Shown: in pieces, positions 1 to 64,000 of the stretch | Position numbering within the stretch: position 1 is the stretch's first letter | Layout of the letters: the number at the start of each line of letters is the position of its first letter | Source: Oopsacas minuta | Taxonomy: Eukaryota > Animalia > Porifera | DNA length: 64,000 bases | Direction of reading: 5' to 3' | Assembly: GCA_024704765.1 (NCBI GenBank) | Contig: JAKMXF010000299.1 | Span: forward strand, 62,001 to 126,000 | Notes under the pieces: model-generated | What the model saw: the letters and a program-made list of their open reading frames with translations, nothing else | What the model was told of the DNA's origin: nothing | Database searches by the model: none | Program-made: the position numbers and the translations under genes

Positions 1-2049
1 TTGTCTGTGGTACAAACCCTCTCTTCTCTATCCCTTCAAGCCAAATTCCAGTGCTACGTTCCATCTGTAGAGCGACAATCTGGCTCTCCTCACTCCAACC
101 TCATAAACTCAGTATATGATGATTTTATGCCCCAACTTAATTTGGAGAGTTCTCATAACACTTCTATGTTACCTACTAAATGTCAGTCATCAGACCTTTC
201 ATTGAGACGAGCACACTCCTCCAAAACCTCCAATGAAACTATGCCATTCTTGCTATCACAACAGATGATTGGTCTACCATTTGAAAAGCTGTCACTCATC
301 GATCCTGTCAATCAGACGTCCAATAACATACTACCTACTCCATCTTCTGAGGCAGTAGAGACTACTGGAGAGCTCATACACCCCCTAGGCAGTACTGAGC
401 AATCTCTTCTCCGTCCTATACCCCAATATCCTGTGTTAGACCAGAATACAGATGGTGATGCTTTAGAATTGGATGATATATTTTTAACGAATATTTCTAA
501 TGATGAAGTTCCTATAACTTCTCCTCCAAAGCTAGAAACCGTCGTGAGAGATCTAATAACCACATCCCCAGATCTTCCTTCCTCCTCTCCATCTCCTCCC
601 CCAGACTTACTTCTCTCAATCATTCAATCAGAGCTAGAGTCTCTCCCTCATGATTCCACCCCTCAGACAGATAGACCCTTCATATCCTTGTCTCTCCATC
701 TACTTACCTCCATGCCTGACGATAGAAACGTGTTATTATCATGTGGTCTACTACTCGCTCTCTTTTCTAACAAAGCCATTGACCCTAACAGACTCGCATC
801 TCTGGTACCTACCCCAGGAGATCTCAGTCTCTCATTCCCTCTGATTGATATTATCCTCAATGCTATAGAAAACATATTCCACTCAGATAACTGTAGTCGT
901 CTCTTAACACTTGAGCTTCTAATACACCTGTATTCTCAGTTACGCACTAAGTACACTTTCAATCTCAGTGATCATCAAATAGCTAGACTGGAGTCCATCA
1001 AGGAGGCCAGCATTTCACAGCTAAGACTCTGCTACTCAGGTCCTCATGACGTCATGTTTGCTGATACACTAGATCTAGAGTTCACAGACGTGCTAGCTAA
1101 CAAGATTCGAATAATGCGAGTTCTCAATGACCCCAGTATACTCCTCCCTCCTTGTCCCACCCCTCTATCTGGTGTTGAGCTTAGCAAACGTCTGCCATGT
1201 GGTGAGAATGAAATGTGTCGTAGTAAGATACGTACCTTCTGTCTAATCAGGAGGTTGTACAGCTCCTCTCTCAATATAGAGGAGGACATGCTCCCCTTGA
1301 TACCTACATCTACCTCCGTCTCTGAGAAAGAGACCATAAACTTATCCAATTGTGAACTAGTATACTGCTTACTACCAACTAAATCAGGACAAATGCTTAA
1401 ACGATTCATTGGTATTCACAACGATGAGTTCGTATTAGTAGAAGCTAAACAGGAGCAGATAAGCAAGGGTGTAGTACACTACATAGCCTGTGTAAAACAC
1501 GTTACTCTAACATACGATAAAGAGGACAAGCTGCGTCTCGATCTACGCATTCACAAGCCTGGCAGAGCTACATCATACTTATCAACCTCTCTTGTGTTTC
1601 AAGATAGTATTAGATGTATGGCAGCTATGCAAGCTTTACATAGAGCTACTCAGAAGTTTAAATACGAATGTTCTGTATCTATATCTACACTTTTGAGCCT
1701 TCCTCCCCCCCCTCCCCAGGCTGATGCTTCCTCTCTCTCTGTTACACAGTCTATTATGCGGAATTTCAAGTCTCAAACAGTACCTCTGCTCGCTTCATCC
1801 TATCAAAGTAACAGGACCACAGTACAGAATACTCAATCACCTATACCAGCAGATGATGACTTTGTTCATGTGGACAGTTCTCAATTTATCTGCCCCCAAT
1901 CTCCCAGGTCTTCTAGCACAAGTGCCTTCCTACAGCCCGAGCAGATATTCGCACCATCTTCTTACCCCTCAAGTCAGACTTCTCCCAAGAAAAACCCAAA
2001 CGATATCGAGCTGTCCCATCTCCATCCTAAGCCTAACTCCCTCCTGTAA
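1..2049 (+). CDS. CLEC16A: CLEC16A/Ema/GOP-1 endolysosomal trafficking protein, 3' part (5' end lies outside the window)
   Basis: The ORF is open from base 1. LPCGENEMCRSKIRTFCLIRRL, LINLSNCELVYC-like and LRLDLRIHKP...FQDSIRCMAAMQAL match my recollection of the CLEC16A C-terminal domain (LPCGDVEKTRRAIRVFFMLRSL...FSDHIRC). Confidence 0.85.
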   Translation: MSVVQTLSSLSLQAKFQCYVPSVERQSGSPHSNLINSVYDDFMPQLNLESSHNTSMLPTKCQSSDLSLRRAHSSKTSNETMPFLLSQQMIGLPFEKLSLIDPVNQTSNNILPTPSSEAVETTGELIHPLGSTEQSLLRPIPQYPVLDQNTDGDALELDDIFLTNISNDEVPITSPPKLETVVRDLITTSPDLPSSSPSPPPDLLLSIIQSELESLPHDSTPQTDRPFISLSLHLLTSMPDDRNVLLSCGLLLALFSNKAIDPNRLASLVPTPGDLSLSFPLIDIILNAIENIFHSDNCSRLLTLELLIHLYSQLRTKYTFNLSDHQIARLESIKEASISQLRLCYSGPHDVMFADTLDLEFTDVLANKIRIMRVLNDPSILLPPCPTPLSGVELSKRLPCGENEMCRSKIRTFCLIRRLYSSSLNIEEDMLPLIPTSTSVSEKETINLSNCELVYCLLPTKSGQMLKRFIGIHNDEFVLVEAKQEQISKGVVHYIACVKHVTLTYDKEDKLRLDLRIHKPGRATSYLSTSLVFQDSIRCMAAMQALHRATQKFKYECSVSISTLLSLPPPPPQADASSLSVTQSIMRNFKSQTVPLLASSYQSNRTTVQNTQSPIPADDDFVHVDSSQFICPQSPRSSSTSAFLQPEQIFAPSSYPSSQTSPKKNPNDIELSHLHPKPNSLL

Positions 2050-2322
2050 CTAATCTTAGAATACTTGTTTTATATATGTTAGCACTAATATGTATATTAG
2101 TATTCATGTGAGTGATAGAAATACAAAACCATTTTATAATTTCCTGAGCACTGATCTACTAAGTTCATTATAGCAGTCATGTGGTTGTTTCTGGGAGCTC
2201 ATATGCTTACATGGGGAATTGTGAGCAATTGTTCCGCTCCCCTATTGATTAGTATGCACTACATTGTATTGGTATATCTGTACTCACCATCCCTGTAGAT
2301 AATTATTAATATAATTTGGGTA

Positions 2323-3330
2323 ATGTCTGGCAAAGAGACAGTAAAATGTGGATATCTCACTAAGTCTCCTCCTGACAATAAGAGTGCTTTCTACGGATGG
2401 AGGAAAAGATATTTTATTCTGATAGACTCGATACGAGCATTTCCCTTCGCTCCCAGACACATACGGATAGAATACTACCAAAATTACGAGGATAGTAAGC
2501 TGGGGAATCCTCTGGGTATGATTGAGCTTAACAATTGTAGCGGTGTTCTGAAGCGTGAGCAGATGAAAAGTCACAAACATGTGTTTGATATCGTTACGCC
2601 TACTCGTGTATTCCATTTAAGTGCAGAGTCTACTGAGGAGAGAGAAGAGTGGGTGAGTCTTCTCAACACGAATATATTCCAATACAACCATCTCGGACCT
2701 CCTCAAAATGACAAACCGAAATATGATCCGCATCGACATTCTACTAATTTCTCCCAAGAAACTGACTACAATCAGTCTCTGCTTACCTCACTAGGCAGAG
2801 ACAGTAACCATAAGATTAGAGGAGGACCTCGTGCTCAAAGTTTGAGAGATACTAAGTCTGAATCAATATCACCATTAAAATGTCAATTTATCCAAGAAGA
2901 TAAGCTCGTTCCTATATGTCCAGATCCTGATACTCATATCTCTAAAGACCTTAAGATAATCTCTGGTGCTCAGAAACCAGAATCTAATCAAGTGTTTAGT
3001 GATAATTTCTGTGAAAACGAAATATTGTCAGAGCAAGGGTTCACTTCAGTGCCAATACTGGAAGATTTGAACTCAGATTTGTTCTCATCTCTGCCAATTC
3101 AAAATGAATCTCCTTACATGAACGTGGGTCATAACTCTTCCTGCAAATCAGCTAATCCTACCTCTCCAATTATGCCTGCTCCTTATAAGAGGATCCCAGT
3201 ATCCGTTAGCATGCAGGCTTTCCCTCACTCAAAGTTTTCTGATGAACCAATCGAGTCAGAATACACCTGTATTGACCCAGGTAATATTGGTCAAGCCTTG
3301 GAAGAATATGCAAAAGTTAAGAAACATTGA
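2323..3330 (+). CDS. PH-domain docking/adaptor protein (GAB/DOK-like), intronless
   Basis: N-terminal PH domain (KCGYLTKSPP...WRKRYFIL...FDIVTPTRVFHLSAESTEEREEWVSLL), then a low-complexity tail with Tyr motifs YMNV, YTCI and YAKV. Confidence 0.75.
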   Translation: MSGKETVKCGYLTKSPPDNKSAFYGWRKRYFILIDSIRAFPFAPRHIRIEYYQNYEDSKLGNPLGMIELNNCSGVLKREQMKSHKHVFDIVTPTRVFHLSAESTEEREEWVSLLNTNIFQYNHLGPPQNDKPKYDPHRHSTNFSQETDYNQSLLTSLGRDSNHKIRGGPRAQSLRDTKSESISPLKCQFIQEDKLVPICPDPDTHISKDLKIISGAQKPESNQVFSDNFCENEILSEQGFTSVPILEDLNSDLFSSLPIQNESPYMNVGHNSSCKSANPTSPIMPAPYKRIPVSVSMQAFPHSKFSDEPIESEYTCIDPGNIGQALEEYAKVKKH

Positions 3331-3502
3331 TAATTGTATCTACCTTTTTTATTTATTGTAGAATGCGATTTTGCTCGATTTGTCTCCTTTTAGCATTCGT
3401 GTATATACTTTTATTAATAATAACAGATCCCTCACGTTATTTTAATTATTCAGCATACTTCCCCTTACATATTATTAATTAATATTTCAAAAGTTAGTGA
3501 GT

Positions 3503-4126
3503 ATGTCTGTATCTGATGAACATTGTGTACAAGGTGATCTTATGTGTGAACAACCGCAGAAACCAGATTTCCTAAGTAGCAGCTTGAATGCAGCTGGGGA
3601 GACATTTGTCCGACAGTTTACCAACAGTTTTACAACACACGATCTAGACAGTATTAACACTAACATCTTATCAATTATCCTTGTGATATCCTCTCTAATT
3701 CTCTTCTATATTTTACTGAAGTTCACTACTTACTATATCTCTCTTGGCTTTCTCTCCGCCGTAACTCTTCTACACTACTGGTTTGGGTCTAAATGGTGTC
3801 TTGACATGATGCTATCTAGAGTTTCTAACCTCTACACACTACTGGTGTTATCTGCTAGTTACCCTAAGGTATCAGCTGTAGTAGTATTAGGTAATATTGC
3901 ATTATTTGACTAGTATTAACTATATTGATATTAATCTGTTATAGGGGTAATAGCATTGAGTGTATGGCTCAGTCTACGTAACTACTGGCTTAAGAAGCAG
4001 AAAGAGAAACGAATAGAAGCTGAAAGGTTAAGAGAGGGGGAGAGAATGATTAGGATGGAAGATAAATTGGACAAATTATTGTATTTGTTCCAAGATGATA
4101 TGGATGCTAGAAGGGCTAATAGCTGA
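3503..4126 (+). CDS. Uncharacterised multi-pass membrane protein with C-terminal coiled coil (2 exons: 3503-3890, 3945-4126)
   Basis: Hydrophobic segments in ORF 3497-3913. A 54-nt GT-AG intron (3891-3944, phase 1) continues the frame into GVIALSVWLSLRNYWLKKQKEKRIEAERLRE...NS* (TGA 4124-4126). Confidence 0.6.
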
Positions 4127-4400
4127 GCTGAGAAGTTGGATAGAATATTTATTAATGACGTTTCCTGATCATAGATCCTTTACGTACTTCGAGCTAATTC
4201 CAATATTAATTTGACATTTAATTCGCCTATTGCTAGCATGTGAGTTAATCTATTGTGCTTCTAATATATGCTGGTCGAGTTCAATTTTCAGTATGTTGTA
4301 TCAGCTGTATAATTTGCTTACTTGTACTTTTTTGTATGTAATATTACGTATGTGTTTAATTCTGTCTCAATAATATTAAGTTCATTAGGGAATAGCATTA

Positions 4401-5999
4401 ATGTCACGAGAGAGTATTAACAATAGTGCTCTAGACTCTGCTACACATCTGGCTAGTGCTATGGTGCTGCTCTCTGTGTCTGTGAGAGCGGGTACTTTCC
4501 TTCTAAACGCTATACTCCTGCGGTTCATAACACCAGAGTTATTAGGCCTTGTTCAGGTTAGATTGTTACTTCTCCTCTACACGATACATACGGTATCTAA
4601 GGATCCATATCATAAGGTATTTCTTAATAAACAAGTATGGTCACGTCATTCTGTATCTCATGTAATTAGCTCTTTATGGAGTATCGTAGTTATTGGCATA
4701 TTCTTCTCTATCTTATTCTCGTTTATCTGGTCCTCTCCTCTCCTCATGGAACAACCTGATAGACGTGATTACTATCCAGCAGTGTTACTATATGGTCTAT
4801 CAGCTATTTGTATAGTTATGACAGAGCCTTTTGTTATTCTTGTAAGATATGGAGGGTATACGAGATTGGAAGTAACAGCAGAAGCAGTAGCCTTCCTCCT
4901 ACAGTGTATAATCACTATATTGTTTGTACTATCTTTCCCTGATTGGGGCCTCTTATCTTTCTCTATACCACAACTCATATACTCTCTCATAAAGATGATT
5001 TTATTCGTAGGATACTTCTCACAGATTCGCGATTTTTCACACCTCCCAGTAGACACATTCCGTGAGTGTTTTCCTCCTCTTCTCCCTCCCCTCTCCTTCC
5101 CTCTCCTCCAGGAGATACGTAGCTTCATAACATACACAGTTCTTAAACAGCTGTTAACTAATGGGGAGCAATACGTCATGACTATATTCGCTACTTTGAG
5201 TTTCGCACAACAAGGAATATTTTCAGTTGTACATAACCTAGGCTCCATGGCTGCTAGATTTATTTTCAAACCTTTAGAGGACAGTTTCGCGGTTTATTTC
5301 ACCAAATCCCTACCTCGCGGTAAGGACCCTCAGACAATTAATGGCCATGAGCTACTGACCTCTAAGGACATCCTCCTTAAACTGTTCCGCTTTGTAGTTA
5401 TAATTGGCTTAATATTCACTACATTTAGTCCTGCTTATTCGCATCTCTTACTGCATCTGTATGGCGGTAGAATGTTAAGTGATAGTGAAGCTCCTTTCTT
5501 ACTGAAATGCTACAGTGTGTATGTTTTGTTACTAGCTCTGAATGGTATATCTGAGTGCTTCTGCTTCTCAGTAATGGGACAGCAGCAGCTACATACATAC
5601 AACAGATACATGATAGTATACAGCATCATATATGTACTATTAGCTATATTATGCACCAATTCTATAGGTGTATTGGGAGTTCTTATGGCTAACTGTATCA
5701 ATATGATTGCTCGTGTGATGTATAGCTTCTTATTCATTGAGAATTACTTCAACAGATCTGGTACAGTTATAGGGAAGATATCTCCGTCACCTGTAGTACT
5801 TGTCTCGTTATTTTTCACCTTTATTATCACAAACTTCAGTCACCAGCAGTTCTTCTCTCTAGAACTTATTCCTCAGGTGTTACATGTCGCGATTGGAGGA
5901 GTTTGTCTCCTTGTGAATGCCGCAATTATATGCTTCTCAGACCCCTGGTACCTACAAATGATCAGATCCAAATTGTTTAGAAGAATTAGACAAAATTGA
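4401..5999 (+). CDS. RFT1: RFT1 (Man5GlcNAc2-PP-dolichol translocation protein), intronless
   Basis: 532-aa polytopic membrane protein with RFT1-type motifs: TFLLNAILLRF, KQLLTNGEQYVM, QQGIFSVVHNLGSMAARFIFKPLEDS, LALNGISECF. Confidence 0.9.
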   Translation: MSRESINNSALDSATHLASAMVLLSVSVRAGTFLLNAILLRFITPELLGLVQVRLLLLLYTIHTVSKDPYHKVFLNKQVWSRHSVSHVISSLWSIVVIGIFFSILFSFIWSSPLLMEQPDRRDYYPAVLLYGLSAICIVMTEPFVILVRYGGYTRLEVTAEAVAFLLQCIITILFVLSFPDWGLLSFSIPQLIYSLIKMILFVGYFSQIRDFSHLPVDTFRECFPPLLPPLSFPLLQEIRSFITYTVLKQLLTNGEQYVMTIFATLSFAQQGIFSVVHNLGSMAARFIFKPLEDSFAVYFTKSLPRGKDPQTINGHELLTSKDILLKLFRFVVIIGLIFTTFSPAYSHLLLHLYGGRMLSDSEAPFLLKCYSVYVLLLALNGISECFCFSVMGQQQLHTYNRYMIVYSIIYVLLAILCTNSIGVLGVLMANCINMIARVMYSFLFIENYFNRSGTVIGKISPSPVVLVSLFFTFIITNFSHQQFFSLELIPQVLHVAIGGVCLLVNAAIICFSDPWYLQMIRSKLFRRIRQN

Positions 6000-6088
6000 A
6001 TCAGTTACAATTTGTAATTTATTTTGCATAATATGTAACATGGATTATATAAGATTCTCTCTTACTTATTAGCTGTAGCACTAAGGAT

Positions 6089-7820
6089 ATGGAAGTACGA
6101 ATACTTGTCCTTATAATCCTGCTATACTGTCTATACTGTCTATACAGCACAACAGCTAAGCTAAGCTTTATACCAGTAGAAGATTTCTATGAGGAAGAGC
6201 TAGGTACAGATCTTAATATATCCTGTCTATATAATGGCGGTGTTGATAGCCGAGTGGATTGGATAGAAGGCAGTGTAGTTATTAGCAGCTATCATTTGAA
6301 CTTGATTAATATCTCTCTCGGTCATCACCTGATTTTATGTCGTTATACTCCTGATACAGGTAGTATACAGACTAAACAGCTGACAGTTAATATATATGGT
6401 ATGTTAATATGATAAAGTAATATCTTTGCTGTTATAACCATGTGTTCTTATAGTATCTACTCAGCTGGAATTATATCCTTCTCTCAGTAACTGCTCTTAC
6501 TCAACTCAACTAACTAATTCCACTCCTTATTACGTGTATTGTCTCGGCTATGGTAACCCATCTCCTGACTTGGAATGGAGAGAAGACTCTAACGCTATAT
6601 CCAGCATACAAGGTAGCAGTTTAAACCTACCTGAACAGAGCTATGATTCTATTGCTGCTATTGATTTAAAGCAGTTCTCCTCAGGACTACACCACCTGTC
6701 TTGTTACGGGTTTAACGGCTACATATCTCATGAGGTATTCCTCAATCTAACTGTTGATTGTAAGTTCAATTCTCTATCAATTTGTACATACGTATTATTA
6801 CTGAGTCTTGATAGCATCTAATCCTCTACTAATATTTCCTGATCATAACTCTACGCATAACAATACACTAGAGTACTTGCTTACAGACTCTTATACTGAT
6901 TTCTATATTAATTGCTCTCTCAAACTATTCTCTATCTCCCCGGATGATAACTGGGCTGGATTGACACCTGTATGGACACTCTTCAATGATTCTGACAAGC
7001 TGTCAAACCTGTCTAGTATCCTGTTATCAAACAATACGATAGGAGACATATGCTGTGTCTTACTTGCTAGAGATAACTTTACTATTATCCAGAAGGTCCA
7101 TGTATCATTTGTAAGTTAGTAGCAAGTTTATACACCCCTGATTTATACTTATATTGATTTAATATTAATATTCTGTAGACACTCAAACTCCTAGCCTCGC
7201 GACTAGTAGCACCTATCCTACATCTTCTACACACTCTACAACTCTAGCATCTACTACTAACTATACTGTTAATACAACTACTACAGGTGTTACATTTCGC
7301 AGTACTCCCATGACATCTACATCTACTATCCCTCTAACTACAGTGTCAGCATCCGATAATTCAATACAGCTGTCTTCTCTAGTATTAGGTAAGTATACCA
7401 TAATATCCATGGTACTATTAGTATATTATTATAATACCCCCTGTAGCAGTCATAATAGCAGTACTCTTCACTCTCCTGTGTATATCAGTGCTGATCCTCC
7501 TCTCTCTATCTCTACTACTGGTGTATAACTTTGTTTCTAAGAGGACTCGTATAAGACGTAAGAAGAGGTGTTCTAGAGTAATGTACTTAGATGTTATGAA
7601 TGATTCCTACCCGTTACCTCTACAGCGTAGAGACTCTAATCAATATTCAGGAAATACTCTACCTGATAATGACACCTCAGGGGGTGTTACAAGGGGCCTA
7701 GGGGTGAGGGTACCTATTTATGAGAGGATACCTGATCATGTAATACCATCAGAATCAGCTGATATTGTAGTCCATAACGTAACACCTCCTAATATACCAC
7801 AGACTCGTGACGTAGTCTAG
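6089..7820 (+). CDS. Type I membrane receptor: signal peptide, Ig-like domains, Ser/Thr stalk, TM, Tyr-motif tail (5 exons: 6089-6398, 6454-6759, 6815-7114, 7179-7388, 7447-7820)
   Basis: Ig-type Cys/Trp patterns (LNISCLY...VDW...ILCRY; YCLGYGNPSPDLEW...LSCYGFN). Four phase-1 GT-AG introns keep one frame. TM AVIIAVLFTLLCISVLILLSLSLLLV is followed by a basic stop-transfer stretch and VMYLDV / IYERI motifs. Confidence 0.75.
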
Positions 7821-7953
7821 CTGTATATATTTGTAATTTTAACATGACTCAACTTTTAATGTATATTTCTTTGTCATTTTGTATAATAACAGTGCTTTTA
7901 ATACGTCACAACTATATGAAAATTATTATGCTAAATTTCGCGAGTGAATATAG

Positions 7954-10900
7954 ATGGCTAGAGCACAAGCTTCTAAGCTACTAGATCAGCTGATGGGACA
8001 TAACAGAGACGGAGAGGATAAGCTAGTAGTGAACTTTACAGATCAGACTGTGTGTCGACCCTTCTTATTCGGGATATGTCCTAACGAAATGTTCCTCAAC
8101 ACTAAAATGGATATGGGTGAGTGTGTTAAGATGCATAATATGGCTTTAAAATCGGAGTTTGAGAAAGCATCTGAGACTGAGGATTACGAATTTGAAGAGG
8201 AAGTACTCAACTATCTACAGGAAATAATAAGAGATGTAGATCACAAGATTAAGCAAGCTAAAGATGCGTTAGAAGAACAAGAAGAGTCAGCAGAAGCTGA
8301 GCAGAAAGCTCAGAAGATACATTATCTAGGTTTGTTATATTATTCTATATTTATTATTTAATTATTGATGTTATCTGCCAGATTATTAGCGTATTGGTTA
8401 TATTATATCACATACCCTAGTATATATGGCTACAGTTATTAAGTATAATAGGAGGTGTCTTATTGGATAACTGATTAACATTTGGCTGTTTAACCACTAG
8501 CTATATAAGGAATGGCCAGAACAGAACCTTGTTTATTCTCCTGTCTGGATTGTCTCCAGCAGATCTCAGATATCACTCATAAAGGAAATAATGAACACAA
8601 ACTCCACATATCAGTGAAATCTTCTGTAGAGACAGGAGTTTATAGTTGTAGAATCCGTTTTAGGAGAACAGAAATAGAAACTCATGGTATAGTAGCTGAT
8701 ACTGAGAGAGAAGCTAAGGAATTATTTGCTGAAGAAGTATGGAGACAGATGTTTAGAAATATGGGAGAGCTTCGTAAGCAGATAGCTAAGTGTGTCAATT
8801 TCTATAAAGAGAAATTCTTGATAACTAATAAAATTACTCACATTTCTATCATCAAAACGGATGGATTTTTTGAGAAAACTCTCACAGTTAGTACTGACAT
8901 ATTTATGAGTCGTCCTGAGACGTTTACAGCAGTTGGTAGAGCTCAAGAAAAGAAGCTCTCTCTTCTCTTAGGTGAGATTAGCCTTCTATTTCAGCTGAAT
9001 GAGTACTTCATGTTTGAATCTTTGGTACGGTGGAATAAGCATTCAGGAATATGTGAATTTAGCTGTAAGGGATATTTAGATGCAGTTGTACAAGCTTCAG
9101 ACTTTCTAGACAAGTTTCCTTGTATTCGTGAGAATATATTCGAAATCCCAGGTCATATTGTATGCAGAATCTGCAGATCTAATTTCCGTAGCTCACAATA
9201 TGCTTTACATCATCACAGCAAGGAACGTGTTAAACTGAATCAGATTCACACTTGTATTGGAATAAATGATGCCAATTTAGCTACAGTTGTCAATACTAAC
9301 CTTACTGCTATCTATAAGTCACAATATGTAATAGCAGAATTCGTTTCTGAACACAAATCTACTGTATTTGATTCTGCACTTAACGCTTTAATTAAACAGA
9401 TCCCAGACGTTAAACTAACTCTATTCGGTCAGTCAGAGGAGGGAATGGGTCAATCATACTACATACTGAAATTCAATGTTAGCAGTACTCTATTGCGAGG
9501 TGAACAGCTGTTACTAGCTATGTCTCGTGCTTTCTCTGCTACTGAAGAATTCCAGTACAATATACAGGATTTTACAGATGCTAATCCTAATGTTAAATCC
9601 TCGCATTATTCTACAGGACTAGACTGTATATTTCATGTAAGAAACGAGCAATCTGTAGAGCTAAGCAAATTCATTAGGAGTTGTGGTGAGCTTAGCCCTG
9701 AACTTAGAACTCTATGTACTCTCTTCAACTTCTGGAGTTCTCACTGTATGCTGGATCAATCAGAGTCTGGATATCTGTATCAAGAGGTTTTCACGTTAAT
9801 GGTAGTACACTTCTTACAGCATGTGGTTACTCCCCCTAGATTCCCTAACCTACAGCTAGACAAATACATGCTTAAAGATATTCTACAGAGATCTGAGGAA
9901 GGAGGTTCTTTTGAGATGTTTGATTCACAACTGAAGTTACTATTTGGTAGCGCTAAAGAGGATATGGGTAACCTACCCTGTTATCCTTTATGGAAACTAT
10001 GGTTATTAATGCTTCAGTTCTTCTGGGTAGACTTCAATTATTTTCATAAGATATCTCTACAGTTACAGGCTGGAGGAGATGGCACACTACTCCCTCAAGT
10101 AAGAGATGATCTAGACAAGGACTATATGCGTCTAGTTGTATTAAGTCCTCTTAAACAGAGCAATCTAGCTTTCTCTATGAAGACAAATTATGCTGTTCAT
10201 TACTTTTCTGATTGTTTCAAAGATACACTAGATTACTATCGTAAAAGAGCTCTCACTGCTAGCGTCAAACCTACACAATACGACTATCCCATACGTGTTG
10301 ATGCTATGAGCAGAGATACACAGATATATAGAAATATAGGAGAGCGTGGAATAGAGCAATCTCCTGATCTCTCAATAGACATTAGCATTAACTTAGCTAG
10401 TAATGAAGTACTAGAAGCTACCGCTACTACAATAGACACGTCAAGTGAAGTGACAGCTGCTTCTGAAGACCTGTCATTGCTGTCAGAGAAAGAGTTAATC
10501 AAGCAGGATAACTCCTCAGAAGATTCAGATCCTAATTCCGGAGAGGAAGGTCTTCACCCTGTTAAAGCATCTAGTCCTGATGCAGACGAGTTTGTTATAT
10601 TCTCAGATGACGTCACAAGTCCAGCAAGCACTATACCTCTATCTCTCCTTACATCTGTGAGATATGTCATACACGGGGACAGTATAGAACAAGAAGAAGA
10701 GGTAGTACCATATATGGAATTATCTGACGAGGTTATGGAATCAGAGAATAAGAAGAATAACTTTGTAAAGTCTCAATTCATCCATATTTGCGGGTTCTGT
10801 AGAGAAAAGGGTCATACCAAGACAGAGTGTCCTAAAGAAGCTCTCCCTAAAGTTAAACTCGTCTCTAAACCAAGTGCTGACATCACGAGGGGTCTAAATA

Positions 10901-13900
10901 TTGGGTTCCTCCAGCTGGTAAACTCACTCAAGATGACAGCTAAAGAGAGCAGTAGGAGAGAACAGCTGAGAGCAGAGTTAGAATCTGATATACGGAATCT
11001 CATAGATTACAAATTTGATCTTTATTTGTTTGGCTCCTCTATCAACAAATTCGGGAGTGATGCTAGTGACGTAGACCTGTGTATAGTATTACATCCCCCT
11101 ACAGACGCCCTTATGTGTGTAGAAGAATTACCTATTACATGTATACTAAACAAACAGGATTTGAGAGAATGCACTGATCTAGAGTATAAAAACAAGATGG
11201 CTATATTAAAGGTAATTTCTAGAGAGTTGAATCGTTCCAAACAGTATAACAAGATGATACGTATACCAGCTAAAGTTCCTCTTATACGTTTTGAATACAA
11301 TTTCAATGATAAGTGTTACAGATGTGATATCAGTGTCTCTAACTCTCTAGCACTTAATAACTCGCGGTTATTATCAACTTATGCGCTATTCGATCAGAGG
11401 GTTCAAGATCTGGGTCTGTTAGTCAAACATTTCGGTAAATACATGGATCTAGCTGATGCATCACACGGTGGCTTATCTTCATACGCATATATCCTACTTA
11501 CAATACATTTCCTACAGAGAACTAATCCCCCTATTATCCCTGTATTACAGCAGGTTATACCGGATGGATATAAGGATACTTGTGTTAAGGTAGGTGAATG
11601 GGATTGTTACTTCTGTGATGATATAAAAGCAGTTAAGAAGGTTTGGAAGCACAAACAGAATAATCAGAATCTGGCTGATCTCTGGCTTGAATTCCTATGC
11701 TACTGTGTGTCTAAGTTTGATTGGGATAAACAGGTCATAACTCTTAGGCAGATAGAACCATTATCTAAAGTAGATAAGTACTGGACTAATAGGAAGATAT
11801 GTATTGAAGATCCATTTAATCTCAATCATAATCTGGGGACTGTTCTTTCATTTAGAAATGCAATAAGGCTGAGAAGAAAATTCATAGAAGCTCGTGAATT
11901 ATATCACACTTCTACTGATCTTAAAGTATCTTTAGGTTGGTTAGGGTTCGATTATGTACCGAGTAACATCCCTCCTACTCCTGCCAAAGTAAAATCCAAA
12001 CTTCCTCCCACCAAGCCAGCAGTTGTACACCCAGACCCAGAGGATTACCCCCTAAATAGCTCTCCTGGTACTGAGACAGTCCTCCTCTCTTGGTCTAATT
12101 CTCTGAATGAATATTGCGCTAACAGGACTAGTATTAACTATACTGACTGTGACATAATAGAGATATCAGATACACTGATACTACCATCTGTTATATCAGC
12201 TGATAAACGGGTAGATTCTACCCATCACCCTAATGGTATCAATTACACCTCCATAAAAGGAGATATACTCCTACTATCTGGTTCTAACGCTTACCAACAC
12301 CCTAATCTATCAACTCCTTTATGTGATACTAACGGGGCTACTGCTCCAGCTACCCAGGAGGCTGACCCACCCCCCGTTACGAATATACCCTCTCCTATGC
12401 AAGAGAAAGAGTCAGACAGCTTGTCATTAGAAGAAATGACTCAGCGGATAGCTAAGGAGTCCCTGGAGCATATAACAACGCCTCCTGATATGCTTCCTTC
12501 TGACAATAAGCCTCCTTACAACCATACTCTATCTCCTAAATTTAATTCACCTCCACAGAGTCCTAAAGAATACGATAATACTAAAGGTAATGATGTACCT
12601 CATCGAGCTAAAGGTACACAGCCTCACATTCCGTCTCCTGGATTTAAAACAGGGAGAGGCGGTACAAGGCCCTCACCACAGGATAACCCTCAAGTCCATC
12701 AGCATCAAATGCATGTAGAGGAGAGAACTCATAGTACTATTCACGATTCCTCTTCTAGAGCTAGAAAGATAGACTCAGCAAGGTTCAGAGGTCAGTCTAG
12801 AGTTAGAGAGCATCATCCTAAAAGAGATACAGCTGGGCAACAGATAGATGATATATTCTCTTCTTTATACTCATCGCCATACTCTGGAGGAAGTCATTAC
12901 AGACAAGAAAATTATGATTACGAAAATAATTATTACTCAAAAGGGAGGAGTCGATCAGCTAGAGGCAGAGGTATTGGTAGGGGAAGTAACAGTACAAGGA
13001 GGAATCGTTATAAATAATTACTTACAGAATTGAGCTTATATACGTATCCTCCAATGACTCTTAATACGTATAGTATTTCTATAGCTATAGCTTAATATGC
13101 CAGTATCTGTATTGATTGTAATGTATTTCTATTGTCCATTAGGTTATTCCTTATAGTGCTATTTCTGTAACTTTACCTCTATTTGTTATCCATAGCTGCT
13201 CAGATCGGAGAGAAAATAGCGCTAGCCGAATCTCTGGGGAGCGGAGGGCAGGTTGAAGAATGTATGAAGATAATGCAGGAAGTAGAGAGTACTAAATTAG
13301 AGAAACAAACAGCTGAGGAGGAGTATAGGGGATCAGCACCAACGTCTTCTCAACAAGCTCAGAAACTGAGAGTCTGTGAGGTATGTTCCGCCTATCTCTC
13401 CCTCTATGATAATGACAGACGATTGGCAGATCATTTCGGGGGCAAGCTTCATCTAGGATTCGTGAATGTTAGAGAAAAGATGCTAGAATTAACACAAGTA
13501 AGTTATATCGTATTACGTCACTACAGAAGATGGGTAGCGGTGTAGTGGTGTAGTGGTAACATGCTTGTTAATGTGTATTTCTAATCAATGCAGATAAGCA
13601 TTTGAGGTGAGTGTCTGCCCTGATTGTTTGGTTGATTCCCTCCTGACTGCTCCAATTATGTAAGTTAATCACATGCCAAATACCGAAACTTCCAAGTAAG
13701 TACAATATTGGTGCCCCAAACTATCCATATGAATTGGTCACGACAGGCATGTAGTAGATCCATATGTGCTATGACGTCAGCCCATATTCCCTCTTATACA
13801 ATTATATTGTATTAGAGTATAGAGGTTAAACGAAAGAGCGGGAAAACAAAGGTATGGCTGTCCTCTCGGCGCTGGAGAGATGAAGGTTCGAAGTTTCTTG

Positions 13901-15004
13901 AAGAACGACCGAGAGACTCTCCAAAGAGAGCTGTTAGGTCTCCGCACTATCGCTCATCTCCACGATATGGAAAGGATGATATTTCTAGAGATGATAGTAG
14001 GTCTTGGCGTGATGAGAGGAGCTCTTCAAGACGTAGACACAGACATAAACACAAATACAGAGATAGTTCAGATGAAAGGCATGATAAGAGGAGACGTTCT
14101 AGCAGGTTAGCATTGTATAAATTATAGATATTGTATTGGTATTAACTGATGCTTATTTTGCAGGGATAGAGATAGGCATGTACACAGAGATTCTAGATCT
14201 CGTTCTCATGAAAGACACAGGTCTTCTAGAAAGGATTCTAGAGACAGATCTCCTCGGAGGGATTCTAGGGACAGGTCTCCTGGGAGAGATTCTAGGTCTG
14301 ATTCTCGCGAAAGACATAGACAATCTCGTCATCATTCTCGCTCTCATTCAAGAGACAGTAGAGACAGTAGAGACAGGTATTCAAGTTCAAGGAGGTATTC
14401 AAGAAAGAGATCTTCCAGGAGAGGTTCTAGAGATAGGTCTTCAAGAAAGTATTCTAAGGACAGATCTCCAAGGAGAAGCTCCAGGTCTCATTCTGATGAA
14501 AGAAGGAAGAGATCTCATCGATATTCTCACTCTCGCTCTCGTGAGAGGAATGATTATAAGAGACACAGGTCTTCTAGCAGATATTCTAGAGAAAGATCTG
14601 ATGATAGAACTAGTAAAAGATCTCGTTATGACAATAGACATAGAGATATATCTCGTTCTCATGAAAGAGATAGAGAGAGAGCTCATTCTGATGATAGAAA
14701 TAGGAGAAAGTCTGACTCTTATGAGAGAGATAGAGAGAGATCTCATTATGACCATCGAGACAGAGACGATAGATCTCATTATGACGCTAGAGATAGGGAA
14801 AGATCTCATTCTATAGAGAGAATTAGAGAAAGATCTCATCATGATGACGATAGAGAAAGAGATAGATCTCATGATAATGAAAGAGATATTGAGAAATCTC
14901 ATTCTGATGATAGAAATAGGAAGAGCTCTGACTCTTATGAAAGAGACAGAGATACATCTAACTCCAACGGAACAGACAGAATGGAAAGCTTTCAATCTGA
15001 CTAG
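7954..15004 (+). CDS. LUC7L: LUC7-like U1 snRNP protein (exons 7954-8329, 13196-13497, 13816-14105, 14164-15004)
   Basis: Zn finger 1 (VCRPFLFGICPNEMFLNTKMDMGEC) is in exon 1 and Zn finger 2 (KLRVCEVCSAYLSLYDNDRRLADHFGGKLHLGF) in exon 2. The phase-1 intron 8330-13195 joins IHYL-A-AQIGEK. The RS/RD-rich tail in the last exons is in a frame the ORF track missed; stop TAG 15002-15004. Confidence 0.9.
8512..13017 (+). CDS. TUT4/7: Terminal uridylyltransferase TUT4/TUT7 (ZCCHC11/ZCCHC6) family, intronless, nested on the same strand in LUC7L intron 1
   Basis: Duplicated nucleotidyltransferase layout: degenerate N-terminal module (LFGQS...; LRTLCTLFNFWSSHCMLD), CCHC knuckle CGFCREKGHTKTEC, catalytic module LFGSSINKFGSDASDVDLC...RCDISVSNSLALNNSRLL...GGLSSYAYILL...CIEDPFNLNHNLG. 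Confidence 0.9.
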   Translation: MARTEPCLFSCLDCLQQISDITHKGNNEHKLHISVKSSVETGVYSCRIRFRRTEIETHGIVADTEREAKELFAEEVWRQMFRNMGELRKQIAKCVNFYKEKFLITNKITHISIIKTDGFFEKTLTVSTDIFMSRPETFTAVGRAQEKKLSLLLGEISLLFQLNEYFMFESLVRWNKHSGICEFSCKGYLDAVVQASDFLDKFPCIRENIFEIPGHIVCRICRSNFRSSQYALHHHSKERVKLNQIHTCIGINDANLATVVNTNLTAIYKSQYVIAEFVSEHKSTVFDSALNALIKQIPDVKLTLFGQSEEGMGQSYYILKFNVSSTLLRGEQLLLAMSRAFSATEEFQYNIQDFTDANPNVKSSHYSTGLDCIFHVRNEQSVELSKFIRSCGELSPELRTLCTLFNFWSSHCMLDQSESGYLYQEVFTLMVVHFLQHVVTPPRFPNLQLDKYMLKDILQRSEEGGSFEMFDSQLKLLFGSAKEDMGNLPCYPLWKLWLLMLQFFWVDFNYFHKISLQLQAGGDGTLLPQVRDDLDKDYMRLVVLSPLKQSNLAFSMKTNYAVHYFSDCFKDTLDYYRKRALTASVKPTQYDYPIRVDAMSRDTQIYRNIGERGIEQSPDLSIDISINLASNEVLEATATTIDTSSEVTAASEDLSLLSEKELIKQDNSSEDSDPNSGEEGLHPVKASSPDADEFVIFSDDVTSPASTIPLSLLTSVRYVIHGDSIEQEEEVVPYMELSDEVMESENKKNNFVKSQFIHICGFCREKGHTKTECPKEALPKVKLVSKPSADITRGLNIGFLQLVNSLKMTAKESSRREQLRAELESDIRNLIDYKFDLYLFGSSINKFGSDASDVDLCIVLHPPTDALMCVEELPITCILNKQDLRECTDLEYKNKMAILKVISRELNRSKQYNKMIRIPAKVPLIRFEYNFNDKCYRCDISVSNSLALNNSRLLSTYALFDQRVQDLGLLVKHFGKYMDLADASHGGLSSYAYILLTIHFLQRTNPPIIPVLQQVIPDGYKDTCVKVGEWDCYFCDDIKAVKKVWKHKQNNQNLADLWLEFLCYCVSKFDWDKQVITLRQIEPLSKVDKYWTNRKICIEDPFNLNHNLGTVLSFRNAIRLRRKFIEARELYHTSTDLKVSLGWLGFDYVPSNIPPTPAKVKSKLPPTKPAVVHPDPEDYPLNSSPGTETVLLSWSNSLNEYCANRTSINYTDCDIIEISDTLILPSVISADKRVDSTHHPNGINYTSIKGDILLLSGSNAYQHPNLSTPLCDTNGATAPATQEADPPPVTNIPSPMQEKESDSLSLEEMTQRIAKESLEHITTPPDMLPSDNKPPYNHTLSPKFNSPPQSPKEYDNTKGNDVPHRAKGTQPHIPSPGFKTGRGGTRPSPQDNPQVHQHQMHVEERTHSTIHDSSSRARKIDSARFRGQSRVREHHPKRDTAGQQIDDIFSSLYSSPYSGGSHYRQENYDYENNYYSKGRSRSARGRGIGRGSNSTRRNRYK
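13594..13606 (+). promoter_or_regulatory. Candidate 13-nt poison micro-exon in LUC7L intron 2
   Basis: tctaatcaatgcAG|ATAAGCATTTGAG|GTGAGT: branch-like CTAAT, CAG acceptor and a consensus donor. After phase-0 exon 2 it reads I-S-I-stop. Confidence 0.55.
14164..14960 (+). repeat. Degenerate coding repeats in the LUC7L RS/RD domain
   Basis: Recurrent agatctcat / gatagagaga units and a near-duplicate block ctcattctgatgatagaaatagga...ctgactcttatga at about 14684 and about 14898. Confidence 0.7.
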
Positions 15005-15216
15005 TCTGTGAGTTATTCCCCTCACTAACGTTATATTATAACTTATTTACTAGTATAATAGTATTTCTATTTCCATGTTTCGTACCAGTTCTAGCATCGT
15101 ATTTGTTCTTTTGTTGATACTTCACACAATTTGTTATTATTATTATTGTTAGTTGTTGCTAATTTGGTTATCTAAAATACTTAATGAATATCTTCGTAAG
15201 AAATAATCTATACAGT

Positions 15217-17520
15217 ATGGCAACCAAACGAGTATTTGATGTGAAAAGTAGGAGTAAAAGTGCTAAAAAGCGCAAGCGAGAACGTCCTAAACAGCCTCGA
15301 ATTGATTATGAGGAGATAGAGAAGGAGAACAAACTATTTGAGGAGTTCTACACTGAACAGGGAATTATATCTCCATCAGAATGGATCCATTTTATGTCAA
15401 CTGTAAGACTCCCATTACCTGCAACATTTAGACTGACAAGCAATACGTGTGTGTGTACAGATCTTGCGGATTGTCTCACTCAGCGCTATATCCAGAAATT
15501 CCCTAAGCTATCTACCAACAACGAGCCTATTAACCCTCCTATCCCTATCCCCTGGTATCCTAGTGGGTTAGCTTGGCATGTAGACATCACCAGGAAGGAA
15601 ATCAGAAATGACCCTGTCCTAGCTAGTTATCACTCCTTCCTAATGCGAGAGACAGACATAGGCTCTATCAGTCGTCAGGAAGCTGTCAGTATGATTCCAC
15701 CCCTCTTTCTTGATGTACAATCTCATCACAAAGTTCTAGACATGTGTGCAGCTCCTGGCTCTAAAACAACACAAATAATAGAAGCAATGCATCAATCACA
15801 CGCTCAAATACTCTTACAGCTACGGAGCTCTCAAGAATCTACAGCTACTGGATTAGTCCCTAACCCTCTTCCTCCTGGTTTTGTTGTAGCTAATGACTCT
15901 AATAACAAACGTAGTTATCTGCTGGTACATCAAGCTAAGCGTAAGAAGAGCGCTAATGTTATTGTTACTAATCATGATGGTACTACCTTCCCTAACCTAT
16001 ATCTATCACAAGATGATCACCGTACTGGGAATCACATTAAGTATGATCGTGTATTGTGTGACGTACCTTGTTCAGGAGATGGCACTATCCGGAAGAACCC
16101 AACCGTATGGATGAAGTGGGCCCCTCATAAAGCTAACGGCCTGCATCGTCTCCAGCTACGTCTCGTAGTGCGAGGGGCAGAGTTACTAGTAGACGGAGGA
16201 AGATTAGTATACTCTACTTGCTCTATGAATCCAATAGAAAATGAAGCAGTTATACACACCCTCTTGAAACTAGGAGAGGGATCTCTACAGCTTGTGGACG
16301 TGAGTACATCTCTCCCTGAGTTGGAGAAGAGATCAGGTTTGAGATCATGGAAGGTAATGAGTAATGCTAACGTGTGGATAGATACGGATAAGACAGAAGA
16401 GAATGCAGATGGGATACACTCTACTTTCTTCCCTCCTTCCTCTGATCAAGCAGACACCTACAACCTACAGAGATGTATGAGGGTATATCCACATCATCAG
16501 AATACAGGAGGATTCTTTATAGCAGTGATTCAGAAAGTAGCTCCACTGCCATGGTTGAAACTTGTTAAAAACCGTGATTCTCAAGCTGAAATCTCTTCTC
16601 CAGTTGAACAAGAACAACCTTTACTTGTAACTATCAGTGATTCTGTTAAAGATAAATCTAAGATAGAAAATCGTCCGTTTTCGGTATTCGGGAAGTTCTC
16701 CTCTTCCACTGGTTACAAGGGGTATAAAGAGGATCCTTTCATCTTCATGGACAGATCTGACGAGTTGATAACAGAGCTATCTACTCTGTATGGTATATCT
16801 GAGTCATTTCCCTGGGAGCACTGCTTTACTAGATCTGAAGGAAAAGCTAAGAATAACATCTACATGACTACATCTCTTGTATCCAAGATCTTAGCAACCA
16901 ATCAGGCAGATAAGAATGTAGTTAAGATTATAAACACAGGGTTGAGAGTATTCTGTCGATCTGATCAGTCAGTTGGATCTGTCTGTAAGCTCAGATTCTC
17001 ACAAGATGGATGTAATATTCTATTTAATTACTTTTCTAAGCGAAAAGTGACACTAACAGAGAGTGACATCATCAAGTTATTAGAGAATGAATCTATCAGT
17101 CTCAGTAGCTTATGTCCACAGAGCCTGGCTGATATTAAGGACTTACCTATTGGTCCTGTTGTTTTCATATGTAACCCTTCATCTGATTCTGCCAAATCTC
17201 ACACCTCTCCCGCTGACAATAAGGAACAATCTTCACCAGATACCTTGCTTCATAAACCTTACAAATGCTTCATAACCTGTCCTCTCATATTCTCTGGTTG
17301 GAAGGCTAACTGGTCAGCTCGTCTATTCGTTACTAAAGAACAGAAACAGCATTATCAAGTTATGTTAGGTTATGAACTCAAATCTGATGTTAGTCTAGAG
17401 GAAAAGAAGAAGTCTAGATTTGTCAGATGTCAAATTCGTGACAGTCTTGAACCCTCTATACCTACTGGTAATGGTAATGAAGGGAAAGATGAAACTGTTT
17501 GTGAGGAAAATACTACTTAA
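15217..17520 (+). CDS. NSUN2: NSUN2 tRNA/mRNA m5C methyltransferase, intronless
   Basis: SRQEAVSMIPPLFLDV...VLDMCAAPGSKT...YDRVLCDVPCSGDGTIRKNP...LVYSTCSMNPIENEAV...MRVYPHHQNTGGFFIAV. The start is placed at ATG 15217, directly after an acceptor-like CAG|T; the ORF track starts at 15184. Confidence 0.95.
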   Translation: MATKRVFDVKSRSKSAKKRKRERPKQPRIDYEEIEKENKLFEEFYTEQGIISPSEWIHFMSTVRLPLPATFRLTSNTCVCTDLADCLTQRYIQKFPKLSTNNEPINPPIPIPWYPSGLAWHVDITRKEIRNDPVLASYHSFLMRETDIGSISRQEAVSMIPPLFLDVQSHHKVLDMCAAPGSKTTQIIEAMHQSHAQILLQLRSSQESTATGLVPNPLPPGFVVANDSNNKRSYLLVHQAKRKKSANVIVTNHDGTTFPNLYLSQDDHRTGNHIKYDRVLCDVPCSGDGTIRKNPTVWMKWAPHKANGLHRLQLRLVVRGAELLVDGGRLVYSTCSMNPIENEAVIHTLLKLGEGSLQLVDVSTSLPELEKRSGLRSWKVMSNANVWIDTDKTEENADGIHSTFFPPSSDQADTYNLQRCMRVYPHHQNTGGFFIAVIQKVAPLPWLKLVKNRDSQAEISSPVEQEQPLLVTISDSVKDKSKIENRPFSVFGKFSSSTGYKGYKEDPFIFMDRSDELITELSTLYGISESFPWEHCFTRSEGKAKNNIYMTTSLVSKILATNQADKNVVKIINTGLRVFCRSDQSVGSVCKLRFSQDGCNILFNYFSKRKVTLTESDIIKLLENESISLSSLCPQSLADIKDLPIGPVVFICNPSSDSAKSHTSPADNKEQSSPDTLLHKPYKCFITCPLIFSGWKANWSARLFVTKEQKQHYQVMLGYELKSDVSLEEKKKSRFVRCQIRDSLEPSIPTGNGNEGKDETVCEENTT

Positions 17521-17616
17521 TTCTATGATAATACATTAGTTCTCCCTGTAATACTTACCTGTGGTCACAACTTACCTTACTATTTGTATTTATTTCATAT
17601 TCTAGCAACTTAGATA

Positions 17617-18693
17617 ATGAACTCAGATATTTGGGAGTCAGATGATCCTAGGAGATTCCGTATTGCCCGTTATTTCTTCTGCTTTGCTCGTTGGATTCCA
17701 ATTGCCCTGATTGTCGTCATCACTTTATATGTTTATTATGCCTATGTCGTAGTGCTATGCATCCAGCAGGTGGAGAATGACATACAGCGTATTGTATATC
17801 TTGTTTTTATTCATATTTTATTACTCATGTATGCCAGCACTTTCTTCAGAGCTGTATTCACTTGGCACGCTATAATACCACATAAATACACGTACAAACA
17901 TCCCGGGAATAGCACTGTATCTCTACAAGAAGGCTTGCTAGAGCATGCAGAGAGAGAAGAGCTAATTCTACACCAGAAAACTCCTACAGGAGAAATACGA
18001 TATTGTTCTAAGTGTGAGATTATTAAACCAGATAGAGCACATCACTGTACAGTATGTAATCGGTGTATTTTAAGGATGGATCATCATTGTCCTTGGATCA
18101 ACAACTGTTGTGCTTACTCTAACTACAAATACTTTATCCTATTCGTTAACTACTCCTTCTTCATCTGTGTTTTCATAGTTATATCTGGAGCTCCATATTG
18201 TGTACTGATATTCACAAACGATCCTCTCGACTCAAACTATCAAAAATACAACATACTAGCTATGGTATTGCTATGTCTACCATTCTCATTCTCTACAGCT
18301 ATGCTAGGCTTCTTCCATATATATCTAGCCTTACAGAATTCTAGTACCATGGAGACTTCACACCCCCCTCTGGTACTTGGCAAGAGGGACAAATACGCCT
18401 TCTTTATTGGGAGGAGACGTAACCTGGAATCAGTATTTGGTTCTAACATGTTCCTTGGATTTATTCCTATAGACAATAGACCTGGTAATGGATATGAGTT
18501 TGAATTAAATCCTAAATTAAGTACAGATAGTGAGAATCTATTCAGACCACATAGACCTGTTACTAACAGTACTGATAATACGAATGTAATTTCTAATGAT
18601 ATACGAGCTAATGAGCCTGTTACCTCTAACAACACTGATGCGGTAGAAGCAGATTCACCTGTGGTAGGAGAGCAATCTAGTTTGTTAAACTAA
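17617..18693 (+). CDS. DHHC palmitoyltransferase (ZDHHC2/15/20 clade), intronless
   Basis: [49 protein letters not shown], four TM segments, and NSSTME (TTxE-like motif). Confidence 0.92.
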
Positions 18694-18818
18694 GCTTTAT
18701 AATAAGAATTTCTTCTTTGATTATGTATATGTAGTTTGATTTAAAATTATTACTCAAATTTCTTACTGTTATTATACAATTACTCATCTACTCTATTAAC
18801 TATAGTTATTGCTGTAAG

Positions 18819-21800
18819 ATGGTTGATAAACTGAAGAATGCACTCTCCAACTTATCAGCTGGCATCGGGGGAACCTCTCCACAGGACATAATAGGTACCA
18901 CTATACAAATACCTCTAACCAATACTCAAGAACCTCAGCAGCTTAAAATAAAACGTATCCTGGATACAGGAGGATATGGAGTTATTTACCAAGCACAGGA
19001 TGTTAGAAGTGGTCAGGAGTTTGCTATCAAACGGATAGTAATAAGTTCAGAACTATCAGCTGATATTAAGCAAGAGTTATCAATACATAAGTCTGTCACA
19101 GGTCATCCACACATACTCCCATTTATAACAGCTGTTACTCAGAAGCAGTCAGAATCCGCGTTAGTGTATCTAATCCAGACAGAACTGTGTCCTCTCGGGA
19201 ATCTGTCCTCCCGCCTACCCATGCCTGGGACTCACACATATCTCTCCCTCCCTCACATATTCAAATTCTTCTACCAGACAGTACAAGCTGTGTCTCATCT
19301 ACACACACAGTCACCTCCTATCGTACACAGAGACATAAAGGCTGAGAATCTGTTACTTGATTCTAGTGAGAATATTAAGCTATGTGATTTCGGGTCTGCT
19401 ACCACTCAGTTCCATTTACCTGACACCACCTGGACCGCTACGCAACGAGGTCTCCTACAAGAAGACCTCGCTAGATACACTACTCCTATGTACAGAGCTC
19501 CTGAGATGCTCGACTTATACTCTAATCAACCAATTGATACCAGAGCTGATATATGGGCTCTTGGCTGTCTGTTGTATCATATTTGTTTCTTGAGACATCC
19601 TTTCCAAGAGGGTAGTACTCTACCTATACTCAGTGCTCAGTACTTCTTCCCTGTACAAGATTCTAAGAACAAAGACCCTCTGCTATTCCAATCCCTTATA
19701 CGCTCTCTTATCAAAACTATTCCTGAAGAGAGACCTGGCGCTGACGGCATAGTAGCTAGTCTCTACCACTACTCTATGCAGATGGGAATTGATGTAGAAG
19801 CTCTGGATAAAGTACCAAGGATACACAACTTGCCTCCTCCTGTAGAACAGACTCTCCCCTCCGCTCAGAAGGAGGATAAACCTCAAGAGCTCAAGAGAGA
19901 ACCATCTCCTTATAGCTACGCATCAGGAATAAACGCTTTCTTAGGTAATATCAATCCATACTTTTTAGTAACTAGCTATTATGTGATTAACTATACTGTG
20001 TAGGTCGTGTGAAGGGAGGAGCTGATAATCTTATTAAGAACATAAAAGATATGTCTGTAATAAGGGGAGCTACTTACTCTATAGTACATCTGACCAGTAG
20101 ACTACTAGTTAGCGTAGTTCCTGACGAGAGGAACGCCCCTATAGTTCGTGACATGCTAGACAAGGAACACAATGGGTCGTACCTCATCTTCAACCTGTCA
20201 GGAGTATCCTATGACGTAACAGTGTTCCATGGACGTGTAGCTGATCTCATTTGGCCCAGGAATAGAAGTACGCCTGAGTTCCTTAAAATGCTAGACATGT
20301 GTAAGCAGTTAGATGCTTGGCTCATTGCAGATCATTGTAACGTAGTAGTGCTGCAAGATCACCCTGACTTAGTCTCATCTGTATATCTTGTAACTGCTTA
20401 CTTCCTGTACTGCGGACTATTCTCTAATCTCAGGGCTGTAGGTTCCTATCTCACTACTCATCTGCCTACTCCTGGCAAGATAACACTCCTACCTAGTCTG
20501 AGACGATATTACAGCTATCTGACTCATCTCGCTAAAGATCCTGATCACAACAAACCGCATAAGAACAGAATATCGATTAATAAGATCAGAATAAGTCCCT
20601 GTAGCTTTGCAGAAGATAGTGAAATTGTTATAGAAATACTCTGTAGAGATGGAATAGTGTATTCTAGTCAGGGAGAAGGTGGCCTACTGCTACCAGCTGA
20701 GAATGCAGTAGAGTTTATAATGGAAGCTCATTTAGAATCAGACATACAGATTAGAATACACAGTCCTAGTAATAAAGGATTATCTATTACAACAACCAAC
20801 AGAACTCTAGTATGTACTCTACAGCTATATTCTGGCTACATGAATTCTGAAACTGGTCATCTTAGGTTCTTACGGAAAGACTTTGATTCTGTTTCCACCA
20901 GCTCTTATAGGCTACAAGATTTGACAATGACATTGACATTTGAAGTCTTGGATCATGAATTCATTTGTCCAATACAGAGTGTTATTCCTAAGCTCATTAA
21001 CCCTCCTGCTTGTTGTTCCAGCAAGGAAGAGTGTAACTCATTTCAACAGCTCTATGAGCTAAGAATGTCTAATCGTATAGCTATGTCACAACCTTCTGAT
21101 AAGCCTGCATCACCTCCTCTCCCCTCTCCTCCGAGGATAGATGATGTACCTCTTATATCCATAAATTCAGAACCTACTCAACAAACCGATAAACTTCCAG
21201 CTAGACCCAAGTTCAGAGATACCATGGATGATGATTCAGACTCCTCCAGCAGCTCCAGTAGTTCTGATAGCTCTAGTGATGGAGATGTTCTAATTAGACA
21301 CCAGAATAACTACAATACTCTACTAGGACAGGAGTATGAGTTTAATCCTCACTTCCAGCCTGATGCTGATACAGCTACAGCTCCTGTTACAACACAGACA
21401 CAATCTGAGGCACTAGAAGCTCTAGTTGAGAATAGACAACAAAATATATCTCCTATGAATGATGACGTCATTCTAGATCTTACAGATCAAGCACTTCCTA
21501 CAGTAACCTCACAGGATCTTCTCATCTCTGGCATGTCTGAGCTGAGCACTACACAGAAAGGCAGCGATCTTGTCGATATATTCAGTGCTCCTACACAAAG
21601 TACGAACGATATAGCACCTAACACAGATATATTCAGCTCTGATATATTAAATATAGATCCTGTTATGCAGGCTCAGGAGCCTGTGAGACCTGTAAAGTCA
21701 AGTGACCCATGGGATGCTTTCAACATGAATTCTCTATCTTCCAAATCTAACACTCTTTTTAGCAATAAGTCAGCTCAGGGTCACACCACACCATCTAAGG

Positions 21801-22291
21801 AAAATATCTCTACCTCTACGAACCAGTCCTCTGTTAGGCCTAACTACACCTCTTCTACTTCTCCTCAGCCCTCGAACAGACAGAAGAGAGATCCATTTGG
21901 TGAGATTCTTAAAGATACTGGTTTCCCTCAACATGATCAAGAATCTCATACTCTTAATGAAATGAATAAATCTAACCTCTTAGAGGCAATAGGAGACCCT
22001 GATAAAGTACAGGTCATGGAGTGGTCTAAATCCAAGCAAGGTAATATCCGTGGTTTATTATCCTCTCTCCACGAGATGTCATGGGAGGGAGTTAGATGGA
22101 AACAGATAGGAATGCATGATTTGATGGAAACTTCACATGTTAAGAAAGCTTACCTTAAAGCTTCATTAGCCTTCCATCCTGACAAACACGTGGATTCTCC
22201 CCACCAAAATCTTGCTAGACTAATTGTTATTGAACTGAATGAAGCACATTCACGTTTTGAAAACGGAGAGATCCAACACCGTACCTTTTAA
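18819..22291 (+). CDS. GAK: Cyclin-G-associated kinase/auxilin: NAK kinase + PTEN-like/C2 + J domain (exons 18819-19944, 20004-22291)
   Basis: Kinase motifs HRDIKAEN, KLCDFGSA and TTPMYRAPEM; PTEN-like YLIFNLS...LDAWL; C-terminal J domain KKAYLKASLAFHPDK. A 59-nt phase-1 intron joins the two ORFs. Confidence 0.92.
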
Positions 22292-22506
22292 CTTGAATCC
22301 TTTCTGTATTTTAATTAATTGTGTGTACATTTGCTTAGGGATAAACTAGATAATAACGTATTTAAAAGTTGAGATAATATATTATTGTTTGTCTGTATCA
22401 AGATTGTAGGAAGTTCAATGAAATCTTTACTCAAGTTTTCTAAATGTAATATCTGATCCCTTTGGGTTATAAACTATAGAATTACAGTCAACAGAATATA
22501 AATCTT

Positions 22507-22968
22507 ATGGTTAGTACTGCAGCTCAGCTCCGATTGCTCCAAGAGTTCAGAGCAATACAATCTGATTCTTTAGTCAATATATTGGCCTGCCCTTTCTCAG
22601 CAAAAAACCTATCTCACTGGAACGTTAGATTGAATGGTCCTCCAGACACGCCCTACCAAGGTGGAATTTTCTTCCTTACCATGATCTTTCCAAATACATA
22701 CCCTTTAGAACCTCCACATGTAAAATTTAATACTAAGATATTCCATTGCAATATTAACAGTGAAGGTAGAGTCTGCACTCAACTCATGGAAAATTGGCTT
22801 GTCACTACCAATATTTCTCAAATTCTCCTAGAAATATATTGTGTATTAATTGAATGCAATCCTAACAATCCGTTAGTACAGGAATTTGCAGACCTGTACA
22901 TTGCAAACAGACCCCAGTATGATGCCAACGCAAGAGATTGGACAACTAAATACGCCACAAATTCGTAA
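22507..22968 (+). CDS. Ubiquitin-conjugating enzyme E2 (divergent UBE2D/E-like), intronless
   Basis: GPPDTPYQGGIFFL...YPLEPPHVKFNTKIFHCNINSEGRVC with the active-site Cys retained; WTTKYA at the C-terminus. Confidence 0.9.
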   Translation: MVSTAAQLRLLQEFRAIQSDSLVNILACPFSAKNLSHWNVRLNGPPDTPYQGGIFFLTMIFPNTYPLEPPHVKFNTKIFHCNINSEGRVCTQLMENWLVTTNISQILLEIYCVLIECNPNNPLVQEFADLYIANRPQYDANARDWTTKYATNS

Positions 22969-23457
22969 GAAAGTGTGACATTTAATCATTAAACCAACAA
23001 GAATATATACTTACTCATATATTCTGAATTCTAAGCAATTTCAAGACGAATTTATACATTTCAAAAATATGATTATTCTTAGATATTTGTACGTATTTGT
23101 TGAACTTTCCAAATTCTCTTTCATTATTCCCTCTGTGCTATTATAATAATAATAATCTAAAGCTACGTGATAATTTTCATAAGAATTGGGTGTAATACAT
23201 GAAATTACCTTCGATATTAGCTAGAGATGAAATATAAATTTGTTACGTCAATTTAGTGTCGTTTTTCAATTGAGGTTACATGCTTATGGACTTGATATTC
23301 ATTTGCTCTAATTTGTGGTCTATTGTTATACACGTTTGTCTACTGTTAGTTAAGTTATCTTTTATCTTGTACGTTATGTATAGCTGTATATTATCTCAGA
23401 AGAATAGGAATTCTCAAAGTATTCAGTTAGTTTATTGCTTTGTGTTGTTCCCAAGAG

Positions 23458-24285
23458 ATGAATCTATTCAGGCTGTTAGGTGATGTTTCGCATGTGATTG
23501 CTATTATAATTCTCCTAATGAAAATATGGAAGTCGAGATCATGTTCAGGTAAGAAATTGTTCAAACAGGCCTTTTCTCATAAAATTATATTATAATTCTG
23601 TGTCTTAGGAATTTCTGGTAAGAGTCAGATCTTATACGCAATAGTATTTTCAACTCGTTATTTGGACATTTTCTTCACTTACATCTCCCTATACAATTCA
23701 ATTATGAAAGTCCTTTTTATCATAACGGCTTACGCTACAGTATACTTAATACTGGTAAAATTCAAGGCATCGTATGATTCAGAAAATGACACATTTCGCC
23801 TTGAGTTTATTCTAATCCCAGTGTTTGGCCTGGCTCTATTGGTGAACCATGAGTTCACAATTGTTGAGGTAAGTTCATGTAAAGCATTGCATTACTCTAT
23901 TTAATGTGTTCATAACAGATTCTGTGGACATTTTCGATCTACTTGGAGTCATTAGCGATTCTACCTCAACTTTTCATGATATCTAAGACAGGAGAAGCAG
24001 AGTCTATCACGAGTCATTACCTGTTCGCTCTCGGCTCCTATAGAGCTCTGTACATCTTAAACTGGTTCTATCGTTACTTTATAGACGGGTATTCTGACTA
24101 TATAGCAATCTGTGCTGGAATCGTACAAACTCTGCTATACATAGATTTCTTCTATCTATACATCACAAAAGGTAGTTTATAATATCATCTGACTATACAA
24201 ATATTATATAATGTGTATTCCTTTAGTGCTAAGAGGTAAACAGATTAGATTACCAACGACAGCACCTCCTAATGTCAATGAGTAA
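23458..24285 (+). CDS. KDELR: KDEL receptor / ERD2 (exons 23458-23548, 23609-23868, 23919-24171, 24227-24285)
   Basis: [12 protein letters not shown]...[16 protein letters not shown]...TRYLDIF...[43 protein letters not shown]...[14 protein letters not shown], joined by short GT-AG introns. Confidence 0.95.
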
Positions 24286-24711
24286 CAGACGTATCTCATG
24301 ACTGACTAGCATTTGATCTGTATATTGACTTGTTTGTTTGATTGTTTGTTTGTTTGTTGATGTATTGTTGTTGTGGTATAATTTGTTAGAAATATGCTAT
24401 TATAGGGATCTTTAAAAGTTAATTTAATTTGTCTTTACTATATCAGAGATTGATTCAATACAAGAAGTCTGATAGCTCGCATGTAAATTATTAGGATGTA
24501 TTAATAATGTATTTTACAAATATAGACGATTTTCTCACAATAATTACGAGAATTACTTATCCAAAATCAACAAGTTTCGTTTCGGATACCACTACGTAAT
24601 GGTTCTTAACTACAAAGCAAATTCCCTGTATCCTGTTTCCTGGTCTTTCCTTTCATTATTCCTTATTTGGCAATTTATTTACTCTGTATTTATTGCTATC
24701 TCTAGCTAACA

Positions 24712-25420
24712 ATGGCTCAAGGTCTCCTCATAGGTTTGATATTCTGCATTACAATGACGCTATATTCCCAGGGTAAGTGAGTAATCTATTTATGCTCATT
24801 ATTAGTTATTTGATTGCTCCACTACAGAATTTGCTAACCCTTCTCCACAGAATTATGTAATAGTATAGCATGTATGGTAATACAATACTAATTAATATCA
24901 ACTTTATTGATAATTATAGTACCTTCCTGGTTGAACTAGGATATATATGATGTCTCTTATTATTTCCAAATAACAAATAATAGCATAATGCTGTCAGCAT
25001 TAGAGGAGGTATGTGTGAATCCTTTCCTAACTTAAGTATTCAAATAATGCTTTGTCCAGTACTTGTGCATTGTGTATTATAACTTATGATATACTACAGC
25101 GTTTAACATAGCTGTATGGGGATATTATCTAGTTTTCATGCTATGGAATATATACATTACTTTAATTGGGGATAATCACATAATTCTAGTGATTTCACCT
25201 TGAGTTAATTGGTTATTATACCCGATAATACCATTAGAGTATTGTCTTATATATCTGTACATCAAATTAAACGAAGCACTTAAATATTCCTTGAATATTT
25301 CTCTTCACATCAGAGTAGCTGGCGCTCTTATATAGCCTTTTAATGAGTTTATTGAGTTTCTTCTTTATTTTTGTTTTCCCAACATTACCGATATCATGTG
25401 CAAATGCAATTTGTAATGGC
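24712..25420 (+). pseudogene. Candidate signal-peptide exon (24712-24772) followed by apparently decayed cadherin-like exons; possible 5' end of the cadherin-GPCR
   Basis: MAQGLLIGLIFCITMTLYSQ ends at G|GTAAGT (phase 1). Downstream pieces read EFANPSPQNY, PSWLN*DIYDVSYYFQITNNSIMLSALEE and LHIRVAGALI*PFNEF, with internal stops; the last resembles LHVLPFNEF at about 33930. Confidence 0.35.
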
Positions 25421-25604
25421 TTTTTCAGAAGCTATTGTATTTCTGCTCATAGCCAGAATATTGTATGGTTATACATAGGCATGAAGTGATTCATCTATTT
25501 CACTGTATTGAAGCACCGCCTGATATAGAAAGTATATAAGGCCCCAGTTAACTATATAACAAACTCAAATATATAGGATTGATAATATAAATATCTCTGA
25601 TAAA

Positions 25605-26600
25605 ATGGCAGAAATAGAATCTTCAAAGCTTCTGGTGGATGTAGGCCAGATAAAAGGTGGCTATGATGCAGATCTGTTCATTGAGGATGTAGAACAGTTT
25701 ATCTGTGCTATATGTAGTGGTGTATGTAGAGAAACTCAACAAGTATCAACCTGTGGTCATATATTCTGTAGATCTTGTATCGGATACATTATATCGCATT
25801 CAGGGTTTTCTCTTAAATGTCCACTCGACAACGTAGTTATATCAAAGCAGCAGGTTAAAGATGACGTATTTATAAGGAGACTAATAAATTCTTTTAAAGT
25901 TAAATGTGTATTGCATGAGAGAGGTTGTGAATGGGTAGGAGAGCTAGATTGTGTTACCAAGCACTTATTATCGTGTAGTTACAGCACGTCTACTAGTTCT
26001 GCTACTTCCTCTCCTATTGCTTCCCCATTACCATCATGTCGTCCTTCTGTTCGTTCCTTGCCACGCCTACCTTCCAGTAGAACAGAAATGCCCAATAGAA
26101 CTAACCTGCAGTTGAGTTTGGATGATGAAGACTACACTGAACAAATAGATGAGGTTATATGGGGAGTTGTATCGAGTGATAATCCTCCCCCTCTACCCCC
26201 TAGATTCACTCCAACAACTCGTGGTCCCTCTCTTCCCCATATAGGAACAGAGACTAGTGCTGTAACACCCTTAGATCATCCATGGTATAAGGAAGGGATG
26301 TCACGGAAGGAAGCAGAACAACATTTACTCAACTTTCGTATTGAAGGTGGATTTGTCGTCCGCCCATCCATGACAAGAACTTCAGGGAACTACTCTCTAT
26401 CAATTTTGTACGAGAGACAAATCCTTCATTTCCGTGTACAGAGAAAGCCTGATAACACTTTCATTCTAGGTGAATCTATCTCAAAACGATTCACTTCAGT
26501 AGAAGAATTGGTAGAATATTATTTGCATAATTCAATATACATGCATGACGGTAGAAACGCCAAACTTTCACAAGTATTCGGCACCCACATACCCCACTGA
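25605..26600 (+). CDS. TRAF-type RING + Zn finger fused to a Pro-rich linker and an SH2 domain, intronless
   Basis: CAICSGVC...TCGHIFCRSC...CPLD (RING); VKCVLHERGCEWVGELDCVTKHLLSC (TRAF-type Zn finger); PPPLPPR; WYKEGMSRKEAEQHL...GGFVVRPS...YSLSI...HFRV...FTSVEELVEYY (SH2). Confidence 0.85.
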   Translation: MAEIESSKLLVDVGQIKGGYDADLFIEDVEQFICAICSGVCRETQQVSTCGHIFCRSCIGYIISHSGFSLKCPLDNVVISKQQVKDDVFIRRLINSFKVKCVLHERGCEWVGELDCVTKHLLSCSYSTSTSSATSSPIASPLPSCRPSVRSLPRLPSSRTEMPNRTNLQLSLDDEDYTEQIDEVIWGVVSSDNPPPLPPRFTPTTRGPSLPHIGTETSAVTPLDHPWYKEGMSRKEAEQHLLNFRIEGGFVVRPSMTRTSGNYSLSILYERQILHFRVQRKPDNTFILGESISKRFTSVEELVEYYLHNSIYMHDGRNAKLSQVFGTHIPH

Positions 26601-27372
26601 TACTCTACAAGCTCTTACCGCATTCGCTGCCGCAGATTATATTTTCAATCATAAATGTTATAGTTTGTATGTAGAAATGCAATATATTAAACTTTTTAAG
26701 TCTGACTCAAATCTTACTGACTGCTTTGACTAATACATCGCCTAATTTCCATAGCAAACAACATTATTTTACTCGTTAAAATATGAACTATTGCGAGAAA
26801 GGTTCTTAGCCTTATGGCAAAGATTATAAAAATTGTCTCCATAATTTCAACAGAGCAACATGTGCAAGTTATACATGCAACTATCTAGTTCTTGGAATCT
26901 TGCCCTGTATAGTCTTGTTATAGATACAATTATTGGAAATAGTTATACAATATCGACAGAATACAGTAATGCTAATAAAACGTGAATTGTAAGGAGAATT
27001 AAATCATAGATGGAATAACACAATTAATATTGTCACGAGCAGACTTTTTATTAGAAATATGACTCTCTATATCCTGACATGGAGGGAACGCTAAATACAC
27101 TATTTACATGCATAGTACTTTATATTATAACGCGAAATATTTCCTCTGACCTAATTGGGTGTAAATACCCTGTATAATTCTATGAATTTAAATATTCGCT
27201 GACTGACTTGAATGATAAGGGAAACTAAGGTAATTTCTTGACACGATAAGCATTCTATTTTGCGGTCTCATTACTTTCATATAATATTCTTTGTCCACTA
27301 CCAATAATAGAGGTGTTCTTTATTAGAGACAGTACTTAGTACTAAACTCTGCTTATTAGTCTATTCCTTTAG

Positions 27373-30300
27373 GTCAAAATGTTGATATGTTCCTCCCACT
27401 ATTCCTAGAGCCTGGTACAGTTATCGGCGATTTAGACGCGTTAACACACCCTGAATTTATGCAAATACAAAATGCACCGTATGATCTACTACAAACTGGA
27501 GACAGTGATAAAGTTAGTATCACATCTAATCTATTGACTTTATTAAGTGTTCCTATCTCAGAATCCGTGTACGTCATTTCTATCTCGCATTTATCAGGTT
27601 ATACAACTAAATTTTGATTAATATAATCTGCAAAATCAATCAACTAATCGATTTATTGTATCCATAGGAACCTTAACACTAACTCTACACTTTATAATAA
27701 ATAGAGATCCTTATATTCCCACTATTACACCTGGTGTAGTGTATCTTTCTATACCAGAAACAGCTGTATTAGGACATACAGTACAAACCTTCACATGTTA
27801 TAACTCCAGCTTTGATCTCTCTCATGTTATGCTGGTAGAATTCTACCTACAGGAAATGATAGGTTTATTCAAAATATCAATAGGAGGAGAGGTAAGTGGA
27901 TACCGTAATACTCACTGAATATAACTTCAGCTTTATCATTCAAAACCTAATAGTTTGCAATAATATATTTCTCTGAATACTTCTATCAGTGATATTCCTC
28001 ATTGACTCTGTATAAGTTTATATATTAACTGAGATGATTTGAATAACTGTAATTTTGTGAGTTCTCATTACATTAATGTTGTAAGCACTTACATAAATTA
28101 ATACTAAAGTTATTCGAATTCATTTCAGTATTAGCAATGAATATTTATATGCTATACTAGAAATTTGTGTAATAACAAATCACAGCGTGGTGTATCAGGA
28201 CTATCTTGCACAGGTTTATATCCTAAGGATGGATAGAACTTGCATGCTTCTTTCAGAACGCTAATTGTCTCTACGTATACATTTCTATAGCCACGGCTCT
28301 TTATCGCGGTTTCTAACACCCCCATTAATGTCCTTCCTAATCCATCTCTTCTATGTTCTGGTACTATATACATTTTACGTATTTCAACTGAATCAGGGCC
28401 TCTATGTATCTTATAATAAGCAGCAGTCGCTACTATCTTGCCATCTCTCTCTGTAACGAAGAATTCTCCTTTGTCATCTTTATGGTAGAATTCTTCTACC
28501 CTCAGGGCATCCTCATCTGCTCCCCCTTCTCCTGTATCGAGAGCTATACCATAGGGCTTGAGACACGCCTCAATTAACTCCACTACTTTATCTCTATCTT
28601 TTGCTTGCCATGCACGTATCACATATTCTTTGTATATTGACTTTAATCCCGTTGATGGAGTTCTGTCACTGTAAGCCATTACCCGTAAAATCAAGCTAAT
28701 TAATGGAATTACATGTTATGTAAATTTAATTGTCCACCACAATTACACAATGTATACAACTAAATGATTATTGGTCAGTTAATTATGAATTATTTTTAGC
28801 CAAAGCTTCCAGTATATCCAAGAGAAGGTCTTTAGTGAGATCTTGAAAATCTAACATTTCGAAAACTTTGTTAAAATTAGCTACAATTTGATGTAGTGTG
28901 TACTTCTTGACCTCTTCAACTCCTATCTCACTCGAAATTCTCAGGAGATTAATCACATTTTCGCGGGAAATCCTCTGTTCTAACGCTTCTTTACAAAACA
29001 CCTGTAGTCTGGAGTTACTAAATCCGAAAAAGTTAGGAGCTTGAAATATGTAGAGTGCATTTTCTGTGCTCAGCTTTACGTCAGCATAGTAAATATAGTT
29101 AAGCAATGCTTTGAATGATTGACAAGATGGTTCAATCTATAAATACATATTTTTATTAAGATTGTATTCATACAAATATTTCTATTATTTATACCTGTCC
29201 AAACGTGATATTAACCTTAGCATCTGGAGGCATAAAGGATCTAAACATTGCTTCAAAGTACTTGCATCTAGCAGCTAATATGCATTTGTGTGCTGGTAAA
29301 CTTATAGGACCTATTTGCAATAGAATATCCGCGAATTGTAACCCTAGATCTTCTAAGAAGGCTTTTAGATCAGATTCTAGTGTGGGGTAGAATTGGGGGG
29401 TGAGTGTTGAGGGATTATAGCTACACTCTGGGAGGGAGTATTGATCTGGTATCTGCTGGCCTCTAGAGTGTTTCAGCTGTTTACGGACTATCTCTACAAC
29501 AAGCGAGCTAGCTAACGAATCGAATTCTGGCAGCATCACAACCTACACAATTAGCCTTTTTAACGTAATCATATATAATTATGTGTAGACTATTAACCTG
29601 CTGGTAATGTCCATCTCTTACTACAAACTTGATACAGTACTCTTTAAGCTGATTGAGGTATAACTCGTGAGCAGATAACAACAGTGATAGCACGTTATCT
29701 ACACAAACAGCATTCTCTATATAGTGAATACACAACTTCTCTAGCTTCTCTGTCTCTAGGATTATTGCCAGTTTTGTAAGCTCAAGTAAGCATTTTAGAC
29801 TCCTACTATAAGTCGTGAATATTACTGGATTAATAATACCTACCATATGGATGAGTTAATGAGCACGGAATCTCACACCCCCTACATCGTACTATATTGA
29901 CATACCTTAACTGGGACGTCGTATCATCTATAATACTGCTAGGCCATAAGATATGATCTGTATAGAGGAAGTGTAGAGCTATCTTAAATGCTTCTGGATC
30001 TTGATCTGATAGAGTTAGTGTAGATATTTCGTGTGGCTGAATACCACCAGGTCCTGGCTTAGCAAAGTTACCTAACAACCAATACGTTATTATGGAATTC
30101 AAAATTATATACAATCAGCTCTTACCAGAACTCAACAAGTGTTTCCGTAGAAACGGAGATCTGGCTGCTACAATAGCAACATGAGCTGGAATAACCTCTC
30201 CATGTTTTCCTACTATGAACTTTAAATCACAGAATTCCTCCTTTTTCAAGAGGTTAGCGAAATCATCAGTTAGTGTACATTTAGGATAATTAGCTATATG

Positions 30301-33300
30301 GAAGCTGAACAAGTCAGATAAACGAATAGGAGAAGAGTCAATCATTCCACCGAATATATACATCCTGTTACCCTGTATAGCTGCTGAGTGGAATAGTCTA
30401 CCGTTAGGTATCTGTGATCCAGGAGCTGGGTCTATCTTTTCCCAGGAACTAGACTCTACATCGAACTTATGCAATTCATTAGGTAATGTTCCATCAGCTG
30501 ATCCCCCGAATACATACAGACTGTCTCCATGAGCTACCATAGTGTGTCCATACCTTCTCTGAGGTGGATATGGTCCGAATCTGAGAAGGTACTCAGTTTG
30601 TATCTTAGTCCAGGTCTAAGGATAACTCTGTATAACTATACATGCATATTGTGTTGTTTAGTAACTATGCTTACCTGCTCTGCGAAGGAGAACTGATACA
30701 AATTGTTGGTTATCTTAGCGCCACTTTGTCCTGAGAACACATACATATGACCCTTAATGGTTGCCATGGGGAAGTTACAGCAAGTAGGCGGACTTTCTCC
30801 CACCTGTCTGACACACTCCCATTGTACAGCACTGTGTACAGATATGTTAATCCTCCACATATCATTTAGTCGTGTGGTACCGTCATAGCCCGCAAACACA
30901 TACAACCAGTTCTGGTACACACAAGATCCGTGGGCGGATCTGCTAGCGGGGTAGCGGTCTCTTATGACGTCAGACCAGTCTACCCAGTGTCTGTTTATAA
31001 ATCTATATTATTGTATTAATATACACAAATGTTAAAGTTACATGCTGTAATTCATAACTTACTTGAATTCCAGAAGGTCATTTTGGTTTCTAAGTTGAGC
31101 ACTCGTATCTCCCGTGTATCCTCCAAACACAAACATACTATCCTTATACACGACAGCAGAGTGGTGGTAACGAGGAGAGGGGGGACTCCCCCAGGTGTAC
31201 ACACGGTCCCAGCTCTTCTGGTCTATCCGAAACATCAACAAGTCATTGAGCATCTTCTTTCCGTCATCTCCCCCAAATGTGTATATCCCTCCATCCCATG
31301 AAACAGTAGTGTGTTTACTTCTAGCCGGCACAATATCAATGCAGCTCTGTAGCATATGCCATTTATGGACGATACATTTCTGGTTGAAATCAAGAGCCAT
31401 TAGATTAACATACTCGTCTTCTACAGCTGGTCCTCTATCCTCTGAATGGTAGTTAGGATTGATTGAATGATACAGATTGGGATGCTGATCATAGGACATA
31501 GATTTGCCATCAAATGACGCCATAGCTATATAATCTGTATTTCTGTAGAATATTAGTTGCTATTATAAAGTGCTATTTGAATTTACTGAAAAGCAATTGA
31601 ATTTCATAGAAGTTTTACTAAATTTACTATCGTTATCATTTAGTAGTGTTTCCAGTTATTCTCAATGTTGAAGGATAATTAATTAATATTTTATTAGAGT
31701 AGCCAGAATGAATCGTAGGTAGATTTGTTAAAATCATTTTATTTTAAGAAATCATTAAATTTTGCAATTTGTACAAGTCTCATTAGGTAGTCAGACAGTA
31801 GACTGCTTATAGCTAGCAGTGTCTAGTATTTTCACTCCGCACATCCCACATATGCCTTTTTTATAAGCGCAAGCAGGACAATAGTTGTAGCCAGATTGGT
31901 GCAGCTGATCCTTGCATAAGCGACATGATCTAAAGACAGAGTAAGGAGAAAATCTGCACTTTTTGCCGCTCAATAGCTTGTTCTCTCCCAGCTTAACCTT
32001 TCCGCTACTCACTGTGTTTCTAGCTCCATCTTTCCACACGTCTGGAGTAGCCACCTTTCCCAGTTTCTTCTCGCATTTCTCGCAAACCATATATAAATAC
32101 TCTAGATCTCAGAAAATTAAGAATTATGTTTTGGAAATATAAATGAACTAGTCAACTGCATTATGTTGACACTTTGTCATCAGATATTCAGTTATATCAC
32201 TAATGCATAATGAATTGAGGTTTATAATTGGATTCTGAATGAGATAATACCTGAATTATACCATACTAGTGCGGCCTAACTAGTGGAAGTAAAAGGTAAA
32301 TGACAATAATACAAATCCCAACCATGGATACCTATAAAGAATTCGAAACTGAGTTGTAGTGAAGTTTTCTAATAGCTAGGAGTTGAGAGGGAAGTCGTAT
32401 GGTGAGGTCAACTGACTGATCCAGTTCTCCCTCTCCAATATCCCCTTACTCACGATCTCTCTTAGTTTCATTCCTTGCTCAATACTATATTTCCTATCTC
32501 CTATCTTCTCTACTGGTATCAATAACCTTGTAGCTGAGGTGGTAAACACCTCATCAGCTTCCAACACTTCCTTGAGAAGATATCTAATTGTATGAATTAA
32601 ATAAAATGAGTAATTAATTACACATGAAGATACATACTTTCCAATGTTGATCTTATACCCAATGTTTTGTAGGATAGTCATCACGATGGTAGCGGTAATA
32701 GAAGGCAGTATTTTCATCTGTTTGACAGAGGACGTGAATATCTCGCCATTCTTTAGCCAGATAATTGAGAAAGTGGGTCCTTCTAGCACATGCCCATCGT
32801 GTGACGTCAGCAACGCATCGTTATAACCTTCCTTCACTGCCATTCTGGTCATCAGCATGTTAGGTCCATAGCTCATCCATTTCATAGCTCCACTAGTGTT
32901 GCTATGGTAACAACTCCAAGGGAACTCCATAGGAAGTAGAGTTCCTGGTATCTTGTACTTGGTATGTGGATGCCATAATATAATCACACTCTTAGGGGCG
33001 AATTTACTGCCATCTACTCCTGGGTTATCTTCTAGCATCCCTCGGGTGAATAACATTCTAATCTTTCCAGGACCTCCTAGTTCTGCTATCTTCCTCATCC
33101 ACTGCTCCAGCTGTTCTCTGCTCTGCTCTATCTTATAAAGCATCTGCTCTGCACACCTGAACATACGTACGAAGTGTAGATCTAGTCCTACTAGCAGTAT
33201 CTTTCCTTCTGCATTCTTATCCACGTAGATAATATCGAAAAATCCATCCCCTCTTTGTACAGTCAAGTCCCATACTGATATTGCTGCTGTGTTAGCATCC

Positions 33301-36300
33301 ACTAACTCTCCGTTTACCAGTACTGGTGAGCTAGCTGACATACTAAGCAGAAATGTAAAGAGAATAATACAACTAAATATGTGAATTATTTCTATAAGTT
33401 TTATATTATTGTAGTGCATAAAATTACGTATCTAAGGAGTAAGGACGTAATTCATACTAATCTCTTATCTTTAGCTCCAGGTGAGCAGAGAGCTGAATGC
33501 GTTAGACACACCCTTCGTCCCTCTCCTCATCAGCTGCAAAGACCATCGTGCCCCATTCTTTGAAGCCTACGCAGCTATTAATATCAACATAACTCATGCT
33601 AACCCCAACTTCCTAATCTGTGAGACACCACTGACAATTCATCAATGTGAGCAGCTGTCAGATGTCATGCTATCTGACATAATATGCTACCATCCAGTGT
33701 ATCAATATGCCTCTCAGCTGACCTATGTGATGTCTGATACAAGATTTGAAGTATGTGCTAATTCAGTGAAATATACTCTACATTCATTTTCGTTATTTGT
33801 TTAGGAACAATACGGACAAATCCTGCTAAATACTGAGCTTGACTATGAAGCTAGGACGAGAATAGATTTCCAGATAACTGTGAGTGATCCCTTAGACAAC
33901 CTCCTGTCAGCTGTCATAGATGTCACTTTACATGTACTCCCTTTCAACGAGTTCATGCCTGGGCTCTCTAACACTGAGTACCATGTCAGTGAGAACCAAG
34001 TACCTTTCCCTCAATTCTCACTGGAAGCAAGTGATCAGGACCATGGACTGCATGGACAGTTTATTTTCCAGTTTGATACCATAGGTGGTAAGTAGCATAC
34101 ACACCTCACCTATTCCCATTTCTTATACATATCTGTCCCTAGACAATCTCCCATTCACTCTCTCTGAGGACGGTGTAATATCAGTAACGGGTATCTTAGA
34201 CCATGAGGGTACTAGTGATTATACAATAGACATCAAACTAACAGATAAATTAGATCCAGATAGTATGCCCTGTGATAGCAGTACTCTAACTAACATACAG
34301 AGCATACAGATTGTTGTTGATGACGTCAATGAACAGGCTTCTTTCGTAAACACTCCTTACAGCTTTGAAGTATTAGAAACCACACAAATTGGTGCTTTTA
34401 TCGGCAGTGTAGAGTGCAGGGATCCAGATCAGGAATTTGTTGATAACGGAAGAATAAGGTTTGTTACACTGCAATATAGATAGAAATATATCAATTCTTC
34501 ATATTTGTAGATATTCAGTAGCTTTTGGTACTAGCTTGATATCTATTGGATTGACTAGTGGGAGTGTTACATTACAACTACCAATAGATTTCGCTGTTAG
34601 TGCTGGTTTTACAGTAAGTATACGGTGTCAAGATCTAGGAGTTCCTTCTCTACATGATACCTCAGAAGTGTTCATATCTGTCAAGCCTGTCATAGAATTT
34701 GACCAAGTTATATTTACAGCTGATCTGCCTGAGAACTCTGGTGTAGGGACGTTTATACAAACAGTAAGGATAATTTAGCTATTCACACAGAATATTTACA
34801 CTTTTATTCTATAGGTATATCTCTCTACTCAATCTATTGCTTCTCATAACTTCATTTCCCTCTCATTCTCATTTGTAACTGATCCTACAGCTGGTGTTAT
34901 TGTTATTGACAGTATAACTGGAGTCCTGACCTTGAACCAACCAGTTCCATTTGGTATAAATAACAACAAGTATGTTATTACTGTACAAGCAACTGCAGAT
35001 GTTTTGAGTAGTGACGGGACTATAAGTGAGACTATAACAACCGCTCAGCTGATAATTAACATAGTAAATGACACCTATTTATACTTCCCGATCTCCTACA
35101 CCGCTAATGTAACAGAGAATGTTAGAGATATATCTCTGCTCACAGTCATGGCTATTAATAACGTTACAAACACTGCAGATAATATTCTATACACATTATC
35201 AGAATTGAGTAGTGATTTTGAAGTGAATAACATTACAGGAGAATTCTTACTTATATCACCTTTAGATAAAGAGATACAGTCCATGTATACAATAGTGATT
35301 AGAGCGTATGATATGTTTAATACCAGTATAAGAGCTAGGACGTTTGTAACTGTTAGAGTATTAGATTTGAATGACGTCACACCGGTATGTGTCAGCTTAG
35401 CTGATAGCTATATAACAGGACATTATTTCGCAGTTCCCCAGATACTCACTCCACTTCTCAACTGTACTGATCTAGATGCAGAGTCTCCTAACAATAATAT
35501 TACCTATTCATTGATTGAGTATAATTTCCCTAACATATCGATAGACAGTACAACTGGTAGGATATCTGGTATTGGGAATTTAACACTAGGGTTCCATGAC
35601 CTGATGGTATTAGTATTAGATAAAGGGATTGATCCTGGACCTCTTAATGCTACTGAGATAGTTACCCTACAAGTAACGAGGAATGATTTCAATCCTCAAT
35701 TCATAAACGTGACCTCTTTTATTGAACTGTTTGAGAACCATACCCTTACTCCTATACTCGCCATATTTGTATCAGATGAAGATACAGGACCGCCAGGTGA
35801 CGTAATCATCAGCTATAAGGTAATATCACCTAATAATGATGACGTATTTGCTATAAATGCTGCTATAGGAGTATTGAGTTTGATTGCTCCATTAGATTAT
35901 GAACGTACACGTGAGTATATCATAGAACTTAATGCTACTGATAATGGAAGGCCCAGGCGCTCTAATACAACTATGCTGACAATAACGGTGATTAATTTGA
36001 ACGATGAGAGCCCTTACTGTGGTGTATTACCTTCTATACAGCTTGATTTTGATAACCATTTCCCAGATTTATTATATCAACTCTCTTGTGTTGATCCTGA
36101 TAATCTAACAGATCTGTTATTCTATTCAATAAACACGAGTAATACAAGTTCATATTTCTCTATATCTGAAGAAGGTGTTATCCAAACTATTAGCTCTTTT
36201 GTATCTCTATCTTCTCCAATATTTCCTGTAGCTCTGCCTATTCCGATAGTAGTAGCAGAGAATGATTCAGATCTAACTTCTCTCATATATCTTAACGTGT

Positions 36301-39300
36301 TATTAGGAGAGTCTGGATTTGTATTAGAGTTCATAGCCTCCCCTCCTCTCTCCCTCCCTGAGAACTCTCCTATAAATATGCCAATAGCTACATTCATTGC
36401 ATCAGCTAATCCTACTCAAACTAACCTACTTATCCGTTACTCTATTCGTAGTATAACTCCAGAGGATGTGTTTGAGATTAATACTATCTCTGGAGAGCTG
36501 ACACTCTCTCAAAACATAGATTATGAAGATGTTACCGAATATAACGTATCTATACGAGCAGTAGATAACGCTATCTATATGAATATACGTATATTATACA
36601 CGACTATATCTATTATAGATATTTGTGATAACCCCCCTAAAGTTAATCATACACAATCTAGTATCGTTATACCACAAGGTACTGGTATTAATGTCATGCA
36701 CACTTTCCCTTGTTCAGATCGTGATGCGGGGAACAACGGAGAAATATTCTGCTATGTCAATAGCATTCAGCCTATTGTCGATAGTGGAGACCCTCTATTC
36801 GTTATGGCAGGATGTGATCTCATGCTGAATAGAATACTCAATGGTATATGCGAGCTAGAATATAACTTACTAATTAACTGCTCTGATTTGTGTGATGATA
36901 CAAGCCTACGGACAAACTTGTCATTTGAATTCCAAGTTAATATAATACTTGAGGATCTAGAGAGGCCTAGGCTAATGAGTGATGACCTTTATCCTGCTGC
37001 AATATTTATTTTGGAGAATCAAACTGTTCCTTTTGAGATTGATGTAGCTAATGACCACTTTATAGACCGAGACTGTAGCCCTTTTAATCAAACATTCTTT
37101 AATATCATTCACACCCCTTCTGGCTATATGATTTCTGATAAGAATGAAGGACGGATTGTCTTGAACAGAACAATTGATTTAGAGAAAGATGAACTGTTTA
37201 TCTCGCGATTACAACCTAGAATACGTAGTGTACTGACTGTATATGATTGTGAAGAGTTGTTGTCTTCATGTCAAGGAGAAACTAATATGGATTTTGTCTA
37301 TGTTGTATATATAGAAGATGTGAATGATAACCGTCCTTATTGCAACTCTACCATTACTCATCTTACAATTCCTGAGACAGATCCTCTCAATAAAAATCAT
37401 ACTACCTCTGTTATATGCTACGATATAGACAGATCTGCTGATAAATTTGGGATGGTGTATTTTGAAATTGACCCGAATAATTCTATCGCAAAAGAAACCT
37501 TTGAAGTGTTCAGTAGTTCAATTCAACCATCAGTAGGCAATGCTCGTAGACTTAAGCTCCGTCTCGTCAAGCCTCTTGACTATGAGAACATTACCCAATA
37601 TGTTGTACTCATCAGAGTATATGATGGAGGATTGCCTTCATTGTACAGTGATGACGTCATTACTCTAACAGTAGCTGTAGCTAGTGTTAACGAACATCTA
37701 CCTTTCTTTGAGAATAAACTTGAGAAGTTATCCCTGTCGGAGGATTTTAACATTTCTAACATTGTACACACTTCAACAGTGATAGATCTTGATCACGCGC
37801 CAGATAACAGAACTCTGTATCAGCTGTCAGTTAACCCAGACGAAAAGTTCTTAATAAATATCACTAATGGAGAGATAACTCTAGCATCTAGTCTAGACAG
37901 GGAACAAGTACATTTATACCGTCTTGTTGTATTAGCTACAGAAGACACGTTAGAACCACACAACCACACAGCTGCACAGACTATTGAGATTACCATAACT
38001 GACATTAATGACAATTCTCCTCAACTAGATTTACCTGCTGTTCCTATACAAATACAACAGAATGTTTCTATCGGTGAAATACACTCATTTCCTTGTTCAG
38101 ACGCTGACATAGACGATAATGGTATATTCAGATGTGACGTCACTTCTCCAGTGTTTAATAACATATTCATACTTAACGTCAAATCCCCTAATTGTAGTCT
38201 ATCTTTAGAGAGTATTCCTGTTCCTAACTGCAATGCATCTCTCATGCATGACTTAGATATTAACTGTACAGATTCTGGGTATCCTAGTTTGAATAGTTCT
38301 TTCAGTGTGAGTGTTGTTGTTGATTTGGTTAATCTACAAGACCCTGTTGTATCCAGTTCTCTCGTTCCTATCCCTGTCTCAGAATCTACCCCTGTTCCTA
38401 CTCTTTTGATAGATATTAGTCAGTTTGTTAGTGACGGGGATTGTCAGAATTTTGGAGTAGTAAAATTCTTCATTAACAATCAATACCCTAGTTTACCTGC
38501 TTACCTATCGCTATCTGAACTGGGAGAGATATACCTGATCAATCAGCTGGATTTTGATACCCCTTACTTTGGATCGCCACCCTCCTTACAACTTGAAGTT
38601 GTAGCGCGAGATAATCCTGGTGCTGTCACTAGCAGAGAGGTTATATTCAATACTACATTCCTGATACAGGATACTAATGACAACCCACCCACTTGTAATG
38701 ATCTCTCTGTCACTATATCGATTGAAGAGGGATATCTCTCTACCCACAATCTATCTACAGTATGTAATGACATAGATAGTGGTTCTAATGGTAAACTTAA
38801 CTCTACTTTTGTATCAGATCATGATTCTCTATTTCTATTCTCAAACATTCCCTACAACACATCACACTCTCTTATATCTATAACTCTGGTAAAATCATTA
38901 GACTTTGAGATGACAGAATCTTATACAGTTATTGTATTTGTATCAGATCAAGGTATGCCACAATTGGATATAACTATCTCTGTAACAATTCTGGTTATAA
39001 ATATAAATGACAACACTCCTTTCTTTACCAACCCTCCAGTCTCTAATACTATAGTAGAGAATGATCCGCCTGGTAACCTATCTGTTATATCAGCTGATGA
39101 TGATGATAAGGGAATATTCGGTCAGCTGATGTACATTTTAATAACAGCTATATACGACAATCGATCTACTCCCATAGACATTAGTATTGGTAATACAAGT
39201 CAATTTGAAGTAGGACTATATTCAGGTGAACTCAGACAGCTGATGCCAATAGACTTTGAACTTAACGTATCATTCCTCTTCGGTATTATAGCAGAAGACC

Positions 39301-42300
39301 TAGGCTCTCCTCCTAACTATGTTAAGGAATATTTTAACATAACAATTGAGAATATAAATGAGTTTGCTCCAAATATAGTACTCCCATCTCCTGGATACAT
39401 CCTACAAGGAGCTCCTGTTAACTCAACTGTTGCATTTGTTAATGTGACAGATGAAGATCGTGATGACACGTTCTCCTGTAACATACGCACTGATTCTATT
39501 CCCTCACCTACAGCAGTAGGCTTATTCACTCTAAGTAGTGTCCCTGAAGGAGTATACATTATACTAGATCAGCCTGTTGTCTGTAACGATCAGCTGTTAT
39601 ATCAGCTGAATATTGTCTGTACTGATAATGCTATCAATTCTCAATCTTCTCTGGCTGTGTTCAATATTAATATACTTTCTCAGGATTTAAATATCCCTAT
39701 TCCATCAACACATACTCTCTCATTTAATATCAACGAGAACGAAGCTCTCAATACTGTAATAACCAATATATTCACTCTGTTATTCGATCCAGATTGTGCT
39801 ATGAATGGATCTTATAGCTACTCTATTATTCTTCAAATTCCAATTAATCACAATTACCTGACTATTAACGCCTCATCGGGAGATGTGTTAATTAACGATA
39901 ATATAGATTATGAATCTCAATTATTCGTATCCACTCTCCCTAAGGTAGAGATCAGGATACAAGTACACGATAATCTCTTGACAGGACCAACCCCTCTCTC
40001 TTCTCCAATCATCCTGGAGGTCAATATAATTGACCTCAACGACAATCCACATATGTGTACTCCTAATGACAATTTCTCAGTACACGAGGATATGATCTTA
40101 GAGATCCCCACTAAAATAACCTGTACAGACAGTGATACATTTACTAATATAACAGCAAAGCTAATTGAAGTGAACTCTAAATTCAGTGTGAAGATGGTTA
40201 GAATCATTGATACAACATACAGGCTATATGTCAATGTTACTAAGCTTAACTTTGAGGATACTCAAAATCACACTCTACTGGTTCTCATATGGGATCCAAC
40301 TAACCCAGATTTTAACCAGACAGTAACCTTACATATTCAGGTGCTCAGTGTCAACGAGTTTGCTCCATTCCTTTTCATCAATACCATGAACATATCAGAG
40401 AACAATAATGTTGGAATAGAATTACTAGATTTGAGTGATTATGTGATCAATACTGAAGGAAATGAGAGCTTAATATTCTCTATGATAAGTCAGGAATACC
40501 CTTTCCCGTTAGAATTAGATCCCAATACAGGTATCCTTACTCTCAATACATCTCTAGACTATGAAAACCCAGACCATAGATCGATCATGCTACAAATTGT
40601 AGTTACTGATACTGGAATACCTCCAATGTCCAGCCCTCTAGCTACACTTACACTCACTTTGATTGATTTAAATGACAATCCTGTCACTATAGATTACATT
40701 AACAACCAAAGTGATTTCCAAATATTACAGTCACAAAACAGTGGAATTGTAGCTAAACTAAGTTGCATTGATCCTGATACTTATCTTTCTAATATACTTT
40801 TCAATTGTTCTCTCGACCCATCAAGTAATCCTATGAACTTTGGAAGTGACGTATTCTTTCTTTCCTATTCAGAATTTGTTTGTGATATACTGGCTATACA
40901 ATACCCTCCGTGTATTGATCAATTTGTATACAATTTAACTGTGAACTGTGAAAATACAAACGACCCCCATTGGACAAGTTCATTTGATATTCAAGTTCAT
41001 CTCATCCCCGAGAATTTAGTTGCACCCTCCGCCGGAGATGTATTTCCTATCTTGGAAAACACTATTTCAGAATTAGACACAGCTAATTTCCCAATAATCG
41101 TTCCTTCCACTAGTGATATATCAGAGAAAGTCTCAGATTCAGATTGTGGTGTATTTGGTGAGATTTTATTTCGTGTTGATAGAGTCAAGTCTAGAAACCT
41201 TGAGTATGTATCTGTGAATAATCGTACTGGTGAGGTCACGATAATCAGAGAGGTAGACGCGGAGGTACTTAAGCTGCAAATAGGTACCAAGCGGATAAAT
41301 ATCTTCATAGATGTGGTGGATAATAATGGAGAGGTTGGCTACTTGATATTCAATGCGAGTGCTAATGCTACTAACTTGATCACTATAGATATACAGGACG
41401 ATAACGATGAACCGCCTTCGTGCAATATAAGAAGTTTATCCCTGACCTTACAAGAAGAGAATGCTAATATGTCTAAGGTACCAGGTGGTCAATTCATATG
41501 TATGGATAATGACAGTTGTCCTGTGCCTGGAAGGGAGATAACAGCAAATGCTTCGTACCCATTTGGAATTATTGCAACAGCAACTATGTGTGTTGATGAA
41601 ACTAAGCTATATGAACCCGCTGTGTTTGAGGTTTTCGCATATTCCATCAATTTAGAAGTACGTAAACAAGTTGTTTATGAGATTGAAATATTTGTTAGTG
41701 ATAGTATAAACTCAATCACTATACCAGCAACTATTACTATTCTAGATTTACCAGAGTTCCCTATCGAATTCTCTCAATCTTCTTACGAATTAATTATTAA
41801 CTATACAGCTCCTGTAGGCCTTGTAGACTTCTTTGTTACAGCTACTGATGATGACTTTACAAGTGAAATCAGGTACCAACAATATATCCCCCTCCAACAA
41901 TGCTATTTATATTATGTTGTGATCTATATCTCTCTTTTAGATACACTTCTGATAACCAGTCCTTCTCAGTAGACTATATGAACGGGAGTATCTATATTGA
42001 ACGTAATTTTTCATTAACTGGCAACACAACATTTGAGGGTATCATAACAGCTACTGAGTTAAATACAGCTGATACAACAGCTGTTACTCTAAATATTATA
42101 GTCAATCATCCTCCCATTTTTACAAAGCATAACGTAACAGAATACTGTGTAGATGATATTACAACATTTATATCTCTGAATTATTCAGATAACAACCTGA
42201 ATACTCCAGGACAAGATAAAGTGAGATTTTATTTCCTAAGTCTATCCAACCCTCTCTTAACTAACATCACTACCAACTCAACAAGTTAGTTATTAACTAA

Positions 42301-45300
42301 TTTGTTACTTACTAAAATATCATCACCCCTCTCTTATAGTTGAGTTTGCTGCAATAGATGCTAGCTCCTTCTCTATCACTGACCCTACAGAATACACAAT
42401 AATAATAGAGGATAGCACTGGATATACAGATTCATTCTCATTCAATGTAACCCAGTGTAGCATTACTAGGAGACGAAGATCACCGGAAACTCGCTCTAAG
42501 AGAAATATTAAATCATTGCACTTTACTAAACTAACTACACTAGTATATATCCCTATATCATTCTCTCCTGGCTCTACACTACCCGTACAATCTTGTAGGA
42601 GCGAGCTAACACTACCTATCACATACTCTCTGCTACTAACTAACCACAGCGACTGGCCGTTTGCAATAGAGCCTGTATCAGCCGAAATACAAGTATCAAA
42701 CTCCCTGTATCGTCTCACATACCATCTGGTTATAGAGTGTATGAACTCCCTACATGATCAGATAGCTAGCTATGTCGTAATTGTCCTGGTCCAGAATGAA
42801 TATATCCCAATATTCAATAAGGTATGTAGATACATTTATTACATCAAATTTCATTGCTTACTCTGTGTATATTTGTTGTAGACTAAAACTAGCTACGAAT
42901 TTTTAGTGAAAGAGAACTCCGCTATCAATACAGTTGTTGGTGTTGTTCTAGCTGAAACACTTCGCATGCATACGGTGTCCTATCACGTTAATACTGTAGC
43001 ATTTGATGTTATGCAATACAGTGGAGTAAGTCATATGTCAGCTGTTTGTTGTAGTGTTGTTTATATTACATCTGTTTAGGGAGTAATACTCACCTCTGCT
43101 CTTGACTATGAGATTCAATCAAGCTATAGCTTTATAGTAACAGCTATTAATATCGATATACACTCTATACAGCCTAGCTCAATTACATCTGTCACTGTCA
43201 CTGTGACAGATGTCAATGACAATCCTCCAATATCTGTTGGAGACTTAACACTAGTGATATACATATCTAATCAACAGGACCATCCTATTGGACAAGTATT
43301 TGACCAGGTAAGGATATTTCAATACATAAACATATTTAATTCGTGTTATGTATAGGTATTCTGTACAGACGCAGACTCTCCTGAGACAAATCTAATCGAG
43401 TATTCATTAGAAACTCCACACCTAATATTTGATATCACAACCATAGAAGGATACATATACCTGTCCTCAAATGCTGAACTACTGACTCTAGAATATAGTA
43501 ATGTATTCATAACCAGATGTACTGATCAGGCTCATATACCTAACCCAGCATTTGACAGATCTGTTATCACAGTATCAACAAGGCTTCATTCTTCCATTAC
43601 ATGTCCTTTTGTGACTAGCTATAACCTCACATGGCCAGAAACAGAACCAAATACAACCGCACGAGTTTTATGTCCTGAAACATTGAAAAGTATATTTGAT
43701 ATTTATTTGTATTTACTATAGCTACACTTTATGTATTATGTATTGTAGTTGCTTCTCGTGTGTGTTCTTCCTCTGCTGAATGGATGTATCCTGATATGTC
43801 AGAGTGTGATACTCTCCACAACTTACCTACACCGATTATACCATTAATACCAGAGACAGACTGTTTTGATAGTTTCATAGCTCTCTATTTATCCAATATG
43901 CTTCTTATCAATATCAACTTAGCAGATACTTCTGTAAACAAGTTGCATCTAGCAGGAGACTTGAGTTAGTCATTTCTTACCATTATATTATCAGATTATA
44001 TCTATACTTGTGTATATTTACTTAGGATTAGCTGTTGAGTATTTCTTTACAGCTGACAGTCTATTGACTTGTTTGCCTCTCAACATAACAGCCTTACATC
44101 AAGTAGCAATAAGAATTTTAGGAGGAATTGATCTGTTAACACAGCCTCATTTCTCTGATGCGTGGTTAACCTTGGGATCATATTACCAGAGAATCGTATC
44201 TAGACAATTAGTATATACCCTGAATAGCTTGACTCATAAATTGACGTCACTCTATGCTGACAGTACTCAATTAATCCTATATAATTACCATCATTTTATT
44301 GGTAAGGCCTCTTTATATTATTCTCTATATTACCAAGTCTGTTATGAACTTCATTTCTTATAGCTAATGAACTGCATCCAGATCAAATCTCTACTATCCA
44401 TAGCCCATATTTATTTACCGATACCCTGCTAACATTCACCAGCTGTTATCTGCAAGCTATCTCTCAAGAACTAGGGCTATCTTACTTCAATGATACTGTA
44501 GCATATTTATTGCAATATCTACTACCTCATGAATCTATTTATGGTGTATTGAGGACAGGGGTAAGCACTAGTTATGTGGGGGTATACTCCAGTGGGTATA
44601 TTGATAATAATCCTAACTGTACTTTCAATATAAGCTTTACAACAAGACAAGGAACAGTGAGTTAATTTGAAATTCATTTTCTATCCCCGTATCTTATTTA
44701 CTTTTTCATAGGGGGATCATATCTGCGCTGTCTGGGAATTCGACTCAGCAGACGTGGGTCATTGGAATGCAGATATTTGTATGACATATTTAGGAGATAC
44801 AGAAGTTGTTTGTAGCTGTAGGGGTGTGGGAGTAGTTGGAGTGATTGGTACTACACCTCCAGTAAGTTTCCCACTAACATTTATTAATGAAAGTTTTATC
44901 CAAATACTCTTTGTTTTAGGCTGTGTATCCTGATTGCTTCCCTCTCGCTAATCTAGTGGCATTTATCCTATTTATTCTAAGCTCAATAACTATCTTACCG
45001 TGTGTGGTTATATCCATAGTCCTGCTAATAGTATTTTCTAGTAAAGAATACAAGAAACCATCTCTATATTTCAAACTACACACTCTGTCATTCTTGCTAC
45101 TAGCAGAGATTGTAAACTTTATTGGTATATTCGTGATACGTTATGATGAAGTGTGTGAGATTATAGCTATTATTACACACAATTTGTTTGTATTTGTATT
45201 TTTCTGGATTCTAATTCTGTCTTTCTTTCATTTGCTACAATTCCTATTTCCAAATAAAGAAGACATTCTCAATAAATTCTCACTAGCTCTATTCTTTATA

Positions 45301-46145
45301 GGATATGGTAAGTTACCATCATGATTACTAACAACATAGATGTTTATATTCCCCCTTTAGCTATCCCATTGTGTCTGGTGATAGTTTCACTGATAGACTC
45401 TACTGTATTCGGTATACTTGCCCCTCCAAACACATCTCAATGCAAGTATCTATACTGTTGGATATCTTCAGCTATTTTCCCTACATATCAGCTGATTAGT
45501 AGTGCTCTCCCATTAATAGTAAGTACTTGTACTTATCCATGCATTACTCATAGTTATATATGTTTGTATTAGTTTGCTCAGATTATATTGGCGGCGCCTC
45601 TCTTCCTACATTTCTTCATTCCTAAATCTGATACAGAGACTAAGAAACTTAAACGTTACAAAGTGAACACGAAGCTACAACTCTCTCATGTATACTGTGA
45701 AACTATCCCAGGCTATGCTCAAGTATTTATTTTAGGATTCCATTACGCATTTCTATCTAATGCTTATGAAGGCATTACATTTGGAATACTATCTTTCCTA
45801 TTCACAATTCTTACATCAGTCTTCCTACTGATCTATTACACGGGGTTGATTTCATTTGTAAGTAATGGTTAACCATACAAATATTCTATAGAAACTTCGA
45901 TGTTATTCGTTTAATGTGTGTAGTTAAGCAAGAAGAGCGCTAGACAGTCCTTAAGACCCAAACATTCAGCTACTAATTTCATAAATGCTGAGGACTATGA
46001 GACAAGACTTGTAAGCCGTCAGCACGAGCGAGTTAACTGGGCTTTCCTTAACGCACAAGAGGAGCGGTTTTACGAAGAAGGGCGTCAGCTGGGAGCACAC
46101 TTCAATATTGCTACACCTCTCTTTAATAACCTTTTACCAGATTGA
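27373..46145 (+). CDS. Giant multi-exon adhesion GPCR: roughly 25 or more cadherin repeats (by-eye estimate), HRM, GAIN/GPS and 7TM; true 5' end uncertain (possibly 24712)
   Basis: Repeated LDYE / DxND..P / CxDxD cadherin motifs, including the 2346-aa exon 34932-41872. HRM: CPFVTSYNLTWPETEPNTTARVLCP..ASRVCSSSAEWMYPDMSEC (about 43600-43810). GPS: ICAVW...HWNADIC...VCSC (44712-44861). Secretin-like 7TM at 44923-45858; stop TGA 46143-46145. Upstream exons 27373-27597 and 27668-27891 splice in frame to 33475. Confidence 0.8.
28152..28679 (-). CDS. GNAT-family N-acetyltransferase, bacterial-like, intronless
   Basis: IRAWQAKDR...GEFFVTERDGKIVATAAYY...VEIRKMYIVPEHRRDGLGRTLM (acetyl-CoA motif A)...VYVETISVLKEACKFYPSLGY. 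First ATG is at 28679. Confidence 0.85.
   Translation of the reverse strand: MAYSDRTPSTGLKSIYKEYVIRAWQAKDRDKVVELIEACLKPYGIALDTGEGGADEDALRVEEFYHKDDKGEFFVTERDGKIVATAAYYKIHRGPDSVEIRKMYIVPEHRRDGLGRTLMGVLETAIKSRGYRNVYVETISVLKEACKFYPSLGYKPVQDSPDTPRCDLLLHKFLV
28783..31523 (-). CDS. LZTR1: LZTR1 (Kelch repeats + two BTB-BACK domains), 7 exons: 31063-31523, 30675-30990, 30126-30615, 29906-30071, 29598-29824, 29195-29542, 28783-29136
   Basis: PARSKHTTV...[83 protein letters not shown]...AHVAIVAARSP, AHKCILAARCKYFEAMFRSFMP. Joined by short GT-AG introns. Confidence 0.92.
31791..32090 (-). CDS. CRIPT: CRIPT cysteine-rich PDZ-binding protein, intronless
   Basis: MVCEKCEKKLGKVATPDVWKDGARNT...ENKLLS...CRLCK...YCPACAYKKGICGMCG...YKQSTV (terminal PDZ-binding motif). 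Confidence 0.95.
   Translation of the reverse strand: MVCEKCEKKLGKVATPDVWKDGARNTVSSGKVKLGENKLLSGKKCRFSPYSVFRSCRLCKDQLHQSGYNYCPACAYKKGICGMCGVKILDTASYKQSTV
32376..33341 (-). CDS. PLP-dependent aminotransferase class IV (D-amino-acid aminotransferase / ADC-lyase / IlvE-like); one 54-nt intron at 32584-32637
   Basis: VLVNGELV...AISVWDLTVQRGDGFFD...LDLHFVRM...AMKWMSY (candidate PLP Lys)...DALL...VLEGPTFSI...ILPSITA...ADEVFTTSATR. The in-frame GTATGT...TTAG segment (YVSSCVINYSFYLIHTIR) interrupts the conserved domain. Confidence 0.85.
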   Translation of the reverse strand: MSASSPVLVNGELVDANTAAISVWDLTVQRGDGFFDIIYVDKNAEGKILLVGLDLHFVRMFRCAEQMLYKIEQSREQLEQWMRKIAELGGPGKIRMLFTRGMLEDNPGVDGSKFAPKSVIILWHPHTKYKIPGTLLPMEFPWSCYHSNTSGAMKWMSYGPNMLMTRMAVKEGYNDALLTSHDGHVLEGPTFSIIWLKNGEIFTSSVKQMKILPSITATIVMTILQNIGYKINIGKYVSSCVINYSFYLIHTIRYLLKEVLEADEVFTTSATRLLIPVEKIGDRKYSIEQGMKLREIVSKGILERENWISQLTSPYDFPLNS

Positions 46146-46304
46146 AGATTTATTTTACTACTTGTATTCCCTACTTTACTAACTTTTTTATTTTTGCATT
46201 TGTTAAAAATTATGTAATTTCTGTTTGATACAATATTCGATTCTTTTGACTTATATTCTATGTGTAATTACCCTTGTAATTGTAGTTCATTAAAATAGCA
46301 AGTA

Positions 46305-49300
46305 ATGGATGAGGGAGGAGATCTTTCCAATCCTATGGTGTATGACTTCAACACAGGACCTTGGATGACAGAGGAAGCAGCAGAAGACCACACTAGCTTC
46401 CATTCCTTTCAGAGATCTACAACTCCACCTGAGTACAGAACTGAGAATACGGAAACAAAACTGACAGGTAGTTAATACTATTACTATTAGCATTAGTATT
46501 ATATTTATGTTCCTAGATATCAGTGTTGTAGATGAAGGTACATCCCAATCAGAAACTGAGACTGATATGCCTGAAGATAATTCGAGTGTATTAGCTCCTG
46601 ATAACCATCATTCAAGTCAGGAATGTAGTCAACAACTAGCTGAACTTCGAGATAAGGCTTTAGAAACTTGTGAGAATTCCTCGCGAATACAAGATACACA
46701 TTACGAATCAGCAGAAGATCTATCATCAAGAGCTTTGCCTGACAACTCTAATGATGTTCAGGAATTTTCACAACAAATACATGAACATTCTGACGAGTCA
46801 GCTGACAATGGCAGCAACCCTTCATCAACTCAGGAATCACATGACTACACTAGTGATACTCAAGAATTACCTCAGAAATTAGGTCAACATCCTGACGAGC
46901 CAATTTACAGTTCATCTCCATCTCAGGACTCACATAACAATCCTCCTGGTATTAAGGAATCTCCCCAGCATTTAGCTGAACATTCTGACGAGTCAGCTGA
47001 TAATGGCAGCAACCATTCTTCATCAATTCAGGAATCACATGACTACACTAGTGATACTCAGGAATTACCTCAGAAATTAGGTCAACATCCTGACGAGCCA
47101 ATTTACAGTGCACCAACAACTCAGGACTCACATAACAACCTTCTTGATTCACTGGGTTCCCAGCAATTACCTGACTCTCCTTCACCAGCTGAAGAGCCAC
47201 AACACAGCTCTATTGATTCTCAGGAATCTCCGAAACGAATACACGAGCATTCTGACGAGTTAGATGACAATAATAACTATTTTATACCAGCTCAGGACTC
47301 ACATGACAACGCAGATAATGTTCAGGAATGTCCACAGCAATCAACTGAACATCCTGATGAGTCAGCTGAAATTAGAGCTTCTTCTCCACCAGCTCAAGAG
47401 TCACCTGACATATCCCATATTCAAGAATGCTTCCAGCAATTAAAATCTCCTGCACCAATACCAACCCAAGAGTTGCTTAACAACTCATCTGTTATACAGG
47501 AATGTTCAGAAAGATTAAACCAATTACCCTATACCCTCTCAAGCCATGACAAACAATTTGCAGACGACTCTAAAAGAGGAAATTCTCCTCAGGGGGTGGT
47601 ACCAAATAGCCCTCCCTCTAATCAACTGCTTGGTGGAGAACCTATGGAGGAACACAGGGTACAGCCAAAAAGCGGATGCGATCTCCCTGAAGCTATGGAT
47701 AGCGAAATTACTGATAATATAATAGAAGAACAGTCCAATAGCAATATACCTCAAGCTCACTTAGAAATAGAGAAATTAGATAATATCAAAGTAGAAAACA
47801 TTCCATCTATCCCAGAACAAATTGAACCTGAATTAACTAATCGCGGAAATTCAGAAGAACCACTCACAACAGGTAGATAATTATTCCTAATATTGAATTA
47901 CATAATTAATTTGTTCATAATTAATGTATTTATTAGAACAAATTCATCAACAACCCTCTGAAACACGAGAGCATGAACAAGAGCAACCTTTAAACTCCAC
48001 CATAGAGAGTCAACAACAACATATTCCCATTACGAAAGAACCTACTCCATCAGAACTATTGGCTCCTGCTCCACAGACCGCTAGCTCTCTGGAGATAATG
48101 CAAGAACAGATGAGTAATGAGGAATACAGGTGCTGGAAAGATGTGCTAGATAATCCTGAGGACTTTGATACTTGGGTTAAACTATTAGCGCTAGCAGAAA
48201 AGCATGTAAGCTATTGTGGATACAGCACTATAATGTTAGTTTATTCAATTACTAACCTATCTATATCTTAGGAGAATATAATTGTGATTAGAGAGATATT
48301 TGATCGGTTCTTAAAGCTGTATCCTTACTGCTACGGTTATTGGAGGAAATTCTCAGATCTAGTACTACACCTCCAAGGATGGGTTACAGCACAACAAGTA
48401 AATAATAATATAACGCATTTGTTTATTAGTATACTAAGATAGTAATAATATTAAATTAAAATACTACATTCTAAAGCACACTCGATACAAAGCTATAATC
48501 TTAAATATATTCGGAGTTATCGCGCGGTTCTTCATCGTAATAATAGCTATCAAAATAATCATCATAATAGTCTCTGTAATCAGTAGCTCCCTCCTCTGGA
48601 TAATAATCAGGCTCTTCTGGGATATAATTAGGGGTAGCGATAGTATTTTCCTGGCTAGGAATTAGTTCCCAAGGGACCTCAAGCTCAATTACTTCCGCCT
48701 GAAAATCAACATGTGCAGGCAATGCGATGTTAATCAAGAGTGTGAAAACAATTAAGCCTTTCCAAAACATTATAAAATCCGTTTTCGTATGTGATAATCT
48801 ACTCCAATAGAATTCCCTTATCCTTTATTGTGCGAATTCTATTTAAGCCTGATTTATTGCCTCAGTTTTCTTTAGGTCATTAGCGTTCTCGTTAATGTGT
48901 GTGCATATTAAGATATCCTATCAAAATTCGAAGCCCTCCACTCGTTACGTTATCTAGAAATACAATTTCTTCTTTGTATACTTTCAAAATTCTTTGTTCA
49001 TTACAAATACTTGTAGTGACATTACGTTACTACGCTCCTGGCTTCTAGTTGTTTCTTGTGACATTGTAACTTCATAGAAGGTAGCTAATCTGTTTAATAC
49101 CTACCTTACACCCTTACGTAATATTACTGAACGATTACTTGACAGTTTAACGAACTGATTATTTATTGTTTATTTAGGTGATTTTCATATTTTGTAGTTG
49201 TACTCATATTCAAAACAAAAGAGTAGAATATTGTTAAACTTTCCCCCACATTATACCAATCACAGCTCTTTAGACTTTATAATTACCTCAACGGAATTTG

Positions 49301-52300
49301 AGTAAATTGCATTATGTAAACTCCTGTCGTATCATGCTGCTTGAACTTGATACCCTTCAGTTCCTATTCATGAATTAACACTCCCTGATATATCTCAATA
49401 TATCATGTGAATAGTTTAAAATTATTTATAATATAATTTACGTATTTGTGTATAGATTTTGGAGATAGCAGTATACTCAATCCCTCTAAGTATAGACCTG
49501 TGGATACACTATGGAAATCTTAGTATTAAACAAGGGCTAGATTACAGTACGATAGCTGCGTAAGTTTTGAATTTATCCTAATATCCATGGTATAATATAT
49601 ATTATTCTGTCTGTTAGTTTGTATGATAGAAGTTTGGTGATAGCAGGGTATGAATTCAGATCAGATCTTCTTTGGGAAGCAGCCATATATTACCAAGAAA
49701 CTCAGGGTCAGTTAATTAAAGTATTCAATCTTTTAAGACAACTTATCGCAACCCCCACACAGCACTACAAGAAACATTTTCATAGGTGAGTTGCACATTT
49801 TTTTCGTGATATTTTGCATTTGTAAAGCGCTTTATTATTTACAGATAATTCTTTGGTCATCTTTACTCATTGAATTCTAAGCTGTTTAAGAGCTTTGCTC
49901 ATTCTCATCTCTTTAATATATTATGAATAAATAAATAATTAACTCTTAACTCCTTGTTACAGCTGTAAATGTTTCATGTTTCGTTGTATGGACCAATTTG
50001 TGGATTTTTCCAGATTAATTGCTTATTGACTTCGCTGTTAAATGCGAAATTTCGCACATATTTTGGAATTATTAATTGTAATTTGAAGTCCTTCCAGCAG
50101 ATGATTACACGGACCGAAATCTTTATCTGTTCTAATATTTCAACTTGTAATCATTCTATAGAGCATACGTTATTGCACCTGATGGTTTAGTTGTTAATTT
50201 TCAATTCTGTCCTTATTAAAGAGTGTTCTAATATACCAAATAACCAAACTTGACATGACACTATTTCACTTCAGATATGAAACTTATCTCTCCACGCATT
50301 CAACACGCAACCTCTTAAGCGTAGAAGAATTCACTTCTCTTGGAGAACAAATACAGTCAAGTCAACTTGCAAATGAAGTAATTGCATTTATATTATACAT
50401 ATTTTGTATTACGTTATATAAATATTTACTTCATCCTACCTAATCGTGTTACTAATTAATTTATCAATAGCTTTTCTACCAAAATTACAAATTGTACAAA
50501 TATTATCAGACATAGCATTGGGTTATATTCTGCCTATTAAGTTTTGTCTACTCGAATATATTATCCTTCTCTATGAGGATCTAAATGCTAATTATGTGTT
50601 TGGGAGTATTTTCCCTTAAGAATTAATAATTAGATTCGCTGAGTTGTAATTTAAGAAATGTACTTTTTCTTCGTTAAACTGTTCTACAGTAAATTGCTCA
50701 ACTCTTGTTTGTTGTTTTTTTATTCAATTACTTTGTTTACGAGTAATCTAATATGATTACGTGGATTGTGGAAGTGGAAATTATGATTTTTATGTCAGAT
50801 AATTCTGGAAGTATTCTACACAAACAAGACTAGTTTATATGATGAAATATTGTATACATGTAGTTAACAATGGTAGAAACTAGAAATATCACTTACACAG
50901 ATTATTTACAATATATCTGTCCAGGGGTTCAGATAGCTAGCTGCATTCCTTGCAACCACGAGCACTTTTTATCTCAATGGATAAAATGTTTATCTGATGC
51001 TTAGATTATTTTACAAAGATAGCGTATGTGTTCGCATAAATCAGCAAGAAACTCATCTCTATTTGTCTTAATTATTTCCCAAAGTAATCCCCCACCTGTT
51101 TTATCTTTATTACAAATATTGCTTCATCATTATTATTATATTTTCGCTCTAGGGAAATTCTAGTTTGGAAGAGAAGGTGAGAGATAGTCTGCTGGATCAG
51201 GGCAGACAGATCCACGCAGGTACAGAAGAAGAGATTAACCTTAGAATACCATACGAGGAGAAGGTACTTAATGCGTATAATGTATATCCTTTGAATTGTA
51301 GTGAGATATACTTTATTCTTGCTCCCTCACCGGCTTCCTAACAGAACTTTATACTGTTTTGTTTGTGCGAAACCTTTTTCGTTTTTTACCATAGTTACGA
51401 CCTGGCTAGATAGAAATTTGAGAGATCTATATTCGCCTTTTCACAAAATCACTATGTTTGTCAATTATCCTAAAACATACATTTGTTATCTCAGAAACCC
51501 CTACAATAGTTATATTCAATTTTACCTATAAACAATTTGTTTATAATATCTTTGGGACATATAGGATGGTCTTACATTGGTAATTCCTAATTATTGTGTC
51601 TATATTTCTATTAATAATAATTTTAATGAATTGAATTAGCATTTATGTTTGTTAATATTTCGTGAAAATGTCCTTACAAACTGGCAAAATGCAATAATTA
51701 TTGCAACCATCCTCTTTCAGTGTTCATATTTCAAACAACTAATATTTTAAAAATTACATTGAAATTCACTGATGTGAATCATCTAAATATGTATAAACTA
51801 ATTAACAATCAATCATGAATGGCTATCATAATTCAAAATTTGTATATTTATGTCACAAGGAAATGGAACGTGCTTTAACTAGATTTTCCTATAATAATGG
51901 GTTATAAAATTTTCAGCAGATCTTTGGAAGAAACATTTCAAATTCACCCCCCCCCCCGATCTCGTGATACCATATATTCATTTAGTGGTTTGGAACAAGT
52001 TCATAAAGTTGTTTAATTGTGTTTATTTGTTGTTCTTGTTCTTGTTGTTTGATTGTATAGCACAATTATTGAAATTGTTGAAGTAGACAAGTAATTTTGG
52101 TTTAGGTTACATTATACGTTTACCTTTTGTTAATTTATAGATCAAAAGGCCTTATTTTCATGTTCAACCTCTAGAAGAAACGCAACTGCAGACATGGAGA
52201 TCGTATCTGGATTTTGAGATATCTAGGAAATACAAAGACAGGATTGTATTTCTATTTGAACGGTGTATGATTGTGTGTGCACTCTATGAAGAGATGTGGA

Positions 52301-55300
52301 TAAAGGTAAGGGGGGGTGTAGTATATTTATATTCAGTCATGTTACTGAGAATTTAATTCTACTGTTTGATAGGATTTGCTTACAGTTTAAAAAGATATAT
52401 TATATTACTCTAATCCATAAGCCTCCCCCATATTTATTCATGATTATTCAATATACTAAAACGTAATGTGAAAATGCTTAGTAGCACCGTCATATACTCA
52501 AGGATGTGTAGTCAGAAAATATGCTTACTGTCCCTATTGGGACACTCCTCTAAATCTCCTCTTTCTATTGAATAAATGCATTATAATTTAGTATGCCAAG
52601 TTTCTCGGAGTAGAACATTGTCAGGAAGCAAGAGCTGTATTCCAGAGAGGAGCTTGCTATATTCCTAAAAGCATACCGATTCATTTGGAATGGAGCTTGT
52701 TTGAAGAGAATCTGTCCCAATTGAACGGAGCACGCGAATTATTACAAAGTATCGACCAAAAGGTAAATACCTTCTTTTACTGGTATCCATATTTAATTAT
52801 ACCCACACAGGTACCTGGATTAATAGAGATAAAATCACATTATATATCTTTTGAATTACGTCACGGGAATAAAGATAGAGTAGATGAGATGTATAAAGAA
52901 GTGCTGCAACAATCTCAGAAGCAATTCCAGAAGTGTCCATCACAAGCTGAAGATCGTAGACTGCTCCACGATACATACAACTACTGGGCTGCTAAGTATG
53001 CCTTCTTCTTATCACGGGTGAGTGTTTATTGTTTATAGGAATCTTTTTGGTAATTTCTTTATGAATCAGAATACGTGTGTATTGATCGTAGCCTGACTTA
53101 TACCATACTTGAAGTTTTGATTCTTATTCTTAGCACGCTTCAATTGATTCCTTTTCAAAGCTAAGCTCGTTTGATTGGTGTCTGTTACCATTCTCTCTTC
53201 TAGCAATATTCTAGTTTAATTGATTTTTTAGCTCATAGCTCGAATCCACTTCTTAGAATCCATGAATGCGAAATCTAACAACCAGTTAGCGATAAGATTA
53301 TATCGGGAGACATTTCACCAAGATGGAAGCTATATTGCAAGTATGTTTCCTATCTTTCTCCCTTTTCAATGGTATCTCATCTTCCTCACGGAGACAGGAG
53401 AGAATTTATTTTATCTCTTTAGGAAAGAACTACAACTTACAATGCTTATAGCATTATCGAGTCTGTATGGTATTTGGTCGGTTTAACTTCATTTTTAGTG
53501 TACGTAATCATTTTGAATTGGATGAGTTTCCAATAAGTTTAAAATATGAAGAGAGGTCGTTTCGGGCGTTCAGTATTTCGTATTTCTGTGATTTCTCTCA
53601 ATTATATTTCTGTTCTATTTGTGTATTATAGCATCGTAGTGAACATCCTGCTGGGAAGAAAATAATATCAGAAGCAATTGAGAAAGACAAGGTTAGTTCA
53701 TGTTGTGTGACAATCCCTGGTCCTTCCTGTTTGTTTTCTAATGTTATATTTCCTATTTATCTTATGACAAAAAACATTACATAATAGTTAATTGTATTTA
53801 ATTACACGGAATAATAGACATAATACACTACAACAAATTCAATTAGTTTTTTTCTTAGAATAATTCCACGCTGTATTTCCATCTCGTCGATCTTGAACTA
53901 CACCAACAGCCTTTGGATAAAGATAAGGTAATGTCAGTCCTAAATAAAGCTATACACGCCCCACTGCCTCAAGAAGTAAAGGAAATATTCTCTCTGCGTA
54001 AATTCAATTGGTCACAAGCAATGGGTATTCAATTAGACTACAAAATGTAGGTTTTGCTAACATTTTCATGTTTTTCTCTTCCACTTTCACCCTTGAAGGT
54101 GTACGATAACCTTAATCAACAATGATGTTAGTATATTTACAACAGATTTCTATATATTTCTATGATTATCAATTCTCCCCTCAGTGTTAGTTCGCCAGGA
54201 AATATAAGTTTGAGAAGCTTAGCATTCTATGGACACAGCCATAAATGTGCTTTTGTGGTGTTTATTTAGAACTGATTTGGTCGTTGTTATCGTAAACAAC
54301 TAAGTCATATCGTACAATCATTGATCCTTCATTTATTGATTAATAATTAGGCGAAATGTTAACATCAGAATAATTTCTGGATATATAGTTTGACAAAGTA
54401 ATCGCGATAATTATATGTTTATAGACGTCACTTGGCTGTAAAGTTTACATTGACATCCCGTTTTCTAGACTGAATATTAATCCACGTATGATCAGCTATA
54501 GTTATAACACCCGCTACATCATATTATGCTATATTTAGCCTCGTATCCATCTCGTTAATTTACTTATTACATTTATTAATTTCCTTCTTAATTATAATTA
54601 CTTCATTAGAGCTAATTAATTAAAATCAGATTTTGGAATTATTGCGAGAATATCTTGCAAGTCAATAATTGACAGTATTCATGAGGTAATATTGGATAAT
54701 AATTGTATACAGTTTCTATACCACAAGATTAATGTCATTATTACACCGAATATCGCTCAAGTGTTACATAACCTACGTTCGTAGCTGACATCATGTAATG
54801 AGATTCAATTCAGGGTATATGTATCGGTTATCACAGTGTTTAACGCAATTAGTGTCACCATTTTCACTAGAAATATCACCAGCGTGCTATAATATTATTA
54901 TGCTAACTATTGACTATTTGAGTTCAATATAGTCTTGGAGATTATTGTGTAGAGCGTGGGGTAGATTATGTATCCCTCCTGCTACTCTGCTCTATTTCAA
55001 AATACTCAATTGGATAGAAATATAATTTATTCATATCAACAAATTGTTATCTCCAGTTTGATCTCTCTCGTCTGATTCAGACTGTACTTTATACCACACA
55101 CTTTCAAATTTCAATTATCTTACTCTTCGTTAAGAAACATTTCTATGTGTGTATATAATTACATTTTCCGTTAGTGTGTGAATTGATTACTGATTTGTAG
55201 CATTTTAAGAGAATAAACAACTAATTACATCGTAATATCCTCGTTAGATTTAATATTTAAATATACATGAATGATTTTATACGAAATTTGTCGCCAAATG

Positions 55301-57900
55301 ATTTCTCTTTCAGAAAATACAATAAAAACAGATTTATCTGTTTGTGATTTTCACTATCTTATCATTGATATATTGGATCATGTTAATCCGTCCCACACTA
55401 TCCGATACGAATTAGCTATAGTAGAAAGTAATTACCCCAATATTTGTCCTTTAAACTTACTTTATAATAAAATGCATTCTCTCTTAAAGACCTCCTTTCT
55501 CATTGTAACTGATAGCTTGTTTACCCATGCCAGTTGTACCGGGTATCTCTGGCACCTACCTATCAGTAAATCGCTCCCTTGGCGAGACTAATAGATACAT
55601 GATAACATGATATAATAATAATAATGAAGATTATACAGTGCCTCATGTATACCTATATTCTAAATTAATGGTAATACTTCCTTTGCATCCTCTGCTGTTT
55701 CTGATGAATATACTTATAATTTATTATGAGGGTTATTATACATGTAATACTTATTCTATGAACAAGATATTTAATGCTACGTAATTAATCCTTTGAAATA
55801 GTACATTTCCATATTATATCTGTTAATATATATTGAACTAACTATGTCGTAAGATAAATATACGTTTCTACCTTCAGAAAGTACAAGTTCATGAACATCA
55901 GATGTTTCATGTTGGTAGCAATCATTCGGTTAATTAAGTATCGATGCAAATTCTATCACCTCATGACAGTTATATCCTGACATGAATAGTCATCAATTAC
56001 CTTGTTAGCTATTGATTATCATCCATTTGGTACACATCTGCAATGCTATTCTGACAATTAATTCTATAGCTTGTTGTGTAAGGCAAGTGATAGTACTGAT
56101 AGCACTGCTAATTCTATTAACTTGTATTATGCCCCTTAATTGCGTTTCTCTGATTATACTCGTCTTGATTAATAGAATGAATGAGCTCAAGGCGTTACAC
56201 GATAGGTCAACCAAGTATACAGCATATGCTTCATCCCACACTCTTAGAAAAAGACCTAATGAATATGAAAGGTTATTTTAACTTAACTTGTTTACGATAA
56301 TGATTGAATAAAATACTTTTCCTGTATTATCTAAGATCTTTTGAGCATTTCTTGGGAAAAATCTTACAATTTTCTTTAGAATTTACAACTTTAGAATTTT
56401 CTAAATTTATGTTTAGTGATATCTACGCGAAACAGGCAAGACTGGACACGAGTGGATACTCAGGAGAATCTTCTCAATACCAAATGTGAGTATTATATTT
56501 ATATTTAGTAATAATGTCAAAAAATGTTTATTAATATAAAACTAATTTTAGCTATCTCTTATGACTATTATAATGTCATTGTAATACAGACAAATCATTT
56601 GTAGGTTGATTAGTTGTAAAAACAGCCGATTTTACACTTAGCCAATAGTCTGAATTTTTGTTTGGTAATTTTACTATATACCAAACGGTTGTTTTATGGT
56701 GAATTGTCATTACCAACCACACACCAGACAATTCTATGAGATTCTCTTTGCTTTTATCTCAAATAGAAATGTACTTTAAAGTTTGTTTACATTGTGTATT
56801 ACTAAAATATTTACGTTAAATTTTCATAACAATTCAATGATTATATACAAACACTGGTATTATGTGCCAACTTACCAATGGGAGGTATCACTACTAGCAC
56901 CCACGTGTCTAATCCTTGAATAATAATTAAATCAAGATATCCTTATTAGATAATTCACTTATCTACCATATTGTTTTGTTGGATAACTTTTCTTTTGTTT
57001 GATTTAATTAACATGTAAGGGTATGACTTGTAAATCTATAATATGCTACGTGATTATCCAATAGATTAATGTCACTAGTAGATTTGACCTGAATTTGGAA
57101 AGATACAGGTAGTATATTTGTTAATAATCCATTTATTTCGAGAGCTATTTGGATGTTGATTTATGAATATACGTCGTACATGTACTTTGAAATATGGTGG
57201 GTTTATGCAATCTGTAGCTCATTTTTCCGAGTAATTCAGCATTATTAACTTTCGTTTGATTAATTATAGCTATATTTGTCAGTCAATTTGTAGAATTCAT
57301 TGAAATTTGTTGTTAGATTCGTAATCACTCTGAAGTTGTAAAACATTTTAATCTCTCCTCAAATTGCATTTGGTTAAATCGCACAAAATAGTTCATCAAA
57401 TTATAAATGTTCTGTCATTAAATATTATAAATATTAATTTGTTATATAAATGCTAATTTGATGAATGAAATATACACCCCCCCCTCCTGACATAAAAGCA
57501 TTTAAGAACAAATTCTATCCTACGTTTCACCTTATCGTTTTAGCTTATCTTTTCCCTTATCTGTCCTGCTAGCTATTTCATAGCTGTAATACCCAGTAAT
57601 TGAAAATTCAGTCCATACTAACGTAATCTTATCTTTGATACACCTCCCAATTACTGAATTGATATATTATATCTGTATTAACTTAACAATTATTCCAATA
57701 ACGTATATGATATTATCAGTTGAATTTCAGTTCTTTATACATTTTATTTTCACTGTAGGAACTACTCACAAGGTCAGCAGAACTATTCCCAATACTACTC
57801 CACCCCAACTCAAGGGAATATTTACCAATACCAATCTTCTTCTCAAGGCAGAGATATGAGTAACGCTAACAATCAACAATGGACCCAGCAGGTAGAGTAG
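46305..57900 (+). CDS. PRPF39: PRPF39 U1 snRNP HAT-repeat protein with a long acidic N-terminal extension; about 16 exons and introns up to about 2.1 kb
   Basis: [12 protein letters not shown] (48140s), [15 protein letters not shown] (48300s), [11 protein letters not shown] (49480s), [20 protein letters not shown] (52141), [24 protein letters not shown] (about 53980), LRKRPNE (56240s), Q/Y-rich tail ending at TAG 57898-57900. 3' exons are less certain. Confidence 0.85.
46783..47420 (+). repeat. Coding tandem repeat in the PRPF39 N-terminal extension (195-nt / 65-aa period, about 32-aa sub-units)
   Basis: gaacattctgacgagtcagctga starts at 46783 and 46978. [12 protein letters not shown]...[27 protein letters not shown] occurs twice, with more degenerate (E/Q)H(S/P)DE units downstream. 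Confidence 0.85.
48501..48770 (-). CDS. Small secreted acidic Tyr/Asp/Glu-rich peptide (89 aa), antisense inside PRPF39 intron 48398-49455
   Basis: Signal-peptide-like [19 protein letters not shown], then a tail with 11 Tyr and 15 Asp/Glu in the last 42 residues; ATG to TAA, single exon. Confidence 0.7.
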   Translation of the reverse strand: MFWKGLIVFTLLINIALPAHVDFQAEVIELEVPWELIPSQENTIATPNYIPEEPDYYPEEGATDYRDYYDDYFDSYYYDEEPRDNSEYI

Positions 57901-58500
57901 CCTCATGATTAGCACGTAATATAACTCCTTTCAATTTTTCCTAGAAATAGCGTATTCTATTGCTTCGATAGAGATATCATTATACGTGTTATACTTCGTT
58001 AATTTGTGTATACCATGCATCAATGATGTCTAGCCTACTTTCTTTAAATCATAATGGCTCTAATCAATTACTTGAAGACTCTAAAATTGAACTCTCTTTA
58101 AAGCTTTTGTATTCCCTTATAGGATAAAATTGCTTCACATAAGTAACAATTAGTTTAACAAATTCTCTCTCTGTTCTTTAGTATAACTACCAACAAGATT
58201 GGAATTATCAGCATCAATATTAAGATGTGGGATAGAGAGAGGGGATTTGACTATGAGAGTTGGTGACAAGACTCATAGCTGTGACTGAATACTTTTAATA
58301 CAGTTCATATATTAATTAATTATGTTAGTTTTGATGTTTGATTATTAGTTAAATAATCAATTGTTCAGTATTGTTTGTTTACTTCTCCTGCTGGTTTCTG
58401 TTTCAAATTCTACTAAAACTATTTCAGTTCTCAATATTACTGACCTATCACCAACTTGAGATAAACAGGAAGTATAAAATGTTTTGATCACTCTATACTA
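48850..58500 (-). pseudogene. Possible decayed multi-exon cadherin-like gene interleaved antisense with PRPF39
   Basis: Stop-ridden minus-strand fragments read by eye: [11 protein letters not shown] (about 48985), ILSIIDLQD (about 54660), YFEIEQSS (about 54990), [21 protein letters not shown] (about 55900), [13 protein letters not shown] (about 57080). There is an antisense GTAAGT donor at 56870-56875. Confidence 0.3.
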
Positions 58501-59796
58501 CAGCCACTAATTGAAAGTATTATTAATTAGTAATTACTAATAATTATGAGTAATATTGTTTAATTAGCAGAATTTTATTGACAAAATTTATCAGTACTTA
58601 TCTGTGATAATGATCTTCTTATTTAAGACAACAGGTCGCCGGCTAGGATGGTAGATTTGTTTAAGGGCGTTTTAATGTATTTATTTTCAAAAGAGTATTT
58701 CTTATGAGATTAACCCTCGTGTCTAGAACAGTACACTAGTTTCAATGTTAAAGAAAGAAGTATGAAAGTTCTACACAAACAAATTAATGCAGATATTGCT
58801 TTTAGAAGAGAATAATCTTCGATATCTCCATTTCAACTTAGCTTCCACTTTTCTTATGGTCTATTGTATATTCATTTTCTATTCAATGTAGATTTGTTTA
58901 CAATTAATTTCAGACTAGCTTGATTATGAAGATTAAAATTATATTGCCTGTTTTATCGATTTATCGACTACTCGCTTCCAGTGATATCTCTGTTATGTTA
59001 TTATCATTATTAATCCACCGCCTGCAACATGCATTGAATCATGCCGAAGTATATGCAATTGTTCCAAATCCATTAAAGTCTCAAGTGTAGTTTAATTGCT
59101 TTAATCAGTGAACTTTGAATCATTTTGGATAGAAATCGCGAACACAATTGCACAACCCACCTACAACCGTTCTTTCACAATATTTCTAGCTATCCATATC
59201 TTTACATTGTACCCTATTTTTGCTTTTTGCAGTTTCTATATTGTCCCATATGTATACTCGTGTAGTCAAAATTATATTATTTGTAGATAAATAGTGATAA
59301 TTGGGGGCAGCTATATTTTGTGTAGGGGTGTATTAACTACGTAGTTATTCTCTAACATGTATTACATAGTGATAATTATACTTCTATTTATCATTGTATT
59401 ACATCACCATTTGTCTCGTGTTTATCTCCATTTATGTCTGTTCTATCGAATTTGATAACTTAACTCGGCTTCCATTCCGTGTAAGTTTTCGCATAGTTGA
59501 TGCCATAAACATCGTTATCACTATTAAATCCTTATACTTCCCAGAATGCATTTTGAAGCTTCGATAATTTGCATATTTTCTACGAATATTTGCTCAATAT
59601 TTTATATTTTCCGTAATTATGTCCATTTATGATTATTTTATATTTGTTTCCTTCGTAGGCTGTATTTACCCATAATTTGTCCAAATTTATTTCAAAGTTT
59701 GATGTGTTGTTTTAATCAGATAATTACTATAAACATGATTCGTGGTTGAGAAAATCGTGAAATAATTATTTACATTATAAAGTGTAATTTTGAGAA

Positions 59797-60531
59797 CTAG
59801 CAACTCGAGTATGAGCTTTCACTCGAACAAATACTCATATCTGACCCGAAATCTGATTCAACTGGACTGCTTGCATAATTTCGTTCTGTATTTCCATAAG
59901 ACCATCCAAAATATTCTTCTAACATTCTCTGTTGCTCTTCTTCCTTTCTTTTTAATTCATAAGCTTTATGTTTTTCGCCTGTCTCCTCTCTCAGTTTCCA
60001 TAATCGTTTCCTGAGTGTAACCAGCCAGCATTTAATCTTACGACTTTGTGTGTATTCGTGTGAGACAGGAAGTGCTTTTATTAAGAGTTGATATTTTGCT
60101 TCTGTCTCTTCAACTCGTCTCCATAGAGCCATGAAATCCTTTACGAATTGTTTCTTTACTTCCTTGGTCATTTCGATGTTTTTGTAATTTTTTTGTAGAA
60201 TAGATATTTCGTATTCTAATCCAATGGTTGAACTCTCCAGGGTGATAATTGAGAATTCTACCTCTTCACGTATTTGAACAGGTTCTGTTTGTGTTGATTT
60301 TTGGTTGAATGATGTTTGTCTAGTTAATACGCTTCGTGACCTAGTATAGTTTTGACTTGGCCGTCTTTTAAGTTGTGTTAATTGTGCATCCTTCATTCTC
60401 AATTCATTTTGACGTATAAATGTTTGACTTTGGAATTGTAGGACCTTTCTCTTTTCTCTATCTTCGCCGAGTTTGAATTTAATTTGTTGTTGTTTTTGTT
60501 GGCAAAATGTTTGGTAAACTGTATCAGTCAT
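59797..60531 (-). CDS. Orphan intronless coiled-coil protein (244 aa)
   Basis: 735-nt ATG-to-stop ORF in otherwise stop-rich AT-rich DNA; K/E/Q/R-rich helical composition and a Ser-rich tail; no family recognised. Confidence 0.5.
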   Translation of the reverse strand: MTDTVYQTFCQQKQQQIKFKLGEDREKRKVLQFQSQTFIRQNELRMKDAQLTQLKRRPSQNYTRSRSVLTRQTSFNQKSTQTEPVQIREEVEFSIITLESSTIGLEYEISILQKNYKNIEMTKEVKKQFVKDFMALWRRVEETEAKYQLLIKALPVSHEYTQSRKIKCWLVTLRKRLWKLREETGEKHKAYELKRKEEEQQRMLEEYFGWSYGNTERNYASSPVESDFGSDMSICSSESSYSSC

Positions 60532-61442
60532 TTTCTTGTAATTTTCAATTGATTAATTCAAGTAGTAAGAATTGATTGTATCTTACTCAAACTCGTATTT
60601 ATAGTAATTATATTACTTCCTTCAATATACCACCATACGCTCGCTCGAGTAATAATATAATACAGCTATAATACGCTCTATTATTTAATTGAATGGTCTA
60701 ATTATCCATTTTTGTATCATCATGAAATTTACAAACTTCATGGAGCTGGTGTCCAAATTTATAAAGTGCTAGTTTTGTAAGCGTTAAAAGCATCTACGAT
60801 ATCATATTTTAATCGCTATTATCATAATTTTGTAATTATGCTGCTCCACCATTAATAATCGAATGGATGAGTGCAGCTTTATATTACCTATTAGTTGCAA
60901 ATTTGCAAAAAAAATGCGTAAAATGAATAATTACGAACCAATTCGTATATGTTACTAATGCAAGCTGTGTCATGCAGAAATAGCAATTTATTTTTGTCAA
61001 TTATGTCAATTTGTAACTGTTGTCAGGCTTTATTTCATTATTCTTTACTAACCACTAAACCACCATGTGAGCACTATTTTACCATTGCATGTACTATTTC
61101 TTTGTTTGGAATTTGAAAGTGTGCAATAATTCAAACATCTGTAGTTAACGGTGAGTCTCTTTACGTTCTTACTGTCCTGTAATCTGTATTTACCCACCAT
61201 CTGATTTTACAATTAGTTAATTTATCATTCGCCAATCTTTACAAGTACTTTTCCTTAAAAAGACTTGTAAATTGTGCAATTGTTATACTATTTACAGATA
61301 AAACAAAATTCGAGCTAAACCATCTTTACAGTATTGTTTAGTTCAGGGTACATTGTAATATAGGAAATCACCAGTTTACGAAATATCCATTATATCCGTC
61401 AATATTGTGTTTTGTATTCTATAAGCTTTTAGCATGAACCAG

Positions 61443-62547
61443 ATGTATAATATAACAAACACTTCATATATTAACTCTTACAATCTGGTAAAGGTAATTT
61501 TGTATCTTATATCTAATTATGATTTAAAGTAGGTACTCTAATTGCTTGTTGTTGTACTGTAATGTTTACTTGAACTATAATACATTCAGTTTAACAAATT
61601 ATAGCTACCTACTCAATGCTTACATAGAATATTGTGTTTCAGTAAAATAGGTAAAATAATGTCATTCTATGCGGTACAAGTTGGCCGATCTCCCGGGGTG
61701 TATAGAAGCTGGGATGACTGTTCTATGCAGGTCCACAAGTATCCTAAAGCAGTGTATAAGAAGTTTAGTACAATGAGTGAGGCTAAAATGTTCTTAGAAC
61801 ATCCCAGATACTCTTATAAAGCAAGTACAAAAGTTCCTTCCTCGCTCAGAGGTGCGAGTTATCACACTTCTACTTCTGAGTATCTTCCTTCAGCTTCTAC
61901 AATTCCGTTTGCATGTTCTGGCGCTTCAAAATTCGCTGAACCAATTCCTAAGCCTAAACCAGTAAAGAAGCAAGTGATACCTGATCCTCCTCCTGCCCCA
62001 GGCTGTGAAGAATACGTGTATACAGATGGGTCATGTCTGTCTAACGGAATAACAGCTGATGCTAAAGCAGGTGTAGGAGTATATTGGAGAGAGGAATCTG
62101 AGTATAATATTAGTAATAAGTTGGATAATGGAGTACAGACTAACGCTAGAGCAGAACTAGTTGCAATCAAAACTGCACTAGAACAAGGAATACACAAGGT
62201 AATACGACTTCCAACCATGGATAATAATCCTTACAAAAATATTTACTCAGGGACTCTTAACTTTATTAATATTATCCATTTGTTCCAAACAGGGTATCAG
62301 ATCTCTTGAGGTTAGAAGTGATAGTAAGTACGCGATTAAGTCTTGCAGCATTTGGCTTAAAAAGTGGTATAACAACGGTTGGAAATTATCCAGTAAAGAT
62401 GACGTGTGTCATCAAGATGTCCTCATAGAGATAAAACAATTAATTAACAGATATGATGAAGTACGTTGGACACATGTACCTGCACACAAAGGTTATTTTG
62501 GTAATGAGATGGCGGATAAGCTAGCCAAGCACGGAGCGCAGAATTAG
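61443..62547 (+). CDS. RNASEH1: Ribonuclease H1 (core exons 61659-62198 and 62293-62547; candidate upstream exon 61443-61493 spliced to 61605)
   Basis: Hybrid-binding domain FYAVQVGRSPGVYRSWDDC...AVYKKF. Catalytic residues in VYTDGSC, QTNARAELVAI, VRSDSKY and HVPAHKGYFGNEMADKLA. Stop TAG 62545-62547. Confidence 0.93.
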
Positions 62548-62683
62548 AAATTACCCTTCATTAATTTGTGAACAGAATTGTGTTTATTGAGTTATTTAAT
62601 GACGGAGATGATTCTGAGATTATTTATTTATTTGTTTGTTGTATTATGATATTAATTGTTTATAATTATTATACACATTAGCT

Positions 62684-63457
62684 ATGGATACTGGAAATAG
62701 AGGAGTTGTACAGACAATTGTCAACGTGTTACAACGCACATCTGGTAGAGATAAAATAGCTCGTATAATACAGTACGGAGGATTATTTATTGCTTGGCTA
62801 ATTGATAAATACAATCTCCCTCAGCACTTCGTTAAGAAGATTATACGTGTGATGATCAGAAGAGAAAGTTTAAGTAATGCTGTACGTGCTATGTCGAGTA
62901 GTGCTGGTAACGCGCGTAAAGTATTCAGACTATTCGGTTATATCGAGCAGCTACGAAGCGCGGTATCTGCCCTGTCATTAATTGACCCTAACAAGATGCT
63001 ACTCGTATCTTCTGCTAAGTTATGTGCAGCTGGTTACCTATTCTGTGACAATTTAGTGTGGGTTAATAGTGTAAATATTATCTCATTAAATGCTGATAAA
63101 TGGAAGAAATATGAATACAGATTCTGGCTCACACAAATAGCTCTCAATTCCCTTAGAGATTTCTATGAATGGTGTTTGATAGGTATTCGCGAAATCGAGC
63201 GTATAAATTCCGCGAGAACAGGCGAAGTTATCCCACTAGAACCTAAACCTATCCACACTCGTTTGCTCAGTATCTGCTCTCTAAATAAAGATCTCATCAT
63301 GGACTCTATAACCAATATCATGGACCTGACTATACCCCTGACGAAGTTAGGTTACACCCACATACCAGAGCATATGATCGGTCTGATAGGACTCATAACG
63401 TCTATACTGAGATTAATTCCTATTATATCTCCTATCTACAAACTGCCATACTCATAG
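62684..63457 (+). CDS. PEX11: Peroxisomal membrane protein PEX11, intronless
   Basis: TSGRDKIARIIQYG, ARKVFRL, GYLFCDNLVW, YRFWL, NIMDLTIPL...IGLIGLITSI. Confidence 0.88.
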   Translation: MDTGNRGVVQTIVNVLQRTSGRDKIARIIQYGGLFIAWLIDKYNLPQHFVKKIIRVMIRRESLSNAVRAMSSSAGNARKVFRLFGYIEQLRSAVSALSLIDPNKMLLVSSAKLCAAGYLFCDNLVWVNSVNIISLNADKWKKYEYRFWLTQIALNSLRDFYEWCLIGIREIERINSARTGEVIPLEPKPIHTRLLSICSLNKDLIMDSITNIMDLTIPLTKLGYTHIPEHMIGLIGLITSILRLIPIISPIYKLPYS

Positions 63458-63533
63458 ATTTAACATATAACTTTATTAGTGAGGGATAAAATATGGAATC
63501 CTTTCATAGTTTGCGATTTTGTACGCATATAGA

Positions 63534-63974
63534 TTATATTAAATTGTTTTGTATATATTGTGCGATTTGATGAAGTATTTCCTTATTGCTAGTTTCGAGT
63601 GCTTCTAGTCTCAAGTAGATTCCATCTTCTGTAAGCCCCTTCTTGAATTCACCTTTCTCAATTTCACTTCCTTCTTTTATTTCAACTAGAAACTCTATTA
63701 AACACAAATATTCTGACTCTAGTTTCACTGCTTTGTCTTCTATCATATCCTCACTATCACTATATTTTCTCTTACACCCTACTACTTGATTATCTTCTTC
63801 CATTGATAAGCTCTCTCTCATCTTCTTTATCCTCTTCTTCCTCCTCTGATTCGCCCACGTATTCCTATACGCAATACATATATACTTGCTACCTTCATAT
63901 ACCTCTATCTCTAGCTGTAAGCTCTCAAACACATCCATTAGCACTTTATCTATCTTCATTGTAGCTCCTTCTTC
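63534..63974 (-). CDS. METTL16: METTL16 (U6 snRNA m6A methyltransferase), last exon encoding the C-terminal VCR region; the rest lies beyond the window
   Basis: YRNTWANQRRKKR and SNKEILHQIAQYIQNNL match my recollection of METTL16 (ENSWIHLRRKKR; QNRDLMNQLCTYIRNQI). A phase-0 acceptor lies at 63975-63976. Confidence 0.7.
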   Translation of the reverse strand, partial: EEGATMKIDKVLMDVFESLQLEIEVYEGSKYICIAYRNTWANQRRKKRIKKMRESLSMEEDNQVVGCKRKYSDSEDMIEDKAVKLESEYLCLIEFLVEIKEGSEIEKGEFKKGLTEDGIYLRLEALETSNKEILHQIAQYIQNNLI

Positions 63975-64000
63975 CTATAGATCAACATACAAATAAGTAA

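Follow-up and report, generated by a model that had tools for sequence, protein, structure and literature searches.

In the 64,000-nucleotide stretch of DNA that we analyzed (the window), a gene for a TUT4/7-type terminal uridylyltransferase (TUT) lies within an intron of a LUC7 gene, on the same strand. Judging from eight genomes, the two genes are truly nested and have long been so, and the animal genome that holds them is very compact and operon-like. We think it likely that this is an old arrangement in which LUC7 mRNA is cis-spliced across its guest and TUT is a separate cistron, with a trans-spliced 5' end and a 3' end that would form within the host intron. LUC7 proteins are components of U1 and modulate the choice of 5' splice sites, while TUT4/7 enzymes uridylate RNAs. 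Nests of two genes on the same strand are generally described as rare. The features of the locus are listed in Table 1, where a slash between bases marks a predicted splice point, as it does in the text.

Host and guest genes

The original prediction placed a 4866-nt intron between the two zinc fingers of LUC7, with a same-strand TUT4/7 ORF of 1501 amino acids inside it, and both the coordinates and Pfam agree with this. Exon 1 matches positions 2-125 of Pfam's LUC7 profile (PF03194; E 1.2e-37), and exon 2 matches positions 131-229 (E 3.8e-31). Both exons score far over the cut-off, both zinc fingers are covered, and no piece of LUC7 is absent between the two matches to the profile. Because the domain is continuous, it is nearly certain that LUC7 mRNA is formed by cis-splicing of exon 1 to exon 2 over the 4.9-kb intron. 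This intron has the same position in all eight species that we compared (the species of the window and seven relatives), with lengths of 4832-5393 nt, and the exon 2 junction, AG/CTGCNCARATYGG, is kept in all eight. The translations of exons 3 and 4 give an Arg/Ser/Asp-rich tail up to the stop codon, which fits the C terminus of LUC7L-type proteins. Neighboring introns had been put at about 55 nt, which holds for the one between exons 3 and 4 (14106-14163, 58 nt) but not for the LUC7 intron between exons 2 and 3, which is 318 nt (13498-13815).

Table 1. Features of the LUC7/TUT locus (positions in the window)
Feature	Position	Strand	Basis
LUC7 exon 1 (first zinc finger; 125 codons and one further base; phase 1)	7954-8329	+	Pfam, orthologue alignment
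LUC7 host intron (4866 nt)	8330-13195	+	GT 8330-8331, AG 13194-13195
CTGCCAGA block	8375-8382	+	kept in 5/8 species (alignment)
GGCTACA block (candidate promoter or regulatory element, TUT-specific)	8428-8434	+	GCTACA invariant in 8/8 species
ACTAG/CT acceptor-like site (candidate spliced-leader acceptor)	8496-8502	+	AG 8499-8500, 11 nt before ATG
TUT4/7-type terminal uridylyltransferase gene (intronless; 1501 aa)	8512-13017	+	ORF, Pfam, human TUT4/TUT7 matches
TGTA cluster ending in AATGTATTTCTATT (candidate cleavage/polyadenylation signal of TUT)	13108-13133	+	GTATTTCTATT conservation
LUC7 exon 2 (second zinc finger)	13196-13497	+	Pfam LUC7 profile
LUC7 exon 3	13816-14105	+	translation; putative start, read from the sequence
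LUC7 exon 4	14164-15004	+	translation; stop TAG 15002-15004

The guest is a single unbroken ORF on the host strand, and the human TUT4 and TUT7 chains match both halves of its product. Like vertebrate TUT4 (ZCCHC11) and TUT7 (ZCCHC6), the guest protein has a degenerate N-terminal nucleotidyltransferase module (residues 285-441, which align with 319-476 of TUT7; E 3.1e-23 for the chain), a CCHC knuckle (CGFCREKGHTKTEC, which aligns with the TUT4 knuckle that precedes the catalytic module), and the features of an active Cid1-type module (PF22600 and PF03828 at residues 799-1106, by Pfam). In the catalytic module, the counterpart of FGSSKNGFGFRDSDLDIC in human TUT4 is FGSSINKFGSDASDVDLC, with the GS...DxD motif (E 2.8e-79 for the alignment). 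The nucleotide-recognition motif, IEDPFNLNHNLG, aligns with IEDPFDLNHNLG of TUT4, and its histidine, which we take to be the selectivity residue that favors UTP, is present. The GS...DxD and DPFxLNHNLG motifs are shared with the vertebrate enzymes, and the catalytic part is 35-36% identical to theirs. However, vertebrate TUT4 and TUT7 have three CCHC knuckles, whereas one is evident in the guest protein, in which Pfam found no further knuckles. The guest also differs in that its gene is intronless and the C-terminal 350 amino acids of its product are of low complexity.

TUT orthologues of 1500-1600 amino acids are intact in the seven relatives. With an ORF of about 1500 codons intact in every species, a pseudogene or dead retrocopy is ruled out. 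We also considered a retrogene: TUT is intronless in all eight species, yet such genomes have mostly single-exon genes anyway. The orthologue in Hydractinia, a cnidarian, has multiple exons and spans 17.6 kb, and LUC7 does not adjoin it.

The nesting is real and old

The original prediction allowed for an assembly error, but the nesting stands. A second organism, at about 95% identity, has contigs that span 7949-8923 and 12814-13720 and so cover both ends of the intron. These contigs, which come from four sequencing runs, have the marks of DNA: their depth is flat, they end in Tn5 adapters, and they run through introns, with no joints. In addition, seven more distant genomes have the order LUC7-TUT-LUC7 on one strand, with TUT identities of 44-66%. 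Together, the bridging contigs and the gene order in the relatives rule out an assembly artefact. In all eight species, the whole guest lies inside one host intron on the same strand, and LUC7 and TUT are both intact. Wider synteny is also kept in the seven relatives, with genes for PH, Rft-1, NSUN2, DHHC, and kinase proteins.

The closest named matches are demosponges, at 42-51% identity, and these matches and the style of the genome suggest a glass sponge. In a word-limited search for TUT homologues, no TUT came up from a sponge beyond the clade, and demosponges gave no date for the nesting. A HMMER search with TUT residues 1-400 returned three cluster representatives and their members, all of them genomic, with no transcript-derived fragment among them. 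In an exact protein look-up, neither the TUT of the window nor the NSUN2 of Halichondria was on record.

Signals upstream of TUT

The AG that was predicted ahead of the TUT start codon is present, and it is part of a TAG/C site that lies 10-17 nt ahead of the ATG in all eight species. No other non-coding feature of the locus is conserved as well. Similarly, of 46 neighboring gene starts, 40 have a TAG within the 0-17 nt that precede the ATG, versus 24% of control windows (binomial p 3e-19, which overstates the evidence, as the starts come from orthologues of about eight genes and are not independent). These TAG marks show no frame bias, so they are not stop codons. As for whether the acceptor-like site is unpaired, TAG/C is present in all eight species, but at this locus a LUC7 donor does stand upstream.

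Farther upstream is the GGCTACA block, 84-127 nt ahead of the TUT ATG and about 60-75 nt upstream of the TAG/C site. As a general upstream motif, GGCTACA was rejected: it is not enriched in the window and is absent at that distance before the other genes that we examined. In one relative (L004), about 235 nt are inserted after the donor, and the 5' block, CTGCCAGA included, remains with the 5' region of TUT, not with the donor. An Rfam scan of 7000-16000 gave no match, and neither of the two non-coding flanks folds better than its shuffled versions (z = -0.88 and -0.14).

Could TAG instead be a transcription-start motif, with TUT and its neighbors driven by promoters and carrying very short 5' UTRs, and no trans-splicing at all? 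Before ATGs, TAG is strongly preferred over CAG, whereas C and T are equally common at -3 in candidate cis-splicing acceptors (a small sample of 18 unambiguous candidates, too few for a weight matrix). This difference, as well as the TUT-specific upstream block, would fit a start motif. However, the implied 5' UTRs would be 0-17 nt, which is too short for normal scanning. Moreover, a spliced leader has been reported for a glass sponge (PMC10282587). We consider a start motif to be quite improbable.

Signals downstream of TUT

The candidate 3'-end signal of TUT, the TGTA cluster, begins about 100 nt after the stop codon and ends 62 nt before the acceptor of LUC7 exon 2. Within it, GTATTTCTATT is found exactly in seven of the eight species. 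There is no AATAAA in the TUT 3' region. Among neighboring genes, 9 of the 12 stop codons that we examined have TGTA-rich motifs after them, and motifs resembling GTATTTCTATT are enriched (48 versus 26 expected).

The spacing of the genes is also similar. From 1 to 23 kb of the window, all ORFs are on the + strand, barring those embedded in longer ORFs of the opposite strand, and they are separated by spacers of 96-215 nt. Across species, the spacers that flank TUT are 165-400 nt (5') and 146-242 nt (3'). These signals make it nearly certain that TUT forms a cistron of its own, marked at both ends by the signals that its neighbors have.

The near-fusion of LUC7 and TUT is not conserved

In the window, the AG is followed by CTATATAAGGA and then by the TUT ATG, and joining the phase-1 donor of LUC7 at 8501 does read G/CT ATA TAA GGA ATG, as predicted. 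The original prediction concluded that a single TAA keeps TUT from an in-frame fusion with LUC7. Checking its relatives, as had been proposed, separated the two parts of this picture: the nesting is kept in all eight species, but the in-frame stop arrangement is not. LUC7 and the TUT ATG share a frame in two of the eight, where chance would give one in three, and all eight have an intervening stop in the LUC7 frame, at positions from -6 to +106 nt as counted from the ATG. We found no common frame across species that would allow a chimeric or readthrough LUC7-TUT protein. A conserved near-fusion is rejected, and the in-frame TAA-GGA-ATG is, on this comparison, a coincidence of one species without a conserved role.

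The same junction would yield a bicistronic, cis-spliced mRNA with exon 1 joined to 8501. It would encode LUC7(1-125)-Ala-Ile-stop, and TUT would be translated after re-initiation or readthrough, as had been suggested. The distance from donor to acceptor-like site is just 170 nt, and the stop is 3 nt before the ATG both here and in one relative (L002) and overlaps the ATG in another (L005). However, in five of the eight species, the LUC7 frame extends 43-106 nt beyond the TUT ATG, which is in a different frame, so re-initiation at the ATG would fail in those species; the frame relation between LUC7 and TUT is at chance level; and to our knowledge, efficient re-initiation is not expected after an upstream ORF of at least 128 codons. 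Because the frame and the position of the stop vary among species, re-initiation or readthrough is unlikely as the normal route to TUT, and we view a bicistronic mRNA as highly improbable.

How TUT mRNA may be made

Most likely, TUT makes its own mRNA, probably via spliced-leader trans-splicing, as it has the TAG before the ATG and the TGTA tail of its neighbors and lies among closely spaced genes on one strand. Of the three routes to TUT that had been proposed, trans-splicing seems to fit best. The 5' end would be formed by trans-splicing of a spliced leader at 8500, and the 3' end would lie within the host intron, near 13135-13165. We slightly favor that the trans-spliced transcript starts at a TUT-specific promoter in the block of about 150 nt that runs from CTGCCAGA through GGCTACA to TAG. 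Alternatively, the transcript might start at the promoter of the host or farther upstream. In that case, each primary transcript could give LUC7 or TUT, never both. In nematodes, a donor upstream of an acceptor favors cis-splicing. If TUT lacks its own promoter, a product that joins LUC7 exon 1 to 8501 should be expected.

A regulated either/or switch, adapted from the original prediction, would take this further. TUT would have no promoter, and a single primary transcript, begun at the promoter of LUC7 or at one upstream, would have two fates: cis-splicing (8329>13196) would make LUC7, whereas trans-splicing at 8500 together with cleavage near 13135-13165 would make TUT. The activity of U1 and LUC7 at the weak GGTTTGT donor and suppression of the intronic 3'-end site would set the balance, and LUC7 would control its own level as well as that of TUT. 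U1 acts in the choice of 5' splice sites and in suppressing premature cleavage. Every signal that the switch requires is present and conserved, the donor is unchanged across all species only at G+1, T+2, G+5, and T+6, and the spacers around TUT are as short as ordinary ones in this same-strand, polycistronic-looking array. However, the TUT-specific block keeps a fixed distance from the start of TUT, not from the donor, which resembles a promoter or a regulatory region for the 5' end more closely, and the regulation is a proposal only. We judge such a switch to be unlikely.

More doubtful still is a built-in feedback, in which the activity of U1 and LUC7 would choose, for each transcript, between more LUC7 and TUT4/7. 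If it were true, LUC7 would have to be spliced across the 5' acceptor of TUT and read through its 3'-end signal; surveillance of 5' splice sites would be coupled to the 3' uridylation and decay of RNAs; and this coupling would have been retained since the common ancestor of the eight species.

Comparison with known systems

Hexactinellid sponges are among the groups listed as having spliced-leader trans-splicing (PMC7986045). In one glass sponge, Aphrocallistes vastus, the genome is 80 Mb with 12,409 single-exon transcripts; 2,432 genes (12.4%) are nested; and a trans-spliced leader of about 37 nt is carried by only 4% of long reads (PMC10282587). The genome of A. vastus resembles the one studied here in being small and dense, with mostly single-exon genes, short introns, and guests in the introns of hosts, and also in having many conserved nests and strong microsynteny, and the trans-spliced leader reported for A. 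vastus may be a further likeness (PMC10282587). However, the paper gives counts rather than the LUC7/TUT pair, and it does not appear to tell same-strand from opposite-strand nests (PMC10282587). On its own, the LUC7/TUT pair adds a nested gene to a type of genome in which such genes are already known to abound.

In Drosophila, same-strand nested genes also tend to have a single exon (Lee and Chang 2013, PMC3814207), as expected if introns in the guest cause mis-splicing of the host. Drosophila differs in having no spliced-leader trans-splicing, and same-strand nests are under-represented there. The spliced-leader operons of Caenorhabditis elegans and Ciona are similar in having same-strand genes about 100-200 nt apart, with an unpaired acceptor (here a candidate one) directly ahead of every ATG and, shortly before the next acceptor, a signal for the 3' end of the preceding gene. 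In contrast to those operons, the cistron here lies between two LUC7 exons, which places a host donor upstream of the guest acceptor, and the polycistronic RNA and the leader are putative.

The locus is a clean and conserved test case: in all eight species, the host 5' splice site is 165-400 nt upstream of the acceptor-like site of the guest. It poses the question of how cis-splicing of the host and formation of the 5' and 3' ends of the guest avoid interfering with each other. It also offers candidate processing signals for annotating such genomes, namely TAG before the ATG at the 5' end and, at the 3' end, TGTA or GTATTTCTATT motifs with no AATAAA.

A TUT4/7 gene nested within LUC7

As the original prediction stated, the two halves of LUC7 are split by an intron (4866 nt) that holds a TUT4/7-type open reading frame (TUT) on the same strand; the strand opposite TUT contains only short ORFs within this intron. 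The LUC7 domain is continuous across the two exon pieces, with no part absent between them (Pfam), and cis-splicing from 8329 to 13196 almost certainly yields the LUC7 mRNA. Residues 799-1106 of TUT match a Cid1-type palm and a PAP-associated domain (Pfam), and the closest named proteins to TUT are TUT4 and TUT7 of many animals (35-36% identity in the catalytic part). Among solved structures, human TUT4 matches the catalytic half of TUT (E = 2.8e-79), with the CCHC knuckle, the GS...DVD catalytic motif, and DPFNLNHNLG all within the alignment; for the N-terminal half, the match is to TUT7, in its degenerate first module.

The nesting is kept in relatives. A protein search found seven TUT orthologues (44-66% identity), and in all seven contigs TUT lies between LUC7 ORFs, on one strand. 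All seven also share the neighboring PH-domain gene, Rft-1, Ig-like gene, NSUN2, DHHC, and kinase. Across the eight species, the host intron lies at the identical codon (length 4832-5393 nt) and TUT is an uninterrupted ORF of 1500-1600 codons, so the nest is old and selection acts on both genes. In addition, contigs from a sequencing run of a second organism (X5), about 95% identical, bridge 7949-8923 and 12814-13720, which are both ends of the host intron. These contigs are DNA-like (flat depth, Tn5 adapter ends, and no joints) and are uninformative about RNA. X5, labelled as another organism, is a closely related sister species or strain that covers 7780-13720. Its non-coding flanks differ by small indels of 8 nt at 8353 and 13 nt at 13095, and its TUT ORF has a 3-nt insertion at 8825.

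Features of the LUC7/TUT locus (window coordinates unless a relative's locus, L001 to L007, is named)
Feature	Position	Strand	Remarks
LUC7 exon 1	7954-8329	+	GT at 8330; 125 residues match Pfam LUC7 profile 2-125
TUT4/7-type gene	8512-13017	+	one open frame, 1501 codons, within host intron
LUC7 exon 2	starts after AG 13194-13195	+	100 codons match Pfam LUC7 profile 131-229
LUC7 exons 3 and 4	13816-14105, 14164-15004	+	translate to Arg/Ser/Asp-rich tail
Block 1, ACTAG/CT	10-17 nt before TUT ATG		8 of 8 species; TTAG/CA in the most distant
Block 2, GCTACA	59-76 nt upstream of TAG site		invariant; at this distance in seven species
Block 3, CTGCCAGA	TUT 5' flank		five species
Block 4, GTATTTCTATT after TGTA repeats	80-121 nt past TUT stop		seven species; 55-84 nt before LUC7 exon 2 acceptor
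TGTA repeats and GTATTTCTATT-like motifs	7858-7871, 13070-13083, 13120-13133, 15058-15071, other stops		40-130 nt past stops; AATAAA absent
Relatives with extra LUC7 intron	L001 5404-5841, L002 5391-5830, L003 5378-5813, L005 5404-5841, L007 5308-5832		

Reading frames and conserved flanks

The original prediction centered on a near-fusion, with one TAA between the LUC7 and TUT frames. We joined the phase-1 LUC7 donor in silico to the conserved TAG site (in the window, the acceptor-like AG at 8499-8500) in each of the eight species. The TUT ATG was in the LUC7 frame in just two of them (the window and L002), which is the chance level. Depending on the species, the stop of the LUC7 frame lies 6 nt or 2 nt upstream of this ATG or 43-106 nt downstream of it; a fusion protein is impossible in all eight species, and no frame relation is retained. 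Thus, the near-fusion is not conserved. Re-initiation after the truncated LUC7 frame had also been proposed, but in five species an upstream ORF of 140-170 codons on the cis-spliced RNA would overlap the TUT start, which argues against this as the normal route to TUT.

The flanks of TUT are mostly poorly alignable, yet four blocks are conserved. In L004, blocks 3, 2, and 1 remain clustered beside TUT although an insertion (about 235 nt) separates them from the donor, so they are part of the guest's 5' end and not of the host donor. (The insertion is at 5600-5850, directly after the LUC7 donor and upstream of the CTGCCAGA/GGCTACA/TAG block.) GGCTACA was not enriched in the window and was absent at a comparable distance before the other genes examined, and it looks gene-specific to TUT. 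The 3' flank of TUT has no AATAAA. The non-coding flanks of TUT contain runs of 8-13 G in L006 (about 5880-5895) and L007 (about 5925-5940 and 10750-10760), but not in the window.

Signals shared with neighboring genes

TAG ends 0-17 nt before the ATG at 40 of 46 gene starts in the eight loci, versus 24% of control windows further upstream (binomial p = 3e-19, which overstates the evidence because the starts come from about 8 sets of orthologous genes and are not independent). These TAGs favor no reading frame and hence are not stop codons. In three species, NSUN2 has CAG instead. Past the stop codons, TGTA-rich stretches follow 9 of the 12 examined in the window, and GTATTTCTATT-like motifs are enriched (48 observed versus 26 expected) and are present after the Ig-like gene, TUT, and LUC7. 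Together they are a candidate for a non-canonical 3'-end signal in this clade.

Every ORF between 1 and about 23 kb that is not embedded in a longer opposite-strand ORF is on the + strand, and the stop-to-ATG spacers that we measured are roughly 100-215 nt. The spacers and signals that flank TUT are ordinary for the array. TUT looks like a normal same-strand member that happens to sit between two LUC7 exons. Across window positions 1-23000 and L001 to L007, the genes form an operon-like array, with at least 10 successive genes on one strand.

Expression of the two genes

The genome probably uses a spliced leader. The TUT mRNA probably has its own ends, with the leader joined at 8501 and the 3' end slightly downstream of 13133. 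Two start sites are candidates for the RNA that is trans-spliced, one within the conserved 150-nt block and the other upstream of LUC7. If it starts upstream of LUC7, each transcript would give just one of the two mRNAs, and LUC7 production would need readthrough of the guest's 3'-end signal. The either/or switch of the original prediction survives only in this shared-transcript form, which is putative. That the host is a 5' splice-site factor may be a coincidence. Overall, the original observation is confirmed and its interpretation is partly supported.

Genome style, single-exon genes, short introns, and the high contig coverage of the relatives' assemblies all agree with published glass-sponge data. 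The closest named relatives of the neighboring NSUN2 are from demosponges (42-51% identity). The account of Aphrocallistes vastus gives an 80-Mb genome with 12,409 single-exon transcripts, strong microsynteny, 2,432 nested genes (12.4%), and a trans-spliced leader of about 37 nt carried by a minority of the long reads (PMC10282587). Hexactinellids are listed among the taxa with spliced-leader trans-splicing (PMC7986045). Same-strand guests in Drosophila tend to be single-exon (PMC3814207), as is TUT. In contrast, the TUT4-like gene of the cnidarian Hydractinia has multiple exons over 17.6 kb and does not lie next to LUC7. LUC7/TUT is a well-conserved new example of an already known arrangement; its interest is modest, as a test case for resolving same-strand nests where the genome probably uses a spliced leader.

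Other introns of LUC7

The LUC7 intron at 13498-13815 (318 nt) is much longer than the next one (58 nt). It contains no tRNA (ARAGORN) or Rfam match, and it carries a short direct repeat (two copies of GTGTAGTGGT, at about 13537-13557). Five relatives have an extra short LUC7 intron after the ...KMDMG codons (about 54-58 nt, or about 143 nt in L007), so the host intron is intron 1 in the window and intron 2 in those relatives. The extra intron is exactly absent from the window gene (8116-8119), which points to its precise loss in the window species.

What the first reader, a model, noticed from the sequence alone, without database searches (positions are those of the whole stretch)
27892..33474. 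Four-gene antisense cluster fills one 5.6-kb intron that splits a cadherin motif
Seen: the exon ending ...GLFKISIGGE|GTAAGT (27891, phase 0) continues in frame at ttAG|LQVSRELNA (33475), restoring the cadherin F-x-I-x-x-x-G-x-L-x-V-x-x-x-L pattern. The 5583-nt intron contains GNAT, LZTR1 (7 exons), CRIPT and a class-IV aminotransferase, all on the minus strand, head to tail, and filling almost the whole intron. Inference: a whole operon-like unit of housekeeping and candidate-HGT genes is embedded in a large receptor gene, with possible transcriptional interference or mutually exclusive expression. As I recall, abundant nested genes have been noted in a glass-sponge genome, so the phenomenon may be known even if this locus is not.
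Basis: partly seen in the sequence, partly recalled or inferred. Interest (0 to 1): 0.8.

Follow-up and report, generated by a model that had tools for sequence, protein, structure and literature searches.

The report
Genes nested inside sponge cadherin gene
In the glass sponge Oopsacas minuta, four opposite-strand genes lie inside one 5.6-kb intron near the start of a giant cadherin gene, a layout shared by seven related sponge assemblies; such nests are already known to be common in glass sponges, so this is a good example and an annotation fix, not a new phenomenon.

Summary
Exon 2 ends at 27891 before GTAAGT, and exon 3 starts at 33475 after an AG. Both junctions are phase 0. GNAT, LZTR1, CRIPT and a class-IV aminotransferase lie between them on the minus strand and span 93% of the 5,583 nt.

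There is no RNA evidence. Comparison supports the intron:
- Seven other glass-sponge assemblies keep the same gene order.
- Donor, acceptor and phase are conserved in all eight genomes.
- dN/dS is 0.1-0.3 for the upstream exons, as for exon 3.
- Exon 2 and exon 3 match complementary parts of one cadherin repeat.

The published O. minuta model (3,837 aa) starts at a non-conserved internal Met in exon 3, so it misses the nest.

New here: a conserved signal-peptide exon at 24712-24772 probably splices to 27373. That would also nest the same-strand RING-SH2 gene. GNAT is decayed or absent in six of the eight genomes.

The "operon-like unit" and transcriptional-interference ideas are unsupported. 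Nested genes are already documented as abundant in glass sponges (PMC10282587). The scan found similar nests elsewhere in this genome (UBASH3, EGR). This is a new member of a known kind, of modest interest.

The parts
24712..24772 (+). Inferred first coding exon of the cadherin gene. It encodes the signal peptide MAQGLLIGLIFCITMTLYSQ plus 1 nt (phase 1), followed by donor GTAAGT.
   Evidence: A Met plus hydrophobic peptide ending at a phase-1 GT donor (GTAAGT, GTAAAT or GTGAGT) lies about 570-900 nt upstream of RING-SH2 in all 8 genomes. The split codon with exon 1 is GGT, GGA or GGG (Gly) in 7 of 8, varying only at the third base. This is inference; there is no RNA.
25605..26600 (+). RING-SH2 E3-like gene. 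It lies on the same strand inside the inferred host intron 24773-27372.
   Evidence: Pfam finds SH2 (E 1.6e-16) and a RING finger. The start MAE(I/V)E is conserved and the upstream frame is not. It lies between the signal-peptide exon and exon 1 in all 8 genomes.
27373..27597 (+). Host exon 1: a cadherin-like N-terminal repeat that enters in phase 1 and leaves in phase 1.
   Evidence: It is conserved at 49-64% aa identity in 7 other assemblies, with AG and GT at both ends. dN/dS is 0.09-0.32. It is single copy in the genome.
27668..27891 (+). Host exon 2. It ends ...GLFKISIGGE in phase 0 before GTAAGT.
   Evidence: Seen. It is conserved at 36-59% identity with a phase-0 GT donor in all 8 genomes. 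dN/dS is 0.11-0.33. It is single copy. A profile of exon 2 hits cadherin-repeat proteins many times over. It matches cadherin repeat columns 1-78 of 113.
27892..33474 (+). The 5,583-nt host intron that holds the four antisense genes.
   Evidence: It has a GTAAGT donor and a pyrimidine tract with TAG acceptor. The equivalent intron is 5,131-6,540 nt in the 7 other genomes. Rfam finds no RNA family here.
28152..28679 (-). GNAT acetyltransferase, 175 aa, single exon.
   Evidence: Pfam PF00583, E 5.7e-17. It is intact at 67% identity in L003, a pseudogene in L004, L007 and L010, and undetectable in L001, L005 and L006.
28783..31523 (-). LZTR1 orthologue in seven open segments (Kelch propeller plus two BTB-BACK units).
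   Evidence: Pfam finds Kelch, Beta-prop_ATRN-LZTR1, BTB and BACK. The best PDB match is LZTR1 9mey_B, E 3.3e-57. The end exons are 75-92% identical in 7 genomes. Donor sites are given; exact acceptors were not resolved.
31791..32090 (-). CRIPT, 99 aa, single exon.
   Evidence: Pfam PF10235, E 3e-32. It is 93-96% identical in 7 genomes.
32376..33341 (-). Class-IV aminotransferase (annotated LOD99_7207, 303 aa) with one in-frame 54-nt intron near 32583-32635.
   Evidence: Pfam PF01063, E 1.5e-24. P0001 matches it. The intron is mapped. It is 58-66% identical in 7 genomes.
33475..33750 (+). Host exon 3. It starts LQVSRELNALDTPF... in phase 0 directly after the acceptor.
   Evidence: Seen. A stop, or a closed frame without Met, lies immediately upstream in all 8 genomes. 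It is conserved at 49-74% identity. Its first 40 residues match cadherin repeat columns 75-113.
33805..45309 (+). The remaining cadherin exons, including the 2,385-codon exon at 34815-41969. The gene extends at least this far.
   Evidence: Pfam Cadherin, E 3.8e-103 with 8 stretches. The published model P0027 maps here.

Best explanation
The window comes from the compact genome of the glass sponge Oopsacas minuta. A giant cadherin-repeat receptor gene has three short 5' coding exons spread over 9 kb:
- a signal-peptide exon at 24712-24772,
- exon 1 at 27373-27597,
- exon 2 at 27668-27891.

Its third intron (27892-33474) is a genuine spliceosomal intron. It interrupts the second cadherin-like repeat and holds four independent genes on the opposite strand: GNAT, LZTR1, CRIPT and a class-IV aminotransferase. 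The first intron very probably holds a fifth gene, RING-SH2, on the same strand.

Each nested gene is most likely an ordinary separate transcription unit. The host pre-mRNA is transcribed across all of them and the intron is spliced out.

The layout is old and stable within hexactinellids as part of their general microsynteny. It is not a functional module.

Shown here: the sequence features, the gene identities, and conservation of exons, splice sites, phases and order in eight genomes. Inferred: the actual splicing 27891>33475 and 24772>27373, and independent transcription of the nested genes.
For: Genome identity: 61,460,524 bases in 365 contigs equals the O. minuta entry in Table 1 of PMC10282587. 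The aminotransferase is LOD99_7207 of O. minuta.

Gene content comes from Pfam and from the PDB match to LZTR1.

Seven further assemblies (L001, L003, L004, L005, L006, L007, L010) show the same order: RING-SH2, exon 1, exon 2, [GNAT], LZTR1, CRIPT, aminotransferase, exon 3, giant cadherin exon.

Splice sites:
- The exon-2 donor is GTAAGT, GTGAGT, GTGAGA or GTAAGG in phase 0 in all 8 genomes.
- The exon-3 acceptor is YAG in phase 0 in all 8 genomes.
- Read-through of exon 2 stops after 1-21 unconserved codons.
- The frame upstream of exon 3 is closed and has no Met.

dN/dS is 0.09-0.33 for exons 1 and 2, against 0.07-0.30 for exon 3. Exons 1 and 2 are single copy.

Cadherin repeat match:
- By hhalign, exon 2 covers repeat columns 1-78 (E 7.6e-4) and exon 3 covers columns 75-113 (E 4.6e-3).
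- The local HMM gives the same split in all species.
- The exon-2 profile hits proteins with 14-31 Pfam cadherin repeats, matching up to 24 stretches in each.

The start Met of the published model lies inside exon 3 and is Met in only 3 of 8 species.

The signal-peptide exon is conserved in position, phase and donor. The junction codon is Gly and varies only synonymously. RING-SH2 has its own conserved start.
Against: No transcript evidence was obtained:
- The word search with exon 3 found only a genomic exon-sized ORF.
- The full HMMER search with the exon-2 profile found only exon-sized genomic ORFs and unrelated cadherins.
- Records of the window's own genome are withheld from the contig look-up.

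Pfam Cadherin does not reach significance on exons 1, 2 or 3 alone. The profile-profile E-values are modest.

The published annotation does not join these exons.

The signal-peptide exon is short. In the most divergent genome (L003) its assignment is less certain, because the junction codon there is Ser, not Gly.
Confidence: 0.85

Rival explanations
1. Two genes, not one. The signal-peptide exon, exon 1 and exon 2 form a small separate secreted protein that ends by read-through just after 27891. The cadherin gene starts at or after exon 3, as in the published model. The four minus-strand genes are then simply intergenic.
For: The published O. minuta model P0027 starts inside exon 3. No RNA junction was seen.
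Against: - Exon 3 is conserved right up to its acceptor. The frame is closed upstream with no Met, and the annotated Met is not conserved.
- The phase-0 GT donor after exon 2 is kept in all 8 genomes, while the read-through tails differ in length and sequence.
- Exon 2 would end two thirds of the way through a cadherin repeat, and exon 3 supplies exactly the missing third.
- A model starting at MLSDIICYHP has no signal peptide.
Confidence: 0.07
2. Exons 27373-27891 are dead relics of an old 5' end or of a duplicated cadherin fragment.
For: Pfam does not recognise them and they are absent from the published model.
Against: - The reading frames are open in 8 genomes.
- dN/dS is 0.09-0.33, the same as for exon 3.
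- All four splice sites are conserved.
- They are single copy in the genome.
Confidence: 0.02
3. The co-oriented nested genes are one polycistronic unit, an operon resolved by spliced-leader trans-splicing, embedded antisense in the host intron.
For: - The four genes run head to tail with spacers of 285, 267 and 106 nt.
- No canonical poly(A) hexamer lies between the aminotransferase and CRIPT.
- A YAG lies 2-11 nt upstream of the ATG of CRIPT in all 8 genomes, and of LZTR1 in all 7 genomes where the start could be aligned.
- A trans-spliced leader has been reported on about 4% of long cDNA reads in another glass sponge (PMC10282587).
Against: - AATAAA or ATTAAA lies after CRIPT and after LZTR1.
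- Same-strand runs with equally short spacers are the rule in this window, with at least nine plus-strand genes upstream.
- GNAT decays independently of the rest.
- The YAG pattern was not tested against background.
- There is no RNA data.
Confidence: 0.07

Closest known systems
Nested (intronic) genes of glass-sponge genomes, as described for Aphrocallistes vastus and Oopsacas minuta (PMC10282587)
   Same: Complete genes lie inside an intron of a host gene in a very compact genome. The layout is conserved between hexactinellids as part of extensive microsynteny. That paper states that automatic annotation undercounts such nests (2,432 in A. vastus against 83 in O. minuta v1).
   Different: The published O. 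minuta host model is 5'-truncated, so this locus cannot be annotated there as a nest of this host. Four genes share one intron. A fifth, same-strand gene probably sits in another intron of the same host.
Other nests found by this scan in the same genome (UBASH3 with six antisense genes; EGR with WDR24 and WDTC1; TUT4/7 in LUC7L)
   Same: The genome and architecture are the same, and the nests are conserved in related sponge assemblies.
   Different: The host and guests differ. For this locus no RNA confirmation could be obtained.
Nematode and tunicate operons resolved by spliced-leader trans-splicing
   Same: The genes are co-oriented with spacers of 100-300 nt and have acceptor-like YAG close to the start codons.
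   Different: No evidence of a common transcript or leader addition was found. Poly(A) signals lie between the genes. One member (GNAT) is lost independently in related genomes.

Membership tests
Nested gene in a host intron | Host coding exons lie on both sides of the guest genes, on the host strand. | tested here: met
   Exons 1 and 2 lie upstream and exon 3 plus the cadherin exons downstream. All are conserved and under purifying selection in 8 genomes.
Nested gene in a host intron | The flanking host exons are joined in mature mRNA. | not testable with these tools
   No transcript data could be reached. Support is indirect: conserved donor, acceptor and phase, and complementary halves of one domain.
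Nested gene in a host intron | The guest genes are intact and lie wholly within the intron. | tested here: met
   All four have open frames between 28152 and 33341. Three are highly conserved.
Cadherin repeat (Pfam PF00028), for exons 2 and 3 | A match to the family profile above the gathering score. | tested here: not met
   There is no hit at E<=1 for the isolated exons. The joined product was not searched.
Cadherin repeat (Pfam PF00028), for exons 2 and 3 | Homology to cadherin repeats at profile level, with the two exons covering one repeat. | tested here: met
   The exon-2 profile hits proteins with many cadherin repeats, best whole-protein E 1.6e-32 and up to 24 stretches in one protein. 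By hhalign, exon 2 covers columns 1-78 and exon 3 covers columns 75-113.
Cadherin repeat (Pfam PF00028), for exons 2 and 3 | Calcium-binding linker motifs (DxNDNxP, DRE, DxD). | tested here: inconclusive
   The linker reads INRDPYIP in exon 2 and ITHANPNF in exon 3. These are degenerate versions of the motif.
LZTR1 | An N-terminal Kelch propeller followed by two BTB-BACK units, with closest similarity to LZTR1. | tested here: met
   Pfam finds Kelch, Beta-prop_ATRN-LZTR1, two BTB and BACK. PDB 9mey_B LZTR1 scores E 3.3e-57, against 2e-22 for the next hit.
Operon (polycistronic unit) | One primary transcript, with downstream cistrons receiving a spliced leader. | not testable with these tools
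   Only spacing, hexamers and acceptor-like motifs could be examined.
Operon (polycistronic unit) | The members are kept together as a unit across species. | tested here: not met
   GNAT is a pseudogene in 3 and undetectable in 3 of 8 genomes, while the other three genes persist.

The most novel reading that the evidence does not exclude
The three stably nested antisense genes (aminotransferase, CRIPT, LZTR1) are transcribed as one leader-trans-spliced polycistron running against the host. Their transcription gates use of the cadherin receptor's far-upstream signal-peptide exons, so host and guests are expressed in a mutually exclusive way. This would be an antisense operon acting as a switch inside a sponge adhesion-receptor gene.
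Probability: 0.06. Interest if true: 0.6.

Novelty: new member of a known kind. Interest (0 to 1): 0.3.

Why it matters
It corrects a gene model. The published O. minuta 'Protocadherin Fat 4-like' protein lacks its signal peptide and its first one and a half to two cadherin repeats.

It gives a concrete case of why the v1 annotation reports only 83 nested genes where a sister species has 2,432.

It also offers a compact test locus conserved in eight genomes, with four antisense guests and probably one sense guest in the first 9 kb of one host. The locus could be used to ask how a host transcript reads through guest promoters and a conserved same-strand poly(A) site.

Beyond that it is an ordinary feature of glass-sponge genomes.

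Tried and rejected
- I looked for the host's first exon between RING-SH2 and exon 1. I used ORF and donor scans, tblastx and nucleotide alignments. No conserved candidate emerged; two O. minuta-only candidates (26860-26965 and 27079-27160) were dropped. The conserved blocks there carry stops and 1-nt indels and look non-coding. The exon was then found upstream of RING-SH2.
- I tested whether that exon could belong to RING-SH2. This was rejected: RING-SH2 has its own conserved MAE start and an unconserved, closed frame upstream.
- I looked for spliced, transcript-derived proteins. The word search with exon 3 and the full HMMER search with an exon-2 profile found only genomic exon ORFs. A ninth, more divergent exon-2 homologue sits on a 1.3-kb contig that is too short to help.
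- Look-ups of the window's own annotated genes are withheld.
- Rfam found nothing in 26000-34500.
- I tried to name the related assemblies from their accession numbers in the literature, and found nothing.
- Exact LZTR1 acceptor sites could not be fixed by a simple splice-site score.
Full report
**What the window is.**
The assembly has 61,460,524 bases in 365 contigs. Those figures equal the ones given for Oopsacas minuta in Table 1 of PMC10282587. The aminotransferase in the finding is 94% identical to NCBI's LOD99_7207 of O. minuta, differing only by a removed intron. The window is contig C299, 62001-126000. It is not human DNA.

**The observation.**
The sequence reads ...ATAGGAGGAGAG|gtaagt at 27891/27892 and ...cttatctttag|CTCCAGGTGAGC at 33474/33475. 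The translations are ...EMIGLFKISIGGE and LQVSRELNALDTPF.... Both junctions are phase 0.

Four genes lie between them on the minus strand:
- A GNAT acetyltransferase at 28152-28679.
- A Kelch/BTB/BACK gene in seven open segments at 28783-31523. Its N-terminal exon matches solved LZTR1 at E 3.3e-57, far ahead of any other Kelch protein.
- CRIPT at 31791-32090.
- A class-IV aminotransferase at 32376-33341, with one 54-nt in-frame intron.

Together they span 5,190 of the 5,583 nt. The description is accurate.

**Is 27892-33474 really an intron of the cadherin gene?**
The plus strand downstream holds a giant cadherin gene. It includes a 2,385-codon exon with Pfam Cadherin at E 3.8e-103. Exons 1, 2 and 3 taken alone get no Pfam hit, so the motif argument needed a test.

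I used orthologues of the aminotransferase and of the giant exon to fetch the same locus from seven other glass-sponge assemblies in ENA. These are L001, L003, L004, L005, L006, L007 (L008 and L009 are duplicates) and L010. All seven have the same order: RING-SH2, exon 1, exon 2, [GNAT], LZTR1, CRIPT, aminotransferase, exon 3, giant cadherin exon.

In all eight genomes:
- Exon 2 ends in phase 0 at a GT donor (GTAAGT in five genomes, otherwise GTGAGT, GTGAGA or GTAAGG).
- Exon 3 begins in phase 0 after a pyrimidine tract and YAG.
- The intron is 5,131-6,540 nt.
- Reading through the donor meets a stop after 1-21 unconserved codons.
- The frame upstream of exon 3 is closed at once, or after at most 27 codons, with no Met.

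Pairwise dN/dS is 0.09-0.32 for exon 1 and 0.11-0.33 for exon 2, against 0.07-0.30 for exon 3. The upstream exons are therefore under the same coding constraint as the undisputed one. They are single copy in the genome.

I built a profile from eleven repeats of the giant exon and compared it with the orthologue alignments. Exon 2 falls on repeat columns 1-78 of 113 (E 7.6e-4). The first 40 residues of exon 3 fall on columns 75-113 (E 4.6e-3). A plain HMM gives the same split in every species.

A full HMMER search with the eight-species exon-2 profile found cadherin-repeat proteins, matching up to 24 stretches in one protein. The best whole-protein E-value is 1.6e-32. Pfam confirms 14-31 cadherin domains in the three top long hits.

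**What is missing.**
No RNA-level evidence could be reached. The word search with exon 3 and the full search with exon 2 returned only exon-sized ORFs from genomic contigs. Records of the window's own genome are withheld from the contig look-up. The junction is therefore inferred from comparison, not observed.

**The published model.**
The NCBI protein 'Protocadherin Fat 4-like [Oopsacas minuta]' (P0027, 3,837 aa) begins MLSDIICYHPVYQY..., at a Met inside exon 3. It lacks the first 64 residues of exon 3 and all of exons 1 and 2. That Met is present in only three of the eight species. The model also has no signal peptide. It is 5'-truncated, which is why this nest cannot be annotated in the v1 gene set.

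**The host starts further upstream.**
Exon 1 opens at a conserved phase-1 acceptor and has no conserved Met. An upstream coding exon is therefore required.

None could be found between RING-SH2 and exon 1. Upstream of RING-SH2, every genome has a short exon that encodes Met plus a hydrophobic signal peptide. In O. minuta it is at 24712-24772 and reads MAQGLLIGLIFCITMTLYSQ. It ends in phase 1 at a GTAAGT-type donor.

Its last base joins the first two bases of exon 1 to give GGT, GGA or GGG (Gly) in seven of eight genomes. Only the third position varies.

RING-SH2 has its own conserved start, MAE(I/V)E, with an unconserved and closed frame upstream. So the exon does not belong to RING-SH2. The RING-SH2 gene (25605-26600) therefore very probably lies, on the same strand, inside the host's first coding intron (24773-27372).

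**The guests.**
CRIPT is 93-96% identical across genomes. The LZTR1 end exons are 75-92% identical and the aminotransferase is 58-66% identical. All three are intact in all eight genomes.

GNAT is different:
- It is intact only in O. minuta and in L003 (67% identity).
- It carries stops, deletions and frameshifts in L004, L007 and L010.
- It is undetectable in L001, L005 and L006.

**Operon-like unit?**
The spacers are 285, 267 and 106 nt. AATAAA or ATTAAA lies after CRIPT and after LZTR1, but not after the aminotransferase. Long same-strand runs with short spacers are the rule in this window. One member decays on its own.

A YAG lies 2-11 nt upstream of the ATG of the signal-peptide exon and of CRIPT in all eight genomes, and of LZTR1 in all seven where the start could be aligned. 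Trans-spliced leaders have been reported on a minority of mRNAs in A. vastus. Leader addition therefore cannot be excluded, but nothing here shows a common transcript.

**Comparison with what is known.**
PMC10282587 reports 2,432 nested genes (12.4% of genes) in A. vastus, but only 83 in the O. minuta v1 annotation. It attributes such low counts to annotation method, and it reports extensive microsynteny between the two species.

The scan's own notes list comparable nests elsewhere in this genome: UBASH3 with six antisense genes, EGR with two, and TUT4/7 in LUC7L.

This locus is one more example. It is well supported by comparison and is missed by the published annotation. It is not a new kind of arrangement.

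**Verdict.**
- The nested-in-an-intron reading is very probably right (about 0.85), pending RNA.
- The operon-like and interference ideas are unsupported speculation.
- It is a new member of a known kind, with interest about 0.3.

Noticed in passing
window 33475-33666 and P0027: The published O. minuta 'Protocadherin Fat 4-like' model (3,837 aa) starts at a non-conserved internal Met of exon 3. It lacks a signal peptide, so the model is 5'-truncated.
   Followed up: yes
L004, L007, L010 (pseudogene); L001, L005, L006 (absent); window 28152-28679: The nested GNAT gene is intact only in O. minuta and L003. Elsewhere it carries stops and frameshifts or has vanished, while the host intron keeps its size.
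   Followed up: yes
window 26640-26705: About 50 nt shortly after the RING-SH2 stop are almost invariant in 7 of 8 genomes (ATAGTTTGTATGTAGAA..ATATTAAACTTTTTAAGT). The block contains TGTA motifs and ATTAAA, so it is probably the RING-SH2 poly(A) site. Host transcription would have to read through it.
   Followed up: partly
window 24696-24711, 32091-32105, 31524-31535 and the same places in L001-L010: A YAG lies 2-11 nt upstream of the start codon of the cadherin signal-peptide exon (TCTAGC in most genomes), of CRIPT and of LZTR1. It is not upstream of RING-SH2. These could be 5'-UTR intron or spliced-leader acceptors. The pattern was not tested against background.
   Followed up: partly
L002:10001-10687: The sample that gave L005 (ERZ25072740) holds a second aminotransferase copy (55% identity) on another contig of similar coverage. 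It has no cadherin, CRIPT or LZTR1 nearby and lies near a THAP9-like transposase gene.
   Followed up: no
window 32376-33341: Outside glass sponges, the best relatives of the class-IV aminotransferase are metagenomic or bacterial proteins at only 25-34% identity. No NCBIfam model reaches its cut-off for it or for the GNAT. This is compatible with an old transfer from bacteria.
   Followed up: partly
L001rc 4030-4330 and the aligned parts of L005 and L006 (host intron between RING-SH2 and exon 1): Several strongly conserved blocks lie here, including TTGTGCAAAGTAC, which is shared with L004, L007 and L010, and a CACGTG box. They carry stops and 1-nt indels, so they are non-coding. Their role is unknown.
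   Followed up: partly
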